Assembly (NCBI GenBank): GCA_037310415.1 | Contig: CP147780.1 | Location: forward strand, 1,920,001-1,984,000 | Direction of reading: 5' to 3' | Source: Candidatus Atabeyarchaeum deiterrae | GTDB lineage: Archaea; Asgardarchaeota; Atabeyarchaeia; Atabeyarchaeales; Atabeyarchaeaceae | DNA: 64,000 nt | Shown here: piece by piece, positions 1-64,000 of the stretch | How the letters are laid out: every line of letters begins with the position of its first letter | Position numbering within the stretch: the first letter of the stretch is position 1 | The notes under the pieces: generated by a model | The model's input: the letters and a program-made list of their open reading frames with translations, nothing else | Databases searched by the model: none | What the model was told of the DNA's origin: nothing | Made by a program: the position numbers and the translations under genes

Positions 1-225
1 ATTTGGGAATCCATAGAAATCATGGATCGTCTCAGGCTTGTCGTTACACGTCAGACGAGTTCCGCTTGTAAGCCAATGCGCCGAGATGACCAGTATCGCT
101 TTCGGCTTCGGCAGCTCCTTCCCCAAGGCAGTTAGGTGCCTAGTAAAATCATTTTGCAGTACGACGTTCATTGGAGATCCATGACCGATAAACAGTACAG
201 GCATCTTCTCAGTCTTTGCCGCCAT
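1..225 (-). CDS. 4,5-DOPA-type extradiol dioxygenase (YgiD/LigB class III family), N-terminal part; runs off the left edge
   Basis: Not in the ORF track. Manual translation from the ATG at 225 gives MAAKTEKMPVLFIGHGSPMN...AILVISAHW...ETIHDFYGFPN, with the HGSP, SAHW and HDFYGFP motifs. Confidence 0.9.
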   Translation of the reverse strand, partial: MAAKTEKMPVLFIGHGSPMNVVLQNDFTRHLTALGKELPKPKAILVISAHWLTSGTRLTCNDKPETIHDFYGFPN

Positions 226-268
226 AGTCGCCTTCTTTGCCATATCTTCACCATCTTGTCTTGTCTGT

Positions 269-466
269 TCAGCGCTTCTTCTTGGCAATCTGGCGCCAAA
301 CCGAAAGCCAGTACATAACGATCAGAATCAGAATGACTACTGCCGCATATAGCAGCAGGAGCCTGATATTAGGATCCCGCGCAAACGTGCCGAGAAAGAT
401 GATAAACAGGTCTAAACCAGCAGCAAGCATCAGCCAGCTAACGCTTTTCTTTGAAATAGGAGTCAC
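269..466 (-). CDS. Small membrane protein, two TM helices
   Basis: 65 aa, two hydrophobic segments and a basic C-terminus; co-oriented with its neighbours. Confidence 0.5.
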   Translation of the reverse strand: MTPISKKSVSWLMLAAGLDLFIIFLGTFARDPNIRLLLLYAAVVILILIVMYWLSVWRQIAKKKR

Positions 467-633
467 TCTCCATTATACGAACAAGATCATGAAGACATTT
501 ATCGCACTCAGGGTAAATGAACGTTTCCTCATATTGATGTGGTTTTCAGCTTTCTGGGGACGAAATTCTTATGGTTTCAGGCCGCATAATGCGATTCGGA
601 ACGCACTAAGAATCAAGACTCAGGGATGGCTCA

Positions 634-987
634 TCACTTCAACAGTTGTTCGAGCTTGGGCAACTGTTTGCCCTTCTTCACTGCCTCAATCATGTCCGAG
701 ATCTTCTTGATGTCTTTCCGGAAGCCTCGACGAACGCGATACAATTCGTACATCGTACAGATGGTAAGAGTCGTAACCCCGACAATGAAACCATATAGAG
801 GTGTCACATTCTGAAATAGTAGCGTATAAAGAACGACAAGAAACCCGATGAAGATTGCGAAACTTGTTGTGACTACCGTCGTGTATTTTGCATGGGCTCG
901 CTCCGAGCAAACTTGTATTTTCAGCAATTCGATGCCTTGATCCATATTCTGACCCTTGAGGCCTACCTTCTCCTCCTGTCCTTCCAT
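634..987 (-). CDS. Hypothetical membrane protein, two TM helices
   Basis: Start moved to MEGQEEK (987) to remove the overlap with the upstream gene; two hydrophobic helices. Confidence 0.6.
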   Translation of the reverse strand: MEGQEEKVGLKGQNMDQGIELLKIQVCSERAHAKYTTVVTTSFAIFIGFLVVLYTLLFQNVTPLYGFIVGVTTLTICTMYELYRVRRGFRKDIKKISDMIEAVKKGKQLPKLEQLLK

Positions 988-1027
988 GTACACACTTCCT
1001 ATGCCTCTTGAATCAATCACGACTTTC

Positions 1028-1612
1028 TCATATATGAATCGCGAACTTACATTCCTTGCCACCGGAGACCGCAGACTGCATGATTTCGACTCTCACCGGT
1101 CTTTCCAGAACGCTTTCCCAATACTTTTTGACAAATCCTCTCGAGCATTGGCAGTAGGAGCGTGATACCGTCTCATTTGCGGGCAACCCTCTGAGCAAGC
1201 CACAGAAGCACCTCATGGGCGTCTTAAACGACTGAGGCATGAAATACCAATACAGAACGTCTCCATCTTTGGTGAGCTTTGTTCCTGTCATCGGCTTCTT
1301 CTGCTCCGCTTCAAGGAACTCATCCAAGCTACTGGACTTCTTGCGGCGCGTTTTGGCCCTTTGTATTACTGCCTTGTTTTGCATTGCACAATTGGCACCA
1401 CATGCCTCCATAACCTTTATCCTCGTCTTCTCATCGACCAGCGAATCCATTCTCTCCATCGCACTCTTGACCCAACCGGCAATCTTGTCTTTGCTGGTAC
1501 TCGCCGTTATCTTTTCACTGCCCTCCAAAACCTTCTTCTTCACTTCGGTTCCAGCAAAATGCTCCAAGTTTCCAGCTATTTCCTTTATCATGTCAACATG
1601 TGTTCTTGGCAT
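1028..1612 (-). CDS. DUF6144-like Cys-rich protein (V4R-like C-terminus)
   Basis: CGANC, RCFCG, YCQCSRG and GGKECKFAI motifs; start MPRTH follows a GGTGG SD-like sequence. Confidence 0.7.
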   Translation of the reverse strand: MPRTHVDMIKEIAGNLEHFAGTEVKKKVLEGSEKITASTSKDKIAGWVKSAMERMDSLVDEKTRIKVMEACGANCAMQNKAVIQRAKTRRKKSSSLDEFLEAEQKKPMTGTKLTKDGDVLYWYFMPQSFKTPMRCFCGLLRGLPANETVSRSYCQCSRGFVKKYWESVLERPVRVEIMQSAVSGGKECKFAIHI

Positions 1613-1973
1613 GCAAGCCACCACTTTCATCATGGACATAACCATGGTATATAAGATTCCTTTTCAATTCACTCATGTAGTCTTCAACATTTCTCTGCGA
1701 ACCGAACGGTAAGGAGATAACGACGGGATCAAAGCTAGGATCCAAGCTTCTCCGTACTATTCTGAAGCTACTCTTTCCAATGACGATGATCCTATTGAAG
1801 ATCAGTGAGTCTACCTCATTTCTAAGATATTGGGTGCAGGAAACTATTGCTTCTTCTTTCTCATCCTTGGGTAGTTTGTCAATAGGGCACTTCACCACAT
1901 CAATAAGGTAAAATCCTTGGTTCATGAACTTGCTCAGGAAGTGCTCCTTGTTAAAGTCCCTATAGTGCTTCAT
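1593..1973 (-). pseudogene. N-terminally truncated uracil-DNA glycosylase superfamily protein
   Basis: GFYLIDVVKCP, IIVIGK and SLPF segments resemble the C-terminal half of the UDG fold. An in-frame stop lies about 20 codons upstream, so there is no N-terminal catalytic strand. Confidence 0.45.
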
Positions 1974-2036
1974 CTCTTTCTGAAACAGAACTGTCCTTGC
2001 AGCGACCTCTCGCCCGAAATCTATGAGACTACATCA

Positions 2037-2303
2037 ATGAGCGTCGTTGGAATGACTAGAACAGTGAATATCTGGTTGACGTGGAGCGCTGGGGGGACTG
2101 TGAGAGTGATTTATGACAAAGACACTGGCTTAGTTGTCGATATGTTCATCACCAATCTGATATCGCCGGCGGTTGGAACTGTGACTTTGATTTCAACGAA
2201 CGCCTTCCTCAACTCTGATCTACTAATCATAGGGTTGGCGGTTGCTGGAGCGATTATTGTCGGAATCATGGTCGTCTTAATCGTTGTCAGACGGAGGAAA
2301 TGA
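2037..2303 (+). pseudogene. C-terminal fragment of an archaeal exported protein with a membrane anchor
   Basis: MTRTVN...IYDKDTGLVV segment, then a TM helix and RRRK; no signal peptide or N-terminal domain upstream. Confidence 0.5.
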
Positions 2304-2396
2304 AGATAAGCGAGAGTACATGCGGAACTCCGCTCCCAAGTTTTTTCAATCACGACTTCTTGTCTGCGCTCGTTCATCAAAGTTTGCGACAGTATC

Positions 2397-3278
2397 CTAT
2401 GCTATGTTGGAAAGTGAATCGATTATATCATTTATTCTCTTCCTTTGTTGATCTCTCCCCACAACGTCGCCAGGCAGTTGATCCAGCAGGGCGATGCTTT
2501 CCTTGTAGTAGTTGAGCGCCTCTTTCAGCAAGCGTCTATCCTTCAGTTTCTCTCCGATGTTTGAGAGATTCATGAAGTGAGTAATTTTGCCTTTCCTGTC
2601 GAGCTTGTCGACTTCAACTCTCTGCCACTCAAACCTATTCACATAATCCAAGCAATCCTTGATTAGCCTTTCATCGTGCATCACGTCACTGTGACTGCAT
2701 AGCACAATTTTCGCTTCTCTGGCCAAGTACTCTTGCAGTGTTGCTTTGTATGTCCGGAAGTTCAGCTCGTTAATATAGGGAACGGGTGACTCGATGTTGT
2801 CACCCACGAAAAGCGTTTTGTCCACATGATCGAAGCACGATGCTGAGTCTACCGTGTGCCCTGGCGTGTAGTAGAACTCCACGCCCTCATCGACAAAAAC
2901 CATCCTGTCGCTGAAGACGAGACTCGGAAACACTATCTCGACCTTTCCCTGTCTGTCGCCTTCGAAATTCCTCAGTGCGTCTTCGCTTTCTTTCTCCATT
3001 CTTCTGAGGCACGCCTCGTGCGCAACGATCACTGAGGATTTGAAACTACCATTTCCCCAGTAATGATCGTAGTCGGCATGAGAGTTGAAGACAACAAGAG
3101 GCTTGGAGCTCAGCTCGTTCTCTTCGACATACTGTTTCACATCTTGCATAGGTTGGTTCCCCAGAAACGTGTCGAGTAGGAACACACGGTTCTGACCATT
3201 TATCAGAAAGCAATTGGTTTTGTAGGGTTCCTCGAATGTGAACAGCACACCTCTGCTTGCGATTCTCTGGACGTTCAT
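2397..3278 (-). CDS. MBL-fold metallo-hydrolase with a C-terminal TPR-like helix pair
   Basis: NSHADYDHYWGN, TPGHT, GDN and SH motifs; tail NLSNIGEKLKDRRLLKEALNYYKESI. Start set at MNVQR. Confidence 0.85.
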   Translation of the reverse strand: MNVQRIASRGVLFTFEEPYKTNCFLINGQNRVFLLDTFLGNQPMQDVKQYVEENELSSKPLVVFNSHADYDHYWGNGSFKSSVIVAHEACLRRMEKESEDALRNFEGDRQGKVEIVFPSLVFSDRMVFVDEGVEFYYTPGHTVDSASCFDHVDKTLFVGDNIESPVPYINELNFRTYKATLQEYLAREAKIVLCSHSDVMHDERLIKDCLDYVNRFEWQRVEVDKLDRKGKITHFMNLSNIGEKLKDRRLLKEALNYYKESIALLDQLPGDVVGRDQQRKRINDIIDSLSNIA

Positions 3279-3570
3279 TCTTCTCACACCATCCACTGAA
3301 TGCTCGCGTCTCAGTATATTTGTTTTCATTAATCTGAAGATGGCAGTATTCGCCCTCAAGCACTGGCTACGACAAAAAGGGTATTTGCGAGAGAAAGAAC
3401 TCGCAGCTTTGGGGCTTCAGTCTGCTATTTGCGGATTGCATGGATTGAGCTGTATCACGTTTGAGTGTTCTCCTCCGCGTTTGCGCGGAAAGGTTTATTA
3501 CTATCATGATGTTAAAACGAATACAACGGTTGAAAGATATACATGAGGGAATCTCAGAGGTAGACTACAT

Positions 3571-4335
3571 TTGGAAAAAGAACTTTTCACTAGCTTAATG
3601 CGAAAAGCGTCCCTTTCCTGCTTCGCCGTGGGCATATTCGCGATCTCTAGCTCGGTTGCGCAATCAGTACTTGAGTTTCTGGCATTGGATCCGATAACCT
3701 CAGCCTTGTCCGCAGCCATGATATCAGGGTCCATAGATCCTTTGTTACTAACGCAACTGAGTCAGGTAATGAGCGCATATCTCCTGCCTACTCTCGTTCT
3801 TCTTATGGTGACACTATCGCTCACAATTGTCTTCGCTTTCTACTCATACAAAGTCGGACAGGCATATGAAATTGGCTCGGGCAAAATAGCGGGACCATCA
3901 TACGTGATCATGCAACTAGCAGCAATACCCGTATTACTTGCGAGCTACCAGATACTTGGGATGTTGCCACAGATCATTGTTGACCCGACGTCGGTTATCA
4001 GTCAGCTTTTGGGCATAATCCTCATAATAGGTGTAGGGGCTTTGCTGGCGCTTGCGTTCATGTTCGTGTTCATAATTACATTCGCGATCGCCCTCCACAG
4101 GATGCGAATACAAACAGACATCAGTCTATTCGATACTGCGATGTGGTTGATCATCATAGCCGTAATCCTTACATTCTTGAATTCGGTGTTCACGTCCATG
4201 GGAATACCTATCAGCATTGGCGACTTGTTCCTGCAGATCGGGATAATCACGTATGGGTTGGCACTGAGCAGGGCAGGGCGAATGGGCGCTGTGCCGAAAC
4301 TTCTCAAGGATCGATCCGCGACTGGGGAAAGCTAG
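3571..4335 (+). CDS. Polytopic membrane protein (about 6 TM), unknown function
   Basis: 254 aa with alternating hydrophobic helices; T-rich tract after the stop. Confidence 0.7.
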   Translation: MEKELFTSLMRKASLSCFAVGIFAISSSVAQSVLEFLALDPITSALSAAMISGSIDPLLLTQLSQVMSAYLLPTLVLLMVTLSLTIVFAFYSYKVGQAYEIGSGKIAGPSYVIMQLAAIPVLLASYQILGMLPQIIVDPTSVISQLLGIILIIGVGALLALAFMFVFIITFAIALHRMRIQTDISLFDTAMWLIIIAVILTFLNSVFTSMGIPISIGDLFLQIGIITYGLALSRAGRMGAVPKLLKDRSATGES

Positions 4336-4578
4336 GAGTTTTCCCGCTCGCTCTCTTTTTCGCTGACGCCGACGCGTACTCAAACAATGTAAACTTTCAG
4401 TCGTCGTATTGACTGGGAGGAATTGCCTCTTTCATCGCGCGAGTTCTTCAACTGACGAGGCGCGTCGAACAGCGGGTCCAGAGAATAATATTATAAGAGC
4501 AATAATCAAACACTAGGTTCATCCGGATTTCTCCCGTTTGCTTGGAGAACCTGTTACTAGGAGGGTGGAATAGGAAGG

Positions 4579-5307
4579 ATGGCCCGATGTCCAGAATGCG
4601 GAAAGTGGATATGGACTTTCTTATCAAATGAAACAGAGTGCCCAAAGTGCGGAGCCATATTGAAAGTTCACAGAGTTTTTCTTGGCAGATTCACCTCGAC
4701 ATGGTTTGAGACCGTAGGATTCACTCCATCATCCGCGGGAGCTCGCCACCACTTCGCCCGAGATCCTTCTTTTTCGAAGCAAGAGATTGTGCCTGGAGGA
4801 CTTGAAGGAGAGTTAGGAGAGGCTACTCTGCCTGACTACGTTGAAGACGAAGAAGAAAACCCTTCTTATCGACCTCTCTACTCAGACAGAAAAGGTAAAG
4901 ACGCGTCGAAAGCAAGTCCGCAGCAGAGGAGCACAGGGGCTAGCAGAGATATGCTCTCCTCGCAGGACAAGAATGTTGAAGGGAGGCGATGCATCTTCTG
5001 TGGTGCGGGGATCAGGCAACCAGACACCAAGTTCTGCCCAAGCTGCGGCGCAAGATTGCACCTGCAGCCACGAGTCGTCGCATCCACGCAAACCGAGGCT
5101 AACCCTGAAGCTGAGAAACAAGTGACAGGTGAAAGCAGGGAAACGCACGATTGCATCGTCTGCAACGAAGAACTGACCGAAAAAAATGACGTGGTGTGGT
5201 GCCCTCACTGCGGTCAACCAGCCCACAGGGATCATATGGTTAAATGGATCCGTGAGAAGGGGCGCTGCCCGAATTGCGGGGCATCGCTAGATGAGCGATT
5301 ATCTTAG
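4579..5307 (+). CDS. Zinc-ribbon protein with a C-terminal RING-like finger
   Basis: CPECG..CPKCG, CIFCG..CPSCG, and a terminal CIVC-x12-CPHC-x4-H-x2-H-x3-W-x6-CPNC. Confidence 0.8.
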   Translation: MARCPECGKWIWTFLSNETECPKCGAILKVHRVFLGRFTSTWFETVGFTPSSAGARHHFARDPSFSKQEIVPGGLEGELGEATLPDYVEDEEENPSYRPLYSDRKGKDASKASPQQRSTGASRDMLSSQDKNVEGRRCIFCGAGIRQPDTKFCPSCGARLHLQPRVVASTQTEANPEAEKQVTGESRETHDCIVCNEELTEKNDVVWCPHCGQPAHRDHMVKWIREKGRCPNCGASLDERLS

Positions 5308-5316
5308 GACTAAGCA

Positions 5317-5366
5317 AATCGATGCTACCCCGACCCCCTCATTAAGGGGTCGTGTTATCATCGATT
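5317..5366. repeat. 50-bp imperfect palindrome between convergent genes (possible terminator or MITE-like end)
   Basis: AATCGATGCTACCCCGACCCC-CTCATTAA-GGGGTCGTGTTATCATCGATT; 21-bp arms with 3 mismatches. Confidence 0.75.
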
Positions 5367-5402
5367 GATCGCACGTATTTGGCAATGTTGCCGAACTGTG
5401 AG

Positions 5403-5732
5403 TCATGCTTTGGAGACAATGTCAACCAATACTATCCTGAATTGGAGCGTCTTGCCAACCATCGGATGCTTGCCAGTCTTCCCGTAAGCCAACTCAGGGG
5501 GAAGGGTTACAGTCTTTTCCTCGCCCGGTTTCATACCGAGTATTGCATCGTTGAAGCCTTTTATGACTTGACCTGCGCCCAACTTCACTGTAAGCGGTTT
5601 GTAGTCGCGTCCTTTCTGAAGTATACCAGCTCGGACGGCTTCCTTCTCCATGGATGTATCAAAGACTTTTCCGCCAGGGAACTTTCCCACATAATGGACT
5701 CTGACCGTGTCGCCGGTTTTTGCTTCTGACAT
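5403..5732 (-). CDS. FKBP-type peptidyl-prolyl cis-trans isomerase (short SlyD-like)
   Basis: [32 protein letters not shown] and GKTLQF motifs. Confidence 0.92.
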
Positions 5733-5870
5733 GACAGTTCACCTTACGGCTAGATTTGGCGACGACGTTGCTTTTCTACCTTGTGTTCTCCTTAATGCTT
5801 GACTCTATGTGAAACCTCGCAATCCTCATTATAGTGCCGAGCCACTTCACTTCAGGAGATGGGACAGCGT

Positions 5871-6017
5871 ATGAGGAAATGCCCCGGTGAATGGATGCAC
5901 ACGGAAACCCGAATGAAACCCAGCGTGGGAATCGGAAGCCATAAACCAAGCTTTCCCCGAAGGAGTACACGTGAAGTGTGTCTACATTGCCACTACAGCA
6001 CAATGTGGTCATTATAG
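5871..6017 (+). CDS. Small (48 aa) degenerate zinc-ribbon-like ORF
   Basis: Below the track cut-off. MRKCPGEWM...VCLHCHYSTMWSL, with an AGGAG SD-like sequence upstream. Confidence 0.4.
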   Translation: MRKCPGEWMHTETRMKPSVGIGSHKPSFPRRSTREVCLHCHYSTMWSL

Positions 6018-6138
6018 TCGCTGCGCAAATCGTTTGCGTGCGCCATGAGTCATTTCCCTCCGCGATCAAGGCGACCGCGAATAGCACATTACGATTCTTT
6101 GATCAACTTCACTCCACCGAGATATCCTATAAGTATGC

Positions 6139-7244
6139 TTACATTGTGCCTTCAATGCAGTCTAAGATCCTCTCCATTGGCAGTTGCGGGGCTTCCAGCA
6201 ACAGCCGACGGCTTGTCAGAGGCCGACCGGAAACCAACGCTGCGATTTCGTCGTAGGTTAGGTTCAGTAGAAGTGCTGCCTTCATCGAGTCGTGTAACCA
6301 GTTCAAGACAACTGTTTCTTGCTTCTCCAGAAGTCAGTCGTCACAGAGCCAGCATCGAATTTCCGATACTGTAGGCAATCTGCGTGGTAGGTTAACACAT
6401 CTAATCCCTTTGGTCTTAGATCGAAAAACGGTACAGCCAGAACCCTTCTATCAAAGAACCCCATGTAAGAAAATCTCTCGCTACCATAACCCTCTCTCAA
6501 TTGCTTTATACCACTCTGGGGACTGACAGATTCAGATTCGACCGCAATGATCTCATCGCTGGTCACTTCTTCCTTGTAATTCGAACTCACCTTGCCGAAA
6601 GCCTTTATTGTTGCGAGCTGGGACAAAGAAGCTCCCTTCCCTATGTATCTCCTCTCCCTTAGTTCCTCGAGGAGCTTTGTCTTGAACGCAATAAGGTCTG
6701 GCCCCGATCCAGTGTCTTCCAGTACCATGAATCCCTTCGACATGAAGAACTCGGCGGCGATGAGGTTTGTTATACTTTCTCTGATGGAGTTGCACCCGTT
6801 TGAATGCAGATTATCACTCCTATAAATGAGAATACTATCTGAATCATGTTCGCTTGTGAACAGCTTCTCGATGGTCTCTTTTTGTTGTCGCAGAGCAGGC
6901 AGATTCTTGTGATCTTGGAAGCAGCAAGTCGCGTCAGAGTATGTGAATGAAATGAACCTCGCTTTGTCGGCAAGCTGATTGATTGTTTCACAGTCACCAA
7001 CTAGGGTTGGGTTGTTGCTAGGTTCAACTGCTGTCATTCGATTGTTCGAGCGCTTCGAAGGAATGCATAGAAACTGGAGAGCAAGGAGAGCATCTCGTGG
7101 AGAGACAGCAGTAAGAAGGGGAAATCCGCCCAGCCACCCCACCTTGTGATTTTCTGACCCGTTGTCAGCCAACCATTTGAAGGCGTTATACATGGCCAGC
7201 AGAGCTGTTCTTCTATTGAGATGGCGGTGTTCCTGTCTCCTCAT
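6139..7244 (-). pseudogene. PD-(D/E)xK nuclease-like protein split by a 1-nt frameshift near 6310
   Basis: AAEFF..GF.V..GSGPDLIAF..IIAVESES..GIKQL. After the TGA at 6303 a protein-like frame (VVLNWLHDSMKAALLLNLTYDEIAAL...IEGTM) continues to a TAA at 6139-6141. Confidence 0.55.
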
Positions 7245-7312
7245 GCGATATTCTCATCCTGCAAGCAAATCCTCCACAACGATATTTAAGGTCCCTTCCA
7301 TTAGCCGCGGTA

Positions 7313-7690
7313 TTGATAACGAAAAGAAGCGGCAAGTTTCAGCCTGAAGCTCTCTTTGCACACTCTGAATCCAGTGTCTTCAAGGTATACAAGAGATTTG
7401 AGATGCTCGTGCGATCAATTGGGCCTGTGACCATTATTCCTCAGAAGGCCCGCGTTGCCTTTCAAGTGCGAACGCGATTTGTCTCGGCATATCCAAGAAA
7501 ATCGCACCTACTAGTCGGCTTTGACTTCGCACGCAAGGTCAGTAGTCCCAGGTTCCACAAGATAGAGCAGTATGGAAGGCACACTTTCACTCACTATCTC
7601 CGAGTTGAGAAAGAAGAGGACTTTGATGAGGAACTCATCGGCTGGATTCGTGAATCATACCAGGTCGGGCAGCAGATGCATGTGCAGTGA
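7313..7690 (+). CDS. DUF5655-like domain protein
   Basis: VAFQVRTRF, THYLRV and FDEELIGWIRESY motifs. Confidence 0.7.
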   Translation: MITKRSGKFQPEALFAHSESSVFKVYKRFEMLVRSIGPVTIIPQKARVAFQVRTRFVSAYPRKSHLLVGFDFARKVSSPRFHKIEQYGRHTFTHYLRVEKEEDFDEELIGWIRESYQVGQQMHVQ

Positions 7691-7796
7691 ATATGTGGGG
7701 CTGGCAAAGAGAATTTGCAGTGCTACGTCCAAAGACTTAATAGCGGAAGATCGTTTCCTCTCAAATATCGAGGCTAACTCGTGCCCCTAATACCAA

Positions 7797-8540
7797 GTGA
7801 TTGATTTGACTGATAGGAAGATCGCATTCGTAGCGGGAGGAGGAAAATACGGCTCTGGCGCTCTGACGTACTTCATGAAGGAGCCGGATTGGAATGTGAT
7901 TATATGCGATGAAGATCGTGAGTGTCAAGCTTCGAAACTTGTGAGAACCATAGTTGAACTGAAAGCACTCGGAAACCCTTCGAAAATCAGATACCCTTTG
8001 ATGATGGTTGGCGACGCTGCTGAAGCGTTAATCAGATTCTTTGCAGACGGAATTGTTCCGGAGATAATTGTTCCATGTGTCCCAGTCCATTTTGCCGCCA
8101 AAGTGCTGACAGGTTACTTAGCTAGCCTGGGATTGAGCGTTCAGCCGGATGCCCGGTCTCTTACAATAGGGTTCGAGAGGGTTCCACTTGAGGAAGCGGA
8201 ATTCGCGCTCAGCGAGAATGACGCCTTAGCCTTAGCGAGCAAGATGCCTTTTAACATGCGATGCGCCTCTGGGTGCAGTCAGCCTGAGCGCTGTCCAGTG
8301 ACAGGCAGACCCCTAGCAAAGGCTATGTATGAACTCATAACTGCAACGTTGAACAATACTGGTGCAGATATTGTCAAAGTGCTTAGGAGTCACCTTTTGG
8401 CGCCGAACATAGGCGGCTTCTCAGGCAAGGAATTGAGGCAGACTGTGGATCTTTGCATTGGAAAGAAGCCTTGCACTTTGGCTTTGGCGACTTCATGCAG
8501 TTGCCACGCAGTCGCCAATGTTTTCAAGATCGGAACCTGA
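7797..8540 (+). CDS. Rossmann-fold NAD(P)-binding protein with a Cys-rich C-terminus
   Basis: GGGKYG, PCVPVH, CASGC..RCPVTG and ATSCSCH motifs. Confidence 0.7.
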   Translation: MIDLTDRKIAFVAGGGKYGSGALTYFMKEPDWNVIICDEDRECQASKLVRTIVELKALGNPSKIRYPLMMVGDAAEALIRFFADGIVPEIIVPCVPVHFAAKVLTGYLASLGLSVQPDARSLTIGFERVPLEEAEFALSENDALALASKMPFNMRCASGCSQPERCPVTGRPLAKAMYELITATLNNTGADIVKVLRSHLLAPNIGGFSGKELRQTVDLCIGKKPCTLALATSCSCHAVANVFKIGT

Positions 8541-8546
8541 CCCTTA

Positions 8547-9359
8547 TTAACTTCTCCTGTGTACCATCGTCTTATACTTGTACTCGTCAACTTTGAGTAG
8601 ATCCATGACTTTGTTGGGTTGTTTTTTGACAAGGTTCCTGCACGCTCTATACGCTATCCAGAAGGAATTCCTGTCTCCGCTTTCCACCAGAGTTTTGACC
8701 AGGCCGTATACGAGGTCCGGCAGTTTCCTCGCCAAGTCACTCAGGTTGTTTCCCACGGAGGTGCGGGCATAAGGAAAACTCTCCTTGAACATATTCCTCA
8801 AGATTGGCAATGGGTATTCGGGTTTGCTGTAGAACCATGCATTCTCTTGCACAGGTCGAAGGGTCTCGCCGACGAAACGTCGCACGTTGCCATCCTCTGA
8901 CTTGAGAAGTTGCAGGAGGTATTTCTTCATCTCGTTAGGATACTTTTTTATCAGTTTTCGAAAAAACATCTGCGAGATCTCCCTTACGTTCCAATCTGGC
9001 GAAGAAGCCGAAGACTCGAAGTATGGAAGTACTTTCTCGTAGTCAACGACACCATAGAATGATAGGACGCCCAATGCCACCATCTTGCTCTTGTAGTTCG
9101 CACTGGCTTCATAAAGACGTGATGCGATTTCAAATGGCGGTTTCTTGATATCTACGAGTCGCGAGTATATGTTCTCGCTGAGAACCTTGATCGTATACAC
9201 TATTCCGTACGAGGTGCGCTTGTTGTCTGGGATGTTGTTATACAGCTCAGTTATGATGGATGAGATGTTCTGTGACGCCAAATCGTATTCTCCTTGCACA
9301 GCTTTGGCTACGACATTCTCTCTAATCTCTTCCTCTATTCTCTCAGTCAGTATTCTCAT
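8547..9359 (-). CDS. DNA alkylation repair protein (AlkC/AlkD-like HEAT repeats)
   Basis: DWNVRE, NVRRFVGETLRP, YARTSVGNNLSD and WIAYRACRNL motifs. Confidence 0.8.
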   Translation of the reverse strand: MRILTERIEEEIRENVVAKAVQGEYDLASQNISSIITELYNNIPDNKRTSYGIVYTIKVLSENIYSRLVDIKKPPFEIASRLYEASANYKSKMVALGVLSFYGVVDYEKVLPYFESSASSPDWNVREISQMFFRKLIKKYPNEMKKYLLQLLKSEDGNVRRFVGETLRPVQENAWFYSKPEYPLPILRNMFKESFPYARTSVGNNLSDLARKLPDLVYGLVKTLVESGDRNSFWIAYRACRNLVKKQPNKVMDLLKVDEYKYKTMVHRRS

Positions 9360-9426
9360 GGATCATGATCTCCAGTCCCTTGAGTAAAAACGCGGGTGGT
9401 GTGTCTGTCGATATTCTTTGAGCCCG

Positions 9427-10044
9427 TTACCATCTGTCTACGTGCATTCGTTCCCTAAGTGATATGCGTTTTTGTCTGACGAAGTATTTGCTCGGGTATC
9501 CGATGGGAATCATTGCAGCGATCTCGTAATCTTCCGGGAGGCGCAATTCCTGTTTCAGACGAGTCGTTTCATGAGGTACGCATGTCACACCGTACAAACC
9601 TTCTGCCGCCATCGCAAGCAAGATATTTTCGATACACGCCCAGACGGAAGCAAGGCAGTTAAGATCAAAAAGAGTCTCGCTCTCTTTGAGAGGCTTTTTC
9701 ATTCTGAAACATACGACCAGCAGTTCTGGTGAACTTGTGAGCATCCTTTTCTGAACGGGAATCGCTTTCAGGTACATCTCCCTCTGCATTTTATCCGTCA
9801 TATTCCTCGTGACCGTGCCCAGTTCCTTGGCATCTGTTATGGCCCTTGTTGTTCCTTCCGTTTCTGCGATTCTTCTTCTTTGTTCGGGATCCTTCACGAG
9901 GATAAACTCCCATTCTCTTAGATGATCGTGTGTCGGTGCCTTCAATCCTGCGTCAAGAATTCTCATCAGTTTGTCCTCTTCGACGTGCATAGATTGGAAT
10001 TCCCTCACACTTCGCCTCTTCTCAACAGTCTCGTAGAAATCCAA
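9427..10044 (-). CDS. Nitroreductase family protein
   Basis: KRRSVREF, APT, ENILLAMAAEGL and IPIGYP; TTG start after GAAGGTGA. Confidence 0.9.
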   Translation of the reverse strand: MDFYETVEKRRSVREFQSMHVEEDKLMRILDAGLKAPTHDHLREWEFILVKDPEQRRRIAETEGTTRAITDAKELGTVTRNMTDKMQREMYLKAIPVQKRMLTSSPELLVVCFRMKKPLKESETLFDLNCLASVWACIENILLAMAAEGLYGVTCVPHETTRLKQELRLPEDYEIAAMIPIGYPSKYFVRQKRISLRERMHVDRW

Positions 10045-10212
10045 GTTTCTGTCACCTTCCTGCAGCGGGATCAGTCTCTCTCTACACCTTGGCCTCGGAT
10101 TAGACTGTTTTCGTATATTAGTTTCCCTCAGTAAGGGAAATAACGAAATATCAAAAAACTCCAATGCTAAGTCTCGGCCCATTTTGGGGGGATGTGCTTA
10201 TCCAATCTTCTT

Positions 10213-10746
10213 CTAAGCCGGCAGGGTGGAACTAGCTCCTGACAGTTTGCCAGCGACTTTCTCGAAGGCTTTCTCTACGTTTTCACCTGTCTTGGCTGAT
10301 GTCTCAATGAAGTCGGCTCCGATGTCTTCAGCAAGTCTCTGACCTGAGTGAAAATGAACAACTGCAGGCAGATCAATCTTGTTGCCGATCAGAATGGTCG
10401 GTATCTTCTTTCGGACGATCTTATTGACGTCCTCGATCCAGAAGACGACATCCTCAAAAGTTCCAGGCCTTGTGACATCGTAGACTATGAATGCTGCTCT
10501 CGCTCCCTTGTAGTACTCTTGCCTTACCCTGCTGAACCCTTCTTGAGAAGCTATGTCCCATATCATAAGTGTGACAGTTCTTCGACCAATGCTATAGTCC
10601 TTGGAAGTTATGTTTGCGCCCAACGAAGGGAGGTAATTCTCTCTGAAAGAAGAGGTAACATGCTTGGCTACAATGCTTGTCTTTCCGACTGCAGCGTCCC
10701 CCAAGAACACTACTTTGAAGGTATACTTATCGGAACCAGATGGCAC
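10213..10746 (-). CDS. Rab-like small GTPase (Ras superfamily)
   Basis: G1 GDAAVGKTS, G2 PSLG, G3 WDIASQ, G4 NKID, G5 ETSAK, Rab-type YYKGA; no C-terminal Cys. Confidence 0.92.
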   Translation of the reverse strand: MPSGSDKYTFKVVFLGDAAVGKTSIVAKHVTSSFRENYLPSLGANITSKDYSIGRRTVTLMIWDIASQEGFSRVRQEYYKGARAAFIVYDVTRPGTFEDVVFWIEDVNKIVRKKIPTILIGNKIDLPAVVHFHSGQRLAEDIGADFIETSAKTGENVEKAFEKVAGKLSGASSTLPA

Positions 10747-10994
10747 AGAGCCTCAACCCCCAGCAACTCTCCTAGCACATAATTGGAGGCAGACGTGTCT
10801 CTTCCCCTTCCGTTAATAGGAAGGATCGGATGAAGTGATATCGGCTCATCTCGATGCTTCATCAGATGAGTTTCAGTGTGAGAAACGTAGTTCAAACCGT
10901 TCTATATGGGTTACGTTGCACTTGAGAATCTCGCAGTTTCAAAACCTACTCAGCGTCGGCAGAAACCTAATTCCCAGAATGGGGTTTGGGTGTC

Positions 10995-11996
10995 TCACTG
11001 TGGTTGTTTTTGCCCGCACCGACTGCAGTAGGATGAATCTGAGTCTAACCGCGCCTTGCATCGAATACAGTACTTCGCCGTGTGTGTTACAGAATCCTTT
11101 TTCGACACTACTATAATGAAGCGTCCAATATCCGAAGAAGTTACCTCAGAAGAAAGTTTTTCGGAAGGCGTTGAGACTGTAGGCGTTGAGGTCTGCCCGC
11201 TTGCCGCCCGAATCGTCGCGATCACCCGCGCGAGAGACGACGAAAACGCTTTCGATGCAGTGGCACCTGACGTCCCCAGAGTTTCCGCATCTTGCAGAAT
11301 CCCTGGCGGCTTCACGGACTTGGGCATGACAGAAAGTGGGGGAGCCATGAGCACAATTGGTGTGGAAGAAGACAATGGATTCAGATCTTCCCTCACATGA
11401 GTGATTATCTTATTCAAGGCAATCATGAGTTCGACAACAAAGTCCTGAGGACTGAAATCAGTTTCGATTTCCTTTCGCCATTTCTTGTGGTCATTGGTAA
11501 GATCGAATTCCACTTTGCCCAAAACAAAGTCATTCTTCTTTTCATATTCCAAGATGATTGCGCTGCTTAAGTGCCATAAGTCTCTTTGTCTCATAGCGAG
11601 AAGAGATTTGCACAGGTCTTCATCAGAAAGGATCCTCTGGAACCCTGGGGAAGTCATGGGTGTCATTGTGAATACTTCAACAATGTCACCAACTTTGGTT
11701 GACTTACGTATCCGAATCTCCCCCGAGCCAGCTCCACATTTATTTGGGTCAAAGATCAACGGGATGGGAAACCAGAGTCTGACCTTCGTATAGATTCCAG
11801 CATTAATGAACGCGATAACGGAACCCCATTCTCGCAACCTAAGAATCCTCGACGACAGCGGCTTAGACGACAACCCGACATTTGTGACCAGTACTGATAC
11901 CGAATCAACGACGGTGGATGCCTCTGAGGAGACACCCACTTCGCTCGGGTCAATCGCTTCCGACCTCGCAAAGGAAAGTCTCATGTCATTTCTCAT
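10995..11996 (-). CDS. Hypothetical protein with a Ser/Thr-rich linker and a C-terminal double zinc ribbon
   Basis: YCIRCKA..YCSRCG at the C-terminus. The frame stays open about 35 codons upstream without a canonical start, so the start is uncertain. Confidence 0.65.
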   Translation of the reverse strand: MRNDMRLSFARSEAIDPSEVGVSSEASTVVDSVSVLVTNVGLSSKPLSSRILRLREWGSVIAFINAGIYTKVRLWFPIPLIFDPNKCGAGSGEIRIRKSTKVGDIVEVFTMTPMTSPGFQRILSDEDLCKSLLAMRQRDLWHLSSAIILEYEKKNDFVLGKVEFDLTNDHKKWRKEIETDFSPQDFVVELMIALNKIITHVREDLNPLSSSTPIVLMAPPLSVMPKSVKPPGILQDAETLGTSGATASKAFSSSLARVIATIRAASGQTSTPTVSTPSEKLSSEVTSSDIGRFIIVVSKKDSVTHTAKYCIRCKARLDSDSSYCSRCGQKQPQ

Positions 11997-12224
11997 TACG
12001 TCAGCGAAGAACTCCTCAAGTCTTGACTTGGCGAAGCGTCTTGGAAGATACTCCTCAAAGACTAGTGGACTTGCGCTCGCCTTTGTCGCCCCCGGTTCGC
12101 CTCATATCAGGTCTCTACGGGAGAGGGAAATAAGATTTTCTGTCCTCGTTATGCGCATTAGGGAAAGTCGAAGCCTTTGCAGGCCAAAATCTTCATGGTA
12201 CAGATGTGCATCTGAGGAGTCGCA

Positions 12225-13352
12225 TCACACTCGCAACGATGAGACATCAACTCGGAACAGGTACACACCATAGGGAATGAAAAAGCTGACCATGAGGTAC
12301 ATGTACTTACCGTTTTCACCGAGCATGGATGGATGTGTGTAACCACCATACGAGAGCGGATACTCGGACGTCGGAATCGCGACACTAGGCTGGCTCCATG
12401 TCCCCCAGAGCGTGGAAGCGGTTCTAATGTTCACACCGAAGTGATAAGATGAACCGACAGCGACCCACTTGCCCAGGTAGGCGTTCCAAACCACGGAGCA
12501 TTCACCGATCGGTCCTTTGAAGATCGACACAGCTTGGGAAGAGTCAGACGTCCAATTGGGGATGCCGCCCAATGACCCCATATAGTACTCGTACGCGAGT
12601 TGAGAGAGAATTTTAGTTTTATCAACTCTGAGGAGATACGCATCACCAGCGCGACCTGCCTGAGTCGACAAGAGGTACAGGTAGTTCGAGACCAGTCCTC
12701 CTCCAACGACTGGTTCCCCCGCGTTGACAACGGCAAACTCGACAAATGTGCTATTGCCTCCCCAAGTCATGTTCTGGGCCTTAGTGAAAGTGTTTCCCCC
12801 ATCGAGTGAATATGCAATGGAGGCATTGTTTGCGATCCAGTCGCCGCCCCAAATCCACTGGCGGACGGACATATACCATATGTAGATCGTGCCGTTAATG
12901 CTTACCGCAGCCGTCGGGATGGCTGATATTTCTTTTCCGCTTTCCTTGATGCTAGGGATAAGCTCCTTAGCCTGACCTGTGCCGTTAAGTATCCAACCAT
13001 CGAAACGCAGACCGTCTATAGGGTCAAGATCTGAACCATGGGCCATCGTGTTTGACTTCTTTGCCTGGCTACAGGCTATGGTGTCTCCGAAAACGTAGTG
13101 CAGTTCTCCATTGTGGAGAAAGACGATACCCAAATCACACGCGTAAACATCAACAAGTTGAGCAGGGTTAATCGAGTCCTTACCTGTTTCCTTCGCCACC
13201 AGAATATGGGGCAAAGGTGCCGTCAACGCCACCATTGAAAACACGAGAATGGCCGTCAACCCACCTACGCCGGCAATGACGCCAACTTTCGCCAATCCAC
13301 TCATGCCAGCCGCCGCGGCCACTTGGCGTCTACGCCCCCACTTGCCAGTCAA
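12225..13352 (-). CDS. DUF4185 (GH183-like) glycoside hydrolase with an N-terminal signal/anchor
   Basis: CDLG, FGDT, SNT, IPT, YMSVRQW, GECSVVWNAYLGKW and YGGYTHP motifs; hydrophobic N-terminus. Confidence 0.8.
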   Translation of the reverse strand: MTGKWGRRRQVAAAAGMSGLAKVGVIAGVGGLTAILVFSMVALTAPLPHILVAKETGKDSINPAQLVDVYACDLGIVFLHNGELHYVFGDTIACSQAKKSNTMAHGSDLDPIDGLRFDGWILNGTGQAKELIPSIKESGKEISAIPTAAVSINGTIYIWYMSVRQWIWGGDWIANNASIAYSLDGGNTFTKAQNMTWGGNSTFVEFAVVNAGEPVVGGGLVSNYLYLLSTQAGRAGDAYLLRVDKTKILSQLAYEYYMGSLGGIPNWTSDSSQAVSIFKGPIGECSVVWNAYLGKWVAVGSSYHFGVNIRTASTLWGTWSQPSVAIPTSEYPLSYGGYTHPSMLGENGKYMYLMVSFFIPYGVYLFRVDVSSLRV

Positions 13353-13400
13353 GCCTAGTAATGCCTCCCGATAATCAAATTTTTGTGAACCCGCCTTGCA

Positions 13401-14168
13401 CTATGATCTTTGTTTGTCTATTTCCTCTTGTATTGCCGATCTCACGTTTTCCTCTGAGGAGGGTCCCAGTATCTTAACCTTGCCATTGATCAGAGGATCT
13501 GTTGTCCCATATTTCCTGATGGTGCTCAAGGTTGGCTTGATTTCCACCAGTCTAACCTTATCTCCAAAGCTCTGAGCGACCTTCTTGATCAAGCTGTACA
13601 TCGCCATTCCCACAGGACAAAAAGAGTGTTTAAACAATGTCACCTCAACTTTATCCCTCGAAGGCTTGTAAGTCACCTCTATGGGGTTAACGTCGACGTG
13701 CTCCTTCCAAAGTGGGAAATACATTAATCTGAACATTCCGTGCTCCCTAATCAGTTTGAATCCTTGTTTAGCGAATTGGTTATAGTGCATGTATTCTGGG
13801 ATTGTCGATGCGTCGACAAGTATTCCCTTGAATCCCCGTTTCTTTAGATCGTTTTTGGCGTAGTTGAACATCATTGTTCCGTAGCCTTTGCGCATTTGGT
13901 CGCGTAATACCTCTGTGCAGTAGATGAATGCGACGTTTGGCTCTACTTCAAATGGCACGAGCGCCTTCTGTGAACGCGAATAATAGATGTGGCCGACAAC
14001 CTTGCCGTCATCCAGCAGGTGATAACCGTCAACATGTCTCCCCAGATTCTGTTTAAACCACTTTCTCGATTCCGGCAAGAAGTCTGTCCAGTTTACGCCT
14101 GGTGGATTGTCTCCCATGCAACAATAGGTTCCACCAATATTCTTCAGAGTGACCTTCTCGACTTTCAT
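13401..14168 (-). CDS. GNAT acetyltransferase with a C-terminal thioredoxin/YoaP-like domain
   Basis: MRKGYGTMM acetyl-CoA motif, FAKQGF, FCP...LINGK. Confidence 0.85.
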   Translation of the reverse strand: MKVEKVTLKNIGGTYCCMGDNPPGVNWTDFLPESRKWFKQNLGRHVDGYHLLDDGKVVGHIYYSRSQKALVPFEVEPNVAFIYCTEVLRDQMRKGYGTMMFNYAKNDLKKRGFKGILVDASTIPEYMHYNQFAKQGFKLIREHGMFRLMYFPLWKEHVDVNPIEVTYKPSRDKVEVTLFKHSFCPVGMAMYSLIKKVAQSFGDKVRLVEIKPTLSTIRKYGTTDPLINGKVKILGPSSEENVRSAIQEEIDKQRS

Positions 14169-14388
14169 GCACCTTCCTCCACTGTACAGGATGGTGACTT
14201 GTCTCGCATTGATAAGTCTTACCAATACTCATAATCCAGTCTATTGTTTTGGTCGCTTGGGTCCACTCTGAGCGAACAAGCGGACTGTCAGTCTGAGCAC
14301 CTCGTTGTTCTAGGTGAATTCCAATAGATGAAAGCGATTACCTTAAATAGTCGGACATATGATTCTACTTGTTTGGAGATGATAGAAA

Positions 14389-15258
14389 ATGGTCACGTGC
14401 CCCAACTGCGGCAGCAAATTCTCTTTCAGGTCAACCTATAACCGCGGTTGTGTATGCCTCAGTTGCCGCGCCGTGGTCAGATTCAGAACTTCGAGATGCC
14501 CCAATTGTGGCAATCGGCTCTCTGGCAGAGCAATGTACGGCCAAGGTTTTGCATGCCCAAGCTGCCATTCCATCCTCAGGTTCCGAACCTCAGGTGCCGC
14601 CAGTTTATTCATGCTGCTACTTCTTGGCGTTTGGATCAGTCTCATTGGCGTATTTGGATTCCTCATCTTGCCTCTCATTCCGTTTATCATCATAGTGTCA
14701 AGCACTTTAAGGACCGTGGAGATTGCCGAACCAAGCACCTTTCCCACCATCGAACGCTCTCCGCTGACAAGGGAGCCAAGCACTCGGATACAGACGCGTC
14801 TCAGACGTGTCCCATCGACTGATGCTTCTGGAAACGAAACCGCCCTAGACAGCTCAAACGGCTTTCGACGCAGCTTGCGCGCTGGGAACTACTGTATCTA
14901 TTGTGGCGCCTCAGTATTGGAATCAACATGGAAATTCTGCTCCAACTGCGGGGCAAGCTTGCCAGAACAGACTGGCGAGTTGAGTGAATCGAACAGTGAG
15001 GAATCCTTTCCTGAATTAGGTTATGGCAGCCCCTGCATGGTTTGCGGTCTGGCTTTGCATCATTCGGACTTGATTGCATATTGCCCACACTGTGGCAACG
15101 GCGCACACATGGGACATATGCTTGAATGGCTTCATGTCAGAAGGCAATGTCCAGTCTGTGGTGAAACTCTTACTGAGCGAGAAGTTCTTGATAATAAGCG
15201 CATGAGGCAAGACTTCAGCGAATCGAACCGCATTCCACTCAGAGAAAATGCACATTGA
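14389..15258 (+). CDS. Membrane-anchored multi-zinc-ribbon protein with a C-terminal RING-like finger
   Basis: Two tandem CxxC..CxxC units, a hydrophobic hairpin, CIYCG..CSNCG, and a terminal CMVC-x12-CPHC-x4-H-x2-H-x3-W-x6-CPVC. Confidence 0.8.
   Translation: MVTCPNCGSKFSFRSTYNRGCVCLSCRAVVRFRTSRCPNCGNRLSGRAMYGQGFACPSCHSILRFRTSGAASLFMLLLLGVWISLIGVFGFLILPLIPFIIIVSSTLRTVEIAEPSTFPTIERSPLTREPSTRIQTRLRRVPSTDASGNETALDSSNGFRRSLRAGNYCIYCGASVLESTWKFCSNCGASLPEQTGELSESNSEESFPELGYGSPCMVCGLALHHSDLIAYCPHCGNGAHMGHMLEWLHVRRQCPVCGETLTEREVLDNKRMRQDFSESNRIPLRENAH
14398..14592 (+). repeat. Intragenic tandem repeat with a 99-bp period encoding two zinc ribbons
   Basis: CPNCGSKFSFRSTYNRGCVCLSCRAVVRFRTS versus CPNCGNRLSGRAMYGQGFACPSCHSILRFRTS; units start at 14398 and 14497. 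Confidence 0.85.
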
Positions 15259-15403
15259 CTGTCGGAAAGGAGGGCAGAATGGTGAATTAATAAGTTCCTC
15301 AGGCAACTGCTATTACACGGCGCAACGAGACTTCCCACCAGAAACTGCCGCAGCAGTAGAGCGCTATCTCAAGAGTCGTTTGTCCTTTTGGTGAGCTAAA
15401 ACG

Positions 15404-16336
15404 TTGACTGAGCGTCCCATCGCAGACATCCCGAAGGACGTGAAGTACGAGTTAGCTGAAGTCAAGAAGATGCTACATTATGTTAACGTTTGGTTCCTTC
15501 CGTTTCGTTGGGGAACCAACACATACAGAGGTTGCGAACATGATTGCATCTACTGCAACGCAAGATACACCCACGAGTACCTTGGTCTTTCGACTGGCGA
15601 TTTTGCTCAAAGAATCGTCGTTAAGAGTAATGCTGCCATTGTTCTTGACAAAGAGTTCTCCAGAGAAAAATGGGACAGAAAGCTGACAGTCAACCTCGCA
15701 ACGGTAACGGATCCATATCAGCCGGCCGAAAGCCTATACAAGATAACTCGGGCAACTCTAGACACGTTTCTGAGGCATCATAACGCATTGATGCTGACCA
15801 CAAAATCCGACCTCGTGCTGAGAGACCTGGACAAACTTGCCGAGATCGCGCAGACCGGTTTCATCAACGTGGTGATCACACTGCCAACCCTCAACGAAGA
15901 TCTTAGAAATAGGATAGAGCCAAAAGCGCCCACCGTAGAACGAAGACTAAGAACTATTCAGAAACTCCACCAATCAGGGATAACCGTGGGAGTGGCTGCG
16001 ATACCTCTTCTCCCACACATATCCGATAATGAAAAAGACGTGGAAGCGCTCATCAAGACCCTAGCTGAAACTGGAGCAGACTACGTGATCGCAGACCTGC
16101 TTAACTTTCGAGGAGAAGCAAGAGCAAGATTCACGAAGTTTTTGGCGGGCCATGACCCAAGTCTTATGCCAGAGTATGAGAAGCTTTACAGGGAGACCTA
16201 CTGTGATAAGACTTACACAAAGAGAATAAGAGGTCAAACAAATAGGCTCATTAAGGAGTACAAGGTCGACAACTACCATAGAATGTTTTCATATCGGAAG
16301 GGGCAGAAAAGTCAGTCTAAAAAGAGTCTCAACTAA
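15404..16336 (+). CDS. Radical SAM protein (SplB-like, Rv2578c/PA0069 family)
   Basis: YRGCEHDCIYCNAR, TDPYQPAE, TKSDLVLRDLD and EP.AP motifs. Confidence 0.9.
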   Translation: MTERPIADIPKDVKYELAEVKKMLHYVNVWFLPFRWGTNTYRGCEHDCIYCNARYTHEYLGLSTGDFAQRIVVKSNAAIVLDKEFSREKWDRKLTVNLATVTDPYQPAESLYKITRATLDTFLRHHNALMLTTKSDLVLRDLDKLAEIAQTGFINVVITLPTLNEDLRNRIEPKAPTVERRLRTIQKLHQSGITVGVAAIPLLPHISDNEKDVEALIKTLAETGADYVIADLLNFRGEARARFTKFLAGHDPSLMPEYEKLYRETYCDKTYTKRIRGQTNRLIKEYKVDNYHRMFSYRKGQKSQSKKSLN

Positions 16337-16358
16337 GTGCGCACCAAGGTGACATGAA

Positions 16359-17366
16359 GTGGCAGACTGGAAAGATATATTGAAAAAAAATCCCACAGAT
16401 TGGTTGCTGGAAAAAGATAACCCGTCAGTTAGGTATTTTGCATTGGCCGATCTCCTAAACAAGAGTGTGAATGACGCCGAGCTACGCGAGGCGAAAACCC
16501 AGATCATGCAAGTAGGAGTAGTGCCCAAGATCCTCAACAACCAAAAGAATGAGGGTTACTGGGGAACTCCCGGAGGGTACTACTCGGCCAAGTACAAGGG
16601 AACGGTTTGGCAACTTCTCATTCTGGCAGAACTTGGAGCTGACGGAAAGGATGAGCGAATAAAGAAAGCTTGCGAATTCATTCTTGAGAGCTCTCAAGAT
16701 CGAGAGAGTGGTGGTTTCTCCCCGTGGCACAGTGTGAAGGCTGGAGGAGGGAGGCATGGGGGAGTGATACCTTGCCTGACAGGCAACATGGTTTGGAGTC
16801 TGATTAGATTGGGCTATTTGGATGACCCAAGAGTTCAGAGAGGGATTGACTTTATCGTCAAATATCAAAGATACGATGATGGAGCGAGAGAAGATGTGAA
16901 AGGATGGCCATATGATCAGATGGTAATGTGTTTCGGAAAACATAGTTGCCATATGGGCGTTGTCAAAGTGCTAAAAGCTCTGGCAGAGATCCCAGCTGAG
17001 AAAAGATCAGGCAGCATGAAAGACAAGATCGAGAAAGGCGCCGAATACATCCTTCAACACCGCGTATACAAGAGAAGCCACGATCTAAGCAGGACCTGTA
17101 AACCAGGCTGGTTGCACTTTGGTTTTCCTTTAATGTACCAGACTGATGCTCTCGAGATTCTGTGCATTCTCACCAAGCTTGGGTACAGGGACAAGCGGAT
17201 GCAGGAAGCTATCGACTTGGTGGTCTCCAGGCAAGATGATCAAGGGCGTTGGAAGCTCGAAAACACCTTTAATGGGCGATTTGTTGTGAATATCGAACAG
17301 AAGGGTAAGCAAAGCAAGTGGGTCACGTTGAATGCTCTCAGAACCCTAAAAAGATTCTATAGCTAA
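16359..17366 (+). CDS. Prenyltransferase/squalene-cyclase-repeat protein of unknown function
   Basis: QxxxGxW repeats (QKNEGYW, QDDQGRW), PCLTGN, FPLMYQTD and SKWVTLNAL. Confidence 0.75.
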   Translation: MADWKDILKKNPTDWLLEKDNPSVRYFALADLLNKSVNDAELREAKTQIMQVGVVPKILNNQKNEGYWGTPGGYYSAKYKGTVWQLLILAELGADGKDERIKKACEFILESSQDRESGGFSPWHSVKAGGGRHGGVIPCLTGNMVWSLIRLGYLDDPRVQRGIDFIVKYQRYDDGAREDVKGWPYDQMVMCFGKHSCHMGVVKVLKALAEIPAEKRSGSMKDKIEKGAEYILQHRVYKRSHDLSRTCKPGWLHFGFPLMYQTDALEILCILTKLGYRDKRMQEAIDLVVSRQDDQGRWKLENTFNGRFVVNIEQKGKQSKWVTLNALRTLKRFYS

Positions 17367-17440
17367 CGAGGACAAGGAATGGAGAAGCATGCCAAGAAGT
17401 TGAACGCTCACTCAGCAAAAGATTTCTCAGGACGAGGCGG

Positions 17441-18112
17441 CTAGCGACTGTTATGTGAATGAGATTTCACCCAGTTATATTCGTCAGCAATCTTGGCTAA
17501 TGTCTTCCCCTTGTATCTCCTGCGGATCTGCTTTTCAACTTCGTTCCTAGTCATTCCTGCCGATCTCGCACGGTCACTTAGAACCTCCTTGATGTCACTC
17601 TGCACATCTGTCAGAAACTCCAAGTAACCGTCTGCAGTTTCACGAACCCGGCTGTTCCTGGCCTTGGACATCTTCCTGATTCTGATATCCCACATCACGA
17701 ATATCTCTGGGTTAAGCAAGTGGAGGGTTTTGGAAATCGTGGTTGGACTACCTAAATAAGGTAGCGGATCCAGCGTCTCGTATATTGTTCTAATGGCATT
17801 GGAAGACGTTCCATCACGGAAGTCGATGGTTGGGAACCTACTGCCCCTGATCACCTCAAACTCGCCCCTTAAACTGCGAAGCGTTCGACCAAGCAGAGAC
17901 CAGCTCAACGTCTTCCTGCCTACTACTCTTGCTAGACCGCCCCATTTGACGAGGAACTGCTTGATTATTCGTGCAAGGTGCTTAGTATCGTCTAGCCTGC
18001 CCATGTCCTCTTGGACACTTCTCAGCTTGCTGATAGAGTCGAAGTAAATGTCGTCGATTGATCCAAGTTCATTCGCTTCATCAACCGTCTGTACCAGATC
18101 ATCGTACTTCAT
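17441..18112 (-). CDS. Hypothetical protein with a DUF6308/HhH-glycosylase-like motif
   Basis: PTTISKTLHLLNPEIFVMWDIRIR and KTLAKIADEYNW. Confidence 0.55.
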   Translation of the reverse strand: MKYDDLVQTVDEANELGSIDDIYFDSISKLRSVQEDMGRLDDTKHLARIIKQFLVKWGGLARVVGRKTLSWSLLGRTLRSLRGEFEVIRGSRFPTIDFRDGTSSNAIRTIYETLDPLPYLGSPTTISKTLHLLNPEIFVMWDIRIRKMSKARNSRVRETADGYLEFLTDVQSDIKEVLSDRARSAGMTRNEVEKQIRRRYKGKTLAKIADEYNWVKSHSHNSR

Positions 18113-18260
18113 GTGTTCGTCCCACGGTTGACTACACTAAGTCCGTTACTTATTTGCTTCGCGAAGGGGATAGGTCGGCGCCCTTAGATCCCAGACAATA
18201 AAAATAAAAGAGTGGTAAATGTTCTGAAATATCAAGACTCGAGAATGTCATTGGCAAGGG

Positions 18261-18626
18261 GTGAGGAATCCGATGTGCCCTCATTATTGGTCATTAAGAG
18301 GAAGGACGACTTGCCCAAACTGCGGAGCAGGCATGGATAGACCAAGAAGAGATGAAGTGCTTCATTGCCAACGGTGCGGCGCCACTGTAGAGGAGGCTAG
18401 GGGCTTGGGCGGTGCTCTCTTAGGCGACGTAGAGCTGGTCACAGACCCAGAGAGGTCTGAGCCAGGGGAAGTTGACTTGACTGAACAAGAGGCAGAGGAT
18501 AAGTGGAGACGAGACCACGAAGACCAGCGTACTGAGGTCAACTACTGCGAGTTTTGCGGCGCAAAGATCAAGGAGTCAAATACGAAGTTCTGTCCGAATT
18601 GTGGCGCAAGCCTTGAGACCGACTGA
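18261..18626 (+). CDS. Small multi-zinc-ribbon protein
   Basis: CPNCG, CQRCG and YCEFCGA..KFCPNCGASL. Confidence 0.75.
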   Translation: MRNPMCPHYWSLRGRTTCPNCGAGMDRPRRDEVLHCQRCGATVEEARGLGGALLGDVELVTDPERSEPGEVDLTEQEAEDKWRRDHEDQRTEVNYCEFCGAKIKESNTKFCPNCGASLETD

Positions 18627-18990
18627 GTTAGTTTTTTCCGTCTCTCGACCGAACTAGGATGGATCTCTCGTCTTAGCCAAAAGATACGCAAAGATGATGG
18701 GAAACGGTTCGAATAGTTACTTTGAGGAGTCATTAACTTCGGATTTCGCTGGGAAACATGAAGGGCAATGAGATAACTCATACAGCGAAATTGAAATCGC
18801 TGTCTTGGTAATATGGCGAAATGTGTTGGAGGCGCGGATTAACTGTTTCTTCTTTTGGAAGAAAATCCCCTCCCCTCCTCCCCGCGCCTCCGACCTTATA
18901 TTCACAAAGTATCCATCATAAATTACTAGCATCCTGCATTATTCATTTGACATGCGCCGACTTTTCAATTCTCCACTCGTGCTTCTCAGC

Positions 18991-19614
18991 TTATCCCCAT
19001 TTTTTCATGAACTTCTCTGCCTTTTTTTTCGTGGCGGGTCGACTGTTCCTTAGTTCAACTCTAATGAAATCAAGTGCCTTCTCCCTCTCTTTGAGATCCA
19101 TAAAGTAGGTGTCGAGGGTAGATATTATGTGACCTTTGAGTACATTCTTGCACTCGGAGCCATGGTGCGTTTGATTGATGCTCAACAACGCATCTGTGAT
19201 TCTTGTCTGCAGTTCTGGTTTCGCCTTTGCGATGATCGCAGATACGCCAATAAGGCTGGCAGCTGTGATCATGCTTTCATCGTTAAGTAGCTTGTAGAGT
19301 TTTTCGAACAACCTAGCGATCTTGTTTTCCGAATCGACTCTTGTGAGATGCCCTATGATGAAAACCCCATCACACTTGAGGAAGGTGTTGCTACTATCCA
19401 GCATATCTGCAAAAAAGTCCCATTTAGGGTACAGAACTTGGGGGTTCCTCTCTCCAATAATCCTCAGTACTTTTGCGTTGCCATACTTGACTCTTGCCTT
19501 ATCAGATGAAATGCCTTGAAATACTTCGGAAAGCAACTTCTGGTCTTTCATCACTCTCTCTGCGATCCTCTCTGCGCCAACGTTCTTTTTCTCTAGGTCA
19601 GATGATAAACTCAA
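18991..19614 (-). CDS. HEAT/ARM-repeat helical protein
   Basis: RVKYGNAKVL..PQVLYPKWDFF, ESMITAA..IAKAKPEL and ECKNVL. Confidence 0.7.
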   Translation of the reverse strand: MSLSSDLEKKNVGAERIAERVMKDQKLLSEVFQGISSDKARVKYGNAKVLRIIGERNPQVLYPKWDFFADMLDSSNTFLKCDGVFIIGHLTRVDSENKIARLFEKLYKLLNDESMITAASLIGVSAIIAKAKPELQTRITDALLSINQTHHGSECKNVLKGHIISTLDTYFMDLKEREKALDFIRVELRNSRPATKKKAEKFMKKWG

Positions 19615-19901
19615 ACTATCACATCCTTTTGATCGTTGAATTATCTAATGACTAGAAAGGTGCCGAGGGCACCCTGAGTTCTAGCTGCTCACACGTTTTC
19701 TAGGATTGGATGTGTGGACAAGTTAAACCTTGCCATCGTTCAAGCTTAACTCCTGGGCATGAGGGATTCAGGAACTCGACAGTCCAAGACCTTGCAGGTC
19801 CACCTGCGAGGCGGCCGTGAGATTCAGGAATCAAACATTTGTATGATCTGAGGACTGAAATACACTTTGCGTTACGCGATTTCACGTATTTCTTGACATA
19901 A

Positions 19902-19917
19902 CTAAACAAGTGTTTAG
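19902..19917. promoter_or_regulatory. Palindromic candidate transcription-factor site
   Basis: CTAAACA-AG-TGTTTAG in an AT-rich divergent intergenic region, just upstream of TATA-like GTTAAATAG/TTATA. Confidence 0.4.
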
Positions 19918-20003
19918 CGTTTTGACGCCTAATGTTAAATAGTTATACGGAACAATGATACTTCAAAACGTTTGAGTCAAGGAAGATTAGAGGTGCAAAG
20001 AGA

Positions 20004-20144
20004 ATGAAAGAGTGCAAATATGCACATAGGTTGGAGAGCGGGAAACCCGAATGCAAGGATTCTTCAATGGTCTTGTATGTCGGACTGTATTGTGACCCTG
20101 CCATGTGTGAGAAGGTCAGGAAAGGCGAAATAAAGGCAATATAG
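20004..20144 (+). CDS. Small 46-aa four-Cys protein upstream of the glutamate synthase operon
   Basis: Not in the track. MKECKYAHRLESGKPECKDSSMVLYVGLYCDPAMCEKVRKGEIKAI, with a GAGGTG SD sequence 8 nt upstream. Confidence 0.55.
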   Translation: MKECKYAHRLESGKPECKDSSMVLYVGLYCDPAMCEKVRKGEIKAI

Positions 20145-20335
20145 AGAAATTCGGGTGCTCAGCTAATCTAAGGATCAACAGCTTTCATGCCGGAAAAGGA
20201 ACTCGTATCGTCGCCTCCTATTGCTGCCTTCGTGCGAGTGCTTGCGCGCCGTGTGGGAGGAAAAGCTTATCCCTCACAACATGCAGATCGCTGAGGTGAG
20301 ATCGAGGAAGGCTTGGAGATGTTTGGTGTCTTCTG

Positions 20336-21709
20336 ATGAAAGCAAGATTCGAGAGATATCATGTTGAAGTGAAGGATGCCCCTCCAAAATTCAAGATACC
20401 GAGTCGATTCATAGTAGAGCGGTACAACAACTGTGACAATGTTCAGGAATGTGTTCAATCATGCATATACGGTGTTCATGTGGTAGGCAAGGACAATAAG
20501 ATTGCTGAGCCCATCAATGAACTGTGCAGAGGATGCTATGTCTGTGTCCAAAAGTGTCCTGATCTCGCCATCTCTGTTAGGGATAATCCAGCGTTTCTAG
20601 CACTTGGCAATTCGTATTTTACGTCAGATCGGATGAAGACAATCTTTTTTGAGGCAGAGACAGGTCGGGTGCCCGTGTCTGGAACTGGTTACAGTGGTTC
20701 TTTTGCCGGAAAAGGTTTCGACGGAATCTGGTTCGATTTCTCGGAAATCGTAAGACCGACACGCGACGGGATTCACGGCAGAGAATATATATCCACATCA
20801 GTCGACTTGGGAAAAAAACCGTCATGCCTCGCTTTTGATGAGAAGGGAAAGCTGCTCTCCGAGAATCTGAACCTAGTGGAGATCCCTATTCCAACAATTC
20901 TTGATGCTCCAGCAGATTGTGCATCGTCGAAACCTCTGTTCCTCGCGGTGGTGAAGGCGGCTTCAAAGCTCGGGACATTTGCGACTGTCAGTTTGAAAGA
21001 CAGTCATATCGATCTACTTCCTTACGCTTCGAACATCATGCTGAAGTTGAGTCCCGACGAAATTGAAGCAGCTGAAGACATGATCCGTCTCTCTAGGATC
21101 GTTGAAATCAACCTTCAGAATGGAGACTCTGACGTAGAAGGTTGCATTAGAAGAACAAAAAAGATCAATCCTTCCGTACTGGTCGCGTTCGGTTCTTCTT
21201 ATGATGAACATTCTCACGAGAAAGCATACACGCTTACCGAAAAAGGCGCGGATGTAATTCATTTCCACACGCCTGATGAGGTTGCCGAGCACAACCCTGA
21301 CTTCATCACTGCCGCGATCCATCGCGTTCACTCACATCTTGTTGAGAAGAATGTGCGTGACAAAGTCACTTTTGTCCATAGTGGGGGAATTGCCGAGGCG
21401 GCACATGTACCAAAATCCATTATCCTGGGGGCGGATGCCGTCGGCATCGGTTCGGTATATCAGATTGCTTTGGGATGCAAACTGTGCAATGACAATCAGC
21501 GCTCCGGTGAGTGTCAACTGAAGATTGAAGATCAAGGTGTTGAATGGGCAGTTCAGAGGATCGTCAACCTTGTTGGGTCATGGAGAGATCAGCTCCTTGA
21601 GGTCATGGGCGGAATGGGCCTACGAGAAGTAAGGAGGCAAAGAGGAGAGACGGGTCGAGCGATGTTCTACCAAGACTTGGAGACAAAGATTTTTGGAGGG
21701 AAAGCATAA
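20336..21709 (+). CDS. Glutamate synthase-related FMN-barrel subunit with N-terminal ferredoxin domain (degenerate)
   Basis: CRGCYVCVQKCP, DFSEIVRPTRDGIHGRE, SGGI and LGADAV; lacks MSFGS and QGAKPG. Confidence 0.8.
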   Translation: MKARFERYHVEVKDAPPKFKIPSRFIVERYNNCDNVQECVQSCIYGVHVVGKDNKIAEPINELCRGCYVCVQKCPDLAISVRDNPAFLALGNSYFTSDRMKTIFFEAETGRVPVSGTGYSGSFAGKGFDGIWFDFSEIVRPTRDGIHGREYISTSVDLGKKPSCLAFDEKGKLLSENLNLVEIPIPTILDAPADCASSKPLFLAVVKAASKLGTFATVSLKDSHIDLLPYASNIMLKLSPDEIEAAEDMIRLSRIVEINLQNGDSDVEGCIRRTKKINPSVLVAFGSSYDEHSHEKAYTLTEKGADVIHFHTPDEVAEHNPDFITAAIHRVHSHLVEKNVRDKVTFVHSGGIAEAAHVPKSIILGADAVGIGSVYQIALGCKLCNDNQRSGECQLKIEDQGVEWAVQRIVNLVGSWRDQLLEVMGGMGLREVRRQRGETGRAMFYQDLETKIFGGKA

Positions 21710-21741
21710 CGCAAGAGCAGGTTCTTTTCAGCAAACCTAAG

Positions 21742-23256
21742 GTGGCACCCGCGCCTCCAATTTCTCCATGTCGCATGGAAAAGTATGAGGTGATCATTGA
21801 CAAGGCAAAATGCACGGAGTGCGCCAGCTGTCTTGAAATATGCCCGGAATATTTAGCCCAAGCACCCGTGCCCTATGAGGCGTTCAAGAAGCCTGAGGGT
21901 CGGATTATCCTCCGGAATCCGCTGAGCGTGTGCATTGGTACTGACTGCAGAAGATGCGAGGAGGCATGCGAAGCACGCGGATTGTTGGTCAGAGTCAGCC
22001 CTCAATACCTCGCGCTTGGCGACCTGCGCTGGACCGCCGACCTAATACTGTCGAGTTGGGAAGAAGCAGAACTTGGCAAAGTCTCCGGAAGACTTGAACA
22101 CAGGATCGGCAACTCAGGCGGAGGTTTTGACAGACTTAGATTTGACTTCGAGTCAAACGAAACGAAGCCTTATAATTATGACGCGTTCGAAAATGCAGAT
22201 GTGGACACTTCGATTTCCCTTAATGTGAGGGACGATGGTAGACCAAGAATCGAGATCCCCATACCAGTTTACGGTGCGGATATGTCCTTCGGCTCGATAA
22301 GCCTGAACGTTATGCTGGCGAGGGCACAGGCGGCAACGGATTGGAACACTTTCACGAGCACGGGAGAAGGAGGCTATCCGAATGAGCTGGTTCCATACAA
22401 GGATCATGTCATTACTCAAGTTGCGACGGGTCATTTTGGCGTGAACGCCGAGACGTTGAAGAGAGCTCGGATCATTGTCCTGAAGTACGCTCAAGGCGCG
22501 AAGCCTGGTCTTGGAGGACATCTGCTTGCTGACAAAGTGACTCCGCAGGTTGCGCAGCTTCGTGAAGTTGTGCCATTCATAAGTCTGTTTTCTCCTTTCC
22601 CCTTTCACAACGTATACTCTGTGGAAGACCATTACAGACATGTCCAACTAATGAAAGACGTGAACTCGAGAGCCCTAGTTTCAGTCAAAGTTTCTACTCC
22701 GACAGACGTAGACATGGTTGCAATTGGAAGCTATTACGCGGGCGCCAACATACTGCAGATCGACGGAGGAATGGGGGGAACGGGTGCTGCTCCCGACATT
22801 GCCAAGAAGAATATTGCCATGCCGATTGAGTATGCGATTCCGATTGTTCACAACTACTTGGTTGGCGAAGGGGTAAGGGATGAGATCGTGATAATGGCGA
22901 GCGGTGGAATAAGAACCGCATTCGATGTCGCAAAGATCATCGCATTAGGAGCGGATGGAGCTGTGATAGGAACATCTGAGCTTGTTGCACTCGGATGCAC
23001 CAGATGCGAAAACTGTGAAAGAGGAAGGGGATGTCCCTCAGGCATAGCAACCACTGATCCCTTTCTGACGAGCCAAGTCAAGATAGAATGGGGTGCCCAG
23101 AGAGTGACCAACTTATACAATTCATGGAAAAAACAGTGGCACTACATTCTGACAAAATTGGGGCTCAGAAGCATAAGAGAACTCCGCCCCAAAAACGAGG
23201 TTAGGTTCAAGGATGGTATGTTCGGTCACCTTATCCACCTTGACCATTTGAGGTGA
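21742..23256 (+). CDS. gltB: Glutamate synthase FMN-binding subunit (GltB2-like) with N-terminal ferredoxin domain
   Basis: CTECASCLEICP, MSFGS, TGEGG, QVATGHFGV, QGAKPGLGGHL, DGGMGGTGAAP and CTRCENCERGRGCPSGIAT. Confidence 0.88.
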   Translation: MAPAPPISPCRMEKYEVIIDKAKCTECASCLEICPEYLAQAPVPYEAFKKPEGRIILRNPLSVCIGTDCRRCEEACEARGLLVRVSPQYLALGDLRWTADLILSSWEEAELGKVSGRLEHRIGNSGGGFDRLRFDFESNETKPYNYDAFENADVDTSISLNVRDDGRPRIEIPIPVYGADMSFGSISLNVMLARAQAATDWNTFTSTGEGGYPNELVPYKDHVITQVATGHFGVNAETLKRARIIVLKYAQGAKPGLGGHLLADKVTPQVAQLREVVPFISLFSPFPFHNVYSVEDHYRHVQLMKDVNSRALVSVKVSTPTDVDMVAIGSYYAGANILQIDGGMGGTGAAPDIAKKNIAMPIEYAIPIVHNYLVGEGVRDEIVIMASGGIRTAFDVAKIIALGADGAVIGTSELVALGCTRCENCERGRGCPSGIATTDPFLTSQVKIEWGAQRVTNLYNSWKKQWHYILTKLGLRSIRELRPKNEVRFKDGMFGHLIHLDHLR

Positions 23257-23260
23257 TCAA

Positions 23261-25837
23261 ATGAACACGCAAAGAGCTAGATTTGTATCACCAATGAAGT
23301 CAACAGACCGCGCCGTCGACACAAAAGGTGACTCGAGAGTTGCAGAAGGTGGATGCGGCGTCCTAGGAGTTGCGTGTTCTGTCCCAATAGAAGGAAGACA
23401 CCTGCTACAGCCAATGCTACAAATGCACAACCGTGGTAATGGCAAAGGCGGCGGTATCGCCGCAGTCGGGCTTTCCAACCAACAGTTAGGAGTCTCAAGA
23501 AAGGTTCTGGAAAAAGACTACTTGCTGCAGATAGCCTACCTTGACCCTGAATCAAGAAGTCACGTTGAGGCTGAATTCATTGAACCAACTCTCAACGTCG
23601 ATTACGTAGAAAAGATCCCGACACTTTCTGATTACAGAAACCTGGGGTTGGAGGTTAGGCCACCGGAGGTCTGGAGATACTTTGTTCGTGCGAAAGACAG
23701 AGCACTAAGAGAATTCAGTGAGCAACATCTGTTCGAAAAGCTGGATGACCAGCACGCAGAGGACGAGTTTGTCTACAGGAACAGCTTTGCTTTGAACAAG
23801 AAGTTCTATGCTTCTCTTGGAGAGAAGAAAGCGTTTGTCGTCTCGCATGGCAAGAACATGATTGTCTTGAAAGTTGTCGGATACGCGGAAGATGTTCTGA
23901 AGTACTATAAGCTTGAGGATCTCGAAGCCCATGTCTGGATCGGTCATCAAAGATATCCAACAAAGGGCAAGGTTTGGCATCCTGGAGGATCACATCCATT
24001 TATCGGCCTTCACGATGCGCTTGTCCACAACGGTGACTTCGCGAACTATTACTCAATAACAGATTACCTCAAGCAGAGAGACTTGTATCCGCTTTTCTTA
24101 ACCGATACCGAAGTGGCCGCGCTATACTGGGACTTGTTGACGAGAACCTATCAATACCCATTAGAGTACGCTATAGAAGCAATAGCTCCAACGACCGAAA
24201 GAGACTTCGTGATGCTCCCGGAAGAGAAGAAGAAGGTCTACCGCGCAATCCAAGCAACACACATGCATGGATCCCCAGATGGCCCGTGGTTTTTCATCAT
24301 TGCCAGAAATGACCCTCACAAAAAACTGCTTCAGCTCATAGGAATAACTGACACCTCAATGCTCAGGCCGCAGGTTTTCGCACTTCAAGAAGGAAACGTG
24401 AAGATAGGGCTTATCGCATCCGAAAAGCAAGCAATTGATGCAATGATATCTAGCTTAGCGCAGGATGGCAACAAATTCTATCCGATGGCTGATCAATACT
24501 GGTACGCTAGGGGCGGAAGTTATACCGATGGCGGAGCGTTCATATTCACTGTTGACCAGTCTGGCAAAGACCTGATATGCACCGACAAGTTCGGTCAACG
24601 CATCTCAACTGCAAGGCAGCGTCACTATTCCAGGGAAAGCGTCGCCGGCGGCAGCCATCAAAAGCGTTTCGTTAACGTTGACGAAATTCTGACAAGAAGG
24701 ATAGGAGGAACGGGTGAACTTGTCGACCTTGTTTCAGAGAACCTTAAGCACTGGAACCTTGGTGAACTAGGTTACCTTGTAGAAAAACTGAGGACATTTG
24801 CTGAAAAGGGCGATGATGAGCGATCCTACGCGGTCGAGGTCTTCACCCATATCATTGACAGAAGGCTCGACACGGGAGACAAGAAGAGAAGCGATGTAGT
24901 GTCCCTAGTAGAGGAACAGCTTTTCGAACTCTTCAATTTCGTTCCTCAAGTCGAATCTAGTTCGAATGGACGATACAACCTAGTCAACTGGGAGGAAAAG
25001 GGCAAGTTGAGGAGCCCCTTGAATTCTAATCAAACCTTGGTGATCGACGTTTACGACTTCAAGCCAGAGGGAGACGATGGGACATGTCAATTCCTTGAGA
25101 AAGCATGCCAACTCGGATGGCGGAACATCATCGCCTACAACTTCAGGGGACAAAGAAACTTTGGAGCTGGTTTGATAACCAGAGACAAGCTTAGAATCGA
25201 CGTCTATGGAAGAGTAGGAGATTGCCTAGCTGCTTTCGCAGACGGTCCAGAATTCTACGTGCACGAGAGCGCCCAGGACTCAGTCGCCTACTGTTTCAAG
25301 TCTGGAAAACTTGTCATCTATGGAGACGCAGGAAAAGCATTTGAGTACGGTGCTAAAGGCGGAATCACATACATCTTGGGCGACTTGAATGACAGACCTC
25401 TAATCAATTCGGTTGGAAGTGCGACTGCCTTGATAAACGGGTCATGCAAGGACTACATGGGCGAGTCATGCATGGCTGCTAACGGGTTCATTATTCTGAA
25501 TGGTGTCCGATTCAACGAACATGGAAGACCTGTAGAACAAGAGACTCCCTACCAGGGAGGAAATCTCTTCCCCTTGGCCGCCGCAGGCGCAGTATATCTG
25601 AGAGATCCACGCCAGACGGTTGGCGAGGACCAACTTAATGGCGCACAAATCGTGTCACTGTCTGCGCATGACTGGCAAAGGGTCTTGCCGCTTCTAGAGG
25701 AAAATGAGCGCCTGTTCGGGATAAGCATTGAGAATCTTCTCACTGTTGATGGAGTCATAAGGGAACCAGAGGAAGTGTACAGAAAGGTCGTCCCGGTGGA
25801 AATTGGGGCGCTGGCGAGATATGAAAGCGGAGTTTAA
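23261..25837 (+). CDS. gltB: Glutamate synthase class II amidotransferase + GXGXG domain subunit (GltB1/GltB3-like fusion)
   Basis: AEGG-CGVLG, HQRYPT, HPF and HNGDFANY; C-terminal beta-helix repeats (GQRNFGAG, GDAGKAFEYGAKGG, DYMGES). Confidence 0.88.
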   Translation: MNTQRARFVSPMKSTDRAVDTKGDSRVAEGGCGVLGVACSVPIEGRHLLQPMLQMHNRGNGKGGGIAAVGLSNQQLGVSRKVLEKDYLLQIAYLDPESRSHVEAEFIEPTLNVDYVEKIPTLSDYRNLGLEVRPPEVWRYFVRAKDRALREFSEQHLFEKLDDQHAEDEFVYRNSFALNKKFYASLGEKKAFVVSHGKNMIVLKVVGYAEDVLKYYKLEDLEAHVWIGHQRYPTKGKVWHPGGSHPFIGLHDALVHNGDFANYYSITDYLKQRDLYPLFLTDTEVAALYWDLLTRTYQYPLEYAIEAIAPTTERDFVMLPEEKKKVYRAIQATHMHGSPDGPWFFIIARNDPHKKLLQLIGITDTSMLRPQVFALQEGNVKIGLIASEKQAIDAMISSLAQDGNKFYPMADQYWYARGGSYTDGGAFIFTVDQSGKDLICTDKFGQRISTARQRHYSRESVAGGSHQKRFVNVDEILTRRIGGTGELVDLVSENLKHWNLGELGYLVEKLRTFAEKGDDERSYAVEVFTHIIDRRLDTGDKKRSDVVSLVEEQLFELFNFVPQVESSSNGRYNLVNWEEKGKLRSPLNSNQTLVIDVYDFKPEGDDGTCQFLEKACQLGWRNIIAYNFRGQRNFGAGLITRDKLRIDVYGRVGDCLAAFADGPEFYVHESAQDSVAYCFKSGKLVIYGDAGKAFEYGAKGGITYILGDLNDRPLINSVGSATALINGSCKDYMGESCMAANGFIILNGVRFNEHGRPVEQETPYQGGNLFPLAAAGAVYLRDPRQTVGEDQLNGAQIVSLSAHDWQRVLPLLEENERLFGISIENLLTVDGVIREPEEVYRKVVPVEIGALARYESGV

Positions 25838-26045
25838 CGGCTTCCATTGACCATGGCAGCTCCCGTTAACATAACCTGCCTCCTACGTTTTCTAGGTTTC
25901 CGCGTGGGATAAAAAAAACAGCCATCAGAAAACAGGAAGTGCGGTTAGGCTGAAATGAGGGAGCAAGTCTTTGAAGACTCAATGCCCATAGATATGGCTC
26001 TCTGGCTTTGCAATGAGATTCGAGAAGAGATTGCTCACAGGAGAT

Positions 26046-26588
26046 TCAGTTTGATGATTTCGCATTCTGAGGTATGCTCTCAAGCTTGGCTATCTGTTTC
26101 ATAGTCTCCTCGTATTTGCGAGTAGATTTGAACGACCTCCATCTCTGCAGGCGCACCAAGAATACACTGGTAATTGCTATGAAAAACGCGAGACATGCAA
26201 ATCTGAAAACCCAAATCAGAAGATCTGCGGGACCCGTATGTAATATGAACCTGACGACCTCTTCGGCAGCAAATACGAAGAAGATAACCGAGAAGTAGAG
26301 ACGAGTTCGATCGAGTTTCCTTCCGAGGGCTGACCCCTCGATTTCACCAAGCCCATGCCTCCAAACTTTCTTGTAGTACCTTTTTGCTCTGCGAACCTCA
26401 CCTTGGCTAAGAATGTAGGTGAATGCGACAGCTATCACATATACGAGGAAGGCCACGCCAAGCAATACGAGTATTATTAGGATGATGATGGCGCCATCGT
26501 TTGAACCCGAAGAGATTCCCGAGAAGTCCCAACTACCTTTAGACCACTTCCTTCTGTTCCTTTCCTGACTGTGAGGATCATTCGACAT
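26046..26588 (-). CDS. Hypothetical membrane protein (about 3 TM)
   Basis: Three hydrophobic segments with basic loops. Confidence 0.6.
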   Translation of the reverse strand: MSNDPHSQERNRRKWSKGSWDFSGISSGSNDGAIIILIILVLLGVAFLVYVIAVAFTYILSQGEVRRAKRYYKKVWRHGLGEIEGSALGRKLDRTRLYFSVIFFVFAAEEVVRFILHTGPADLLIWVFRFACLAFFIAITSVFLVRLQRWRSFKSTRKYEETMKQIAKLESIPQNAKSSN

Positions 26589-26801
26589 GTCTTCACTTCT
26601 CTTCCTTCAGTAGGCAACGGACTACAGTCAGATGCTCTCAAACCAAAAGCTGGAGACCATATCGCCGGTCCATTAGTTTCAAGTGATTAACCGATTCTTG
26701 GTTTCGACTACGCTTCCGTATGACGAAAGACTTCTTCCCTATCTCGTTCTTGATCATCTGAACGATGTTATAAGTTCAATGATTGATGGTTGGGCTCACA
26801 T

Positions 26802-27335
26802 CTACTCGATCAATAGGAAGGCATAGCGGTTCATGGTATCCGAGTAATTCCTGAGGACTTCAATCGGATAGCCCAACGACCTCACGGTAGCGAAGACATC
26901 GACAGCCATCGCGTCGGAAGTAGGTCGCGAGAGCTTGGGTTGTTTGCATGTTTGTCTGTTCCCTGTGCATTCTTCGCATAGCCCGCAACTATCCATGACG
27001 AGGAGAAATGCTTTCCGGTAACCTAATAGGAAGACCTCTTTTTCCAACTCAAGAAGTTTCAGATTCACTTCTTTTGACCATGCGTGTCGGTCTTCTGGTT
27101 TGGCCACCTTCTTTGCGAAGTGAAAGACAGCTGCCTCGTTATATTCTTGGAAGAACTTCTCGCACTCTGAGACAGAAGGTGTATTTGGAGGGCATGAAGC
27201 ATTTCTGCCATACTCCCAACATCCAAACATGCATTTCATCCTCACCCATTGGGAGACCACGATTTCCTTTGGATCAATCCATTTGAAATCGTCGAATCCT
27301 TTTCTCAGGAATTTTTCCTCTAAATCGATCTTCAT
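26802..27335 (-). CDS. DUF2284 metal-binding protein
   Basis: WVRMKCMFGC, CPPNTP, SCGLCEEC, RPTSDAMAVDVFATV; start MKIDLE just after the ribA stop. Confidence 0.85.
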   Translation of the reverse strand: MKIDLEEKFLRKGFDDFKWIDPKEIVVSQWVRMKCMFGCWEYGRNASCPPNTPSVSECEKFFQEYNEAAVFHFAKKVAKPEDRHAWSKEVNLKLLELEKEVFLLGYRKAFLLVMDSCGLCEECTGNRQTCKQPKLSRPTSDAMAVDVFATVRSLGYPIEVLRNYSDTMNRYAFLLIE

Positions 27336-27342
27336 CTTCAAG

Positions 27343-28101
27343 TCATCTCCTAGAAATGATTTTCCGTATTTGCGGATGGTTAGCGGAACGTTTTGGTTTC
27401 TCTGTGGTGGCGCGTAATGAGAGTAGGTGTCCAAATCGAGTCTTCTTTGTCTCCAGATATGCTCGGTTGTACTTGTTGGGATGGGTTTCTATGGGGACTC
27501 TTTCCTCGATTTTCACACCGTAGCGCTCAAGCTCAGTGATCTTAGCGGGATTATTGGTCAGCAATCTGATGCTCCTCACGTCAAACTTCTTCAACATCGC
27601 GGCTGCCAATTCATAGGATCTTTCATCTGGTTTGAATCCTAGGTCAACATTAGCGTCATATGTATCTTCTCCAGCGTCCTCGAGCATGTAGGCTCTGATC
27701 TTATTTGTCAGCCCGATTCCTCTACCCTCTTGTTGCATGTAAAGCAGTATGCCAAGTCCTTGTCTTTCAATCATGTCTAATGACAGGTCAAGTTGGTCGC
27801 CGCAGTCACACCGCAGGGAGCCCAACGCATCACCAGTCGCACAGGAGGAGTGAAGTCGAGTAAGAATGTTCTCTCCGTGGAGAACGTTTCCTTTGACCAC
27901 CATAATGTGGTCTTTCTTGTCTTTATTGTTGAGAAAACCTACAACATTGAAGTGACCCCGTCGCGTCGGGAAATCAGCTATAGCTATTATCCGAAGGCAA
28001 AGTGATCTGTCGCAATTCTCGCAATCCCACTTAAGCGCGCAACTATTGTACTCTTCAATGTCCTCTTTTAACATTTGATTGTAAGATGCTTGTATCATCA
28101 A
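27343..28101 (-). CDS. ribA: GTP cyclohydrolase II
   Basis: RLHSSCATGDALGSLRCDCG, QEGRGIGL, LLTNNP and YLETKK motifs. Confidence 0.93.
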   Translation of the reverse strand: MMIQASYNQMLKEDIEEYNSCALKWDCENCDRSLCLRIIAIADFPTRRGHFNVVGFLNNKDKKDHIMVVKGNVLHGENILTRLHSSCATGDALGSLRCDCGDQLDLSLDMIERQGLGILLYMQQEGRGIGLTNKIRAYMLEDAGEDTYDANVDLGFKPDERSYELAAAMLKKFDVRSIRLLTNNPAKITELERYGVKIEERVPIETHPNKYNRAYLETKKTRFGHLLSLRATTEKPKRSANHPQIRKIISRR

Positions 28102-28184
28102 GATTCATCCCAAGATAGGCCAATTATAGATAAACTGTTGAGTGGAGCAGAAAAGCATTTGCTTTTGCTAAATGAAGTGCCACA

Positions 28185-28319
28185 CTACGTTTTGAATTGG
28201 TCTACTTCCTCTTGTATGAACTCCTTTTTCTTAAGCCATTTCCTAGACTCAGTTCTGAAGTGCACCCAATTCACCCCAAGTGGATTGTCTTCAATACAGC
28301 AATAGCTTCTACCAACATC
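28185..28319 (-). pseudogene. Internally deleted remnant of a paralog of the GNAT gene at 13401-14168
   Basis: DVGRSYCCIEDNPLGVNWVHFRTESRKWLKK-KEFIQEEVDQFKT* matches both the N-terminus (YCCMGDNPPGVNW..ESRKWFK) and the C-terminus (AIQEEIDK) of that GNAT; no in-frame start nearby. Confidence 0.8.
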
Positions 28320-28390
28320 GAGCCGGAATGCTTGATAATCACTGACGCTAGGTGCGTCCAGTGTGGATGGTCATGTTCTTGGTGATTCGT

Positions 28391-28999
28391 TTACTTCTTC
28401 AGTTCTCCAAGAAGGCAGTAGTGCCAAGTTGAGTCTACCCAAATCCGGTGAATTCTGAAGTTGCTGAATTCCTTCTTTAGTAAGCGTTCATTGAAGATGT
28501 AGTGAGTCAATCCTTTGTCTGGGCCATCCAATGGAATGAACGTTCTTGGCGCAATGGTCTTTGAGGCTCTCACGTTTCTCTTGAGCACTGTTATGAACAG
28601 AAGACCGGACGGCCTTAGTATTCTCTCCATTTCTTTGATCAGTTTTCGTATGTCTTCAATCACAGAGTGATGCATGACTTCGACACTGATTATTGCGTCG
28701 AAGAATTCATCCGGATAAGGAAGCTTGTCATAGATATTCCCTATCTTTAGATCAGCTTTGAGGTTGCGTTCCTTCAGCCATGATTCAGTGAGTCGCATCC
28801 CTTCTCTCGCAATATCAATTCCATGCACCTCAAAGTCCATCTCTGCTAAGTAAACTGTATGTCTGCCCGACCCGAACCCCAAATCAAGAATTCTCTTCAC
28901 ACCATGTTCTTTGAAGAGTTCTGAGACCTTGGGAATATCCTCTTGGACTTCGGTGAATATCCTTCCCTCTCTTTTGAAAGCTTCATTCCATTGTTGCAT
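28391..28999 (-). CDS. Class I SAM-dependent methyltransferase
   Basis: ILDLGFGSGRH, GIDIA, FDAIIS and LRPSG motifs. Confidence 0.9.
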   Translation of the reverse strand: MQQWNEAFKREGRIFTEVQEDIPKVSELFKEHGVKRILDLGFGSGRHTVYLAEMDFEVHGIDIAREGMRLTESWLKERNLKADLKIGNIYDKLPYPDEFFDAIISVEVMHHSVIEDIRKLIKEMERILRPSGLLFITVLKRNVRASKTIAPRTFIPLDGPDKGLTHYIFNERLLKKEFSNFRIHRIWVDSTWHYCLLGELKK

Positions 29000-29318
29000 A
29001 TGAAACACAATTGCTACACATGGATCCACAGGGATTTGAATCTTGAGACGCTTCATGCAAATCCTTGATTCGTTCCAGAGGAGTATGGTACGCTGCGCAT
29101 TTTGTAGGCAAGCATTGCCCTGATTTTCTCCTTAAGCCTATTGCCTGAAAGGACCTCCAGTTGCTCGAAGGGTGACTTCCACTCTCCAAAGAAGAGTTCT
29201 GAAATGGTCTTGTTAAGTCCACCTCCTTCGATCACGTTTAATACAAGAACAACCAACAACTAGAGAGTAGATGTCGTAAGCCACAGTTTGTGAAAAGAAT
29301 CGTTTGAGGAAGATCAAG

Positions 29319-30485
29319 ATGGAAAACAAGCTAAGGGCAATCAAATCAGCTCCAAGTAAGGAAGAGTTAGCTGGAAGACTCGAAAAAGTCAGAAACCTAA
29401 TGAAAAAGCAGAAATTGGACTACTATGTTTCCTTCGATCCAGTGAACATTTACTACCTAACCAATTTCGCGAACTATGTGCACGAGCGTCCCTTCGTCCT
29501 TGTAATTCCAAAAGAAGGGACCATGAAATTCGTTGTTCCTCTATTGGAAGCCACGCATGTAAGAACAAGGGCCAAATGTGACCTTGAACTAATCGAATAC
29601 TTTGAATTCCCAGCGCCAGAGGGAGAAAACTGGTACGATCGATATCATGGCCTGATCGAAAAGGACGCTCGAGTAGGCGTTGAGCCTGCAATGACGCTAA
29701 AAGTCTATGACAAGACTCCTGGAAAGAAGATCACAACGGATATCATTGACGAAGTGCGACTCATAAAAACCGATTATGAAATCGGTCGGACCGTGCACGC
29801 GTGTAGCGTCATAAGCAAAGGTCACGAGAAGCTGCTTGAGGTGTGTCGTCCTGGAGTGCCATTGTTCAAGGTATACAGCGAAGTCTCAAATTACATGATG
29901 ACAAGAATTTTGGGAGATATGCCAAACCTTAACCCCCTAGTCTCCAAACCTCAAGCTTACGCCTTACCTCCGAGTCTGTCTCACGACCCACATAACATGA
30001 CAAACATCTTCTTCGCGATGGAAAAAGGAGGACCCCACGTTTCAGGCGTAGGAGGCCAAATAGACGGCTATGGAGTAGAACTAGAAAGAAGTTTCTTCCT
30101 AGGCACGGTACCTGAGAAAGCAAGAGATCCTTATGGTGCCATGATGGAGAGTCGCTCCAAAGCGTACGAACTTGCAAAGCCAGGGGGCAATTTTAGCGAC
30201 ATTGATGCGGCAGTTCGCAAGGTATTGAAAGAAAGAGGTTACGTGGATAGAATCCTTCACCGTACCGGACACGGTTTGGGAATCACCGGGCACGAAGGAC
30301 CTTTTCTAGCTTTGGGATACGATCGGGAACTCCAAGCAGGCATGATTGTCAGCATCGAACCAGGTATCTATATTCCAGGTGTGGGAGGTTTTCGGCATTC
30401 TGATACTGTCTTAATTACGGATGAGGGGAATGTCCGCCTAACCGAAGCTCCTGATACACTTGAGGAACTGACAATCTCTCTCTAA
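29319..30485 (+). CDS. M24 family Xaa-Pro peptidase/creatinase-like protein
   Basis: HRTGHGLGITGHEGP, SIEPGIY and GGFRHSDT; several canonical metal ligands appear substituted. Confidence 0.85.
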   Translation: MENKLRAIKSAPSKEELAGRLEKVRNLMKKQKLDYYVSFDPVNIYYLTNFANYVHERPFVLVIPKEGTMKFVVPLLEATHVRTRAKCDLELIEYFEFPAPEGENWYDRYHGLIEKDARVGVEPAMTLKVYDKTPGKKITTDIIDEVRLIKTDYEIGRTVHACSVISKGHEKLLEVCRPGVPLFKVYSEVSNYMMTRILGDMPNLNPLVSKPQAYALPPSLSHDPHNMTNIFFAMEKGGPHVSGVGGQIDGYGVELERSFFLGTVPEKARDPYGAMMESRSKAYELAKPGGNFSDIDAAVRKVLKERGYVDRILHRTGHGLGITGHEGPFLALGYDRELQAGMIVSIEPGIYIPGVGGFRHSDTVLITDEGNVRLTEAPDTLEELTISL

Positions 30486-30690
30486 TACAAGTTAGACGTG
30501 AAAGAGTACATTGCCGCGCAATGATCGCGGCACTTCGAAGCGCCTCGTTTGAAATGCATTTGAACCGTCGAATTCATCTCACAGGTCTCAGATGCCCAGC
30601 TGAGCCGTGGGTAAGTCTGCAATGCTTACGATGATGACGTGGAAGATCACGCCCATTCTCTGCGAAGTTCCTCCTGTTTAGGTTGCGCAG

Positions 30691-31629
30691 TTGCACAATG
30701 AAAGAACAATCAAAAAACAGATTGCCATTATTCTAGGCATGATCTTATATCTTGATTTCACCCGAGTACGTTCCATCCAGCTGACGGCCGGGCCCCCGTC
30801 ACGCTGGAACTGTGAGAAGGAACCCGAAAGGAGGGAATCGGTCAAAATAGAGGGAATACTTGGGAACTTCGCTAAAACAGTGAATTCTTTCGTGAATTCC
30901 GCTAAGGGTCTGAATGGTAAGAAAATTGCTGTAGCCCTTTTTTTGGGTATGGCAGTCGGGGGATTGGTGTTAGGAGGGACGGTGGCGATCGTTCGGATGC
31001 AGCAGAATCATGCGGTTCAACTTGATAATTCCGTTTCTCAGTTGAATACGCATGGCATTGGTCAGCAAACCTGTGCGTCAGCGCCAGGTGGAGGCTCGCC
31101 ACAGGATTTGAGGACGGATGAGATCGTGCCGGTATCGGAATGTAAGAATGTTTACGGTTTGAACACCGAACAAGGCACGATCGAGGTCGTAGATTCCTGG
31201 ATTAGTGATCCTCTGCCGCTTTGCATCAGCAACGACACTGTTAGCTCGTGGTACGCTTTACTCGACGTACGTGGTGGCTACACACCGTATGATGGGTTCG
31301 TTTGCGTCCAGCAGAAGGGCGACTGGGCAGGGAAGATATACCTGTCCTGGCAGTACGTGGAGCATCTTCCATGCTGCGCTGATGAATGGAAGCTCACGTA
31401 CTATGTAAAACAGCCATTCTGCCTCGACAGCAACCAATACCCGCAGTTCATTGGAGACGCTGTGATAGCGCCAACCGGGCAGCAGACGATACCTGGCAAA
31501 GAGGTAAATCTGTACTACGAGTCGTTCTGGAAGGGGTGTCACCAACCGAACCAGTTCTTCACGATAATATCGGCACAAAAAGATCTCGAGTTCTTTGATA
31601 TCCTCCCTTCCCCCCAATCCCCTTTGTAA
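30691..31629 (+). CDS. Orphan exported Cys-rich protein (start uncertain, possibly a GTG near 30880)
   Basis: KK followed by the hydrophobic segment IAVALFLGMAVGGLVLGGTVAIV, then a beta-rich region with 8 Cys. Confidence 0.65.
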   Translation: MHNERTIKKQIAIILGMILYLDFTRVRSIQLTAGPPSRWNCEKEPERRESVKIEGILGNFAKTVNSFVNSAKGLNGKKIAVALFLGMAVGGLVLGGTVAIVRMQQNHAVQLDNSVSQLNTHGIGQQTCASAPGGGSPQDLRTDEIVPVSECKNVYGLNTEQGTIEVVDSWISDPLPLCISNDTVSSWYALLDVRGGYTPYDGFVCVQQKGDWAGKIYLSWQYVEHLPCCADEWKLTYYVKQPFCLDSNQYPQFIGDAVIAPTGQQTIPGKEVNLYYESFWKGCHQPNQFFTIISAQKDLEFFDILPSPQSPL

Positions 31630-31786
31630 CTCTAGGTCCTCCGATGACTGCACCTGCCTATCGGCTTTTCTTGGTGGTGACCAAGAGCTGCTAGTTCAGA
31701 GGTACTCTGGATGCCACAGAAAACCTAGAGCCTAGTAAAACCGCAGAGGATAACAAGATCTTCCGCGTAACCGCCGCGCGCGGAAG
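31630..31786. other. Multi-stem structured intergenic element (candidate ncRNA or bidirectional terminator)
   Basis: Outer stem CTCTAGGT/ACCTAGAG encloses three hairpins; a separate CTTCCGCG/CGCGGAAG hairpin follows. Confidence 0.45.
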
Positions 31787-31792
31787 TTCTCT

Positions 31793-32704
31793 TCAAGAAT
31801 GTTCTTTGGGATCTTCCCTCGTGCTTCCAGGAAGAGATTCTTCCCCCGCTCCCCCGGTCTCCGCCGTGCAGTACTCCACGCGTTCCAACAGGTTCCTGAG
31901 CCTTTCTTTCCTTGGCAGACACTCTTCCTGCAATTGTCTGAGACTACCCACGCTTTTCTGCAACTGTTCTATGCTCAGTTTGTCTTCTTTAAGGTCTTCT
32001 TCGACCTTCAATTCGCATTCTTTGAGAGGCAATTCGCTATCTACCTGCTTCGTCTTTGTCTCTAGAATTTCGTCGATTCCTGATGCTCTTTTCAGTATGC
32101 CATTGAGTTCCGGTTCTGCGACCTTCAACATGTTCCTGTATTTCTCTATGAGCTGGTTCCATCCTCCTGCGCTCGCCTGTTCTCCTGATCTTGGCTCTGC
32201 CAGCTCCTTAGTTCTGAGTTCTTTCGCCTTCACAAGTCGTTTCCTGACCATTTCGAATTTACTCTCGAAGGAATCGCCGACTTGCTTCAGTTCCTCGTCT
32301 AGCTTGTCGAATTGGCCCTTCACTTCATCTTGCGGATTGCGGGTATTCTCTTCTGTGGAATTGGTGACCTGAGTTGTTTTGGTGAAGACCTGAATCTGCA
32401 TTCCTTCATCTTGCTTTATTCTTTTCATCTGCCTCTGTCTTTCTCGTGCTATCCTCTCTGCTACCTTTTCCCCTGCAAATCTCAGTAGCTCGTCAGTGAT
32501 CTTATCAGAAGGTTTCAGTTCTGCGATATACTTGTAGGAGACAGGCTTGCTAAATCTCATGCAGTCATTCTTCTTGCACAGAGCGACTACGCTTCCGGCT
32601 TTCAACTCGAACTTCTCTGCCAGGTCGCATGAGGCACAACTTTGTGGAAGATCGAATAGTCTAACGCCGATCGGTTCTTTCCAGTCTCTTTCAGAATCAG
32701 ACAT
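31793..32704 (-). CDS. Coiled-coil protein with an N-terminal four-Cys motif
   Basis: C-x2-C-x16-C-x4-C, then long E/K/L-rich heptads; AGGAGG SD sequence upstream. Confidence 0.7.
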   Translation of the reverse strand: MSDSERDWKEPIGVRLFDLPQSCASCDLAEKFELKAGSVVALCKKNDCMRFSKPVSYKYIAELKPSDKITDELLRFAGEKVAERIARERQRQMKRIKQDEGMQIQVFTKTTQVTNSTEENTRNPQDEVKGQFDKLDEELKQVGDSFESKFEMVRKRLVKAKELRTKELAEPRSGEQASAGGWNQLIEKYRNMLKVAEPELNGILKRASGIDEILETKTKQVDSELPLKECELKVEEDLKEDKLSIEQLQKSVGSLRQLQEECLPRKERLRNLLERVEYCTAETGGAGEESLPGSTREDPKEHS

Positions 32705-32979
32705 TTATTTCCCACTCCTCCTACCGACTGTAGGAGAATCCTCGTTCCCTCATATGGGGATATGTTGCGAAATCCAGAAAAATCTTCCGATTGAAAATGC
32801 CGAGCATGGCGGACGATAACGATCTGTTCCCATTTTGTCGTTCAGATTAGGAAATATACTAATAGGCGGGGGAGCGATCTTTAATTCGAAGGGGGACAGT
32901 TCGGCGTTCAGCTTCTGAGTCAGCAGAACTTATATGATTTCTTAGACATAGTTTGAACTCAGAGGACGGAGGACTGTGA

Positions 32980-33255
32980 GTGAGCTTGAAGAGCTGTCCG
33001 AAATGCGGGGGCCTAATGGAGAAAAAAGGTAGGGGAACAGATCATAATCTGCGCGTCGAGGATCGAAGCGTGCTGAGGGTCACCCATGAAAGAAGGCTTG
33101 TAGTCAAAGCGATTCGACCATTGATGTACGTTTGCGGGAAGTGCGGATACTTAGAGTTCTACGTCCCAACAGGGTCCGGCAATGCAGCAAAGAAGGGAAA
33201 GAAAGGTGGTCTTGGCAAGAGGCTGACCCATGACGACAGCCAGTACTTCACCTGA
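32980..33255 (+). CDS. Small zinc-ribbon protein
   Basis: CPKCGGLMEK...YVCGKCGYLEFY; GGAGG SD sequence. Confidence 0.75.
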   Translation: MSLKSCPKCGGLMEKKGRGTDHNLRVEDRSVLRVTHERRLVVKAIRPLMYVCGKCGYLEFYVPTGSGNAAKKGKKGGLGKRLTHDDSQYFT

Positions 33256-33495
33256 AGTGTCGGACTTCCGTCTGAAGCTACCTTCCGCTTAACCGGAAAA
33301 GCGCCAGTTTGCCAGTGTCCCCACACAGCATAACTCGTTCAGTTTAGGGGATCCGGTATTATCAAAGTTTTCAGTCAAGTTCCTGTTACAAGCAGATAGA
33401 TACAATAAGCTTTCAATATTAACATTACAACCAATAGATCCTGAACGGGATAAGGTCGTCCAAACATGATGGGACGCCCAATGTGAGGGATAGCG

Positions 33496-34809
33496 TTGAG
33501 AGGTAAGCGAATTGTTTTGATCGGTGCTGGAAGCGCTCAGTTCGGTATCGGCACGGTTGCCGATATTCTCATAAGCAAAGTGCTCAACGGGAGCACCATT
33601 GTTCTTCATGATATCAACCCGAACTCATTGGAAATGGTACGTCGAGCCTGTCAGATCGCGATAGACGAGACGAAAGCGGACTTCTCACTAGAGGCAACAA
33701 CCTCTCGTTCTGAGGCGCTTATGGGCGCCGACTTCGTCATCATATCTATTGAGGTTGGAGACAGGTTCAAACTCTGGGAGCAAGATTTCGAAATCCCACG
33801 CAAATATGGAAATAGACAAATATATGGGGAGAATGGTGGACCAGGAGGACTCTTCCACTCACTGAGAATTATCCCTCCGATGGTTGAGATTTGCGCGGAT
33901 ATCGAGAAGATCTGTCCCAGTGCATGGGTGTTCAACTTCAGCAACCCAATGAGCAGGGTCTGCCTAGCAGTCAAGAGAAAGTTTAGAAGCAGACTGAAGT
34001 TTGTCGGCCTTTGCCACGGAATATACAACTTGGTTCTATTCCTAACGCCAATGCTTAACACTCCTTTCGCGAACTTGGACATCAAAGCAGGCGGTTTAAA
34101 CCACTTTGGGGTACTCCTTGAAGCGACTTACAAGGACACCGGAAAGGATGCTTACCCCGACATAAGGAAGAAAGCGCCCGACTACCTCAAAAACGCCGTG
34201 AAGGTCAACTTTGTAAAGCAAATCATGAGGATCTACGGCTACTTGCCCTACGTTACTGATAGCCACTTCGGCGAATATGTTAACTGGTCATGGGAGTGGG
34301 TCGATGCAGACGGAATCAAGAGAGATTATGAGGACTACAAGCTGCAGTGCTCCGAGTCTAAGCGTGATCTCAAGAGAATAGTTGAGGGAAAGAAATACCT
34401 CAAGACTTGGCTTAAACCATCGGGCGAACGTGTAATCCCTATCATAGAGGGGATAATTACCGACTCGAAGCAATATGAGTTAGCAGCCAATCTGCCAAAC
34501 AGTGAAGGTATAATCGAAAACCTCCCGCGGGATGTCGTTGTTGAGTGTCCAGCGACAGTCGACAAGAACGGAGTTCATGGGATCAAACTCGGCGAACTAC
34601 CGAATGGAATTGCTGCATTGATGAATACGCAGGCATCGGTTCAAGATTTATCTGTTGAAGCAGCTCTCAGCGGATCCAGGGAGTTGGCTCTGCAAGCGCT
34701 ACTCGCCGACCCAGTAGTAGACAGCCTTAGCGGCGCTGAGAAAATGTTGGATGAAATCCTCCAACTTCAACGAGACCACTTGCCACTGTTTAACGGGCGG
34801 ACAAAATGA
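33496..34809 (+). CDS. Glycoside hydrolase family 4 (NAD+/Mn2+-dependent alpha-galactosidase/alpha-glucosidase)
   Basis: IGAGS, ENGGPGG, NFSNPM, GLCHG, GLNHF and QALLADP motifs. Confidence 0.92.
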   Translation: MRGKRIVLIGAGSAQFGIGTVADILISKVLNGSTIVLHDINPNSLEMVRRACQIAIDETKADFSLEATTSRSEALMGADFVIISIEVGDRFKLWEQDFEIPRKYGNRQIYGENGGPGGLFHSLRIIPPMVEICADIEKICPSAWVFNFSNPMSRVCLAVKRKFRSRLKFVGLCHGIYNLVLFLTPMLNTPFANLDIKAGGLNHFGVLLEATYKDTGKDAYPDIRKKAPDYLKNAVKVNFVKQIMRIYGYLPYVTDSHFGEYVNWSWEWVDADGIKRDYEDYKLQCSESKRDLKRIVEGKKYLKTWLKPSGERVIPIIEGIITDSKQYELAANLPNSEGIIENLPRDVVVECPATVDKNGVHGIKLGELPNGIAALMNTQASVQDLSVEAALSGSRELALQALLADPVVDSLSGAEKMLDEILQLQRDHLPLFNGRTK

Positions 34810-35029
34810 GTCGAGCCTTGACTAACGTGGGTTAGTATCCAGAAGAATAGAAGAAGGGTTCGACCTACTTCTCAATGACTCATTGTCTCTTTGCCTTTCT
34901 GCCATACAATTTCTCCAGCGCAGCAAAATCTGGGTCAATGTTCGTGGTGCCTACAGAGGGTAACTCACCTTGGGAATAAGGTAAGACGTGAGCGAAGCGT
35001 TATTAGAGTCGACAACAACTGGTTTGATT

Positions 35030-35383
35030 ATGGGTAATTCAAAACAAGTAGATGAGTTTGTGAAGAGTAGGGTTTTACCCCGATTTCATGGCATAGTGGC
35101 AATGATACGGGAGCTGATGCGTGATATGGCTCCAGACGCCAAGGAATTAATAAGTTATGGGATACCTGTGTGGAAACGCAACAAAATGCTTGCCGTAATC
35201 AGTCCCACCAAGAAAGATATTACATTCGCCTTCTCACGTGGCGCGGAATTTAAGGACAAATATGGTTTGCTGCAGGGTGTTGGCAAGGTATCAAAACATG
35301 TAAAGATCAAGAGTCTGGATGAAGTAAACAAAGAGGCGCTCAAATACTACATAAAACAAGCTTTGGAATTAGATGCTAAGTAG
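35030..35383 (+). CDS. DUF1801 (YdhG-like) protein
   Basis: ISYGIPVW, FSRGAEFKDKYGLLQGVGK..KHVKI. Confidence 0.85.
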   Translation: MGNSKQVDEFVKSRVLPRFHGIVAMIRELMRDMAPDAKELISYGIPVWKRNKMLAVISPTKKDITFAFSRGAEFKDKYGLLQGVGKVSKHVKIKSLDEVNKEALKYYIKQALELDAK

Positions 35384-35567
35384 GCTCCTTTATCGTCTCA
35401 ACAACGTGTTTTCTGAAACTCTGTTCACAAAAATGCGCAGGGGCAATTGCTTTATCACGGAGATTTCGTTCGCATGTCATTCTGCGCGGTGGCGATTAGG
35501 TGCAATTGTGAATTTTCGATGCTATTCAAAGTATTAGAAAAAAGAACAATATCCAGTTGGGTAGAAC

Positions 35568-36257
35568 TTGGAAGGTAGATGTATGATCTTTGCCCCCCAT
35601 CCCGATGACGAGATATTGGGATGCTTTGGAGCAATTATGTCTCATCCCAACAGGGAAGACGTGGCAGTGGTTTACATGACTTCTGGAGAGCGAGGAGACA
35701 GCTCCATATCGCCTCTCCTAGAAAAGGAGACGAGGGAGCAAGAAGCGAAAGAAGTCATGTCAGTTCTGGGAATCCGGAGGCACTATTTTCTGGGTCTCCC
35801 TGATGGAGGACTTGAGCACGATTCGCGCACAATGAATGTTGTTGCCGATGTTATTGCAAAAGATGATCCTGCCTATGTTTACGCTCCAAACGAAAGGGAG
35901 CCGCACAGAGATCATAAAAATGCGTACAAGGTCATAAGTGGGGCACTTCAATCTTTGGCATCAGATAGCAAGCATTTTGAGGCCAGATATTATGAGGTCT
36001 GGATGACTTTGGAGAAGTTCAACCTTGTTGTCGATATCTCATCTCTCGCTGAGACCAAGAGAAAAGTCATCAGGATGTATGAATCCCAACTGAAGCACAT
36101 TAGGTATGATGAAGAGATTCTCTCCTTAAACAGACATAGGGGAACCACAACCAAGAAAGGAAGCTACTGTGAAGTCTACGACTGTTACAGAATCTACTCG
36201 AAAAAGGCGCAGAGAATACGATTCAGGAAACAAGAGATCCTCGGCAATGTTCTGTGA
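35568..36257 (+). CDS. PIG-L/LmbE family deacetylase
   Basis: APHPDDE, TSGERG, REQEA, HRDH and YESQ motifs. Confidence 0.9.
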   Translation: MEGRCMIFAPHPDDEILGCFGAIMSHPNREDVAVVYMTSGERGDSSISPLLEKETREQEAKEVMSVLGIRRHYFLGLPDGGLEHDSRTMNVVADVIAKDDPAYVYAPNEREPHRDHKNAYKVISGALQSLASDSKHFEARYYEVWMTLEKFNLVVDISSLAETKRKVIRMYESQLKHIRYDEEILSLNRHRGTTTKKGSYCEVYDCYRIYSKKAQRIRFRKQEILGNVL

Positions 36258-36437
36258 CACTACCTGCCCTTGCGAGTGCAAAACCAGGTGAAATGGAGAG
36301 AGCACAAAGTTTCCTATATGGAACCAAAGTGGAAGCAGAATGTGCCATATGGTTGGCATAACGAGCCTCAATGTGCTCTAGCCCTTGATTTTTGAACTAA
36401 GATACTCACAACATTCGTTCGAAGCGCTCGGGTGCTT

Positions 36438-38633
36438 CTAGGGTGATACTTCCACCCAGATGGGTCCAGAGTAGGCGGTGCGACCATTTTGCCCAACTAC
36501 GCGAATGAGGTAGAAGTCAGCTCCTCCAGTGTTTAGCGTGCTCGGGTCTATCGGATTGTCACTGTACTGGTTTATGTAGTAATGCCCATCCCTTAGAACA
36601 CAGTTACCAATCCCGTAGGACGTACCTGTGACTGGAGCGGTGTCGAGGAACGTAAGGTTTGCCACCGGCCCGTTTATTGATATCTCCTTCAGCAGGTTAC
36701 CATTCTTGAAGATCTGGACAGAAGCCTGCCAGTCGGGTACCCAGTTGGGGGTAACCGACGCTGCATAGGGCCGTATGTTGGCTGCGGGGGCTCCGTCTTG
36801 CGCGATTACGACGCTTATTTCCCTAGCAAGAGACGCATTCGTTACCGTCAGCGTTGAGCCATCGCCGACACGCGTTCCATTGATAGTGAAGCTAATGTAA
36901 GGTCTTCCATGGTCGGAAGACGCATAGATCCGCTGGTTTTCTAGGCCGTCGAAAACTGAATTTCGGGTAAGGTTGAATGCGTAAACCGCTGTGATCCCTC
37001 CCGGGCAAGGCATAGAAATCCGGTTATGCCACGTAGTCCAAGGTCGTTGGTGACCTATGTAAGCATCAGTATGGGCGAGTGAGTGCCCTGGATGCCCGTC
37101 ATGCTCGTCAGCCGAAGCATACATGACCACTCGGTAACCCATCTTGAATGCATCCATGATGCAGGTTCCAGGCGTGTACACAGGCGGTGCATCGCCACAA
37201 GGACGGATGACAAATGGATCGCGTTGTTCGAACAAACTCTCTCCATGGACAGACGTGACCTCTGCGGTCTTGACGTACTTAGGGTTGATGTAGGTCCAGT
37301 CCTCTATGTATCCTAGCTTCGTTGTGTGGTGAGGTAGCGCTAGCGCCTGACAGCCGGTGGAGCCTGTGAAATCATCGAGAAGGTTCCAAAGTTCCTGTGT
37401 GGTGGGAATTGTCATGTACGAGATAATGGGGTTTCTGGGCAACTTGTCTCCGCTGAAGATGCATGTGTAGTGTCCTGTGCTTGTCTGAGTCCATTCAGTC
37501 CCTTGGAGTGCAACGAAGCTCCCAGGATCATAGACGAGATTCGTAACCCGTTCAGAGTAATCCAATGCGCCAAGCTCGAACAGCATGGTTTCACCATGAT
37601 CGGTCAGCGCATCATAGTCCAAGCAAGCCACATATCTTGCATAGTAGTAATGGTGCTCAGGTGTTCCTGTTCCGTCAGAGAGCGCTGAGTGGCCGTGGAC
37701 ATCCCCCCAGTAGATCTTGGGAACAGAACTTGAGAAATTGGCAACTAAGATGGGATTGCTCCAGTAGGTGTTTCGAGTAACAGAGTCATTCACGAGAAGA
37801 TAGTGGATTCCAGGAGTGTTTATCATAGCTGCGAATACGTGGAGTCCGTTGTCTCTCCCATCGCGGATCTCATACGCGATGTCGCTGCCGAAGGGCTGCC
37901 CAGTGAACATGTAGTCCCCAGGCAGGGTTGCATTCACCGAAGGGATTTGATTGAGCGTGGTGAGATTGAATGACCTTACGGAGAACTGGACAGTCCCCCA
38001 GTAGACCGCGCTTAGCCTCTCATAGGCATCCCATGCTTCGACAGTGACTGGAAAACTGGTACCAACGTCCACAGTAGAGGGTGAGTGGACCCAGAGCAGA
38101 CGAGGGTTATTGTCAAGCAATACTCCAGGGTTTATGCTGGCTGTGCACCAGACTACTGTCGGCACCAAGACGACCATCAAGGCGAGGGAAACCTTAGCAT
38201 ATCTCGGCATCTTCTTACCCAGCCTGCCAAACCACCCTGGTGCTGTGCCCTTCCGCGGGCTTCGCCTCTGCCAGAGCTTGAACACAGCAAACGTGGCGAG
38301 GTAGGCTACGATTATGCTAGGCCCGATCGTCATTGCCAAAAGGTTAGACGAAATGTTCGAGCCAACCGACGGATCACTTAGAACATTCAGCACAAGCGTA
38401 CTGATTCCAGCTGTCCACGCCAAAACAAATCCGCCAATTCTCCAAACGGTCCTCCGAAGGAAAATGAAGTAGAGTATCCCGATAGCCAGTCCAATGAAAC
38501 TTAAGAAGAAAAAGGTTGTAGTATAGAACCCATACACGAACGCAACTAGCAGGAGGATCTGGGACGTCCACCGCAGTCCTCTGTGACTTGGTGCAGGGAG
38601 CTTGGTTGACACTTTGTGCGAACCTCTGTGCAT
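36438..38633 (-). CDS. Membrane-anchored DUF3604 (PHP-like metallohydrolase) protein
   Basis: About 5 N-terminal TM helices, then WGDVHGHSALSDG, TDH, EWT, PHH, HGES and DEHDGHPG. Confidence 0.8.
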   Translation of the reverse strand: MHRGSHKVSTKLPAPSHRGLRWTSQILLLVAFVYGFYTTTFFFLSFIGLAIGILYFIFLRRTVWRIGGFVLAWTAGISTLVLNVLSDPSVGSNISSNLLAMTIGPSIIVAYLATFAVFKLWQRRSPRKGTAPGWFGRLGKKMPRYAKVSLALMVVLVPTVVWCTASINPGVLLDNNPRLLWVHSPSTVDVGTSFPVTVEAWDAYERLSAVYWGTVQFSVRSFNLTTLNQIPSVNATLPGDYMFTGQPFGSDIAYEIRDGRDNGLHVFAAMINTPGIHYLLVNDSVTRNTYWSNPILVANFSSSVPKIYWGDVHGHSALSDGTGTPEHHYYYARYVACLDYDALTDHGETMLFELGALDYSERVTNLVYDPGSFVALQGTEWTQTSTGHYTCIFSGDKLPRNPIISYMTIPTTQELWNLLDDFTGSTGCQALALPHHTTKLGYIEDWTYINPKYVKTAEVTSVHGESLFEQRDPFVIRPCGDAPPVYTPGTCIMDAFKMGYRVVMYASADEHDGHPGHSLAHTDAYIGHQRPWTTWHNRISMPCPGGITAVYAFNLTRNSVFDGLENQRIYASSDHGRPYISFTINGTRVGDGSTLTVTNASLAREISVVIAQDGAPAANIRPYAASVTPNWVPDWQASVQIFKNGNLLKEISINGPVANLTFLDTAPVTGTSYGIGNCVLRDGHYYINQYSDNPIDPSTLNTGGADFYLIRVVGQNGRTAYSGPIWVEVSP

Positions 38634-38780
38634 TGTCTTGCTCTCAAATCGAACTAGTTCTCTTATAGTTTCTGTCTTTTATCTTTTTCCAAACGAATAT
38701 AGCGTGATATCGGCCCGGTATAGGCGCATCCTCGAAGGGATGGATGGGCTGTCTGCAGTCAATTGGATTCTACCCGTTCG

Positions 38781-39263
38781 TTATTGTTTCGCATAGTCAG
38801 GTTTGTAACTCGTTCTCGTCAGGTTGGAGCTGCCGGTCGCAACGAGTTTTCCTTCCATATCGTGTATTTCCGCCATTGCATGCAGAATTCTACGACCTTC
38901 ACGTACGATTTGTCCTTTGACTCGAACCCTGTCTCCCACTTTGACTCTTCCAAGATAGTCTACGTGAAAATCTACGCTTATCAGAAATCCTTCGTAACCC
39001 AAGGTCGCGCCTGCTATTCCGATTGTGTCATCCATCATAGCGCATTGCATTCCACCGTGCAGAAGTCCAGTGGGGTTAGCCATTTCGGGGCGGACTAAGA
39101 ATTCCAATTCGAGCTCTCCACGTTTGACGTCTATGATATTTCCATTCAGCCAACTTGAGAAGGGAGACCCAGGGAAAAGTTTCTCCCCCTTGGCCTTCAT
39201 CGTTTTTAGAAATCCTATCATCTGTTCGGATCTTCTTCTAATTCTCTCCTTCTCATCAGACAC
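38781..39263 (-). CDS. PaaI family thioesterase
   Basis: NPTGLLHGG..MMDD hot-dog motif. Confidence 0.9.
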   Translation of the reverse strand: MSDEKERIRRRSEQMIGFLKTMKAKGEKLFPGSPFSSWLNGNIIDVKRGELELEFLVRPEMANPTGLLHGGMQCAMMDDTIGIAGATLGYEGFLISVDFHVDYLGRVKVGDRVRVKGQIVREGRRILHAMAEIHDMEGKLVATGSSNLTRTSYKPDYAKQ

Positions 39264-39367
39264 AGTAAATCTCCTCTCTCATCCTTTTGTCTCATTTTCT
39301 GATACGAATGGGGAAATGAAGAGCCTCTGAAGAAGATAGAGTAACTTGTCCACTGAATTCGTCTTCC

Positions 39368-40678
39368 CTAACCCATGCTGCTTGATTCCTTCGGAAAGAT
39401 TGGAAACGTGATTCCTCCCACCGGGAATATCAACACGCCGGCCTTGTTTCCCACTATGTCCCTGACTTGCGCTATCGCGTCACTGATCTTGGGGTAGTTC
39501 CTTATGTACATACTACCCGCCTGTTGGTCTGTCACTCCCGGAGAAGAGAGAACCACGTTATTACTCCTTAGTACTGAGACCCACAGGTACGAGTTACACC
39601 ATTCTTCTATGGGAACATTCAATGTTTCAATCAGCTTCGCAACATCTGCATCCTTTAGCCCGCGAACAAACTTGATGAAGTCCTCGGATTTCATGATCGG
39701 TTTCGGCAACGTTACTGTGCCAGCGCCTTCTGGGCAGGGTGAGATGCATAGAATCGTCCCGTTTTCCTTTGTGGCTTGCATTGTGTTTATTATTGACTTA
39801 CCTGACTGCCTAATGTCTATGTCTAACGGAAAAGCGCTTGTGATTACGATGTCTGCGCGAGCAGGAACGTCAACGCCATATATTTCGGACGCTACTTTGA
39901 CGCCTTCTCTGTGTGCTAAAATAGGATCGCCTGCAACGACCTTCACGATCTCCTTCTTATCGTTTAGAACCGTGTTCACTATGAAATCTAAGCCGCAGAT
40001 TTTTCCAGCTTCTTCTAGGTCCTTTCTAACAGGGTTCTCCTCAGGCGAAACACCTATCTGTGACCTAGGCTTTGTGACGAGTTTGTGGTTTGACATGATC
40101 GTATTTATGCCAGTTATTCCTGGCAGAACAGCTTTGTGTCCGCCACCGAAACCAGCAAAAACATGCGGTTCAATTGTCCCAAGAGCTATCTTCAGGTCAG
40201 CCTCATAGTATTCTCTATTGACAGCGATGGGTGTTCCGAAGGATGTCTTGCCTAGTTCAATGAGATCGTTTTGCAGGTCAGAGTTTATTGCCCGTATTCT
40301 TGGTATAATGTTCCTTCCAAGTCGTGCCTCCATATCCAAGGCTTCAAGTTTTCTGTGAATCGCGCAGCCGAATATCACAAACATCTTTTCAGTGTTTGCT
40401 CCCGCACCAAGTAATTCATCAAGCAGCTTTGGCATTATTTTGCTGATCGGGGTCGGTCTACTTATGTCATCGACTATTATGGCTATCTTTTTGTTCCTCG
40501 TAACTAGTTCGGATAGTCTCTTGGATCCGATTGGCCGCTCAATAGACATCTTGATTTCCTTCTCCTCGTCTGGGACCTTTGATGCAGGCTTTGGTGCCGC
40601 AGACTTCAAGATTTCCCATCCTTTCGGTAGGTCAAAGCCTATCTTGCTGCTGCCGAAAGGGACTTCGCATCGCACCAT
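39368..40678 (-). CDS. larA: LarA-family nickel-pincer-dependent 2-hydroxy-acid racemase/epimerase
   Basis: DDISRPTP, IHR, EPHVFAGFGGGHKAVLPG, NH and QSGK motifs. Confidence 0.85.
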   Translation of the reverse strand: MVRCEVPFGSSKIGFDLPKGWEILKSAAPKPASKVPDEEKEIKMSIERPIGSKRLSELVTRNKKIAIIVDDISRPTPISKIMPKLLDELLGAGANTEKMFVIFGCAIHRKLEALDMEARLGRNIIPRIRAINSDLQNDLIELGKTSFGTPIAVNREYYEADLKIALGTIEPHVFAGFGGGHKAVLPGITGINTIMSNHKLVTKPRSQIGVSPEENPVRKDLEEAGKICGLDFIVNTVLNDKKEIVKVVAGDPILAHREGVKVASEIYGVDVPARADIVITSAFPLDIDIRQSGKSIINTMQATKENGTILCISPCPEGAGTVTLPKPIMKSEDFIKFVRGLKDADVAKLIETLNVPIEEWCNSYLWVSVLRSNNVVLSSPGVTDQQAGSMYIRNYPKISDAIAQVRDIVGNKAGVLIFPVGGITFPIFPKESSSMG

Positions 40679-40716
40679 TTACGGGTCACCAGCATGCTCC
40701 AGAAGCAAATAGAGTT

Positions 40717-41415
40717 TCATGGGAGTGGGACTTCTTTCTCGAGTTCCGAGAAGTCCTTTCTACCCTTCTTAACCTGTTCAAACCACCAAGAGTCTGCCTT
40801 AGCCAGCTCCTTGGCTTTCTTGATTATTCTCTCTGCATGTTCGGGTGGGATTACAACAACGCCATTTTGATCTCCGAATACCATGTCGTTGGGCCGGACC
40901 GTTTGTCCACCACACTTTACGACTGTCTGTAGCTCGGTTATTTTCATTCTTCCCCTGATGGATGTTGCGACTCGTCCTCTGGCCCACATTGGAAACCTGA
41001 GTTCGACGACTTGAGCTATGTCTCTCACGGCACCATCAACCACAGCGCCAACGACACCTTTCTGTATCAACATTGATGAGGTGACTTGGCCAAGTAGCCC
41101 CGCTGGCATCACGTCAGAGGAGTCAATGACAATGAAGTGTCCTGGTACTATCTTGTCGGCGAGCTTAAGAATGTCCATGACCATCTGCTCTCGAAATACT
41201 TCACCCCGCTCAAGCGGAGCGAACTTTAGTGTTGCAGCGATGCCGGCTGTCTTCGCTCCAGGCCAGACTTCTTGGATCCCTTGATCCATCAACATAGGTT
41301 TGATCCCTAGAGTATCACAGGCATCGCAAATCGCGGGTACATATAGCTTCTTTAGTTCCTCCAAAAGAGACTTGTTAATTGAGGGCTGGACGGTTGAATC
41401 AAACTTGACGGACAA
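40717..41415 (-). CDS. RraA/HMG aldolase family protein
   Basis: ICDACD, G.V.DGAVRD and PNDMVFGDQNGVVVIP motifs. Confidence 0.88.
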   Translation of the reverse strand: MSVKFDSTVQPSINKSLLEELKKLYVPAICDACDTLGIKPMLMDQGIQEVWPGAKTAGIAATLKFAPLERGEVFREQMVMDILKLADKIVPGHFIVIDSSDVMPAGLLGQVTSSMLIQKGVVGAVVDGAVRDIAQVVELRFPMWARGRVATSIRGRMKITELQTVVKCGGQTVRPNDMVFGDQNGVVVIPPEHAERIIKKAKELAKADSWWFEQVKKGRKDFSELEKEVPLP

Positions 41416-41468
41416 AGGCTATTCTACCCTCCTTGGTGAGGACAATAACTCTGCGTTATCTCCTTTAT

Positions 41469-43376
41469 TTAGATGAGGTTAGCAACTTGCTTTGCTGCTT
41501 CATCTAACCCCAGTTCCACTAGCTTCTTGGGTGTTGGTATGCCGTTGCTGTTCCAGCCGCGGCAACCATAGTACTCATCAAGCATTCTCTCGACGTCAGA
41601 AACTTTGCCTGCTGCTGGTCCCTCTTTCTTTGGCTCCATTAGCCTCTTTGGAAGCCTGTCATCTTTTCTTCGGATACCACACAGAACGTTGAAACATCGC
41701 TCGAGATTGGTTATGCGCTCGCCTACTTTCATGAGGTCGGATACCTTCGTTTCATGACCGGTCAGCAATGTATAGTGCTCTGCGAGGGTCGTTAGAACTG
41801 GCTTGGGCCATCTCTCGCTTGGAGTAGTTGCAGGGTGATGACATATCCCAATACTGTTGGCTATCTCGGCGATGTCTTGTCCTAATGCAACCAGTTTAGG
41901 CTTTCCTTCATACGAGAAGTGAGAGGTCCCCTTCTTATAGTCAGTCACTTCAGGGTAACTTACTGCCCAGTATAAGCAAATATCCTCAACCCTTGAGTGC
42001 AGGTGGCATGCTCCTCTGTTCACCACTGCGTACTGCAGCGCTAATCCAACTTCTGCTCTTGGGTCATGCATTGAGGCTTCTAGCCCTTTCACGTCAGTTG
42101 TAAGACTCTCTGCGCCTCTTCCTATGATATTTGCCGCTCTCCTTGAACCTTCTGCTAAGACCGCCCCGAAACCGCTTCTGTGAGCGATTTTTCCTATCAT
42201 CTCTATTACCGATTCAGCGTTGCCCCAAGTCAACTCAATTCCATATGTGTCGGTTTCACTTATTATCCCGCGTTCATAACCTTCCATGGCAAAGGCTATG
42301 GCAGAGCCGCACGTGATCGTGTCGACCCCATACTCGTCACACAGTTGGTTGCATTTACAGATAGCTTCGATCGGAGTGAGCAGGCACATCGTTCCGAAGG
42401 CTCCTATGGTTTCATACTCCGGTCCCCTCACATTCTCTCCCACAGCGAACGGTCCCTCCTTCACAGTAACTGCTCTCCTGCAACCCAATGGGCAATTATA
42501 GCAGTACTCAACATTTGTGGTAATCTTTTTCAGAGCCTCAAGATCCACGCGCCTAAGATCCTTCCATTTCCCAAGGGAGAAGTTTTTAATCGCTAGACTA
42601 CCAAAGCTGTCTGCTACAGGGATTACTGCGGCGGTTCCATAATCGTGAAAGAAGGCCGTAGAACTGACTCTCTTACTGAGGACGTCATCCCTTACTGCTT
42701 TGAATATCTCGAGTGCGCTTTCATTGAATTTCTCTGAAGCTACCGGCACATGCTTGTCTCCTCTCACGGCTATCGCTTTAAGGTTCTTGGAACCCATGAC
42801 GGCGCCCATGCCTGTTCTCCCAGCAGCGCATCCTTTGTCATTAATTATGCTAGCATATCTTACCAGGTTCTCACCGGCGGGACCAATACATGCAACCCTC
42901 AATTTCTTGTCTCCAACATCACTTCGTATGGCATCCTGAGTTTCGGTTGTAGTTCTGCCCCAGACATCCTTGGCATCGGCAATCCTGTTCTCATTGTTTG
43001 TGATGTACAGGTAGACTGGCGTCTGAGCTTTTCCTTCGATTATTATCCCATCGTGCCCCGTAAATCTGAGTTCTGGCCCCCAAAAGCCTGATGCCGTCGC
43101 ATGACCCCATATGCCGGTTAGTGGTGACTTCGATGCTACGGCGTACCTGTTACCGGCTGGGAAACTTGTTCCACAAAATGGTCCTGCTGCAAAGATCAAC
43201 TTGTTCTCCTTAGATAGCGGATCAACATCCCATCCTATCTCGTCGTAAACGTAGTGCGCAGCAAACCCACTCCCACCTATGAACTTCAGAGCAAAATCAT
43301 CTTTGATCGGCTCGTCGGTTATCTTCCGAGCTGACAAGTCTACTCGGAGCATCTTTCCAAAATAGCCGCCTTTCAT
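41469..43376 (-). CDS. aor: Tungsten aldehyde:ferredoxin oxidoreductase family protein
   Basis: SKSPLTG, CIGPAGEN, AAGRTGMGAVMGSKNLKA, CYNCPLGC, GPEYET, DPR and RGACH. Confidence 0.92.
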   Translation of the reverse strand: MKGGYFGKMLRVDLSARKITDEPIKDDFALKFIGGSGFAAHYVYDEIGWDVDPLSKENKLIFAAGPFCGTSFPAGNRYAVASKSPLTGIWGHATASGFWGPELRFTGHDGIIIEGKAQTPVYLYITNNENRIADAKDVWGRTTTETQDAIRSDVGDKKLRVACIGPAGENLVRYASIINDKGCAAGRTGMGAVMGSKNLKAIAVRGDKHVPVASEKFNESALEIFKAVRDDVLSKRVSSTAFFHDYGTAAVIPVADSFGSLAIKNFSLGKWKDLRRVDLEALKKITTNVEYCYNCPLGCRRAVTVKEGPFAVGENVRGPEYETIGAFGTMCLLTPIEAICKCNQLCDEYGVDTITCGSAIAFAMEGYERGIISETDTYGIELTWGNAESVIEMIGKIAHRSGFGAVLAEGSRRAANIIGRGAESLTTDVKGLEASMHDPRAEVGLALQYAVVNRGACHLHSRVEDICLYWAVSYPEVTDYKKGTSHFSYEGKPKLVALGQDIAEIANSIGICHHPATTPSERWPKPVLTTLAEHYTLLTGHETKVSDLMKVGERITNLERCFNVLCGIRRKDDRLPKRLMEPKKEGPAAGKVSDVERMLDEYYGCRGWNSNGIPTPKKLVELGLDEAAKQVANLI

Positions 43377-43571
43377 CAGACTACTTTCCTCCTGTTCTCA
43401 AATGAGTCTTTGTTTAGGTTACTTCCTCCGAATATAAAAGCAACCGCCTCTAGCTTCTGACCCCGTCGCATCAACTGATTCCGATGGAACGGTAAGTTGA
43501 GCACTAGGCAATGGTAACCTATATTAGTCTCCTCAAAACATACCGAGCGGACTAGGAGGAGACAGGAAGGG

Positions 43572-44981
43572 TTGTCAAAAGATAAATCAAAGAAAACTAA
43601 GGAATTAAGTATACCTGGCAGAGGACGAACAAACGCAATCATGAACCTCGCCAACATCACCGACGCCGCTGATGGACAGATTTTTCCCGCAGTCTACAAG
43701 AACGTGCAAGATGAATTCGCCGCTAGAACTCCATCGCAAACATTGGGCTTCGCATCGCTCGGCTTAATCACAGCGTCGAGATCAATTCTCCAGTCAGTTT
43801 CGACACCATTGTGGGGATGGTGGAGCGACAGGCACTCAAGGAAGAAGATTCTTGCAATCGGGTGCTGGTTCTGGGCAATATTCACTATGTTGACGGCACT
43901 GTCAGTAGGATACGTTGACATGCTATTGTGGCGAACTGTAACAGGGATCGGCCTCGCCGCAATTATCCCAACTACAGGCTCGCTAGTCACGGACTACTTT
44001 TCGCCCGAAAAGAGAGGCAGAGCCTTCGGAGTGCTGGGTCTTACGGGAGGAATGGGAGCCTTAATTGGCACCCTCTTCATGACGTTGTCGATACCCGAGG
44101 ATCCGCACGTATTGATCTACGGCATGGTCGGTTGGAGGTTCGGCTTCATCGTCGTGGCGATAGCAACTGTAATCATTGGAGTGCTCGTGTGGGCACTCGT
44201 GAAGGACCCGCTGCGTGGTGGACTTGAACCTGAGTTAACGAAGATCCTGACTGCACAGAAGGCAGAGAGGTACAAGGTAAAACGCTCAGACTACATTAAG
44301 ATCCTAAAGAAAAGAACGTTCGTCATGATAATGCTTCAAGGAGTTGCTGGAACCATCCCCTGGTCAGGATCGATCCTATGGATGATAGCATGGTTCGAAA
44401 TCATTGGATTCTCAGCTCCCGTTGCTGGAATAATGTTCCTATTCCTAGCCATAGGCGGCTCCACAGGAGTCGCTTTTGGAGGCTGGATTGGAGACAGAGC
44501 AGCAAGATGGCGTCCAAACAGTGGCAGAATCATCGTGGCGCAGATATCAGTTCTTACAGGTATAATCCTAAGTTTCGTGATCTTCATGTTGATTCCAAGA
44601 ACCACCGATTCGTTCTCCCTCTACACTCTCTTTGGGTTCATTATGGGTCTACTCATAACTTGGGCTGGCCCAGCAAACAACGCAATATTCAGCGAAATCT
44701 TCGAGCCCGAGATTAGAGGCTCGGTCTTCTCAGTCGATCGCGTATTCGAAGGCTCAGTCGGGGCAGCGGGAACACTATTGGTCGGTCTCTTTGCAGACTA
44801 CCTTCTAACTAGCGGAGCTCCCAATGCAGCGACCGCACTGGGCAACTCGATGTTTGCGATCGCTGTGATTCCATGGATTGCCTGCCTGATCTTATACTCA
44901 CTAGTATACAAGAGTTATCCAAAGGACAAGGCAACGCTCAGACAGACTATGGAAAACAGAAGAAAGGAACTGGAGAAATAG
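43572..44981 (+). CDS. MFS transporter (spinster-like)
   Basis: About 12 TM; WGWWSDRHSRKK motif A; DYFSPEKRGRAFG. Confidence 0.9.
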   Translation: MSKDKSKKTKELSIPGRGRTNAIMNLANITDAADGQIFPAVYKNVQDEFAARTPSQTLGFASLGLITASRSILQSVSTPLWGWWSDRHSRKKILAIGCWFWAIFTMLTALSVGYVDMLLWRTVTGIGLAAIIPTTGSLVTDYFSPEKRGRAFGVLGLTGGMGALIGTLFMTLSIPEDPHVLIYGMVGWRFGFIVVAIATVIIGVLVWALVKDPLRGGLEPELTKILTAQKAERYKVKRSDYIKILKKRTFVMIMLQGVAGTIPWSGSILWMIAWFEIIGFSAPVAGIMFLFLAIGGSTGVAFGGWIGDRAARWRPNSGRIIVAQISVLTGIILSFVIFMLIPRTTDSFSLYTLFGFIMGLLITWAGPANNAIFSEIFEPEIRGSVFSVDRVFEGSVGAAGTLLVGLFADYLLTSGAPNAATALGNSMFAIAVIPWIACLILYSLVYKSYPKDKATLRQTMENRRKELEK

Positions 44982-45042
44982 GACACGACAGTAACTCGGT
45001 TCCACATCTTTCTTTTTTTGTGCATGCAAGCGTCCGCTCGTC

Positions 45043-45672
45043 TCAACCTTCAAACAAAGCCCTTATGTGTCTAACACCTTCCACTGCATTTGCCGCATAA
45101 TCGTCTGCACCTAGTGCTTTTGCAAGTTCCATGTTCAGTGATGCGCCACCAGCAATAATCTTGACCTTGTCTCGGAGGCCTGCATCCCTCAGAGCCTTGT
45201 CGACTGAAGATATCTCATTTACTGTCGTGCTGAGCAGAGTGCTCAGAGCCACAACCCTAGCGCTTGACTCTCTCACGGCTTGAACTATCTTCTCCTTGTC
45301 ACAATCGACCCCTAAATCAATGATGTTGAACCCTGTCGACATCAACACCGAAATCAAAATGCTTTTTCCGATATCGTGACTGTCTCCTTTCACAGTTGCC
45401 ACGACGATTGTCTCATTCCTGCCTGCCTCTCCAGACTTTAGGTGTGGTGTGAGTACGGCGACGGCTTCCTTCATCGCCTCGCCTGCTGAGACAAGTTCGA
45501 CGAGGAAGTATTCCATTGTTTCGTATAGGCGTCCCACTTCATTCATACCTGCCGAGAGGGCCGTAAGGATGTCCTGGGGATTAGCGCCTGCATCAAGTTC
45601 TGCTTGGACTGCACTACCGATATGGTCGACGTTCAGTTCGACAAGCATCTTAGTTATCTTCTCTAGCGTCAC
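45043..45672 (-). CDS. Corrinoid (B12-binding) methyltransferase protein, MtaC/MttC-like
   Basis: Helical cap (GMNEVGRLYE..YFL), GDSHDIGK (DxHxxG), LGVD, IAGGA and GADDYA. Confidence 0.92.
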   Translation of the reverse strand: MTLEKITKMLVELNVDHIGSAVQAELDAGANPQDILTALSAGMNEVGRLYETMEYFLVELVSAGEAMKEAVAVLTPHLKSGEAGRNETIVVATVKGDSHDIGKSILISVLMSTGFNIIDLGVDCDKEKIVQAVRESSARVVALSTLLSTTVNEISSVDKALRDAGLRDKVKIIAGGASLNMELAKALGADDYAANAVEGVRHIRALFEG

Positions 45673-45809
45673 TTGAAGACACTTCCTGTCCCATGAAGGT
45701 CTCCCGATAACCACATACTTTATCTTTACGATATCTGCATACTACTTCCCCAGATTCATACCTAAGAGGTTTGCTTTCCGAGAAGTCACGGACACAGGAA
45801 GTGGATGCG

Positions 45810-48500
45810 ATGACGAAATCTGAGAAACCCTTCGGTTCAGGCTACTTTGGTGAGTGGATTGAGGATGAATTCGGGCTACCAGCATATCGCTACACCTGCA
45901 ATCAGATTAACGATCCGAAAGCAGCAACCCCGATGAATGAAACTTGGCGTATTAAAACTGATCACGTTCATCAGGTTGGAAATGACAGGCTCGTGGGCGT
46001 CGCGTCCAACTATGGACACGTACAGGTTCGACAAGACGAGGGCAGCCCCAAGTTCCTAAATGATTACGACCCAGATCACCTGCAATTTGCGGGTGGATTT
46101 GGCTACCTAACAGATGGAACGAACACGCTGAGTACATATTACCCAGGGAACGCGGAGTCATTCGACCGCATATTTGGAGTTGGATACTATAGAAAGACTG
46201 TAAAGGGAAACGGCCTAGTAGCCGATCAAATCATCTTTGCCCCTTATGGCGACGACCCCTTGCTCATCTCCCAAGTGACAGTAAAGAACGAACGGGAAGA
46301 ACCCACTGATCTGATATGGATTGAGTACTGGGGCTGCCAAATCTACCAATTCTCATACAAGTCTACGATGATGTCAGTTGCCACAAAACGACCTCCAATG
46401 GAGTCTCGGCGAAGACTCGGCAGGCGTTTTGAACACGAGATTAGCACGATTCTAAAGAACCACGTGCTGGTCGACAAGAAGCGTTTCACAAACCGTGACC
46501 AGGCTGACGAGCAAACTTGGAAGCTTCTCAACCAATACTTGGCTACCCCAGCTGGAAAAGCGCTCACTGGTGGACCAGTAGAGTCGCCGGTCAAAGAGGC
46601 GGTTCTTGAAGACTTGTCTCCTCCAACAGTCTTCCTTGCATCCTTGGATGCACCCTTCGATGGCTTTGCTGTCGATGCCTCGTCCTTCTTCGGGAAAGGT
46701 GGTGTGAAGGCCCCTGACGGTCTGAAGAAGCCCTTAAGTCAGCATGCTGCGACTCCAAACGCCGAGAAGGGATTGTTCATCGAGCGTAAGCTTCACTTGA
46801 ACTCCAGAGAAAGCAAGACAATGTGCTTCGCTTTTGGGTATCAGCCTGAGGGACCCGAGCTTCACACACTCCTACTCAAGTACGAGCACGACTCGGCAGG
46901 TCTGCTTCGCCATTCGAGCGAACGCTGGAAGAGTGACCGAATCAAGCTTGAACTGGAGGACGACCGCTGGGTCGATCGTGAGCTCACGTGGCACAATTAC
47001 TACCTTAGAAGCAATCTCACATTTGACAGCTTCTTCAAAGAACATATCCTATCCCAAGGCCACGTCTACCAGTATATTATAGGGTTTCAAGGAGCCGCCC
47101 GCGACCCTCTTCAGCATGCCTTGCCGTTCGTCTACAGTGAACCAGAGATCGTCAAGAATATTATCCGATACACTCTAAAAACTGTGACTCCTGAAGGGAG
47201 AATCCCCTATGGCATCGCGGGTAGCGGAATGTACATGCCGGCGCCATTCAAGCCGAGCGATCAAGAAATGTGGATGCTCTGGTTGGCAAGCGAGTATGTT
47301 CTGGCGACGCGAGACCTGAAGTTTCTGAATGAGGAGGTTCCAACTTATCCACTGTACGGTCCAAAAGCAGGGCGGGCGCGAGTAAAAGATCTTCTGCAAC
47401 TCTGTTACCGACACTTGGCTGAACACATTGGGACTGGGAAACATGGGCTGCAGCGTTTGAGCAACGGTGATTGGAATGATGCCGTGGTTGTCGGTTTCGT
47501 CCCAGAGAAGCAGCGAGACGCCGTCGCAGAAGTTGGAGAGAGCGTTCTAAACGCAGCGATGGCAAGCTACGCTCTAGAAATCTATTCCCGACTGCTAAGC
47601 TATGCCGGAGAGGCGAAGTTGTCAATTGATTCTCAGAAACGTGCGCAGGCACAACGTGAAGTAGTGCGTTCTCAGTGGACTGGAAAATGGTTCAAGCGCG
47701 CGTGGCTCACCGAAGAACTTGGATGGATTGGCGTTGAAGAAATGTGGCTAGAACCACAACCCTGGGCTATTATAGGCAGAGCAGCCGACGCAAGACAAGC
47801 GAAAACGCTAGTACGATCCATCGACGATGCTGTACGAAAACCATCAAAAACAGGAGCCATCATTCTCAATAAACCAGTCAAAAACATGCAAGGAGCTCCT
47901 GGTACCGGCACAAATGCAGGTATTTGGCCATCAATAAACGGCACACTCATATGGGCTTTGGCGCTTGTGGACCGCGATCTAGCATGGGACGAATGGAAGA
48001 AGAACACGCTCGCAATGCACGCCGAAGCATACCCCGACGTATGGTACGGCATTTGGAGCGGACCCGATACATATAACTCAGAATTCTCCAAGACTCCAGG
48101 CCAGGTGGACGTGGAATTGCTGGGCGTGAAATGGACTGACTTTCCAGTGATGAACATGCATCCACATGCATGGCCTCTTTACACGATTGCGAAGCTTATG
48201 GGCGTGGAATTCTCAGTTCAAGGCGTTGATCTTGCGCCATCCCTGCCGAAAGGTAAATTCAGATTCGCTTCACAGCTCCTCGACCTTGAGAAATCAGCTA
48301 CGGGGTACTCGGGCAAGTACGCTCCAAAGCTCAAGGGAACATGGACCATAACGCTCAAACTCGACCAAAAGGAACTTCAGCGAATCTCCAAGTTAGAGAT
48401 AAATGGGACGGGCGGAAAGTTTGTTCGCGAAGGCGACCGCATCGTTTTTCATGGAGAAAGTGAACCCGACAAGCCGCTAAGGTGGGTTCTGGAATATTGA
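45810..48500 (+). CDS. GH94-like glycoside phosphorylase/hydrolase ((alpha/alpha)6 barrel)
   Basis: About 900 aa; QGAARDPLQH, SDQ..W, NGDWND, GESV, Q.WAI and NAGIW motifs; no signal peptide. Confidence 0.75.
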   Translation: MTKSEKPFGSGYFGEWIEDEFGLPAYRYTCNQINDPKAATPMNETWRIKTDHVHQVGNDRLVGVASNYGHVQVRQDEGSPKFLNDYDPDHLQFAGGFGYLTDGTNTLSTYYPGNAESFDRIFGVGYYRKTVKGNGLVADQIIFAPYGDDPLLISQVTVKNEREEPTDLIWIEYWGCQIYQFSYKSTMMSVATKRPPMESRRRLGRRFEHEISTILKNHVLVDKKRFTNRDQADEQTWKLLNQYLATPAGKALTGGPVESPVKEAVLEDLSPPTVFLASLDAPFDGFAVDASSFFGKGGVKAPDGLKKPLSQHAATPNAEKGLFIERKLHLNSRESKTMCFAFGYQPEGPELHTLLLKYEHDSAGLLRHSSERWKSDRIKLELEDDRWVDRELTWHNYYLRSNLTFDSFFKEHILSQGHVYQYIIGFQGAARDPLQHALPFVYSEPEIVKNIIRYTLKTVTPEGRIPYGIAGSGMYMPAPFKPSDQEMWMLWLASEYVLATRDLKFLNEEVPTYPLYGPKAGRARVKDLLQLCYRHLAEHIGTGKHGLQRLSNGDWNDAVVVGFVPEKQRDAVAEVGESVLNAAMASYALEIYSRLLSYAGEAKLSIDSQKRAQAQREVVRSQWTGKWFKRAWLTEELGWIGVEEMWLEPQPWAIIGRAADARQAKTLVRSIDDAVRKPSKTGAIILNKPVKNMQGAPGTGTNAGIWPSINGTLIWALALVDRDLAWDEWKKNTLAMHAEAYPDVWYGIWSGPDTYNSEFSKTPGQVDVELLGVKWTDFPVMNMHPHAWPLYTIAKLMGVEFSVQGVDLAPSLPKGKFRFASQLLDLEKSATGYSGKYAPKLKGTWTITLKLDQKELQRISKLEINGTGGKFVREGDRIVFHGESEPDKPLRWVLEY

Positions 48501-49540
48501 ATTCACGGGATCTCACACTATCTGCTATCGAAGGGGTTCCTGAGAGAGTCCCATTTAACCCATTCATCATGCACCTCGCCGCGACCACTGAGGGGATCAA
48601 CTACAGTCAAGTCTACTGTCGGGACGCGCAGGCGCTTGCTGAAGCGCACATCAAATGTGCAAAGACCTTCGGGATTGACCATGTTAACGTCTCCACAGAC
48701 GCTTACAGGGAAGCCAGCGCTTGGGGAGTTGAGGTCAATTTCTCAGGTCATACTCCAGTTGCATCAAAACAACTAAGTCTTCAAGACTTCGACTCGCTCG
48801 ACAAACCTGATCTCAATGCCGATCAACGAGTTCAGAACCGTGTTGAAGCTGTGAAGCTGCTCGACGCCAAAGTTGGTCATGAGCAGTGCATCGTCGGATG
48901 GATAGAAGCGCCTTTCGCCGAGATCTGTTGCCTCTTCGGCATGATGGAGGTGCTGAAACTAGGACGGAGGTCAGATTGGAATAGTCTGGTCAAAGCACTT
49001 ATGAAACGTATTCTCCCCGTTCAACTTGAGTTCGCTAAGATGCAGATCGAAGCAGGGGCAGACATCATTGGAGCTGGCGACTCTGCCGTCTCCCAAATAG
49101 GTCCCAAGAGATACGGAGAAGCTTGCCTCGAAACTACTCAGGAGCTTTTCCGATCAATTGGAAAGCATGTGCCGGTTCTCTATCATGCGTGCGGAGACAA
49201 CTCAGGCGTAGACAAGGAGGGGCACGATATGCTGAAGCTCCTTGCAAGCTCCGGGGCCTCCATCTTGGATTTAGATTTTCAAGTCAGCCTAGCGAAGGCG
49301 AAAAGTAAGATTGGTGACAGAATATGCATTAGAGGAAACGCAAATACCAGCCTCCTCGGAAATCGGATGTATGGGACCGAGGAAGTCGCCCACGAATTCA
49401 CTCAGACAATAGAAGCTGGAAAACCAAACGGGCGATACATGTTCGCGGCAGGCTGCGAATGGCCGTGGGAACCTCTCGATGTCGTAGCAAGAAACCTAGG
49501 TATCGCCAAGGTCCTCAATGACAGACTGGGGAGATATTGA
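48497..49540 (+). CDS. UroD/MtaA-CmuA family methylcobamide methyltransferase
   Basis: Zn ligands HACG and AAGCE; TTG start overlaps the upstream TGA (TTGA). Confidence 0.85.
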   Translation: MNSRDLTLSAIEGVPERVPFNPFIMHLAATTEGINYSQVYCRDAQALAEAHIKCAKTFGIDHVNVSTDAYREASAWGVEVNFSGHTPVASKQLSLQDFDSLDKPDLNADQRVQNRVEAVKLLDAKVGHEQCIVGWIEAPFAEICCLFGMMEVLKLGRRSDWNSLVKALMKRILPVQLEFAKMQIEAGADIIGAGDSAVSQIGPKRYGEACLETTQELFRSIGKHVPVLYHACGDNSGVDKEGHDMLKLLASSGASILDLDFQVSLAKAKSKIGDRICIRGNANTSLLGNRMYGTEEVAHEFTQTIEAGKPNGRYMFAAGCEWPWEPLDVVARNLGIAKVLNDRLGRY

Positions 49541-50716
49541 ATGAACTCTAGAGAACGAGTCATGGCTTCATTGAATCACCAAGAACCCGACATGATCCCT
49601 ATTGACCTCGGAGGAAACCAATCGGCTATTCACATTAATGCTTACAAGAATCTCCTGAATTATCTAAAGATTGAGGACGGGAATATTCGATACTGTGACT
49701 TTATTCAGCAAATCGCGTATCCATGCGAAGAGTTGTTGAAGCGCTTCGACGTTGACATACGGTGGTTGCGCCCACCGGCTTCACTTCTCCCTGAAGACTA
49801 CATTCCTCAGGTTGAGGGGAAATATCGGGGAATCTTCGATCAGTTCGGCGTATTCTGGGGAGACAGCGCTGAGAAGGACGTTAAGGATATTCTCTTCTAC
49901 GATCCATGCATCCACCCACTCAGCGACGCGAAGACCGTCCAAGAAATAAGGGAGTATAATTGGCCAGACGGCGCAGACAAGAAACCGCTCAGAGGACTGC
50001 GCGAACAAGCCAGATGGTTGAGAGAGAATACTACCTACGCTATTGCCGCGCCCCCGTTGGGTTGCATCTATGAATACGCAACTTTCCTATTCGGGTTCAA
50101 AACGGCGCTAAAACACCTACGGATAAACCCTGAACTCATCGTCGCCGCAATGGAAGAACTTGAGAAATACTGGACAGCCTATGCAACCACATACCTAAAT
50201 GAAGTCAAATTCGGCAACCAACACTATGTCGACGTCGTCGCAATCAACGGAGATTTAGCTGTGCAAAGTGGTCCGATCATGAATGTAGAGAAGGTCTACT
50301 CGCGATTCATTAAGCCTATAGAACACCGCTTTGCACTAAGGATACACGAACTTGCCAAGGTCAAGATCAGCTATCATTGTTGTGGGTCGATAGTCCAGTT
50401 CATACCACACTTCTCGGAGATTGGATACGACGCGGTAAACCCAGTGCAGGTTACTGCTTATGACATGGAGCCCTGCAGCCTGAAAAAGCGGTTCGGAGGG
50501 ATTATCACCTTCTGGGGGGGACTATGTGATACACAGCACACGCTTCCCTTTGGTTCTCCTGAGCAAATCCGTAATGAGGTGTCTCACAACATCACCTGCT
50601 TCAAAACTGGTGGAGGATACATTGCGTCAAATATCCACAACATGACCGCCGAGGTACCACCTCAAAACATAGCTGCAATGCTTCTTGCTGCAAGAGAATT
50701 GAGGCACTGTGACTAG
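49541..50716 (+). CDS. UroD-family protein (second methyltransferase-like subunit)
   Basis: MNSRERV..LNHQEPD, YHCCGS, NPVQ, FWGG..DTQ and HNM; starts immediately after the previous stop. Confidence 0.85.
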   Translation: MNSRERVMASLNHQEPDMIPIDLGGNQSAIHINAYKNLLNYLKIEDGNIRYCDFIQQIAYPCEELLKRFDVDIRWLRPPASLLPEDYIPQVEGKYRGIFDQFGVFWGDSAEKDVKDILFYDPCIHPLSDAKTVQEIREYNWPDGADKKPLRGLREQARWLRENTTYAIAAPPLGCIYEYATFLFGFKTALKHLRINPELIVAAMEELEKYWTAYATTYLNEVKFGNQHYVDVVAINGDLAVQSGPIMNVEKVYSRFIKPIEHRFALRIHELAKVKISYHCCGSIVQFIPHFSEIGYDAVNPVQVTAYDMEPCSLKKRFGGIITFWGGLCDTQHTLPFGSPEQIRNEVSHNITCFKTGGGYIASNIHNMTAEVPPQNIAAMLLAARELRHCD

Positions 50717-51021
50717 TAATTGGCAGCCTCAAGAACAAGTGCGGTGCTCAGTGAATTCGGCGAAACCCTTGAAATTCTTGAGTTCGAGACTCGATGTCGA
50801 GAAAAGAATAATCAAAGGAAAGCACAAGAAGTCATAGACAGCTGCCCACTGGGATCCTTTCTGGAAAAGCTTTTTACAAAATGTCCCTATTTCTTACATA
50901 GCATTCTTGTAGTTGAATTTCTCTCAGCCACGTTGTTCGCAGGCAAGGTCTGCGTCGCGTTGGTGTTGACCATTAGGAGAGAACATGAGCTATATCAAAT
51001 TCAAGGAGACGATGGGATCAA

Positions 51022-52464
51022 ATGACCTCGCTAGTTAGAAAGCAAGTCTATGACTATATTGATGAAAACCTCCCCGAACACCTAAAACGCCTGCAAGAAC
51101 TCGTTAGGCAGCCATCAATCTCAATGGAAAACAAAGGAATAAGAGAATGCGCAGAACTTGTGAAGGCATATTTCCAAGAGATCGGCTGCAACGAGACTTC
51201 AATTGTGGAAACCTCTCTGCACCCCGTAGTATACGGCGAATATGATGCGGGAGCCGACAAAACTGTCATTGTATACATGATGTACGATACAATGCCAGTG
51301 GAGGAACCCGGGTGGATAGTTGCGCCGCTAGATGGAAAGATCACTGACTTCGAATCATTTGGCAAATGCCTCGTTGCCAGGGGATCCTACAACACTAAGG
51401 GTCCCCTCGCTGCATTCATCAATGCATGTAGATCTATCAGGGAAGCAGACAAGGAGCTGCCAGTCAACCTGAAATTTGTTGCTGAAGGAGAAGAGGAACT
51501 CGGCAGCAAGCATCTACCTCAATTCATCGAGAAGTACAAACGCAAGCTTCAGGCGAGCGACGTAGTTTTCTTTCCAAGCACGGATCAAGACGGAAGCGGC
51601 AAGATCATAAACCAACTCGGGGTAAAAGGCATAATCTACTTCGAACTTGAACTTGACGGCAAGAGCTGGGGCTTCGGACCTACGGAGTGCGACATACATG
51701 GAAGCCACAAGGCCTGGGTGGACAGCCCAACGTGGAGGATGATAAATGCGCTAAGCTCAATGACGACACCCGACGGCAACAAGGTCCTCATAGAAGGATT
51801 CTACGATAACGTGATCCCTCCAAGTTCAGACGACTTGGAATTAGTACAGAAACTAACTAAGACATTTGATGAAAAGCCAATGAAGGAGATGCTCAGCGTC
51901 AAGAAATTCATAGACGACTCTCGGGGAAAAGAAGCGCTTCTAAAGTACCTGTATACCCCGTCGCTGAATATCAACGGAATATGGTCAGGTTACACGGGAC
52001 CTGGGACAAAGACAGTCCTCCCATGGAAGATAACCGCGAAAGTCGATGTCAGGCTTATCCCCAACATGACTGTGAAAGAGGTGCTACCGAAGATCAGAAG
52101 ACACCTTGACAAACATGGATTCAAGGAAATAAGAATAGTCGAACTTGAAGAAGGATACGGATGGGCGAAAACAAGCGTGAGACATCCAGCTGCGCAAGCG
52201 CTGATAAAAGCATACAAGGATTTCAACTATCCACTGGAAATCTGGCCGCATATAGCCGGAAGCGTCCCATTCAGCATGTTCAACCGCGAGCCTCTCAATT
52301 TGCCATTCATCATGGGCGGAGTCGGGCACGGAGGGAGATCACACTCTCCAAACGAATACTTGGTGGTAGAAGAAGGAGGAAAGGTCGGAGGATTGGCAAC
52401 CCTGGAGAAGTCCTATGCTGCAATCCTCTACAGCCTGGCTGAGATGAAAAGACCTGCACGATAG
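51022..52464 (+). CDS. M20/M25/M40 family metallo-hydrolase
   Basis: YDT.P, ARG, EGEEELGS, HGS and HSPNE; some metal ligands are substituted (MYD, NTKG). Confidence 0.88.
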   Translation: MTSLVRKQVYDYIDENLPEHLKRLQELVRQPSISMENKGIRECAELVKAYFQEIGCNETSIVETSLHPVVYGEYDAGADKTVIVYMMYDTMPVEEPGWIVAPLDGKITDFESFGKCLVARGSYNTKGPLAAFINACRSIREADKELPVNLKFVAEGEEELGSKHLPQFIEKYKRKLQASDVVFFPSTDQDGSGKIINQLGVKGIIYFELELDGKSWGFGPTECDIHGSHKAWVDSPTWRMINALSSMTTPDGNKVLIEGFYDNVIPPSSDDLELVQKLTKTFDEKPMKEMLSVKKFIDDSRGKEALLKYLYTPSLNINGIWSGYTGPGTKTVLPWKITAKVDVRLIPNMTVKEVLPKIRRHLDKHGFKEIRIVELEEGYGWAKTSVRHPAAQALIKAYKDFNYPLEIWPHIAGSVPFSMFNREPLNLPFIMGGVGHGGRSHSPNEYLVVEEGGKVGGLATLEKSYAAILYSLAEMKRPAR

Positions 52465-52614
52465 GAGAAGTTACGACCTCGCTTATTCCAGATCGATGTC
52501 TCAGCCCGACAATTGATGGGGGGCGCGATTATGCCATTTCATTTTATTCTCATAACGGTTATGAATGAGTCGATTTTCTTGATTCATCTCGAGAAGGTCT
52601 CTTATCGTTTCTTC

Positions 52615-53988
52615 CTACACAGATCTGGATCTGCGACGTACCCTGTCATGACGGTTCACTCTGACTGGTTTGACGACACGCTTGCTTCTCGCATGTTTCA
52701 AGGCTAGGCAGACATCTAGGAGCACGGCTACAGCTACCATAACCACGCATAAAATGACGGTCACGCCTGTCATATCTGGGCCTGGTTGTGCATTGGGCTG
52801 TGTCTTCTCAGGGAGTGGACCTTCACTCATAACTGAAGGATAGATGAAGTTGGGCAAGATGTAGAACGATGGATCGGGTCCATCATGAAAAGAGTCGGCT
52901 GTGAATATGACTACAAGGTCATAGCGTGAAACGACAAATATATGTTGACCTCCGTACCCGCTGGCGAAGTAGCAGTGGATCGAAGGATATGTCCACCACT
53001 GATATCCATACCCAAAGCTATCGGGTACATTGGGATTTGTCAGTGCTTGACGAAGCGACGTGTTTGTTGACTCTGCCACCCAACTAGCAGAAACGATTTC
53101 CTTGCCGTCCCATGTGCCGTTGTTCAGCATCAAATATCCTACTCTGGTCATGTCGCGAGGAGTCATATATAGCCCGCCCTGTGTCTGGTAGTAGCCACCT
53201 GGAGCTGTATCCCATCTAACATATCCTACTCCAATCGGGTCAAAGAGGAACTTGCGTGCGAAGGACTCTACAGTATAGTTAGAGACCTGATGGATAATTA
53301 CTCCAAGCAGAAAAGAAGCGCCAGAGCAGTAGACCCATTTCTGACCGGGTTGACATTCCATAGGAGTATCAAGAACATACTGAGCCCAATTTGCGCTTCT
53401 ATACATCGCGCCGAGTGAGTTCCACGGGTCTTCGATGGGCAGCGTCCATTCATCCCAAGCTAGTCCTGTGGTCATTGTGAGCAAGTGTCGGAGTGTCATG
53501 TTCTGCTTGAGTGAATCGAGATTCGTGATCCGCCAACTAGGGAAGAAATCTACGACCTTCTGGCTAATGTTCTTTATGAATCCTTTGTCTATAGCGATTC
53601 CTATGAGAATTGAAGCGATACTCTTCGCTGCGGACTGTAGGTGATGGCATAGCTTGTAGTGATAACCGTCCAAATATGCCTCGCACACCACATATCCGTG
53701 ACGGACGATGATAAACGAGTCCGTTGGATAGATGTTATCGTTAATATATGCAATCGCATTGTCAAGATAAAGTGAATTCATTCCCTGTCTTTCTGGCGTG
53801 GAACTCTGCCAGCTCTCTGTTGGCCAGTACTCCCGTGAAACAGCACCGTACTGGATCGGGCTACTACCTGTGAAGCCCCCTGCTTCGATTCCAGCGACTG
53901 CTACTATCGCCGCAGCAGACGTGAGGACTAAAGCAGCGAGGAATAAAGAGAGAATTGCCCTCCTCGATCTGCTCGAACACTGGTTCAC
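52615..53988 (-). CDS. Beta-lactamase-like serine hydrolase, exported with a C-terminal membrane anchor
   Basis: SAAK (SxxK), LLTMTTG, YCS, YGYQWW and ASGYGGQ; hydrophobic segments at both ends. Confidence 0.88.
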   Translation of the reverse strand: MNQCSSRSRRAILSLFLAALVLTSAAAIVAVAGIEAGGFTGSSPIQYGAVSREYWPTESWQSSTPERQGMNSLYLDNAIAYINDNIYPTDSFIIVRHGYVVCEAYLDGYHYKLCHHLQSAAKSIASILIGIAIDKGFIKNISQKVVDFFPSWRITNLDSLKQNMTLRHLLTMTTGLAWDEWTLPIEDPWNSLGAMYRSANWAQYVLDTPMECQPGQKWVYCSGASFLLGVIIHQVSNYTVESFARKFLFDPIGVGYVRWDTAPGGYYQTQGGLYMTPRDMTRVGYLMLNNGTWDGKEIVSASWVAESTNTSLRQALTNPNVPDSFGYGYQWWTYPSIHCYFASGYGGQHIFVVSRYDLVVIFTADSFHDGPDPSFYILPNFIYPSVMSEGPLPEKTQPNAQPGPDMTGVTVILCVVMVAVAVLLDVCLALKHARSKRVVKPVRVNRHDRVRRRSRSV

Positions 53989-54398
53989 AGTAATCTCCTC
54001 AAAGCAGGATAGCCTTTTCGGGTCGTGCTTCACCAATATCACGATTCTGCAGCAGCGGGCATTTAACCCTTGTCTCTGATATTATGTAATATTGAGGTTC
54101 TAATGCGTCGATGTCCCAGCTTTTTCTTGATACTAGGTAATATTCTTGCGTTAGGATTGCAGAAGAAGCATGTCGAATAATGTGTCTACCTCTTATGCGA
54201 TGCAAAACACAGCACAATAGTCTGGTTTGACGCTCGGAAAAAGCCCACTAATAATGCAGCTCTCAGCTCATTTCTACATTGCACGACAGATTGACATAGA
54301 TTCTGCATCGATTGTCTGTCAAAAAAGGACAAAGCAGGGCTTAAAACCCTTGAGTTTGTAAATAGAGTTGACAATGCAGAAGGATCGGTGACTGGGAA

Positions 54399-54929
54399 TT
54401 GAGCCGAGTCAATCATATTTGGATCAAACGAAGCTACGAGAATTGTAGCGGTTGCAGAAGATGCGAGATTGCTTGTGCGCTTTCTCATGAAGGAAAGACA
54501 TGGCCTGAAGCTTCGAGAATAAGAGTCTTCATGTATGTCCCAGGAGTCGAGATTCCCCACTTATGCTTTCAATGCGAGGATTACCCTTGTGTCCAAGCAT
54601 GTCCAGAAGAGGCACTGTCCGTAAACACCGGGACTGGAGCAGTGAATGTAGACAACTCAAAGTGCACCGCATGCGCCACATGCATTGAGGCGTGCCCCGG
54701 ACACGTTCCGCACATGCATCCAAAAGAAAACCACATAGTTATCTGCGACCTATGCGATGGAAAACCAAAGTGTGCTGAAGCATGCCAAGCAGGCCGATGG
54801 AACACGCTGAAGATTGTTCAAAGGGACAAAAAGGTTTCCTACAAGGCGCTAGCAAAGACGCCAGATGAGCTCACACATGAAGTGGCGAAGCAGGTGCTGG
54901 GCGAAGAAATTACCAAGGAGGTCCTGTAA
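54399..54929 (+). CDS. 4Fe-4S multicluster electron-transfer subunit of AOR
   Basis: Four CxxCxxC-type motifs; ends 2 nt before the aor start. Confidence 0.9.
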   Translation: MSRVNHIWIKRSYENCSGCRRCEIACALSHEGKTWPEASRIRVFMYVPGVEIPHLCFQCEDYPCVQACPEEALSVNTGTGAVNVDNSKCTACATCIEACPGHVPHMHPKENHIVICDLCDGKPKCAEACQAGRWNTLKIVQRDKKVSYKALAKTPDELTHEVAKQVLGEEITKEVL

Positions 54930-54931
54930 CA

Positions 54932-56797
54932 ATGAGGGGCTACGCAGGGAGATATCTGGAAATAGACTTATCCAGCGGGAGTAGCAAGGAAGCAACATTT
55001 CCAGATCAAGTTCTGAAGGATTACATCGGCGGAAGAGGGTTAGCCACCAAAATCCTATGGGACAGGCTTGGCAGAAAGTGGGAAACGGTAGATCCATTCA
55101 GTCCAGAAAACATACTCCTTGTCATGACAGGTCCCCTGACTGGATATGTTCCGGGAACAAAAGTCTGCGTCGCTGGAAAATCGCCTCAGAGTAACGGAGT
55201 AATAGGCTCAACGGTGGCTGGCGAATTCGGAGTAGAGCTAAAATGCGCTGGCTGCGATGGTCTCATAATAACTGGGAAAGCCGAGAAGCCAAGCTACATT
55301 TTCATATGTGATAACCATGTCGAAATCAAAGACGCCTCCCAAATATGGGGCAAGAAGGGAAGGGAAACCTATCGTTTCCTAGTCAAAAAGTCAGTTGAAG
55401 ACATCAAAGCTATTAGGCCAAATCATGGCGAAGTAAAGGAGCCTGCAATTCTCTATGCGGGACCAGCGGGAGAGAACATGACTAGGGTTGCAGCAGTAAT
55501 GTCAAAGTACGCCCATGCCGCAGGCTACGGTGGGTATGGCGGAGTCATGGGATCTAAAAACCTTAAAGCAGTAGTTGCCAAGGGCTTCGGCCCACTGCCA
55601 GACATAGAATCAAAGGAAAAAGTTCAGCAAATGTATCAAGACTTTTCGAAAAGGAATTTCCAAATCGAAGGATTCAGGCGCTATGGAACTGGAAGTGGAG
55701 GGTATACAACTGGAGCCGACATGAGTTCTGAGCCAGTCAGAAACTGGCAGGAAGAATGGCACAACGAGAAGAGCTATAAGGGTGAAGAATTCGACAAGCA
55801 CTGGGTCAAGAAATACTGGGGGGACTTCGGCTGTCCAGTCACGTGCTTGAAGCTTGCAGTACTGAAAGGAGGCAAATTCAAAGGAGCAGTGTGCGACAAT
55901 CCAGACTATGAACTTGAAGCTTTCCTGGGGGCAAACCTCGGAATATTCGATCCAGAACAAGATATCTACTTGTCATATTTGGTCAATGAACTCGGACTAT
56001 GTGGGATTCAAGGCGGGTCAGCGCTAGGATTCGCAGCGGATCTTTACCAAAGGGGAATACTAACCGAGGAAGATCTTGATGGAATAGATCTAAAATGGGG
56101 AAACGTCAAAGCCTTCGAAACCCTAGCGGAGAAAGTAGCTCTAAGACAAGGAATCGGCGACACGTTAGCTGAAGGTGTCTACAGAGCGGCTCTGAAGCTT
56201 GGCAAAAAGAAAGGTATAGACCTAATGAAATATGCGGTTCACTCGAAGGGCGTATCCATAGGAGCGCATGGAATCAGAAGTGGACATGACTTCCTCGCAA
56301 AGAATATTGGCTACGCGGTCTCGGTTCAAGGCGGAGATCACACATCATCCACCAACCTTCCACTCGACGACAGCGAACTGTCCACGATATTCGCGGACTC
56401 ATCCACCTACTGCTTCTTCACAACATTCGGAATCGAAGACAAAGAACTATTCAAGTTATATGAAGCGGTAACCGGATGGAAACTACCAGACTCGGAATGG
56501 TACAAGAAGAAAGCCTTAAGGATATTACACCTGCAAAGAACCATGCTCCTACTGGGCGGTCCAGACGCGAAATGGAAACCTAAAGTTGATGATGACAACC
56601 CTCCGAGATTCTGGGAGCCACTGCCCTCAGGACCATACAAAGGAAAAACCGTGAACCGAAAGAAGTTTGAAGAAGACAGACTCAAATATTACAGGGCGGT
56701 TGGCTGGGACAAGAACGGTGTACCAAGACTCGCAGTGCTAAAAAGGCTGGGCTTGGAGAACGTGGAAGCGAAGCTCAAGAACATACGTCGCGACTAA
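54932..56797 (+). CDS. aor: Tungsten aldehyde:ferredoxin oxidoreductase family protein
   Basis: GKSPQ, AGPAGEN, GGVMGSKNLKA, DFGCPVTC, PDYE and GGDH. Confidence 0.9.
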   Translation: MRGYAGRYLEIDLSSGSSKEATFPDQVLKDYIGGRGLATKILWDRLGRKWETVDPFSPENILLVMTGPLTGYVPGTKVCVAGKSPQSNGVIGSTVAGEFGVELKCAGCDGLIITGKAEKPSYIFICDNHVEIKDASQIWGKKGRETYRFLVKKSVEDIKAIRPNHGEVKEPAILYAGPAGENMTRVAAVMSKYAHAAGYGGYGGVMGSKNLKAVVAKGFGPLPDIESKEKVQQMYQDFSKRNFQIEGFRRYGTGSGGYTTGADMSSEPVRNWQEEWHNEKSYKGEEFDKHWVKKYWGDFGCPVTCLKLAVLKGGKFKGAVCDNPDYELEAFLGANLGIFDPEQDIYLSYLVNELGLCGIQGGSALGFAADLYQRGILTEEDLDGIDLKWGNVKAFETLAEKVALRQGIGDTLAEGVYRAALKLGKKKGIDLMKYAVHSKGVSIGAHGIRSGHDFLAKNIGYAVSVQGGDHTSSTNLPLDDSELSTIFADSSTYCFFTTFGIEDKELFKLYEAVTGWKLPDSEWYKKKALRILHLQRTMLLLGGPDAKWKPKVDDDNPPRFWEPLPSGPYKGKTVNRKKFEEDRLKYYRAVGWDKNGVPRLAVLKRLGLENVEAKLKNIRRD

Positions 56798-57056
56798 CAG
56801 TTACGGTTTGAAGAACTATGGTGAGATGCTTCTTGAGGACAGTGACCAAAAAGTAGGTCGGTGCTCGACACGGTATTAGGATGGTATCGGAAGTAATTCC
56901 GACGTGGCGGCGCAAGTCAAATCGAGCCGAGGATTCATCTAATTCCTTCAGGAGGTTCGTCGCTTGCGAAGACCATAGTCTCGGCGAAACGTATTCATGC
57001 ATAGCTCTATGTTTAACTAGTCGTCTCGCAACTAACTACCGAGGGGAACAATCTAA

Positions 57057-58433
57057 TTGACTGACCTGATCGCACATGGGGGAAAGCGATTGGACCAACC
57101 AACCTTGACGGGCCTCAAGGCTTGTGGCATAAGTCAGATTGCTCTAGCGACTTCCGCAGCCGTTTCCTCCATAGCGTACCGTGTGGTCGTGCTATCGAGT
57201 CCCCCAGCATACGACTACGCCACGATTCTTCTGCCTGTGGGAATCGCCACCTCCATAATCTTCCTAATCTTCGCAGCAGCACAGACAGTTTCCGCAAGTA
57301 TGATGCGTCGAGTTCTAGAAGATTATAGAGTAGGAGTTTACGGCGGCATATCCGGCACGGTGGTCGGTGTAACAGGCTTGGTGTACAGTGTGCTCGCAAT
57401 CCTTGGAGTGACTACAACCACCATTCACTCCCCCTCTGGAGACTACTCTATTCCAAACATCCTCGGCGTAGCTTTGCCTATTGTCTATAATGCATCTTTG
57501 GCTCTGACATTGGTCTTAATGGGCATGTTCTTTATCAGTAGTCGAAGACAATTTTCAAGGGGAGAACTCTGGCTAATTACGGGAGCAATCTATATCCTCG
57601 AGGGCGCGTCACAACTCGGGTTCTCTTCCAGCCCCTTCATCTCCCTTTACTACTACCTACCCACCGGTCTAATTCTAAGTGGCGTTCTCGGTGCAACATG
57701 TCTGCTAGCAGGCACTTGGCACCAGATAAAAGGTCAGAGCAGCGAGGTGAGAAAAAGGGTGAACGGTTCACCCGTAGATCTATGGGTTGAAGGGCTGGGG
57801 CGACGCGAACTCTCCTTAGGCGCGCTCAGTCAGATTCTTCTCGCAGTCTCCTTGGGAGCATCGCTTATCCCATTCGCAGCATCGGTACTCATAGGGGGTT
57901 CAACTCATTACTTCCAGAGCGCTGCGCCCGCGGGTCTTGCAGGCTCCATGATTCTTCTCATGTCATCGGTTTTACTCTGGATTTCCATGAGGAGAATAGC
58001 GCGGAGAACCAGAGGCGGAAGAAACAAACTGGGTTATGCTAGCGTTTACATAGAACTGGCAGCCGCCATCACTGGAGCTTTCTACTACGGACTGACTATA
58101 TTGGAGGTCACAATAACAACTGATGTTTTTGGCACTAATTCGGATCTTAATTTACCAGGTGTTGCAATGTTCTTTGCATACTTGGGGCTATTAGGGACAT
58201 TCCTACTCATCATCGGCGCTTTCTTTTTGGTGAACGCGAAGCATTCTCTGCATAGCGATTTCTGGATCGCTTCCGGCTTGTCCTACATGATCATCGGGTC
58301 CCTGCAGTTCCTGCAATATAACGCGTCAAACATGTCGTACAATGCGGCGGGAATTATCATTGCCGGACTACTTGGAGCAGCGATCTTTATATTGGAAAAA
58401 GGGTTGGGCGAGCGCGATGGCGTATCTGAGTAA
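57057..58433 (+). CDS. Polytopic membrane protein built from two homologous halves
   Basis: About 12 TM; halves align (GISQIALA/ALSQILLA, NILGVAL/NLPGVAM, GLILSGVLGA/GIIIAGLLGA). Confidence 0.75.
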   Translation: MTDLIAHGGKRLDQPTLTGLKACGISQIALATSAAVSSIAYRVVVLSSPPAYDYATILLPVGIATSIIFLIFAAAQTVSASMMRRVLEDYRVGVYGGISGTVVGVTGLVYSVLAILGVTTTTIHSPSGDYSIPNILGVALPIVYNASLALTLVLMGMFFISSRRQFSRGELWLITGAIYILEGASQLGFSSSPFISLYYYLPTGLILSGVLGATCLLAGTWHQIKGQSSEVRKRVNGSPVDLWVEGLGRRELSLGALSQILLAVSLGASLIPFAASVLIGGSTHYFQSAAPAGLAGSMILLMSSVLLWISMRRIARRTRGGRNKLGYASVYIELAAAITGAFYYGLTILEVTITTDVFGTNSDLNLPGVAMFFAYLGLLGTFLLIIGAFFLVNAKHSLHSDFWIASGLSYMIIGSLQFLQYNASNMSYNAAGIIIAGLLGAAIFILEKGLGERDGVSE

Positions 58434-58489
58434 GCGTTGACTAATTTGACAATGTATTGATTTCAGAATCTCTACTCGCCACGGTTTTT

Positions 58490-59218
58490 TCAGTCAATCC
58501 CCTTGTTTCCATATCGATTATGGTGGGTGAACCCTTCTATGTCGCGGCGCACCCTCATGTATCTAGCTGGCGCAGAGATGGTATATCCCAGTCGGCTAGT
58601 GTAGGCGATCTTCATGTATTCGGGGATGTTCAGAATCTGTCTTACCTCTTTCTCTATGGGTTTGGCGCTAAAGACACTCAATATCTGAAGGCTAATTCCC
58701 AAGGAGTGGGCCATGAGCCACATGTTCTCCATAACGCAACCCAAACTCATAATACCCAAAACATCCCCTTCCGAAGCAGGTGCCCTCTTCCTGGAATCAT
58801 GAATAAGAATCAACAGCATCGGACTACCCCTGATTGATTGGTTCAATAGCGAAGGGGCGCTTTCGCGAACGACCTCATCCAGTTTAGCAGGATTTCTCCA
58901 TGACGGCGGAAACATTGTGCCAAGTATTCCAACTTTCTTCCTCAGCAACTCCTCTTCGGAGAGCGTGAGCTGCTCATAGTTCTCACGAAGAAACTCGGCC
59001 GAAATACGAGACTTAATGTTTCCTATCTTTTCGAGAAGCTCTTTGTCATCAACGACGAGGATCTCGAAGTTCTGCATGTTATGAGCCGTTGGTGCCCACC
59101 TCCCTGCTTCCAAGACCTTCCTCAGATCCTCCTTATCGACAGGGCGATTCGGATCAAAGGGAACCCTGGTGGATTGTCTTTGTTGCATGAGTTTCAAGAC
59201 ATCACTCAAATTGATCAT
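58490..59218 (-). CDS. Nitroreductase family protein
   Basis: RQSTR, WAPTAHNMQ, ENMWLMAHSLG and RLGY motifs. Confidence 0.88.
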   Translation of the reverse strand: MINLSDVLKLMQQRQSTRVPFDPNRPVDKEDLRKVLEAGRWAPTAHNMQNFEILVVDDKELLEKIGNIKSRISAEFLRENYEQLTLSEEELLRKKVGILGTMFPPSWRNPAKLDEVVRESAPSLLNQSIRGSPMLLILIHDSRKRAPASEGDVLGIMSLGCVMENMWLMAHSLGISLQILSVFSAKPIEKEVRQILNIPEYMKIAYTSRLGYTISAPARYMRVRRDIEGFTHHNRYGNKGID

Positions 59219-59274
59219 CTCCGTCTTCGAAAACACTAAGTATCCTGGGCATGTAACGGAAAAAGTGTTTCTCT

Positions 59275-59988
59275 CTATCTCTTCAGAGTCTTTCTGAAGA
59301 ACGCCACAGTTCTGTTCCATGCGTCTTTTGCTGCTTCGGTTCTATAGCTCTCTCTAGTATCATTGAAGAAGGCGTGAGGCGCTCCCGGATAGACCTTTAT
59401 ATCGAATTTCTTTCCGTATTTGGTCAGCGCTGCCCTTAGCGCGTCAATATCAGCCTTAGTTAAGCCAGGGTCAGCTCCGCCATAGTTACCGAGAATTGGG
59501 CAAGAAAGGTTCTTCACAGAATCCAATGGTGTTGGGTTTCTCCCATAGAATATTACAGCTGCAGCTAATTCCTTGCTATGTAAGGCCAGGGATAGGGAAA
59601 GCCACCCACCCATACAGAATCCGATGGAACCGATCCGATCAGGATTGACAAAGTCTAATGTCTTCAGGTAAGCGACAGCCGCCTTCAAGTCTCCCAAGAT
59701 CTTTTCTTCAGACAACTCTTGTCGGATCTTGAATCCATCTTCTATTCTTGATGCTGTTTTGCCTTCGAATAGATCAACTGCGAGGGCTGCATATCCCTCT
59801 TTGGCAAACCTCTCTGCGACGTCCTCGATATGCCTTACAAGACCCCAAACCTCATGGATGACGATCACACCGGGGAACTTGTCAGCGCCCTTTGGTCTAA
59901 CTAGATATCCCTTGGTGTTCTTAGCCTTGTTTCCACCAGGAAACTCCACACGACTCATGGTAATTTCTCTAGCTTGCCCCGCTTCCAT
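59275..59988 (-). CDS. Dienelactone hydrolase family protein
   Basis: HEVWGL, GFCMGG and YPGAPHAFFN motifs. Confidence 0.92.
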   Translation of the reverse strand: MEAGQAREITMSRVEFPGGNKAKNTKGYLVRPKGADKFPGVIVIHEVWGLVRHIEDVAERFAKEGYAALAVDLFEGKTASRIEDGFKIRQELSEEKILGDLKAAVAYLKTLDFVNPDRIGSIGFCMGGWLSLSLALHSKELAAAVIFYGRNPTPLDSVKNLSCPILGNYGGADPGLTKADIDALRAALTKYGKKFDIKVYPGAPHAFFNDTRESYRTEAAKDAWNRTVAFFRKTLKR

Positions 59989-60075
59989 ATAGACGCCTCA
60001 ACCTTAGCAATTCCTCACCTTACCTAAAAACTGTTATGTAGGAGACGAGAAAATAGCCATGTATGGTGGGCTCAC

Positions 60076-60426
60076 ATGAGTAAAAACCTTGACTTTTCAA
60101 AGATCTACGAAGTAGTAGCATGTTTGAATGATTACTATGCAGAAACCCTCAGAGAAGGAACATCTTTGAAGAATAGTATCGACGAGATAGAGGAGCATCT
60201 TGCTGAAAGAGGTTCAGGTGCTGACTTTGGGAAGAATAGGGGTCTGGCAGCGAAACGGTTGGACTTGGTTGTTGACAATCTGATACTGGCAAACGGTAAA
60301 TTGAATGACCTAAGAGAATCGTGTAAGAGAGTTGAAGAGCTAATGACTTCTTTCCTATGCTATTCTCTATCCAGATTTAGAGGAGAGAAGGTCAAGACTG
60401 ACGGTTCTGGAGAACCTCCAGCATAG
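60076..60426 (+). CDS. Hypothetical helical protein
   Basis: 116 aa with a GGTGG SD-like sequence; no family recognised. Confidence 0.55.
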   Translation: MSKNLDFSKIYEVVACLNDYYAETLREGTSLKNSIDEIEEHLAERGSGADFGKNRGLAAKRLDLVVDNLILANGKLNDLRESCKRVEELMTSFLCYSLSRFRGEKVKTDGSGEPPA

Positions 60427-60483
60427 AGAGAAGGATATATATCTTAGCAGGGTCTATTTCAGAAAAAAAACGAGGTGTGAAAA

Positions 60484-60738
60484 ATGACCATGACACAAAC
60501 AAGGGCGCGTCCTGCCAGAACTTATGGCACTCTTGGTCTCATGAGCTCAATTTTCAGCTTACTTCTCTTGGCAGACGTATTTGGACCGGTGGCTATTATT
60601 CTCGGAGCCTACACGTGGCGAAAGGAACCAGAAAGCTCATTTGGGCTGACCGTCCTGATTCTTGGAATAGTATGCATGCTTGTGGGGATATACTTCACAG
60701 CCTTCCCAGATCTGATTGACCTCATATTCGGGTACTGA
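60484..60738 (+). CDS. Small membrane protein (DUF4190-like)
   Basis: FGPVAIILG...GLTVLILG; GAGGTG SD sequence; T-rich tract after the stop. Confidence 0.7.
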   Translation: MTMTQTRARPARTYGTLGLMSSIFSLLLLADVFGPVAIILGAYTWRKEPESSFGLTVLILGIVCMLVGIYFTAFPDLIDLIFGY

Positions 60739-60882
60739 TGCTTTCCGCTTTTCTTTTTCAGCGAAGCGTGAATACGAAGTCTTCCTTTATACCTGGGGAC
60801 GGATATAGATTGGAAAACCGATCCAGCAGTCAGTTCTGCAGAGCCTGCGGATCGTAGTATCGATTTGTGTGAGGTGAGATTG

Positions 60883-61515
60883 ATGCGCTATGAAGATATC
60901 TTAGAATACGTTCAAGGATTAGTGGGAACAGGTGACGATATCCTCGCAGGGACCAGCGAACGATCAGATGAACTCAGAGACTCCGGGGTTTTCCAAATAG
61001 ACCAAAGCAGTGGACGACTCCTAGAATTGCTCGCAAGGATAAGATCGCCAAAACGAGTACTGGAGATTGGCTCAGGAGCTGGTTACAGTGCATTGTGGTT
61101 AATGAAAGGAATGCCACCAGACGGGACGTTGGATGCGATCGAGCTGGACCCGAAAGTCGCACAAGCGTTAGGGGCTACGATAGAGCGGGCTGGACTTGGA
61201 GGGCGGATCAGAATCCACCAAGGTCGAGCCCTTGACTTATTATCAAAGATGAAGGTAACCTACGACATGGTTTTCATTGACGCAAACAAAGACGAGTACC
61301 CCAGCTACTTGGAGCAGGCGCTTCGACTTACGGCACCTGGAAGCGTAATCCTGGCTCATAACATGTTCATGAGTATTGGCACGGTTAATGGAAAAAGGTC
61401 GCGCAGGCAAAAAGGGATTACTGAATACACGAGGCGCATATTCAATGATCACAGACTCTCCAGTTTGGTCGTGCCCTTGGGAGATGGAATGGCACTTAGC
61501 TACAGAGTCAGATGA
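60883..61515 (+). CDS. O-methyltransferase (CCoAOMT/YrrM-like)
   Basis: VLEIGSGAGYS, YDMVFIDANK..Y and PLGDG motifs. Confidence 0.9.
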   Translation: MRYEDILEYVQGLVGTGDDILAGTSERSDELRDSGVFQIDQSSGRLLELLARIRSPKRVLEIGSGAGYSALWLMKGMPPDGTLDAIELDPKVAQALGATIERAGLGGRIRIHQGRALDLLSKMKVTYDMVFIDANKDEYPSYLEQALRLTAPGSVILAHNMFMSIGTVNGKRSRRQKGITEYTRRIFNDHRLSSLVVPLGDGMALSYRVR

Positions 61516-61516
61516 T

Positions 61517-62020
61517 TCAGGGTTTATCTTTCCAAGAGACTGAAAGCCACCACATACCCCAATAGTCATCAAAATAGGGGCACACTGCGTCGTGAAGCAT
61601 ATCAGTGCCTTTCTTGATGCGCTTTTCACTTCTCCACCACTTTATTCCCAACTTGTCAAGGACTGAGTGAAGCGTCTCATGCAATTCGATGTCAATCAGC
61701 TTCCGTATAAACGTCCTTTTCGACGAGCTTTTCGCGTAGATGCTCTTAATGTAGACTGTCACCTTCTCATAGCTGGCAACTCCGAGCGTTCTCCTGCAGT
61801 TCCGCAAGGAAAAATCATATGTAGTTTCGATGTCAGCCTTCTCCGGCCTGTCACGCCAGATAAGCTGTTGCTTTCGATGGCAATGGTCAGAGCTCAGGAA
61901 TCCTCTGCGCATCGCTTCTTGCCTTCGTGGGCAGGCGCGAAGAGAGGAATGCGGGCAGCGCACACATACAGCAGGATCCTCAGGCTCGATCAAAACCATG
62001 TGAACCACGGCCAGAACCAA
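61517..62020 (-). CDS. Hypothetical protein with an HExxH zincin-like motif
   Basis: ELHETLHSVL followed by a downstream E; Cys-rich N-terminus; start uncertain. Confidence 0.45.
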   Translation of the reverse strand: MVLAVVHMVLIEPEDPAVCVRCPHSSLRACPRRQEAMRRGFLSSDHCHRKQQLIWRDRPEKADIETTYDFSLRNCRRTLGVASYEKVTVYIKSIYAKSSSKRTFIRKLIDIELHETLHSVLDKLGIKWWRSEKRIKKGTDMLHDAVCPYFDDYWGMWWLSVSWKDKP

Positions 62021-62153
62021 GACTCATGACAGCCCGAACAACTGATCAAGTTCGTTTCATGCGTTTCTTCTTTGTATTTGAGGTCACACGATAAAACACT
62101 TGCGGCTCCATCCACTCTGGTTAAAAACGGTCACTAGCATTATGACAATCTGG

Positions 62154-62930
62154 TCAAGCGGAAGCCAGGTATAGGATGGAAAGAAGGGATTGATGCGGTT
62201 CGTATAGAACCATCTTCTCGTGTACCAATAGGTAACCCTTCCTAATCATACTCTTCAGTACTTTCTTTCTTAGTTGCTCCGAGTGGACTTCCACGATTAT
62301 TCTTGGTCTTAACCGTGATATTGTGTGGCTCGCTCCCTTTAAAATCCGGTTTTCGAAGCCTTCAGCGTCGATTTTCACGAGGTCGATCTTCGCCAGATTG
62401 TATTTCTTCACTAGGGCATCCAAAGTTCTCGCAGGTACTTTCACGGTCGACTCGAGTGACCCCTTCTTGGAATGCGCGAACCCAGAATCTCTCTCGATGT
62501 TCATCGTCAGCTCAGCATGTCTGTCAGACAGTGCGCAATTTACCGGGGTTACCCTCTTCTGCAACTTGTTAAGGCGTATGTTCTTCGACAGAACTCCAAA
62601 AGGTTCCTTGCTTGGTTCGACAGCTATCACTCTTGCCTTATAGTAACTTCCAACGATAATAGACCAGTCCCCTATGTTCGCTCCAACATCAATCACTACA
62701 TCATCTTCCTTTGGTAAGAAGTCTCGTCGTTCGCCGTAGTCATTTTGGAAGACTCCTGGAGGGAAGAAACCAGTTCGAGAGTACTTCACCCTGAATACGC
62801 GTTCAACCAATCTTAACCTTCTGGCTGCTGCTCTCGCGCGATACTCCTGAAAGAAATGGTATCGCATCAATTTCCTGAAATACCCGCTGGAGAGAAGGAA
62901 CTCGACGACTGGATCCAACAACGTCGACAT
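62154..62930 (-). CDS. FkbM family methyltransferase
   Basis: VIDVGANIG, AVEP, TLD and KIDAEGFE..L.GA motifs. Confidence 0.9.
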   Translation of the reverse strand: MSTLLDPVVEFLLSSGYFRKLMRYHFFQEYRARAAARRLRLVERVFRVKYSRTGFFPPGVFQNDYGERRDFLPKEDDVVIDVGANIGDWSIIVGSYYKARVIAVEPSKEPFGVLSKNIRLNKLQKRVTPVNCALSDRHAELTMNIERDSGFAHSKKGSLESTVKVPARTLDALVKKYNLAKIDLVKIDAEGFENRILKGASHTISRLRPRIIVEVHSEQLRKKVLKSMIRKGYLLVHEKMVLYEPHQSLLSILYLASA

Positions 62931-63157
62931 GGTGAGTTTTATCTTTCTCGTGTTCAGCTCGAATTTGAAGTAGTAGATCCAAGCGCGAATTCGACGTGTT
63001 AACCCCGAGGGTGATGCCCTCCTTTCATATCAGATTGACGCGAACTCGTGTAGAGCAACCACACTATAAAACGCTTGCGGCTCACCACCGAAGCTTGGAG
63101 GTCCTGAGCATTGTCTCCTACTGGTGCGCGTAAGGTAATACCCGGAGATGATAGTTG

Positions 63158-64000
63158 CTACGACGTAGATCTCTCTACATAGGCAACTAGTGCGACAGTA
63201 ACAAGCATAATGACTTCGGCATCATGCTGCGAGAAGCGTCCACTTAAGAGAGGATGATGAGCATCTGACGTGGATTCATTCGCTCTTTGGTATAGCCTGG
63301 TCAACCACTCCATTGCCGTAGAGGTTGTTTCCGCTATCCATTCGTATTCCTTCCCGCCTTGGATACCTGCCTGGAATTTTGGCAGGGCGTTCTTTATCGT
63401 CTCAATCACGGTTTGGCACTGCTCAACGCATTCATCATAAGCGCCATTGGCGAAGTAAGTCTCAGCAAGTCTTAGCCCCTCAATTGGTGTCGCAAGCTCC
63501 GTCCAGACGGCTTCTGTCTGAACTGAAGCCTCAGGTGATCTCATCTTTCCTTGGCGCAGAGACGGCAAGACCTTATTCTCCCAGTAGGGCTGGGGAATAT
63601 CCAGTGAGAGTTTAGCAGATGAGATCTCAAAGTCCTCCAACGCATCCTTCTGTCTTTGACGAACGTCGTATTGGTAAGAAGGCACTTCTGCATATAATCC
63701 GACAAGAAAATGGAAATCTAGCGTTATCTTCAGGTCGCTTTCGCGGCTTGCCTCGATCTTCCCAAGAGCATATGGATCCACGTGAAACTCTGATGCATAG
63801 GTCATCAGTTGATTAGGGTGCCGCACCTGGAACGGATCATAGGACACTTTCGAGTCGGCAATTCTCACACCACTTTCCCGCAGAAATAGGGAACACTGTG
63901 CACGCAGTATGATAAAGGATCGTTCTCCTCGATCGAACGGACTAAGATCGAGTGTCGCGGGGACGATCAGTTTTGAATGTTCAGGGCTGTCTTCTACCCT
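63158..64000 (-). CDS. Hypothetical protein with a HEPN/Abi-C-like helical C-terminus; starts beyond the right edge
   Basis: The frame is open from 63868 to the window edge; C-terminus LRLAETYF..YDECV..C..VIE...SDAHH...HDAEVIM. Confidence 0.55.
   Translation of the reverse strand, partial: RVEDSPEHSKLIVPATLDLSPFDRGERSFIILRAQCSLFLRESGVRIADSKVSYDPFQVRHPNQLMTYASEFHVDPYALGKIEASRESDLKITLDFHFLVGLYAEVPSYQYDVRQRQKDALEDFEISSAKLSLDIPQPYWENKVLPSLRQGKMRSPEASVQTEAVWTELATPIEGLRLAETYFANGAYDECVEQCQTVIETIKNALPKFQAGIQGGKEYEWIAETTSTAMEWLTRLYQRANESTSDAHHPLLSGRFSQHDAEVIMLVTVALVAYVERSTS

Follow-up and report, generated by a model that had tools for sequence, protein, structure and literature searches.

Does a GH94-like enzyme that is encoded beside a corrinoid protein and two UroD-superfamily proteins (URO1 and URO2) share a pathway with them, and if so, which? 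We looked into this question for a locus within a 64-kb stretch of archaeal DNA (the window), in which an MFS transporter gene lies next to the four others (Table 1).

Gene layout

All five genes of the original prediction, together with its DSHDIG motif, TTGA overlap, 0-nt junction and 137-bp divergent spacer, were found in their places. The corrinoid-protein ORF is open as far as 45714 on the minus strand, and the GTG at 45672 is its likely start because the orthologues are 209 aa long. The GH94-like ORF has alternative starts at 45771 and 45810, the latter an ATG; taking this ATG and the GTG as the starts gives the spacer of 137 bp. For URO1 (alternative starts 48482 and 48497), the TTG at 48497 overlaps the TGA stop of the GH94-like gene (48498-48500) and is supported by orthologue N termini, which read MNSRDLTLSAI. 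The URO1 stop codon (49538-49540) is directly followed by the ATG of URO2. The divergent region, presumably a shared promoter region, contains a direct repeat (CGATAnCnnCATACT, at 45705-45719 and 45729-45743) and is partly conserved with Atabeyarchaeia-1.

Table 1. Features of the locus, in positions of the window
Feature	Position	Strand	Length	Domain match
MFS transporter	43572..44981	+	469 aa	Pfam MFS_1 5.6e-42
Methyltransferase-type corrinoid (B12 carrier) protein	45043..45672	-	~209 aa	B12-binding_2 1.6e-15; B12-binding 1.4e-21
Divergent intergenic region	45673..45809		137 bp	
GH94-fold enzyme	45810..48500	+	896 aa from ATG	PF17167 5.3e-21; PF06165 3.8e-6
URO1, MtaA-like UroD-superfamily protein	48497..49540	+	347 aa	URO-D 1.2e-45
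URO2, divergent UroD-superfamily protein	49541..50716	+	391 aa	URO-D 1.5e-15

Membership of the MFS transporter, which had been counted as part of the system, is doubtful. An MFS homologue adjoined the module in none of 80 related loci, and the gene is not kept next to it even in Atabeyarchaeia-1. The best NCBIfam match of the protein was the D-galactonate transporter subfamily (94.5 bits against a cut-off of 395). Thor-type loci have a GPH-family glycoside symporter in its place and also carry a TrmB-MEDS regulator.

The linkage is conserved across lineages

Next, we assessed how the GH94-like gene is placed in other genomes, where it had 351 related loci (50-80% identity) in Asgard archaea, Chloroflexota and Acidobacteriota. 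In 17 of 80 related loci, of Atabey-, Thor-, Hermod- and Helarchaeota types, it was flanked by orthologues of URO1, URO2 or both, with the genes rearranged into several orders; with other Asgard loci added to these types, at least five gene orders retained the linkage. Of 43 archaeal loci, 31 had a UroD-family gene within 5 kb of it, as did 6 of 9 non-Acidobacteriota bacterial loci. Five different UroD clades occur beside it. The genome studied here has 10 UroD genes in 2.76 Mb, from which we estimate a chance proximity of about 4%, so the arrangement is more than chance. Among 301 Asgard genomes, which include related genomes and are thus not independent samples, 48 had both the GH94-like gene and URO2, 5 had only the former, 15 had only the latter and 233 had neither; a URO2 orthologue was therefore present in 48 of the 53 genomes with the GH94-like gene. 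An Anaerolineales GH94-like orthologue is flanked by bacterial sister genes of both URO1 and URO2, and two Chloroflexi-type proteins, 70% identical over 1,444 residues, fuse GH94-like, UroD and SCP2 domains. The rearranged synteny, genome co-occurrence and fusions bear out the predicted tie between the GH94-like gene and UroD-fold genes and, in this lineage, the corrinoid protein as well.

One might suppose that the genes adjoin without a shared pathway, one of many methyltransferase cassettes happening to lie beside a glycoside enzyme, given the 10 UroD and about nine corrinoid-type genes of the genome, several of them paired, and its lone distant GH94-fold paralogue. We consider this very improbable, as the linkage survives rearrangement in several Asgard families and in Chloroflexota, two fusions are conserved, and genome co-occurrence is strong.

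Of the conserved neighborhood that the original prediction proposed to look for, the GH94-like/UroD linkage was present in Asgard types and in Chloroflexota, but not in the Acidobacteriota loci searched. There, the GH94-like orthologues are 52 to 57% identical, and none of the 30 loci searched had a UroD-family or corrinoid gene within 5 kb, which indicates that the glycoside enzyme can do without the methyltransferases. A MetE-like gene lies near some of these orthologues.

The GH94-like enzyme is a distinct subfamily

The GH94-like protein belongs to a distinct, highly conserved GH94-fold subfamily. Both PF06165 and PF17167 scored above their cut-offs, and a phmmer search of the PDB returned cellobiose phosphorylase as the best match (9e-13). 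In Foldseek, its AlphaFold model (pLDDT 78) matched cellobiose and cellobionic-acid phosphorylases on top (TM 0.53-0.70, 15-18% identity), the cellobiose phosphorylases with TM 0.61-0.70 over about 900 columns. The model has the four-domain GH94 architecture of N-terminal beta-sandwich, helical linker, (alpha/alpha)6 barrel and C-terminal beta domain. The genome also encodes a second, distant GH94-fold paralogue, which stands alone.

Phosphorolysis, the activity expected from the family, is uncertain here. The motif GDWND (G553-D557) is invariant in 26 homologues and aligns with ADWND of solved GH94 enzymes, in which we take the general acid to be the Asp of the W-N-D motif (Asp490 in Cellulomonas gilvus cellobiose phosphorylase). 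The phosphate-binding residues of the C. gilvus enzyme are Arg351, His666 and Thr731. Ser708, invariant in the family, aligns with the phosphate-binding His (IFCHNN segment), a mapping that is uncertain at about 17% identity, and equivalents of Arg351 and Thr731 were not mappable by alignment. The catalytic Asp motif is retained, but the invariant Ser in place of one phosphate ligand makes phosphorolysis doubtful.

URO1 and URO2 as candidate methyltransferases

We then compared the two UroD-superfamily proteins with enzymes of known function. In URO1, H230, C232 and C320 are invariant in 13 orthologues and form an H-x-C...C zinc motif, and a profile search of the PDB placed MtaA (4ay7) on top (4e-17). 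Its scores against NCBIfam methyltransferase models (MtaA, MtbA and others) were 66.5 to 78 bits against cut-offs of 235 to 600, and against HemE (TIGR01464) 75.8 bits against a cut-off of 303. URO2 is more divergent: it did not match TIGR01464, reached 31 to 35 bits with MtaA/MtbA-type models, below their cut-offs, and found nothing better than 0.01 in a sequence search of the PDB. Foldseek with its model returned MtaA first, followed by UroD and MetE, and H279, C281 and H366 are invariant. The URO2 family has 1,376 representatives at E < 1e-30, one of which (P0140) is fused to B12-binding_2 and B12-binding domains. URO2 is a candidate substrate:corrinoid methyltransferase.

The original prediction had held that no aromatic O-demethylase MT1 gene is present, a statement that misleads in that the known O-demethylase MT1 enzymes (OdmB, VdmB, MtvB, MtoB and CdmB) are themselves UroD-superfamily proteins (PMC10418091, PMC13222342). 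URO2 or URO1 may thus be the MT1. No solved structure of MtoB, OdmB, VdmB or MtvB was among the PDB search matches. How MT1 and MT2 roles would be divided between URO1 and URO2 is inferred; an MtrH-type MT2 encoded elsewhere, like the MtoA of the archaeal Mto O-demethylase (PMC8630106), is equally possible as an alternative to a UroD-type MT2.

The corrinoid protein and its partners in the genome

The corrinoid protein has the features expected of a corrinoid carrier, namely, a B12-binding_2 cap, a Rossmann B12-binding domain and the DxHxxG motif (DSHDIG, residues 111-116 of the ORF, DNA 45367-45384); its match to the NCBIfam model "methyltransferase cognate corrinoid protein" (8.5e-45) was below the cut-off. 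In Thor-, Hermod-, Hel- and Atabey-type loci, orthologues with 61 to 78% identity are likewise encoded divergently at this place. Neither an activase nor a pterin methyltransferase is encoded within the window; the genome has a single RamA/RACo-type activase (G000:2742221-2743018, PF14574 1.3e-96) and four MtrH-like genes, all outside the window, the nearest at G000:1912391-1913260. About nine corrinoid-type genes are present in the genome, and several UroD and corrinoid genes are paired.

Fifteen of 43 archaeal loci had a corrinoid gene within 5 kb of the GH94-like gene, and many GH94-like/UroD loci have none nearby, including those of the Loki type, the Anaerolineales locus L081, L120 and L124. 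This raises the possibility that the UroD-fold proteins carry out corrinoid-free sugar chemistry, either Zn-dependent alkyl or thiol transfer or decarboxylation of acidic sugars, with the corrinoid protein having another role or serving one paralogue only. Sixteen of 31 archaeal GH94-like/UroD loci lack a corrinoid gene within 5 kb, as do L081, L120 and L124, and around the Loki URO2-URO1-URO3 trio none was seen within 8 kb. Moreover, the MetE-like gene of Acidobacteriota loci belongs to the same Pfam clan and is accompanied there by sugar-acid genes (UxuA, gluconolactonase, and PTE- and UlaG-type lactonases), and the neighbors in the window are an anion-sugar-type MFS protein and an AOR/RraA aldolase set. 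However, the corrinoid gene holds an unchanged divergent position in 15 archaeal loci, a B12-binding domain is fused to a URO2-family protein, a URO2 relative adjoins genes for RACo activase, MtrH and MTHFR, and URO1 retains the MtaA zinc triad. Corrinoid proteins and activases also often act in trans, and this genome has several corrinoid genes to draw on. We regard corrinoid-free chemistry as improbable.

Contexts of URO2 relatives point to carbohydrates

URO2 relatives are linked to both B12 machinery and carbohydrate loci. In the latter (34-41% identity to URO2), one locus has GH106, rhaM, sulfatases, GH29, GH95 and GH43 (rhamnosidase/fucosidase/sulfatase), another has LacI, galactokinase and GH4, and a third has a CUT1-type sugar ABC transporter beside MtrH, RACo activase and MTHFR.

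These contexts bear on whether the methyl donor could instead be an aglycone, with a plant phenolic glycoside (guaiacyl or syringyl) being imported and deglycosylated by the GH94-like enzyme, and a UroD-type MT1 then removing the methyl group of its aryl ether in the manner of the Mto, Odm, Vdm and Mtv systems. Every characterized O-demethylase MT1 belongs to the UroD superfamily (PMC10418091, PMC13222342), and the proven substrates of such systems are aryl ethers (PMC8630106). Aryl-glucuronide carriers occur among GPH symporters (NCBIfam "glucuronide transporter"), the SCP2 domain of the fused forms suggests a hydrophobic ligand, a GH1 gene adjoins the GH94-like gene in some Loki loci, and the habitat is plant-rich wetland soil (PMC11291895). 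Nevertheless, the URO2-relative loci hold carbohydrate genes only, without aromatic-ring genes, and ring-processing genes were not seen in the Asgard loci examined, so that we think an aglycone donor unlikely.

A putative module for B12-dependent demethylation of a glycoside

The recurring linkage, the gene fusions and the settings of relatives among carbohydrate and B12 genes favor a B12-dependent removal of methyl groups from a methylated sugar or glycoside. We judge the chances to be about even that the corrinoid protein, the GH94-like enzyme, URO1 and URO2 make up a single module for the catabolism of a methylated glycoside. From gene content, motifs, folds, linkage, fusions and contexts, we infer the substrate, the reactions and the sequence in which cleavage and demethylation occur, as follows. 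First, the GH94-fold enzyme, its catalytic Asp kept, would cleave an imported glycoside by hydrolysis or phosphorolysis. Then, a UroD-superfamily enzyme, most likely URO2, would transfer the carbohydrate O-methyl group to the Co(I) corrinoid protein. The resulting methyl-Co(III) could pass its methyl group either to a thiol via URO1, with its MtaA-type Zn site, or to a pterin via one of the four MtrH-like enzymes and into C1 metabolism. The corrinoid would be kept reduced by the single RamA-type activase of the genome, encoded outside the module.

Against this reading, neither URO1 nor URO2 comes close to the NCBIfam cut-off of any named methyltransferase. An aliphatic sugar ether is also more difficult to demethylate than an aryl ether, and we know of no corrinoid enzyme that demethylates aliphatic sugar ethers. 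Our literature search found no paper describing a system of this design, in line with the original prediction, which knew of no characterized archaeal one. A partnership that recurs, sometimes fused, in many anaerobes points to a possible oxygen-free route of sugar demethylation.

Comparison with known systems

The GH94 phosphorylases (of cellobiose, chitobiose and cellobionic acid) share the fold and the WND aspartate with the GH94-like protein, which differs in its low identity to them (15-18%), its Ser in place of the phosphate His and its unusual conservation across archaea and bacteria (50-80%). With the methylcobamide:CoM methyltransferases MtaA, MtbA and MtsA (4ay7), URO1 shares the UroD/MtaA fold family and the H-x-C...C zinc motif, and MtaA is the best PDB match for both the URO1 profile and the URO2 model, although the NCBIfam scores are far below the cut-offs (67-78 bits against 235-400) and coenzyme M use is not known for this lineage.

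Like MtoABCD of Methermicoccus shengliensis and Archaeoglobus and the bacterial Odm, Vdm and Mtv systems, the module combines a DxHxxG corrinoid protein with UroD-superfamily proteins (PMC8630106; PMC13222342). The MtrH-type MT2 and RamA/RACo activase of those systems also occur in this genome, but outside the cluster. URO1 and URO2 fall in clades of their own, with no named model above its cut-off; the partner conserved here is an enzyme of the GH94 fold, to which UroD domains are even fused in some bacteria; and the contexts point to carbohydrates, not aromatics. Type 1 mlp clusters, for which a role in methyl-sulfur or methyl-selenium metabolism has been proposed, likewise bring several different UroD paralogues together with a single corrinoid protein and lack a folate methyltransferase, but they include a Ram activase and have no glycoside enzyme (Kountz and Balskus, PMC10418091). 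The proposed task, removal of an O-methyl group that blocks sugar catabolism, is the same as that of the cytochrome P450 demethylases of 6-O-methyl-galactose in marine bacteria, which are, in contrast, oxygen-dependent monooxygenases that release formaldehyde and are unrelated in fold and mechanism (PMC6292453).

Gene content of the module in the window

The window spans G000:C1:1920001-1984000 of a closed genome of 2.76 Mb. Among public sequences, the Atabeyarchaeia-1 chromosome CP147779 is closest to it; the GH94-like proteins of the two share 77% identity. Open reading frames and domain matches agreed with the original prediction on the genes, the DSHDIG motif of the corrinoid protein, the TTGA overlap, the 0-nt junction, and the divergent spacer of about 137 bp. 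The TTG start of URO1, which overlaps the TGA stop of the GH94-like gene, is backed by orthologue N termini, and the ATG of URO2 directly follows the URO1 stop. Because orthologous corrinoid proteins have 209 residues, the GTG at 45672 is the likely start of the corrinoid gene, and the spacer separating it from the GH94-like gene is therefore 137 bp. This spacer is partly kept in Atabeyarchaeia-1. A direct repeat in it may be a regulator site.

The MFS transporter had been counted as part of the system, a claim that we withdraw: like the M20 peptidase and the beta-lactamase-fold gene, it is not kept beside the module in related loci. The 101-codon frame that separates URO2 from the M20 peptidase matches no family, lacks a counterpart in related loci, and is probably not a gene. 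The DUF3604-like protein of the window recurs near the module in a Thor locus (L011:4166-6469) and in Atabeyarchaeia-1 (L001:15029-17203), where its counterpart directly follows URO2.

Features of the window and of other parts of the same genome
Feature	Reference	Position	Strand	Remark
DUF3604-like protein	Window	36438-38633	-	731 aa; weak match
AOR / RraA-like aldolase / LarA-type run	Window	39368-43376	-	Upstream of MFS gene
MFS_1 transporter	Window	43572-44981	+	ORF and domain match
Methyltransferase-type corrinoid protein	Window	45043-45714	-	B12-binding_2 and B12-binding domains; DSHDIG at 45367-45384
Direct repeat CGATAnCnnCATACT	Window	45705-45743		Two copies 24 nt apart; putative regulator site
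GH94-like protein	Window	45810 (ATG) to 48500	+	ORF and domain match
Start/stop overlap, GH94-like gene and URO1	Window	48497-48500
URO1, URO-D family	Window	48497-49540	+	ORF and domain match
URO2, URO-D family, different from URO1	Window	49541-50716	+	ORF and domain match
101-codon ORF	Window	50720-51025	+	Probably not a gene
Second cassette (UroD-family gene, corrinoid protein, MtrH-like gene)	Genome	G000:C1:1909535-1913260		7-10 kb before window start; MtrH-like gene at 1912391
URO3 orthologue	Genome	~1204257-1205681		Locus L083 (G000:C1:1196000-1212000), 4430-12110
Second GH94-fold gene	Locus L084 (G000:C1:2137000-2155000)	7957-10680	-	907 aa
RACo/RamA activase	Genome	2742221

Conservation of the module and gene fusions

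The original prediction proposed a search for conserved neighborhoods of GH94-like, UroD-family, and corrinoid genes, and such neighborhoods were found in several Asgard lineages. The GH94-like family (50 to 80% identity across ~900 residues) has Asgard members of the Njord/Atabey, Thor, Hermod, Sif, Hel, Hod, and Loki types; among bacteria, it is found in Chloroflexota, Acidobacteriota, and a few others. Our homologue search returned 351 loci, and 80 were kept for comparison. URO1 and/or URO2 orthologues (58 to 81% identical) lie beside the GH94-like gene in 17 of the 80, usually together with the corrinoid orthologue, and the window is the eighteenth such locus. With CORR and GH94L standing for the corrinoid and GH94-like genes and URO3 for a further UroD clade, at least five gene orders were seen: CORR<>GH94L-URO1-URO2 (Atabey type), GPH-URO3-CORR<>GH94L-URO1-URO2-TrmB/MEDS (Thor and Hermod type), URO1-URO3-CORR<>GH94L-URO2 (Hel type), GH94L-URO3-URO2-URO1, and GH94L followed by an opposite-strand URO2, as well as GH94L-CORR. 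The regulator that follows URO2 in the Thor-type loci (L004:14619-16034 and L092-L099) is a TrmB winged helix fused to a MEDS domain (methanogen/methylotroph DcmR sensory); it is absent from the window.

Within 5 kb of the GH94-like gene, the 43 archaeal loci carry a UroD-family gene in 31 cases and a corrinoid gene in 15; the corresponding numbers are 6 and 1 for the nine bacterial loci outside the Acidobacteriota and 0 and 0 for the 30 Acidobacteriota loci. A tree of all UroD-family neighbors resolved five clades (URO1, URO2, URO3, a Loki-type clade, and a Chloroflexota UroD-SCP2 clade), each of which adjoins a GH94-like gene somewhere, and bacterial sister genes of both URO1 and URO2 flank an Anaerolineales GH94-like orthologue. 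Among 301 sampled Asgard genomes, about 60 have a clear URO2 orthologue (at least 56% identity). URO2 is present in 48 of the 53 genomes that have the GH94-like gene, 15 genomes have URO2 only, and 233 have neither, counts that are descriptive, as related genomes are not independent. In families f1, f6, f12, and f28 of these genomes, URO2 stands directly next to URO1 and the GH94-like gene; in the Loki-type family f9, a URO2-URO1-URO3 trio lies mostly apart from the GH94-like gene, whose neighbors are a UroD gene from a clade of its own, a sulfatase, and a GPH symporter. In Loki-type loci (L026, L027, L018, L041, L047, and others), the flank comprises an S1 sulfatase, the GPH symporter, FAD oxidoreductases, a GNAT, a HAD hydrolase, and this UroD clade, which hints that the substrate in marine Loki lineages is a sulfated glycoside.

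Two kinds of fusion bear on the linkage. In a Chloroflexia locus (L021:9974-14329), a single frame of 1,451 residues joins a GH94 sandwich domain, a GH94 catalytic domain, URO-D, and SCP2. The metagenomic protein P0108 shows this architecture as well, with 70% identity over 1,444 residues, so that the fusion is conserved rather than an assembly error; Anaerolineales relatives encode UroD-SCP2 as a separate gene adjoining the GH94-like gene. The second kind is represented by protein P0140, a close URO2 relative (9e-93 to the URO2 profile) with C-terminal B12-binding_2 and B12-binding domains. Our search found no fused forms longer still (>1,569 aa), which is weak evidence. Together, the two kinds of fusion connect the GH94-like enzyme with UroD proteins and place the URO2 family in corrinoid chemistry. 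That the genes of the module adjoin by chance is very improbable given these fusions and the 17 related loci.

The GH94-like enzyme

Sequence matches to solved GH94 enzymes cover only part of the GH94-like protein (cellobiose phosphorylase, 9e-13). Its AlphaFold model (pLDDT 78) superposes full-length on cellobiose, chitobiose, laminaribiose, and cellobionic-acid phosphorylases (TM 0.53 to 0.70, 15 to 18% identity). The catalytic aspartate of the W-N-D motif is invariant in the family (GDWND, D557), whereas the phosphate-binding histidine of cellobiose phosphorylase aligns with a serine, S708, that is likewise invariant. Sequence and model thus suggest an active enzyme with the GH94 fold that cleaves glycosides; its predicted action as a phosphorylase, with S708 in the histidine position, is not established. 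A second GH94-fold gene of the genome was rejected as part of the system, being very distant (tree branch to the first, 2.9) and without a UroD or corrinoid neighbor.

In the Acidobacteriota loci searched, neither a UroD nor a corrinoid gene lies within 5 kb of the GH94-like orthologue, so the enzyme has its own role. Its neighbors there are SDR, SIS, ROK kinase, UxuA, gluconolactonase, and PTE- and UlaG-type lactonases. It possibly acts on a glycoside of an acidic sugar, which would fit because a cellobionic-acid phosphorylase is among the fold matches and because the window neighbors are an anion-sugar-like MFS transporter and the AOR/RraA set.

URO1, URO2, and the remaining methyl-transfer machinery

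URO1 orthologues keep H230-x-C232 and C320, the pattern of the MtaA zinc triad, and the top PDB match of the URO1 profile is MtaA (4ay7, 4e-17), with true UroD a close second. Among URO2 orthologues, the residues H279-x-C281 and H366 are retained. No solved structure matched URO2 significantly by sequence or profile (best E = 0.014); the structural neighbors of its model are, in order, MtaA, UroD, and MetE. Both proteins fall under the NCBIfam cutoffs for MtaA, MtbA, and HemE, and a HemE identity was rejected for both on that cutoff. The UroD superfamily includes the enzymes MtaA and MtbA, which pass the methyl group on to the acceptor (MT2), and also the substrate:corrinoid methyltransferases (MT1) OdmB, VdmB, MtvB, MtoB, CdmB, and CmuA, which are O-demethylases/dehalogenases (PMC10418091; PMC13222342). 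Since known O-demethylase MT1 enzymes belong to the superfamily of URO1 and URO2, the claim that no such MT1 is present falls, and URO2 or URO1 may be just such an MT1.

The activase and the final acceptor enzyme had been placed outside the window, correctly so: the genome has one RACo/RamA activase and four MtrH-like genes, besides one weak pterin-binding match. It encodes 10 UroD proteins and about nine corrinoid proteins of the methyltransferase type, and several of these genes are paired. In the second cassette, a UroD-family gene, a corrinoid protein, and an MtrH-like gene stand in a row, and this MtrH is a candidate shared MT2. The URO3 orthologue was rejected as part of the module; it is oriented divergently from the gene of another corrinoid protein and neighbors a glycyl-radical (PFL-like) enzyme, DUF166, an ATP-grasp protein, and a hydantoinase-like protein, not sugar genes.

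Genomic contexts and the likely methyl donor

The URO2-type family comprises 1,376 cluster representatives (E < 1e-30), and we sampled five loci of URO2 relatives (34 to 41% identical). In a bacterial polysaccharide locus (L120:1-17173), three UroD genes are interspersed among genes for GH106, GH29, GH95, GH43, and four sulfatases and two rhaM genes. Another reads LacI regulator, UroD, galactokinase, UroD, GH4, and sugar-binding protein. An archaeal contig carries MTHFR, MtrH, a RACo activase, a CUT1-type sugar ABC transporter, and UroD; a metagenomic contig (L122:8001-14111) carries an amidohydrolase, the URO2-like gene, AOR, and an RraA-like gene; and the neighbors in the fifth were uninformative. 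The archaeal contig links the URO2 family to MtrH/activase machinery, which also serves the Mto system (PMC8630106). No aromatic-ring gene was seen in any of the five loci, which tilts the choice of donor toward carbohydrates; a methoxy-aromatic aglycone as the methyl donor is unlikely.

The AOR and RraA-like pairing beside a URO2-like gene on L122, a contig unrelated to the window, repeats what is seen in the window, and a Loki genome has AOR 4.4 kb from URO2 (L116:4411-11867). URO2-type enzymes may be linked to a sugar-acid (nonphosphorylative ED-like) route.

Many UroD-containing loci lack a nearby corrinoid gene (L120 has none within 8 kb), so either the carrier would act in trans or some UroD clades work without one, and some Acidobacteriota loci have a short MetE-like gene, of a Pfam clan shared with UroD. 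A corrinoid-independent sugar chemistry of the UroD proteins would accommodate such loci; set beside the corrinoid domains of P0140 and the corrinoid gene in the module itself, we consider it improbable. The best reading, at about even odds, is a module in which B12-dependent demethylation of an imported methylated glycoside goes together with its cleavage by the GH94-fold enzyme.

Significance and relation to known systems

Sugar methyl ethers block ordinary carbohydrate catabolism. If sugars are the methyl donors, as tentatively proposed below, the targets would be sugars of plant or algal polysaccharides (4-O-methylglucuronate, 6-O-methylgalactose, 2-O-methylfucose, or similar). Their methyl groups would feed the Wood-Ljungdahl pathway in Asgard archaea and in anaerobic bacteria, and methylated glycans would be a so far unrecognized supply of methyl groups in anoxic soils and sediments. 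The use of methylated hemicellulose, pectin, or algal glycans by anaerobes would be explained by a corrinoid route, which would add a new class of methyl donor for nonmethanogenic methylotrophs among Asgard archaea, Bathyarchaeia-like archaea, and Chloroflexota and would bear on competition with methanogens for methyl groups in wetlands. It would also give a function to a large uncharacterized UroD branch and to the highly conserved GH94-like family.

We found no published description of this design in the literature on GH94 and corrinoids, on methylated sugars and cobalamin, on demethylation of 4-O-methylglucuronic acid, or on Asgard O-demethylases; the Atabeyarchaeia paper has a GH94 call in a supplementary table but leaves the cluster undiscussed. 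For a corrinoid methyltransferase system, a glycoside-enzyme partner, sometimes fused, would be unprecedented. The known sugar methyl ether demethylases are all O2-requiring P450 enzymes (PMC6292453); compared with these, a GH94-fold enzyme with dedicated, sometimes fused, UroD-type methyltransferases stripping sugar methyl ethers would be the first O2-free, B12-dependent carbohydrate O-demethylase, a proposal that we make tentatively and hold to be somewhat less probable than its negation.
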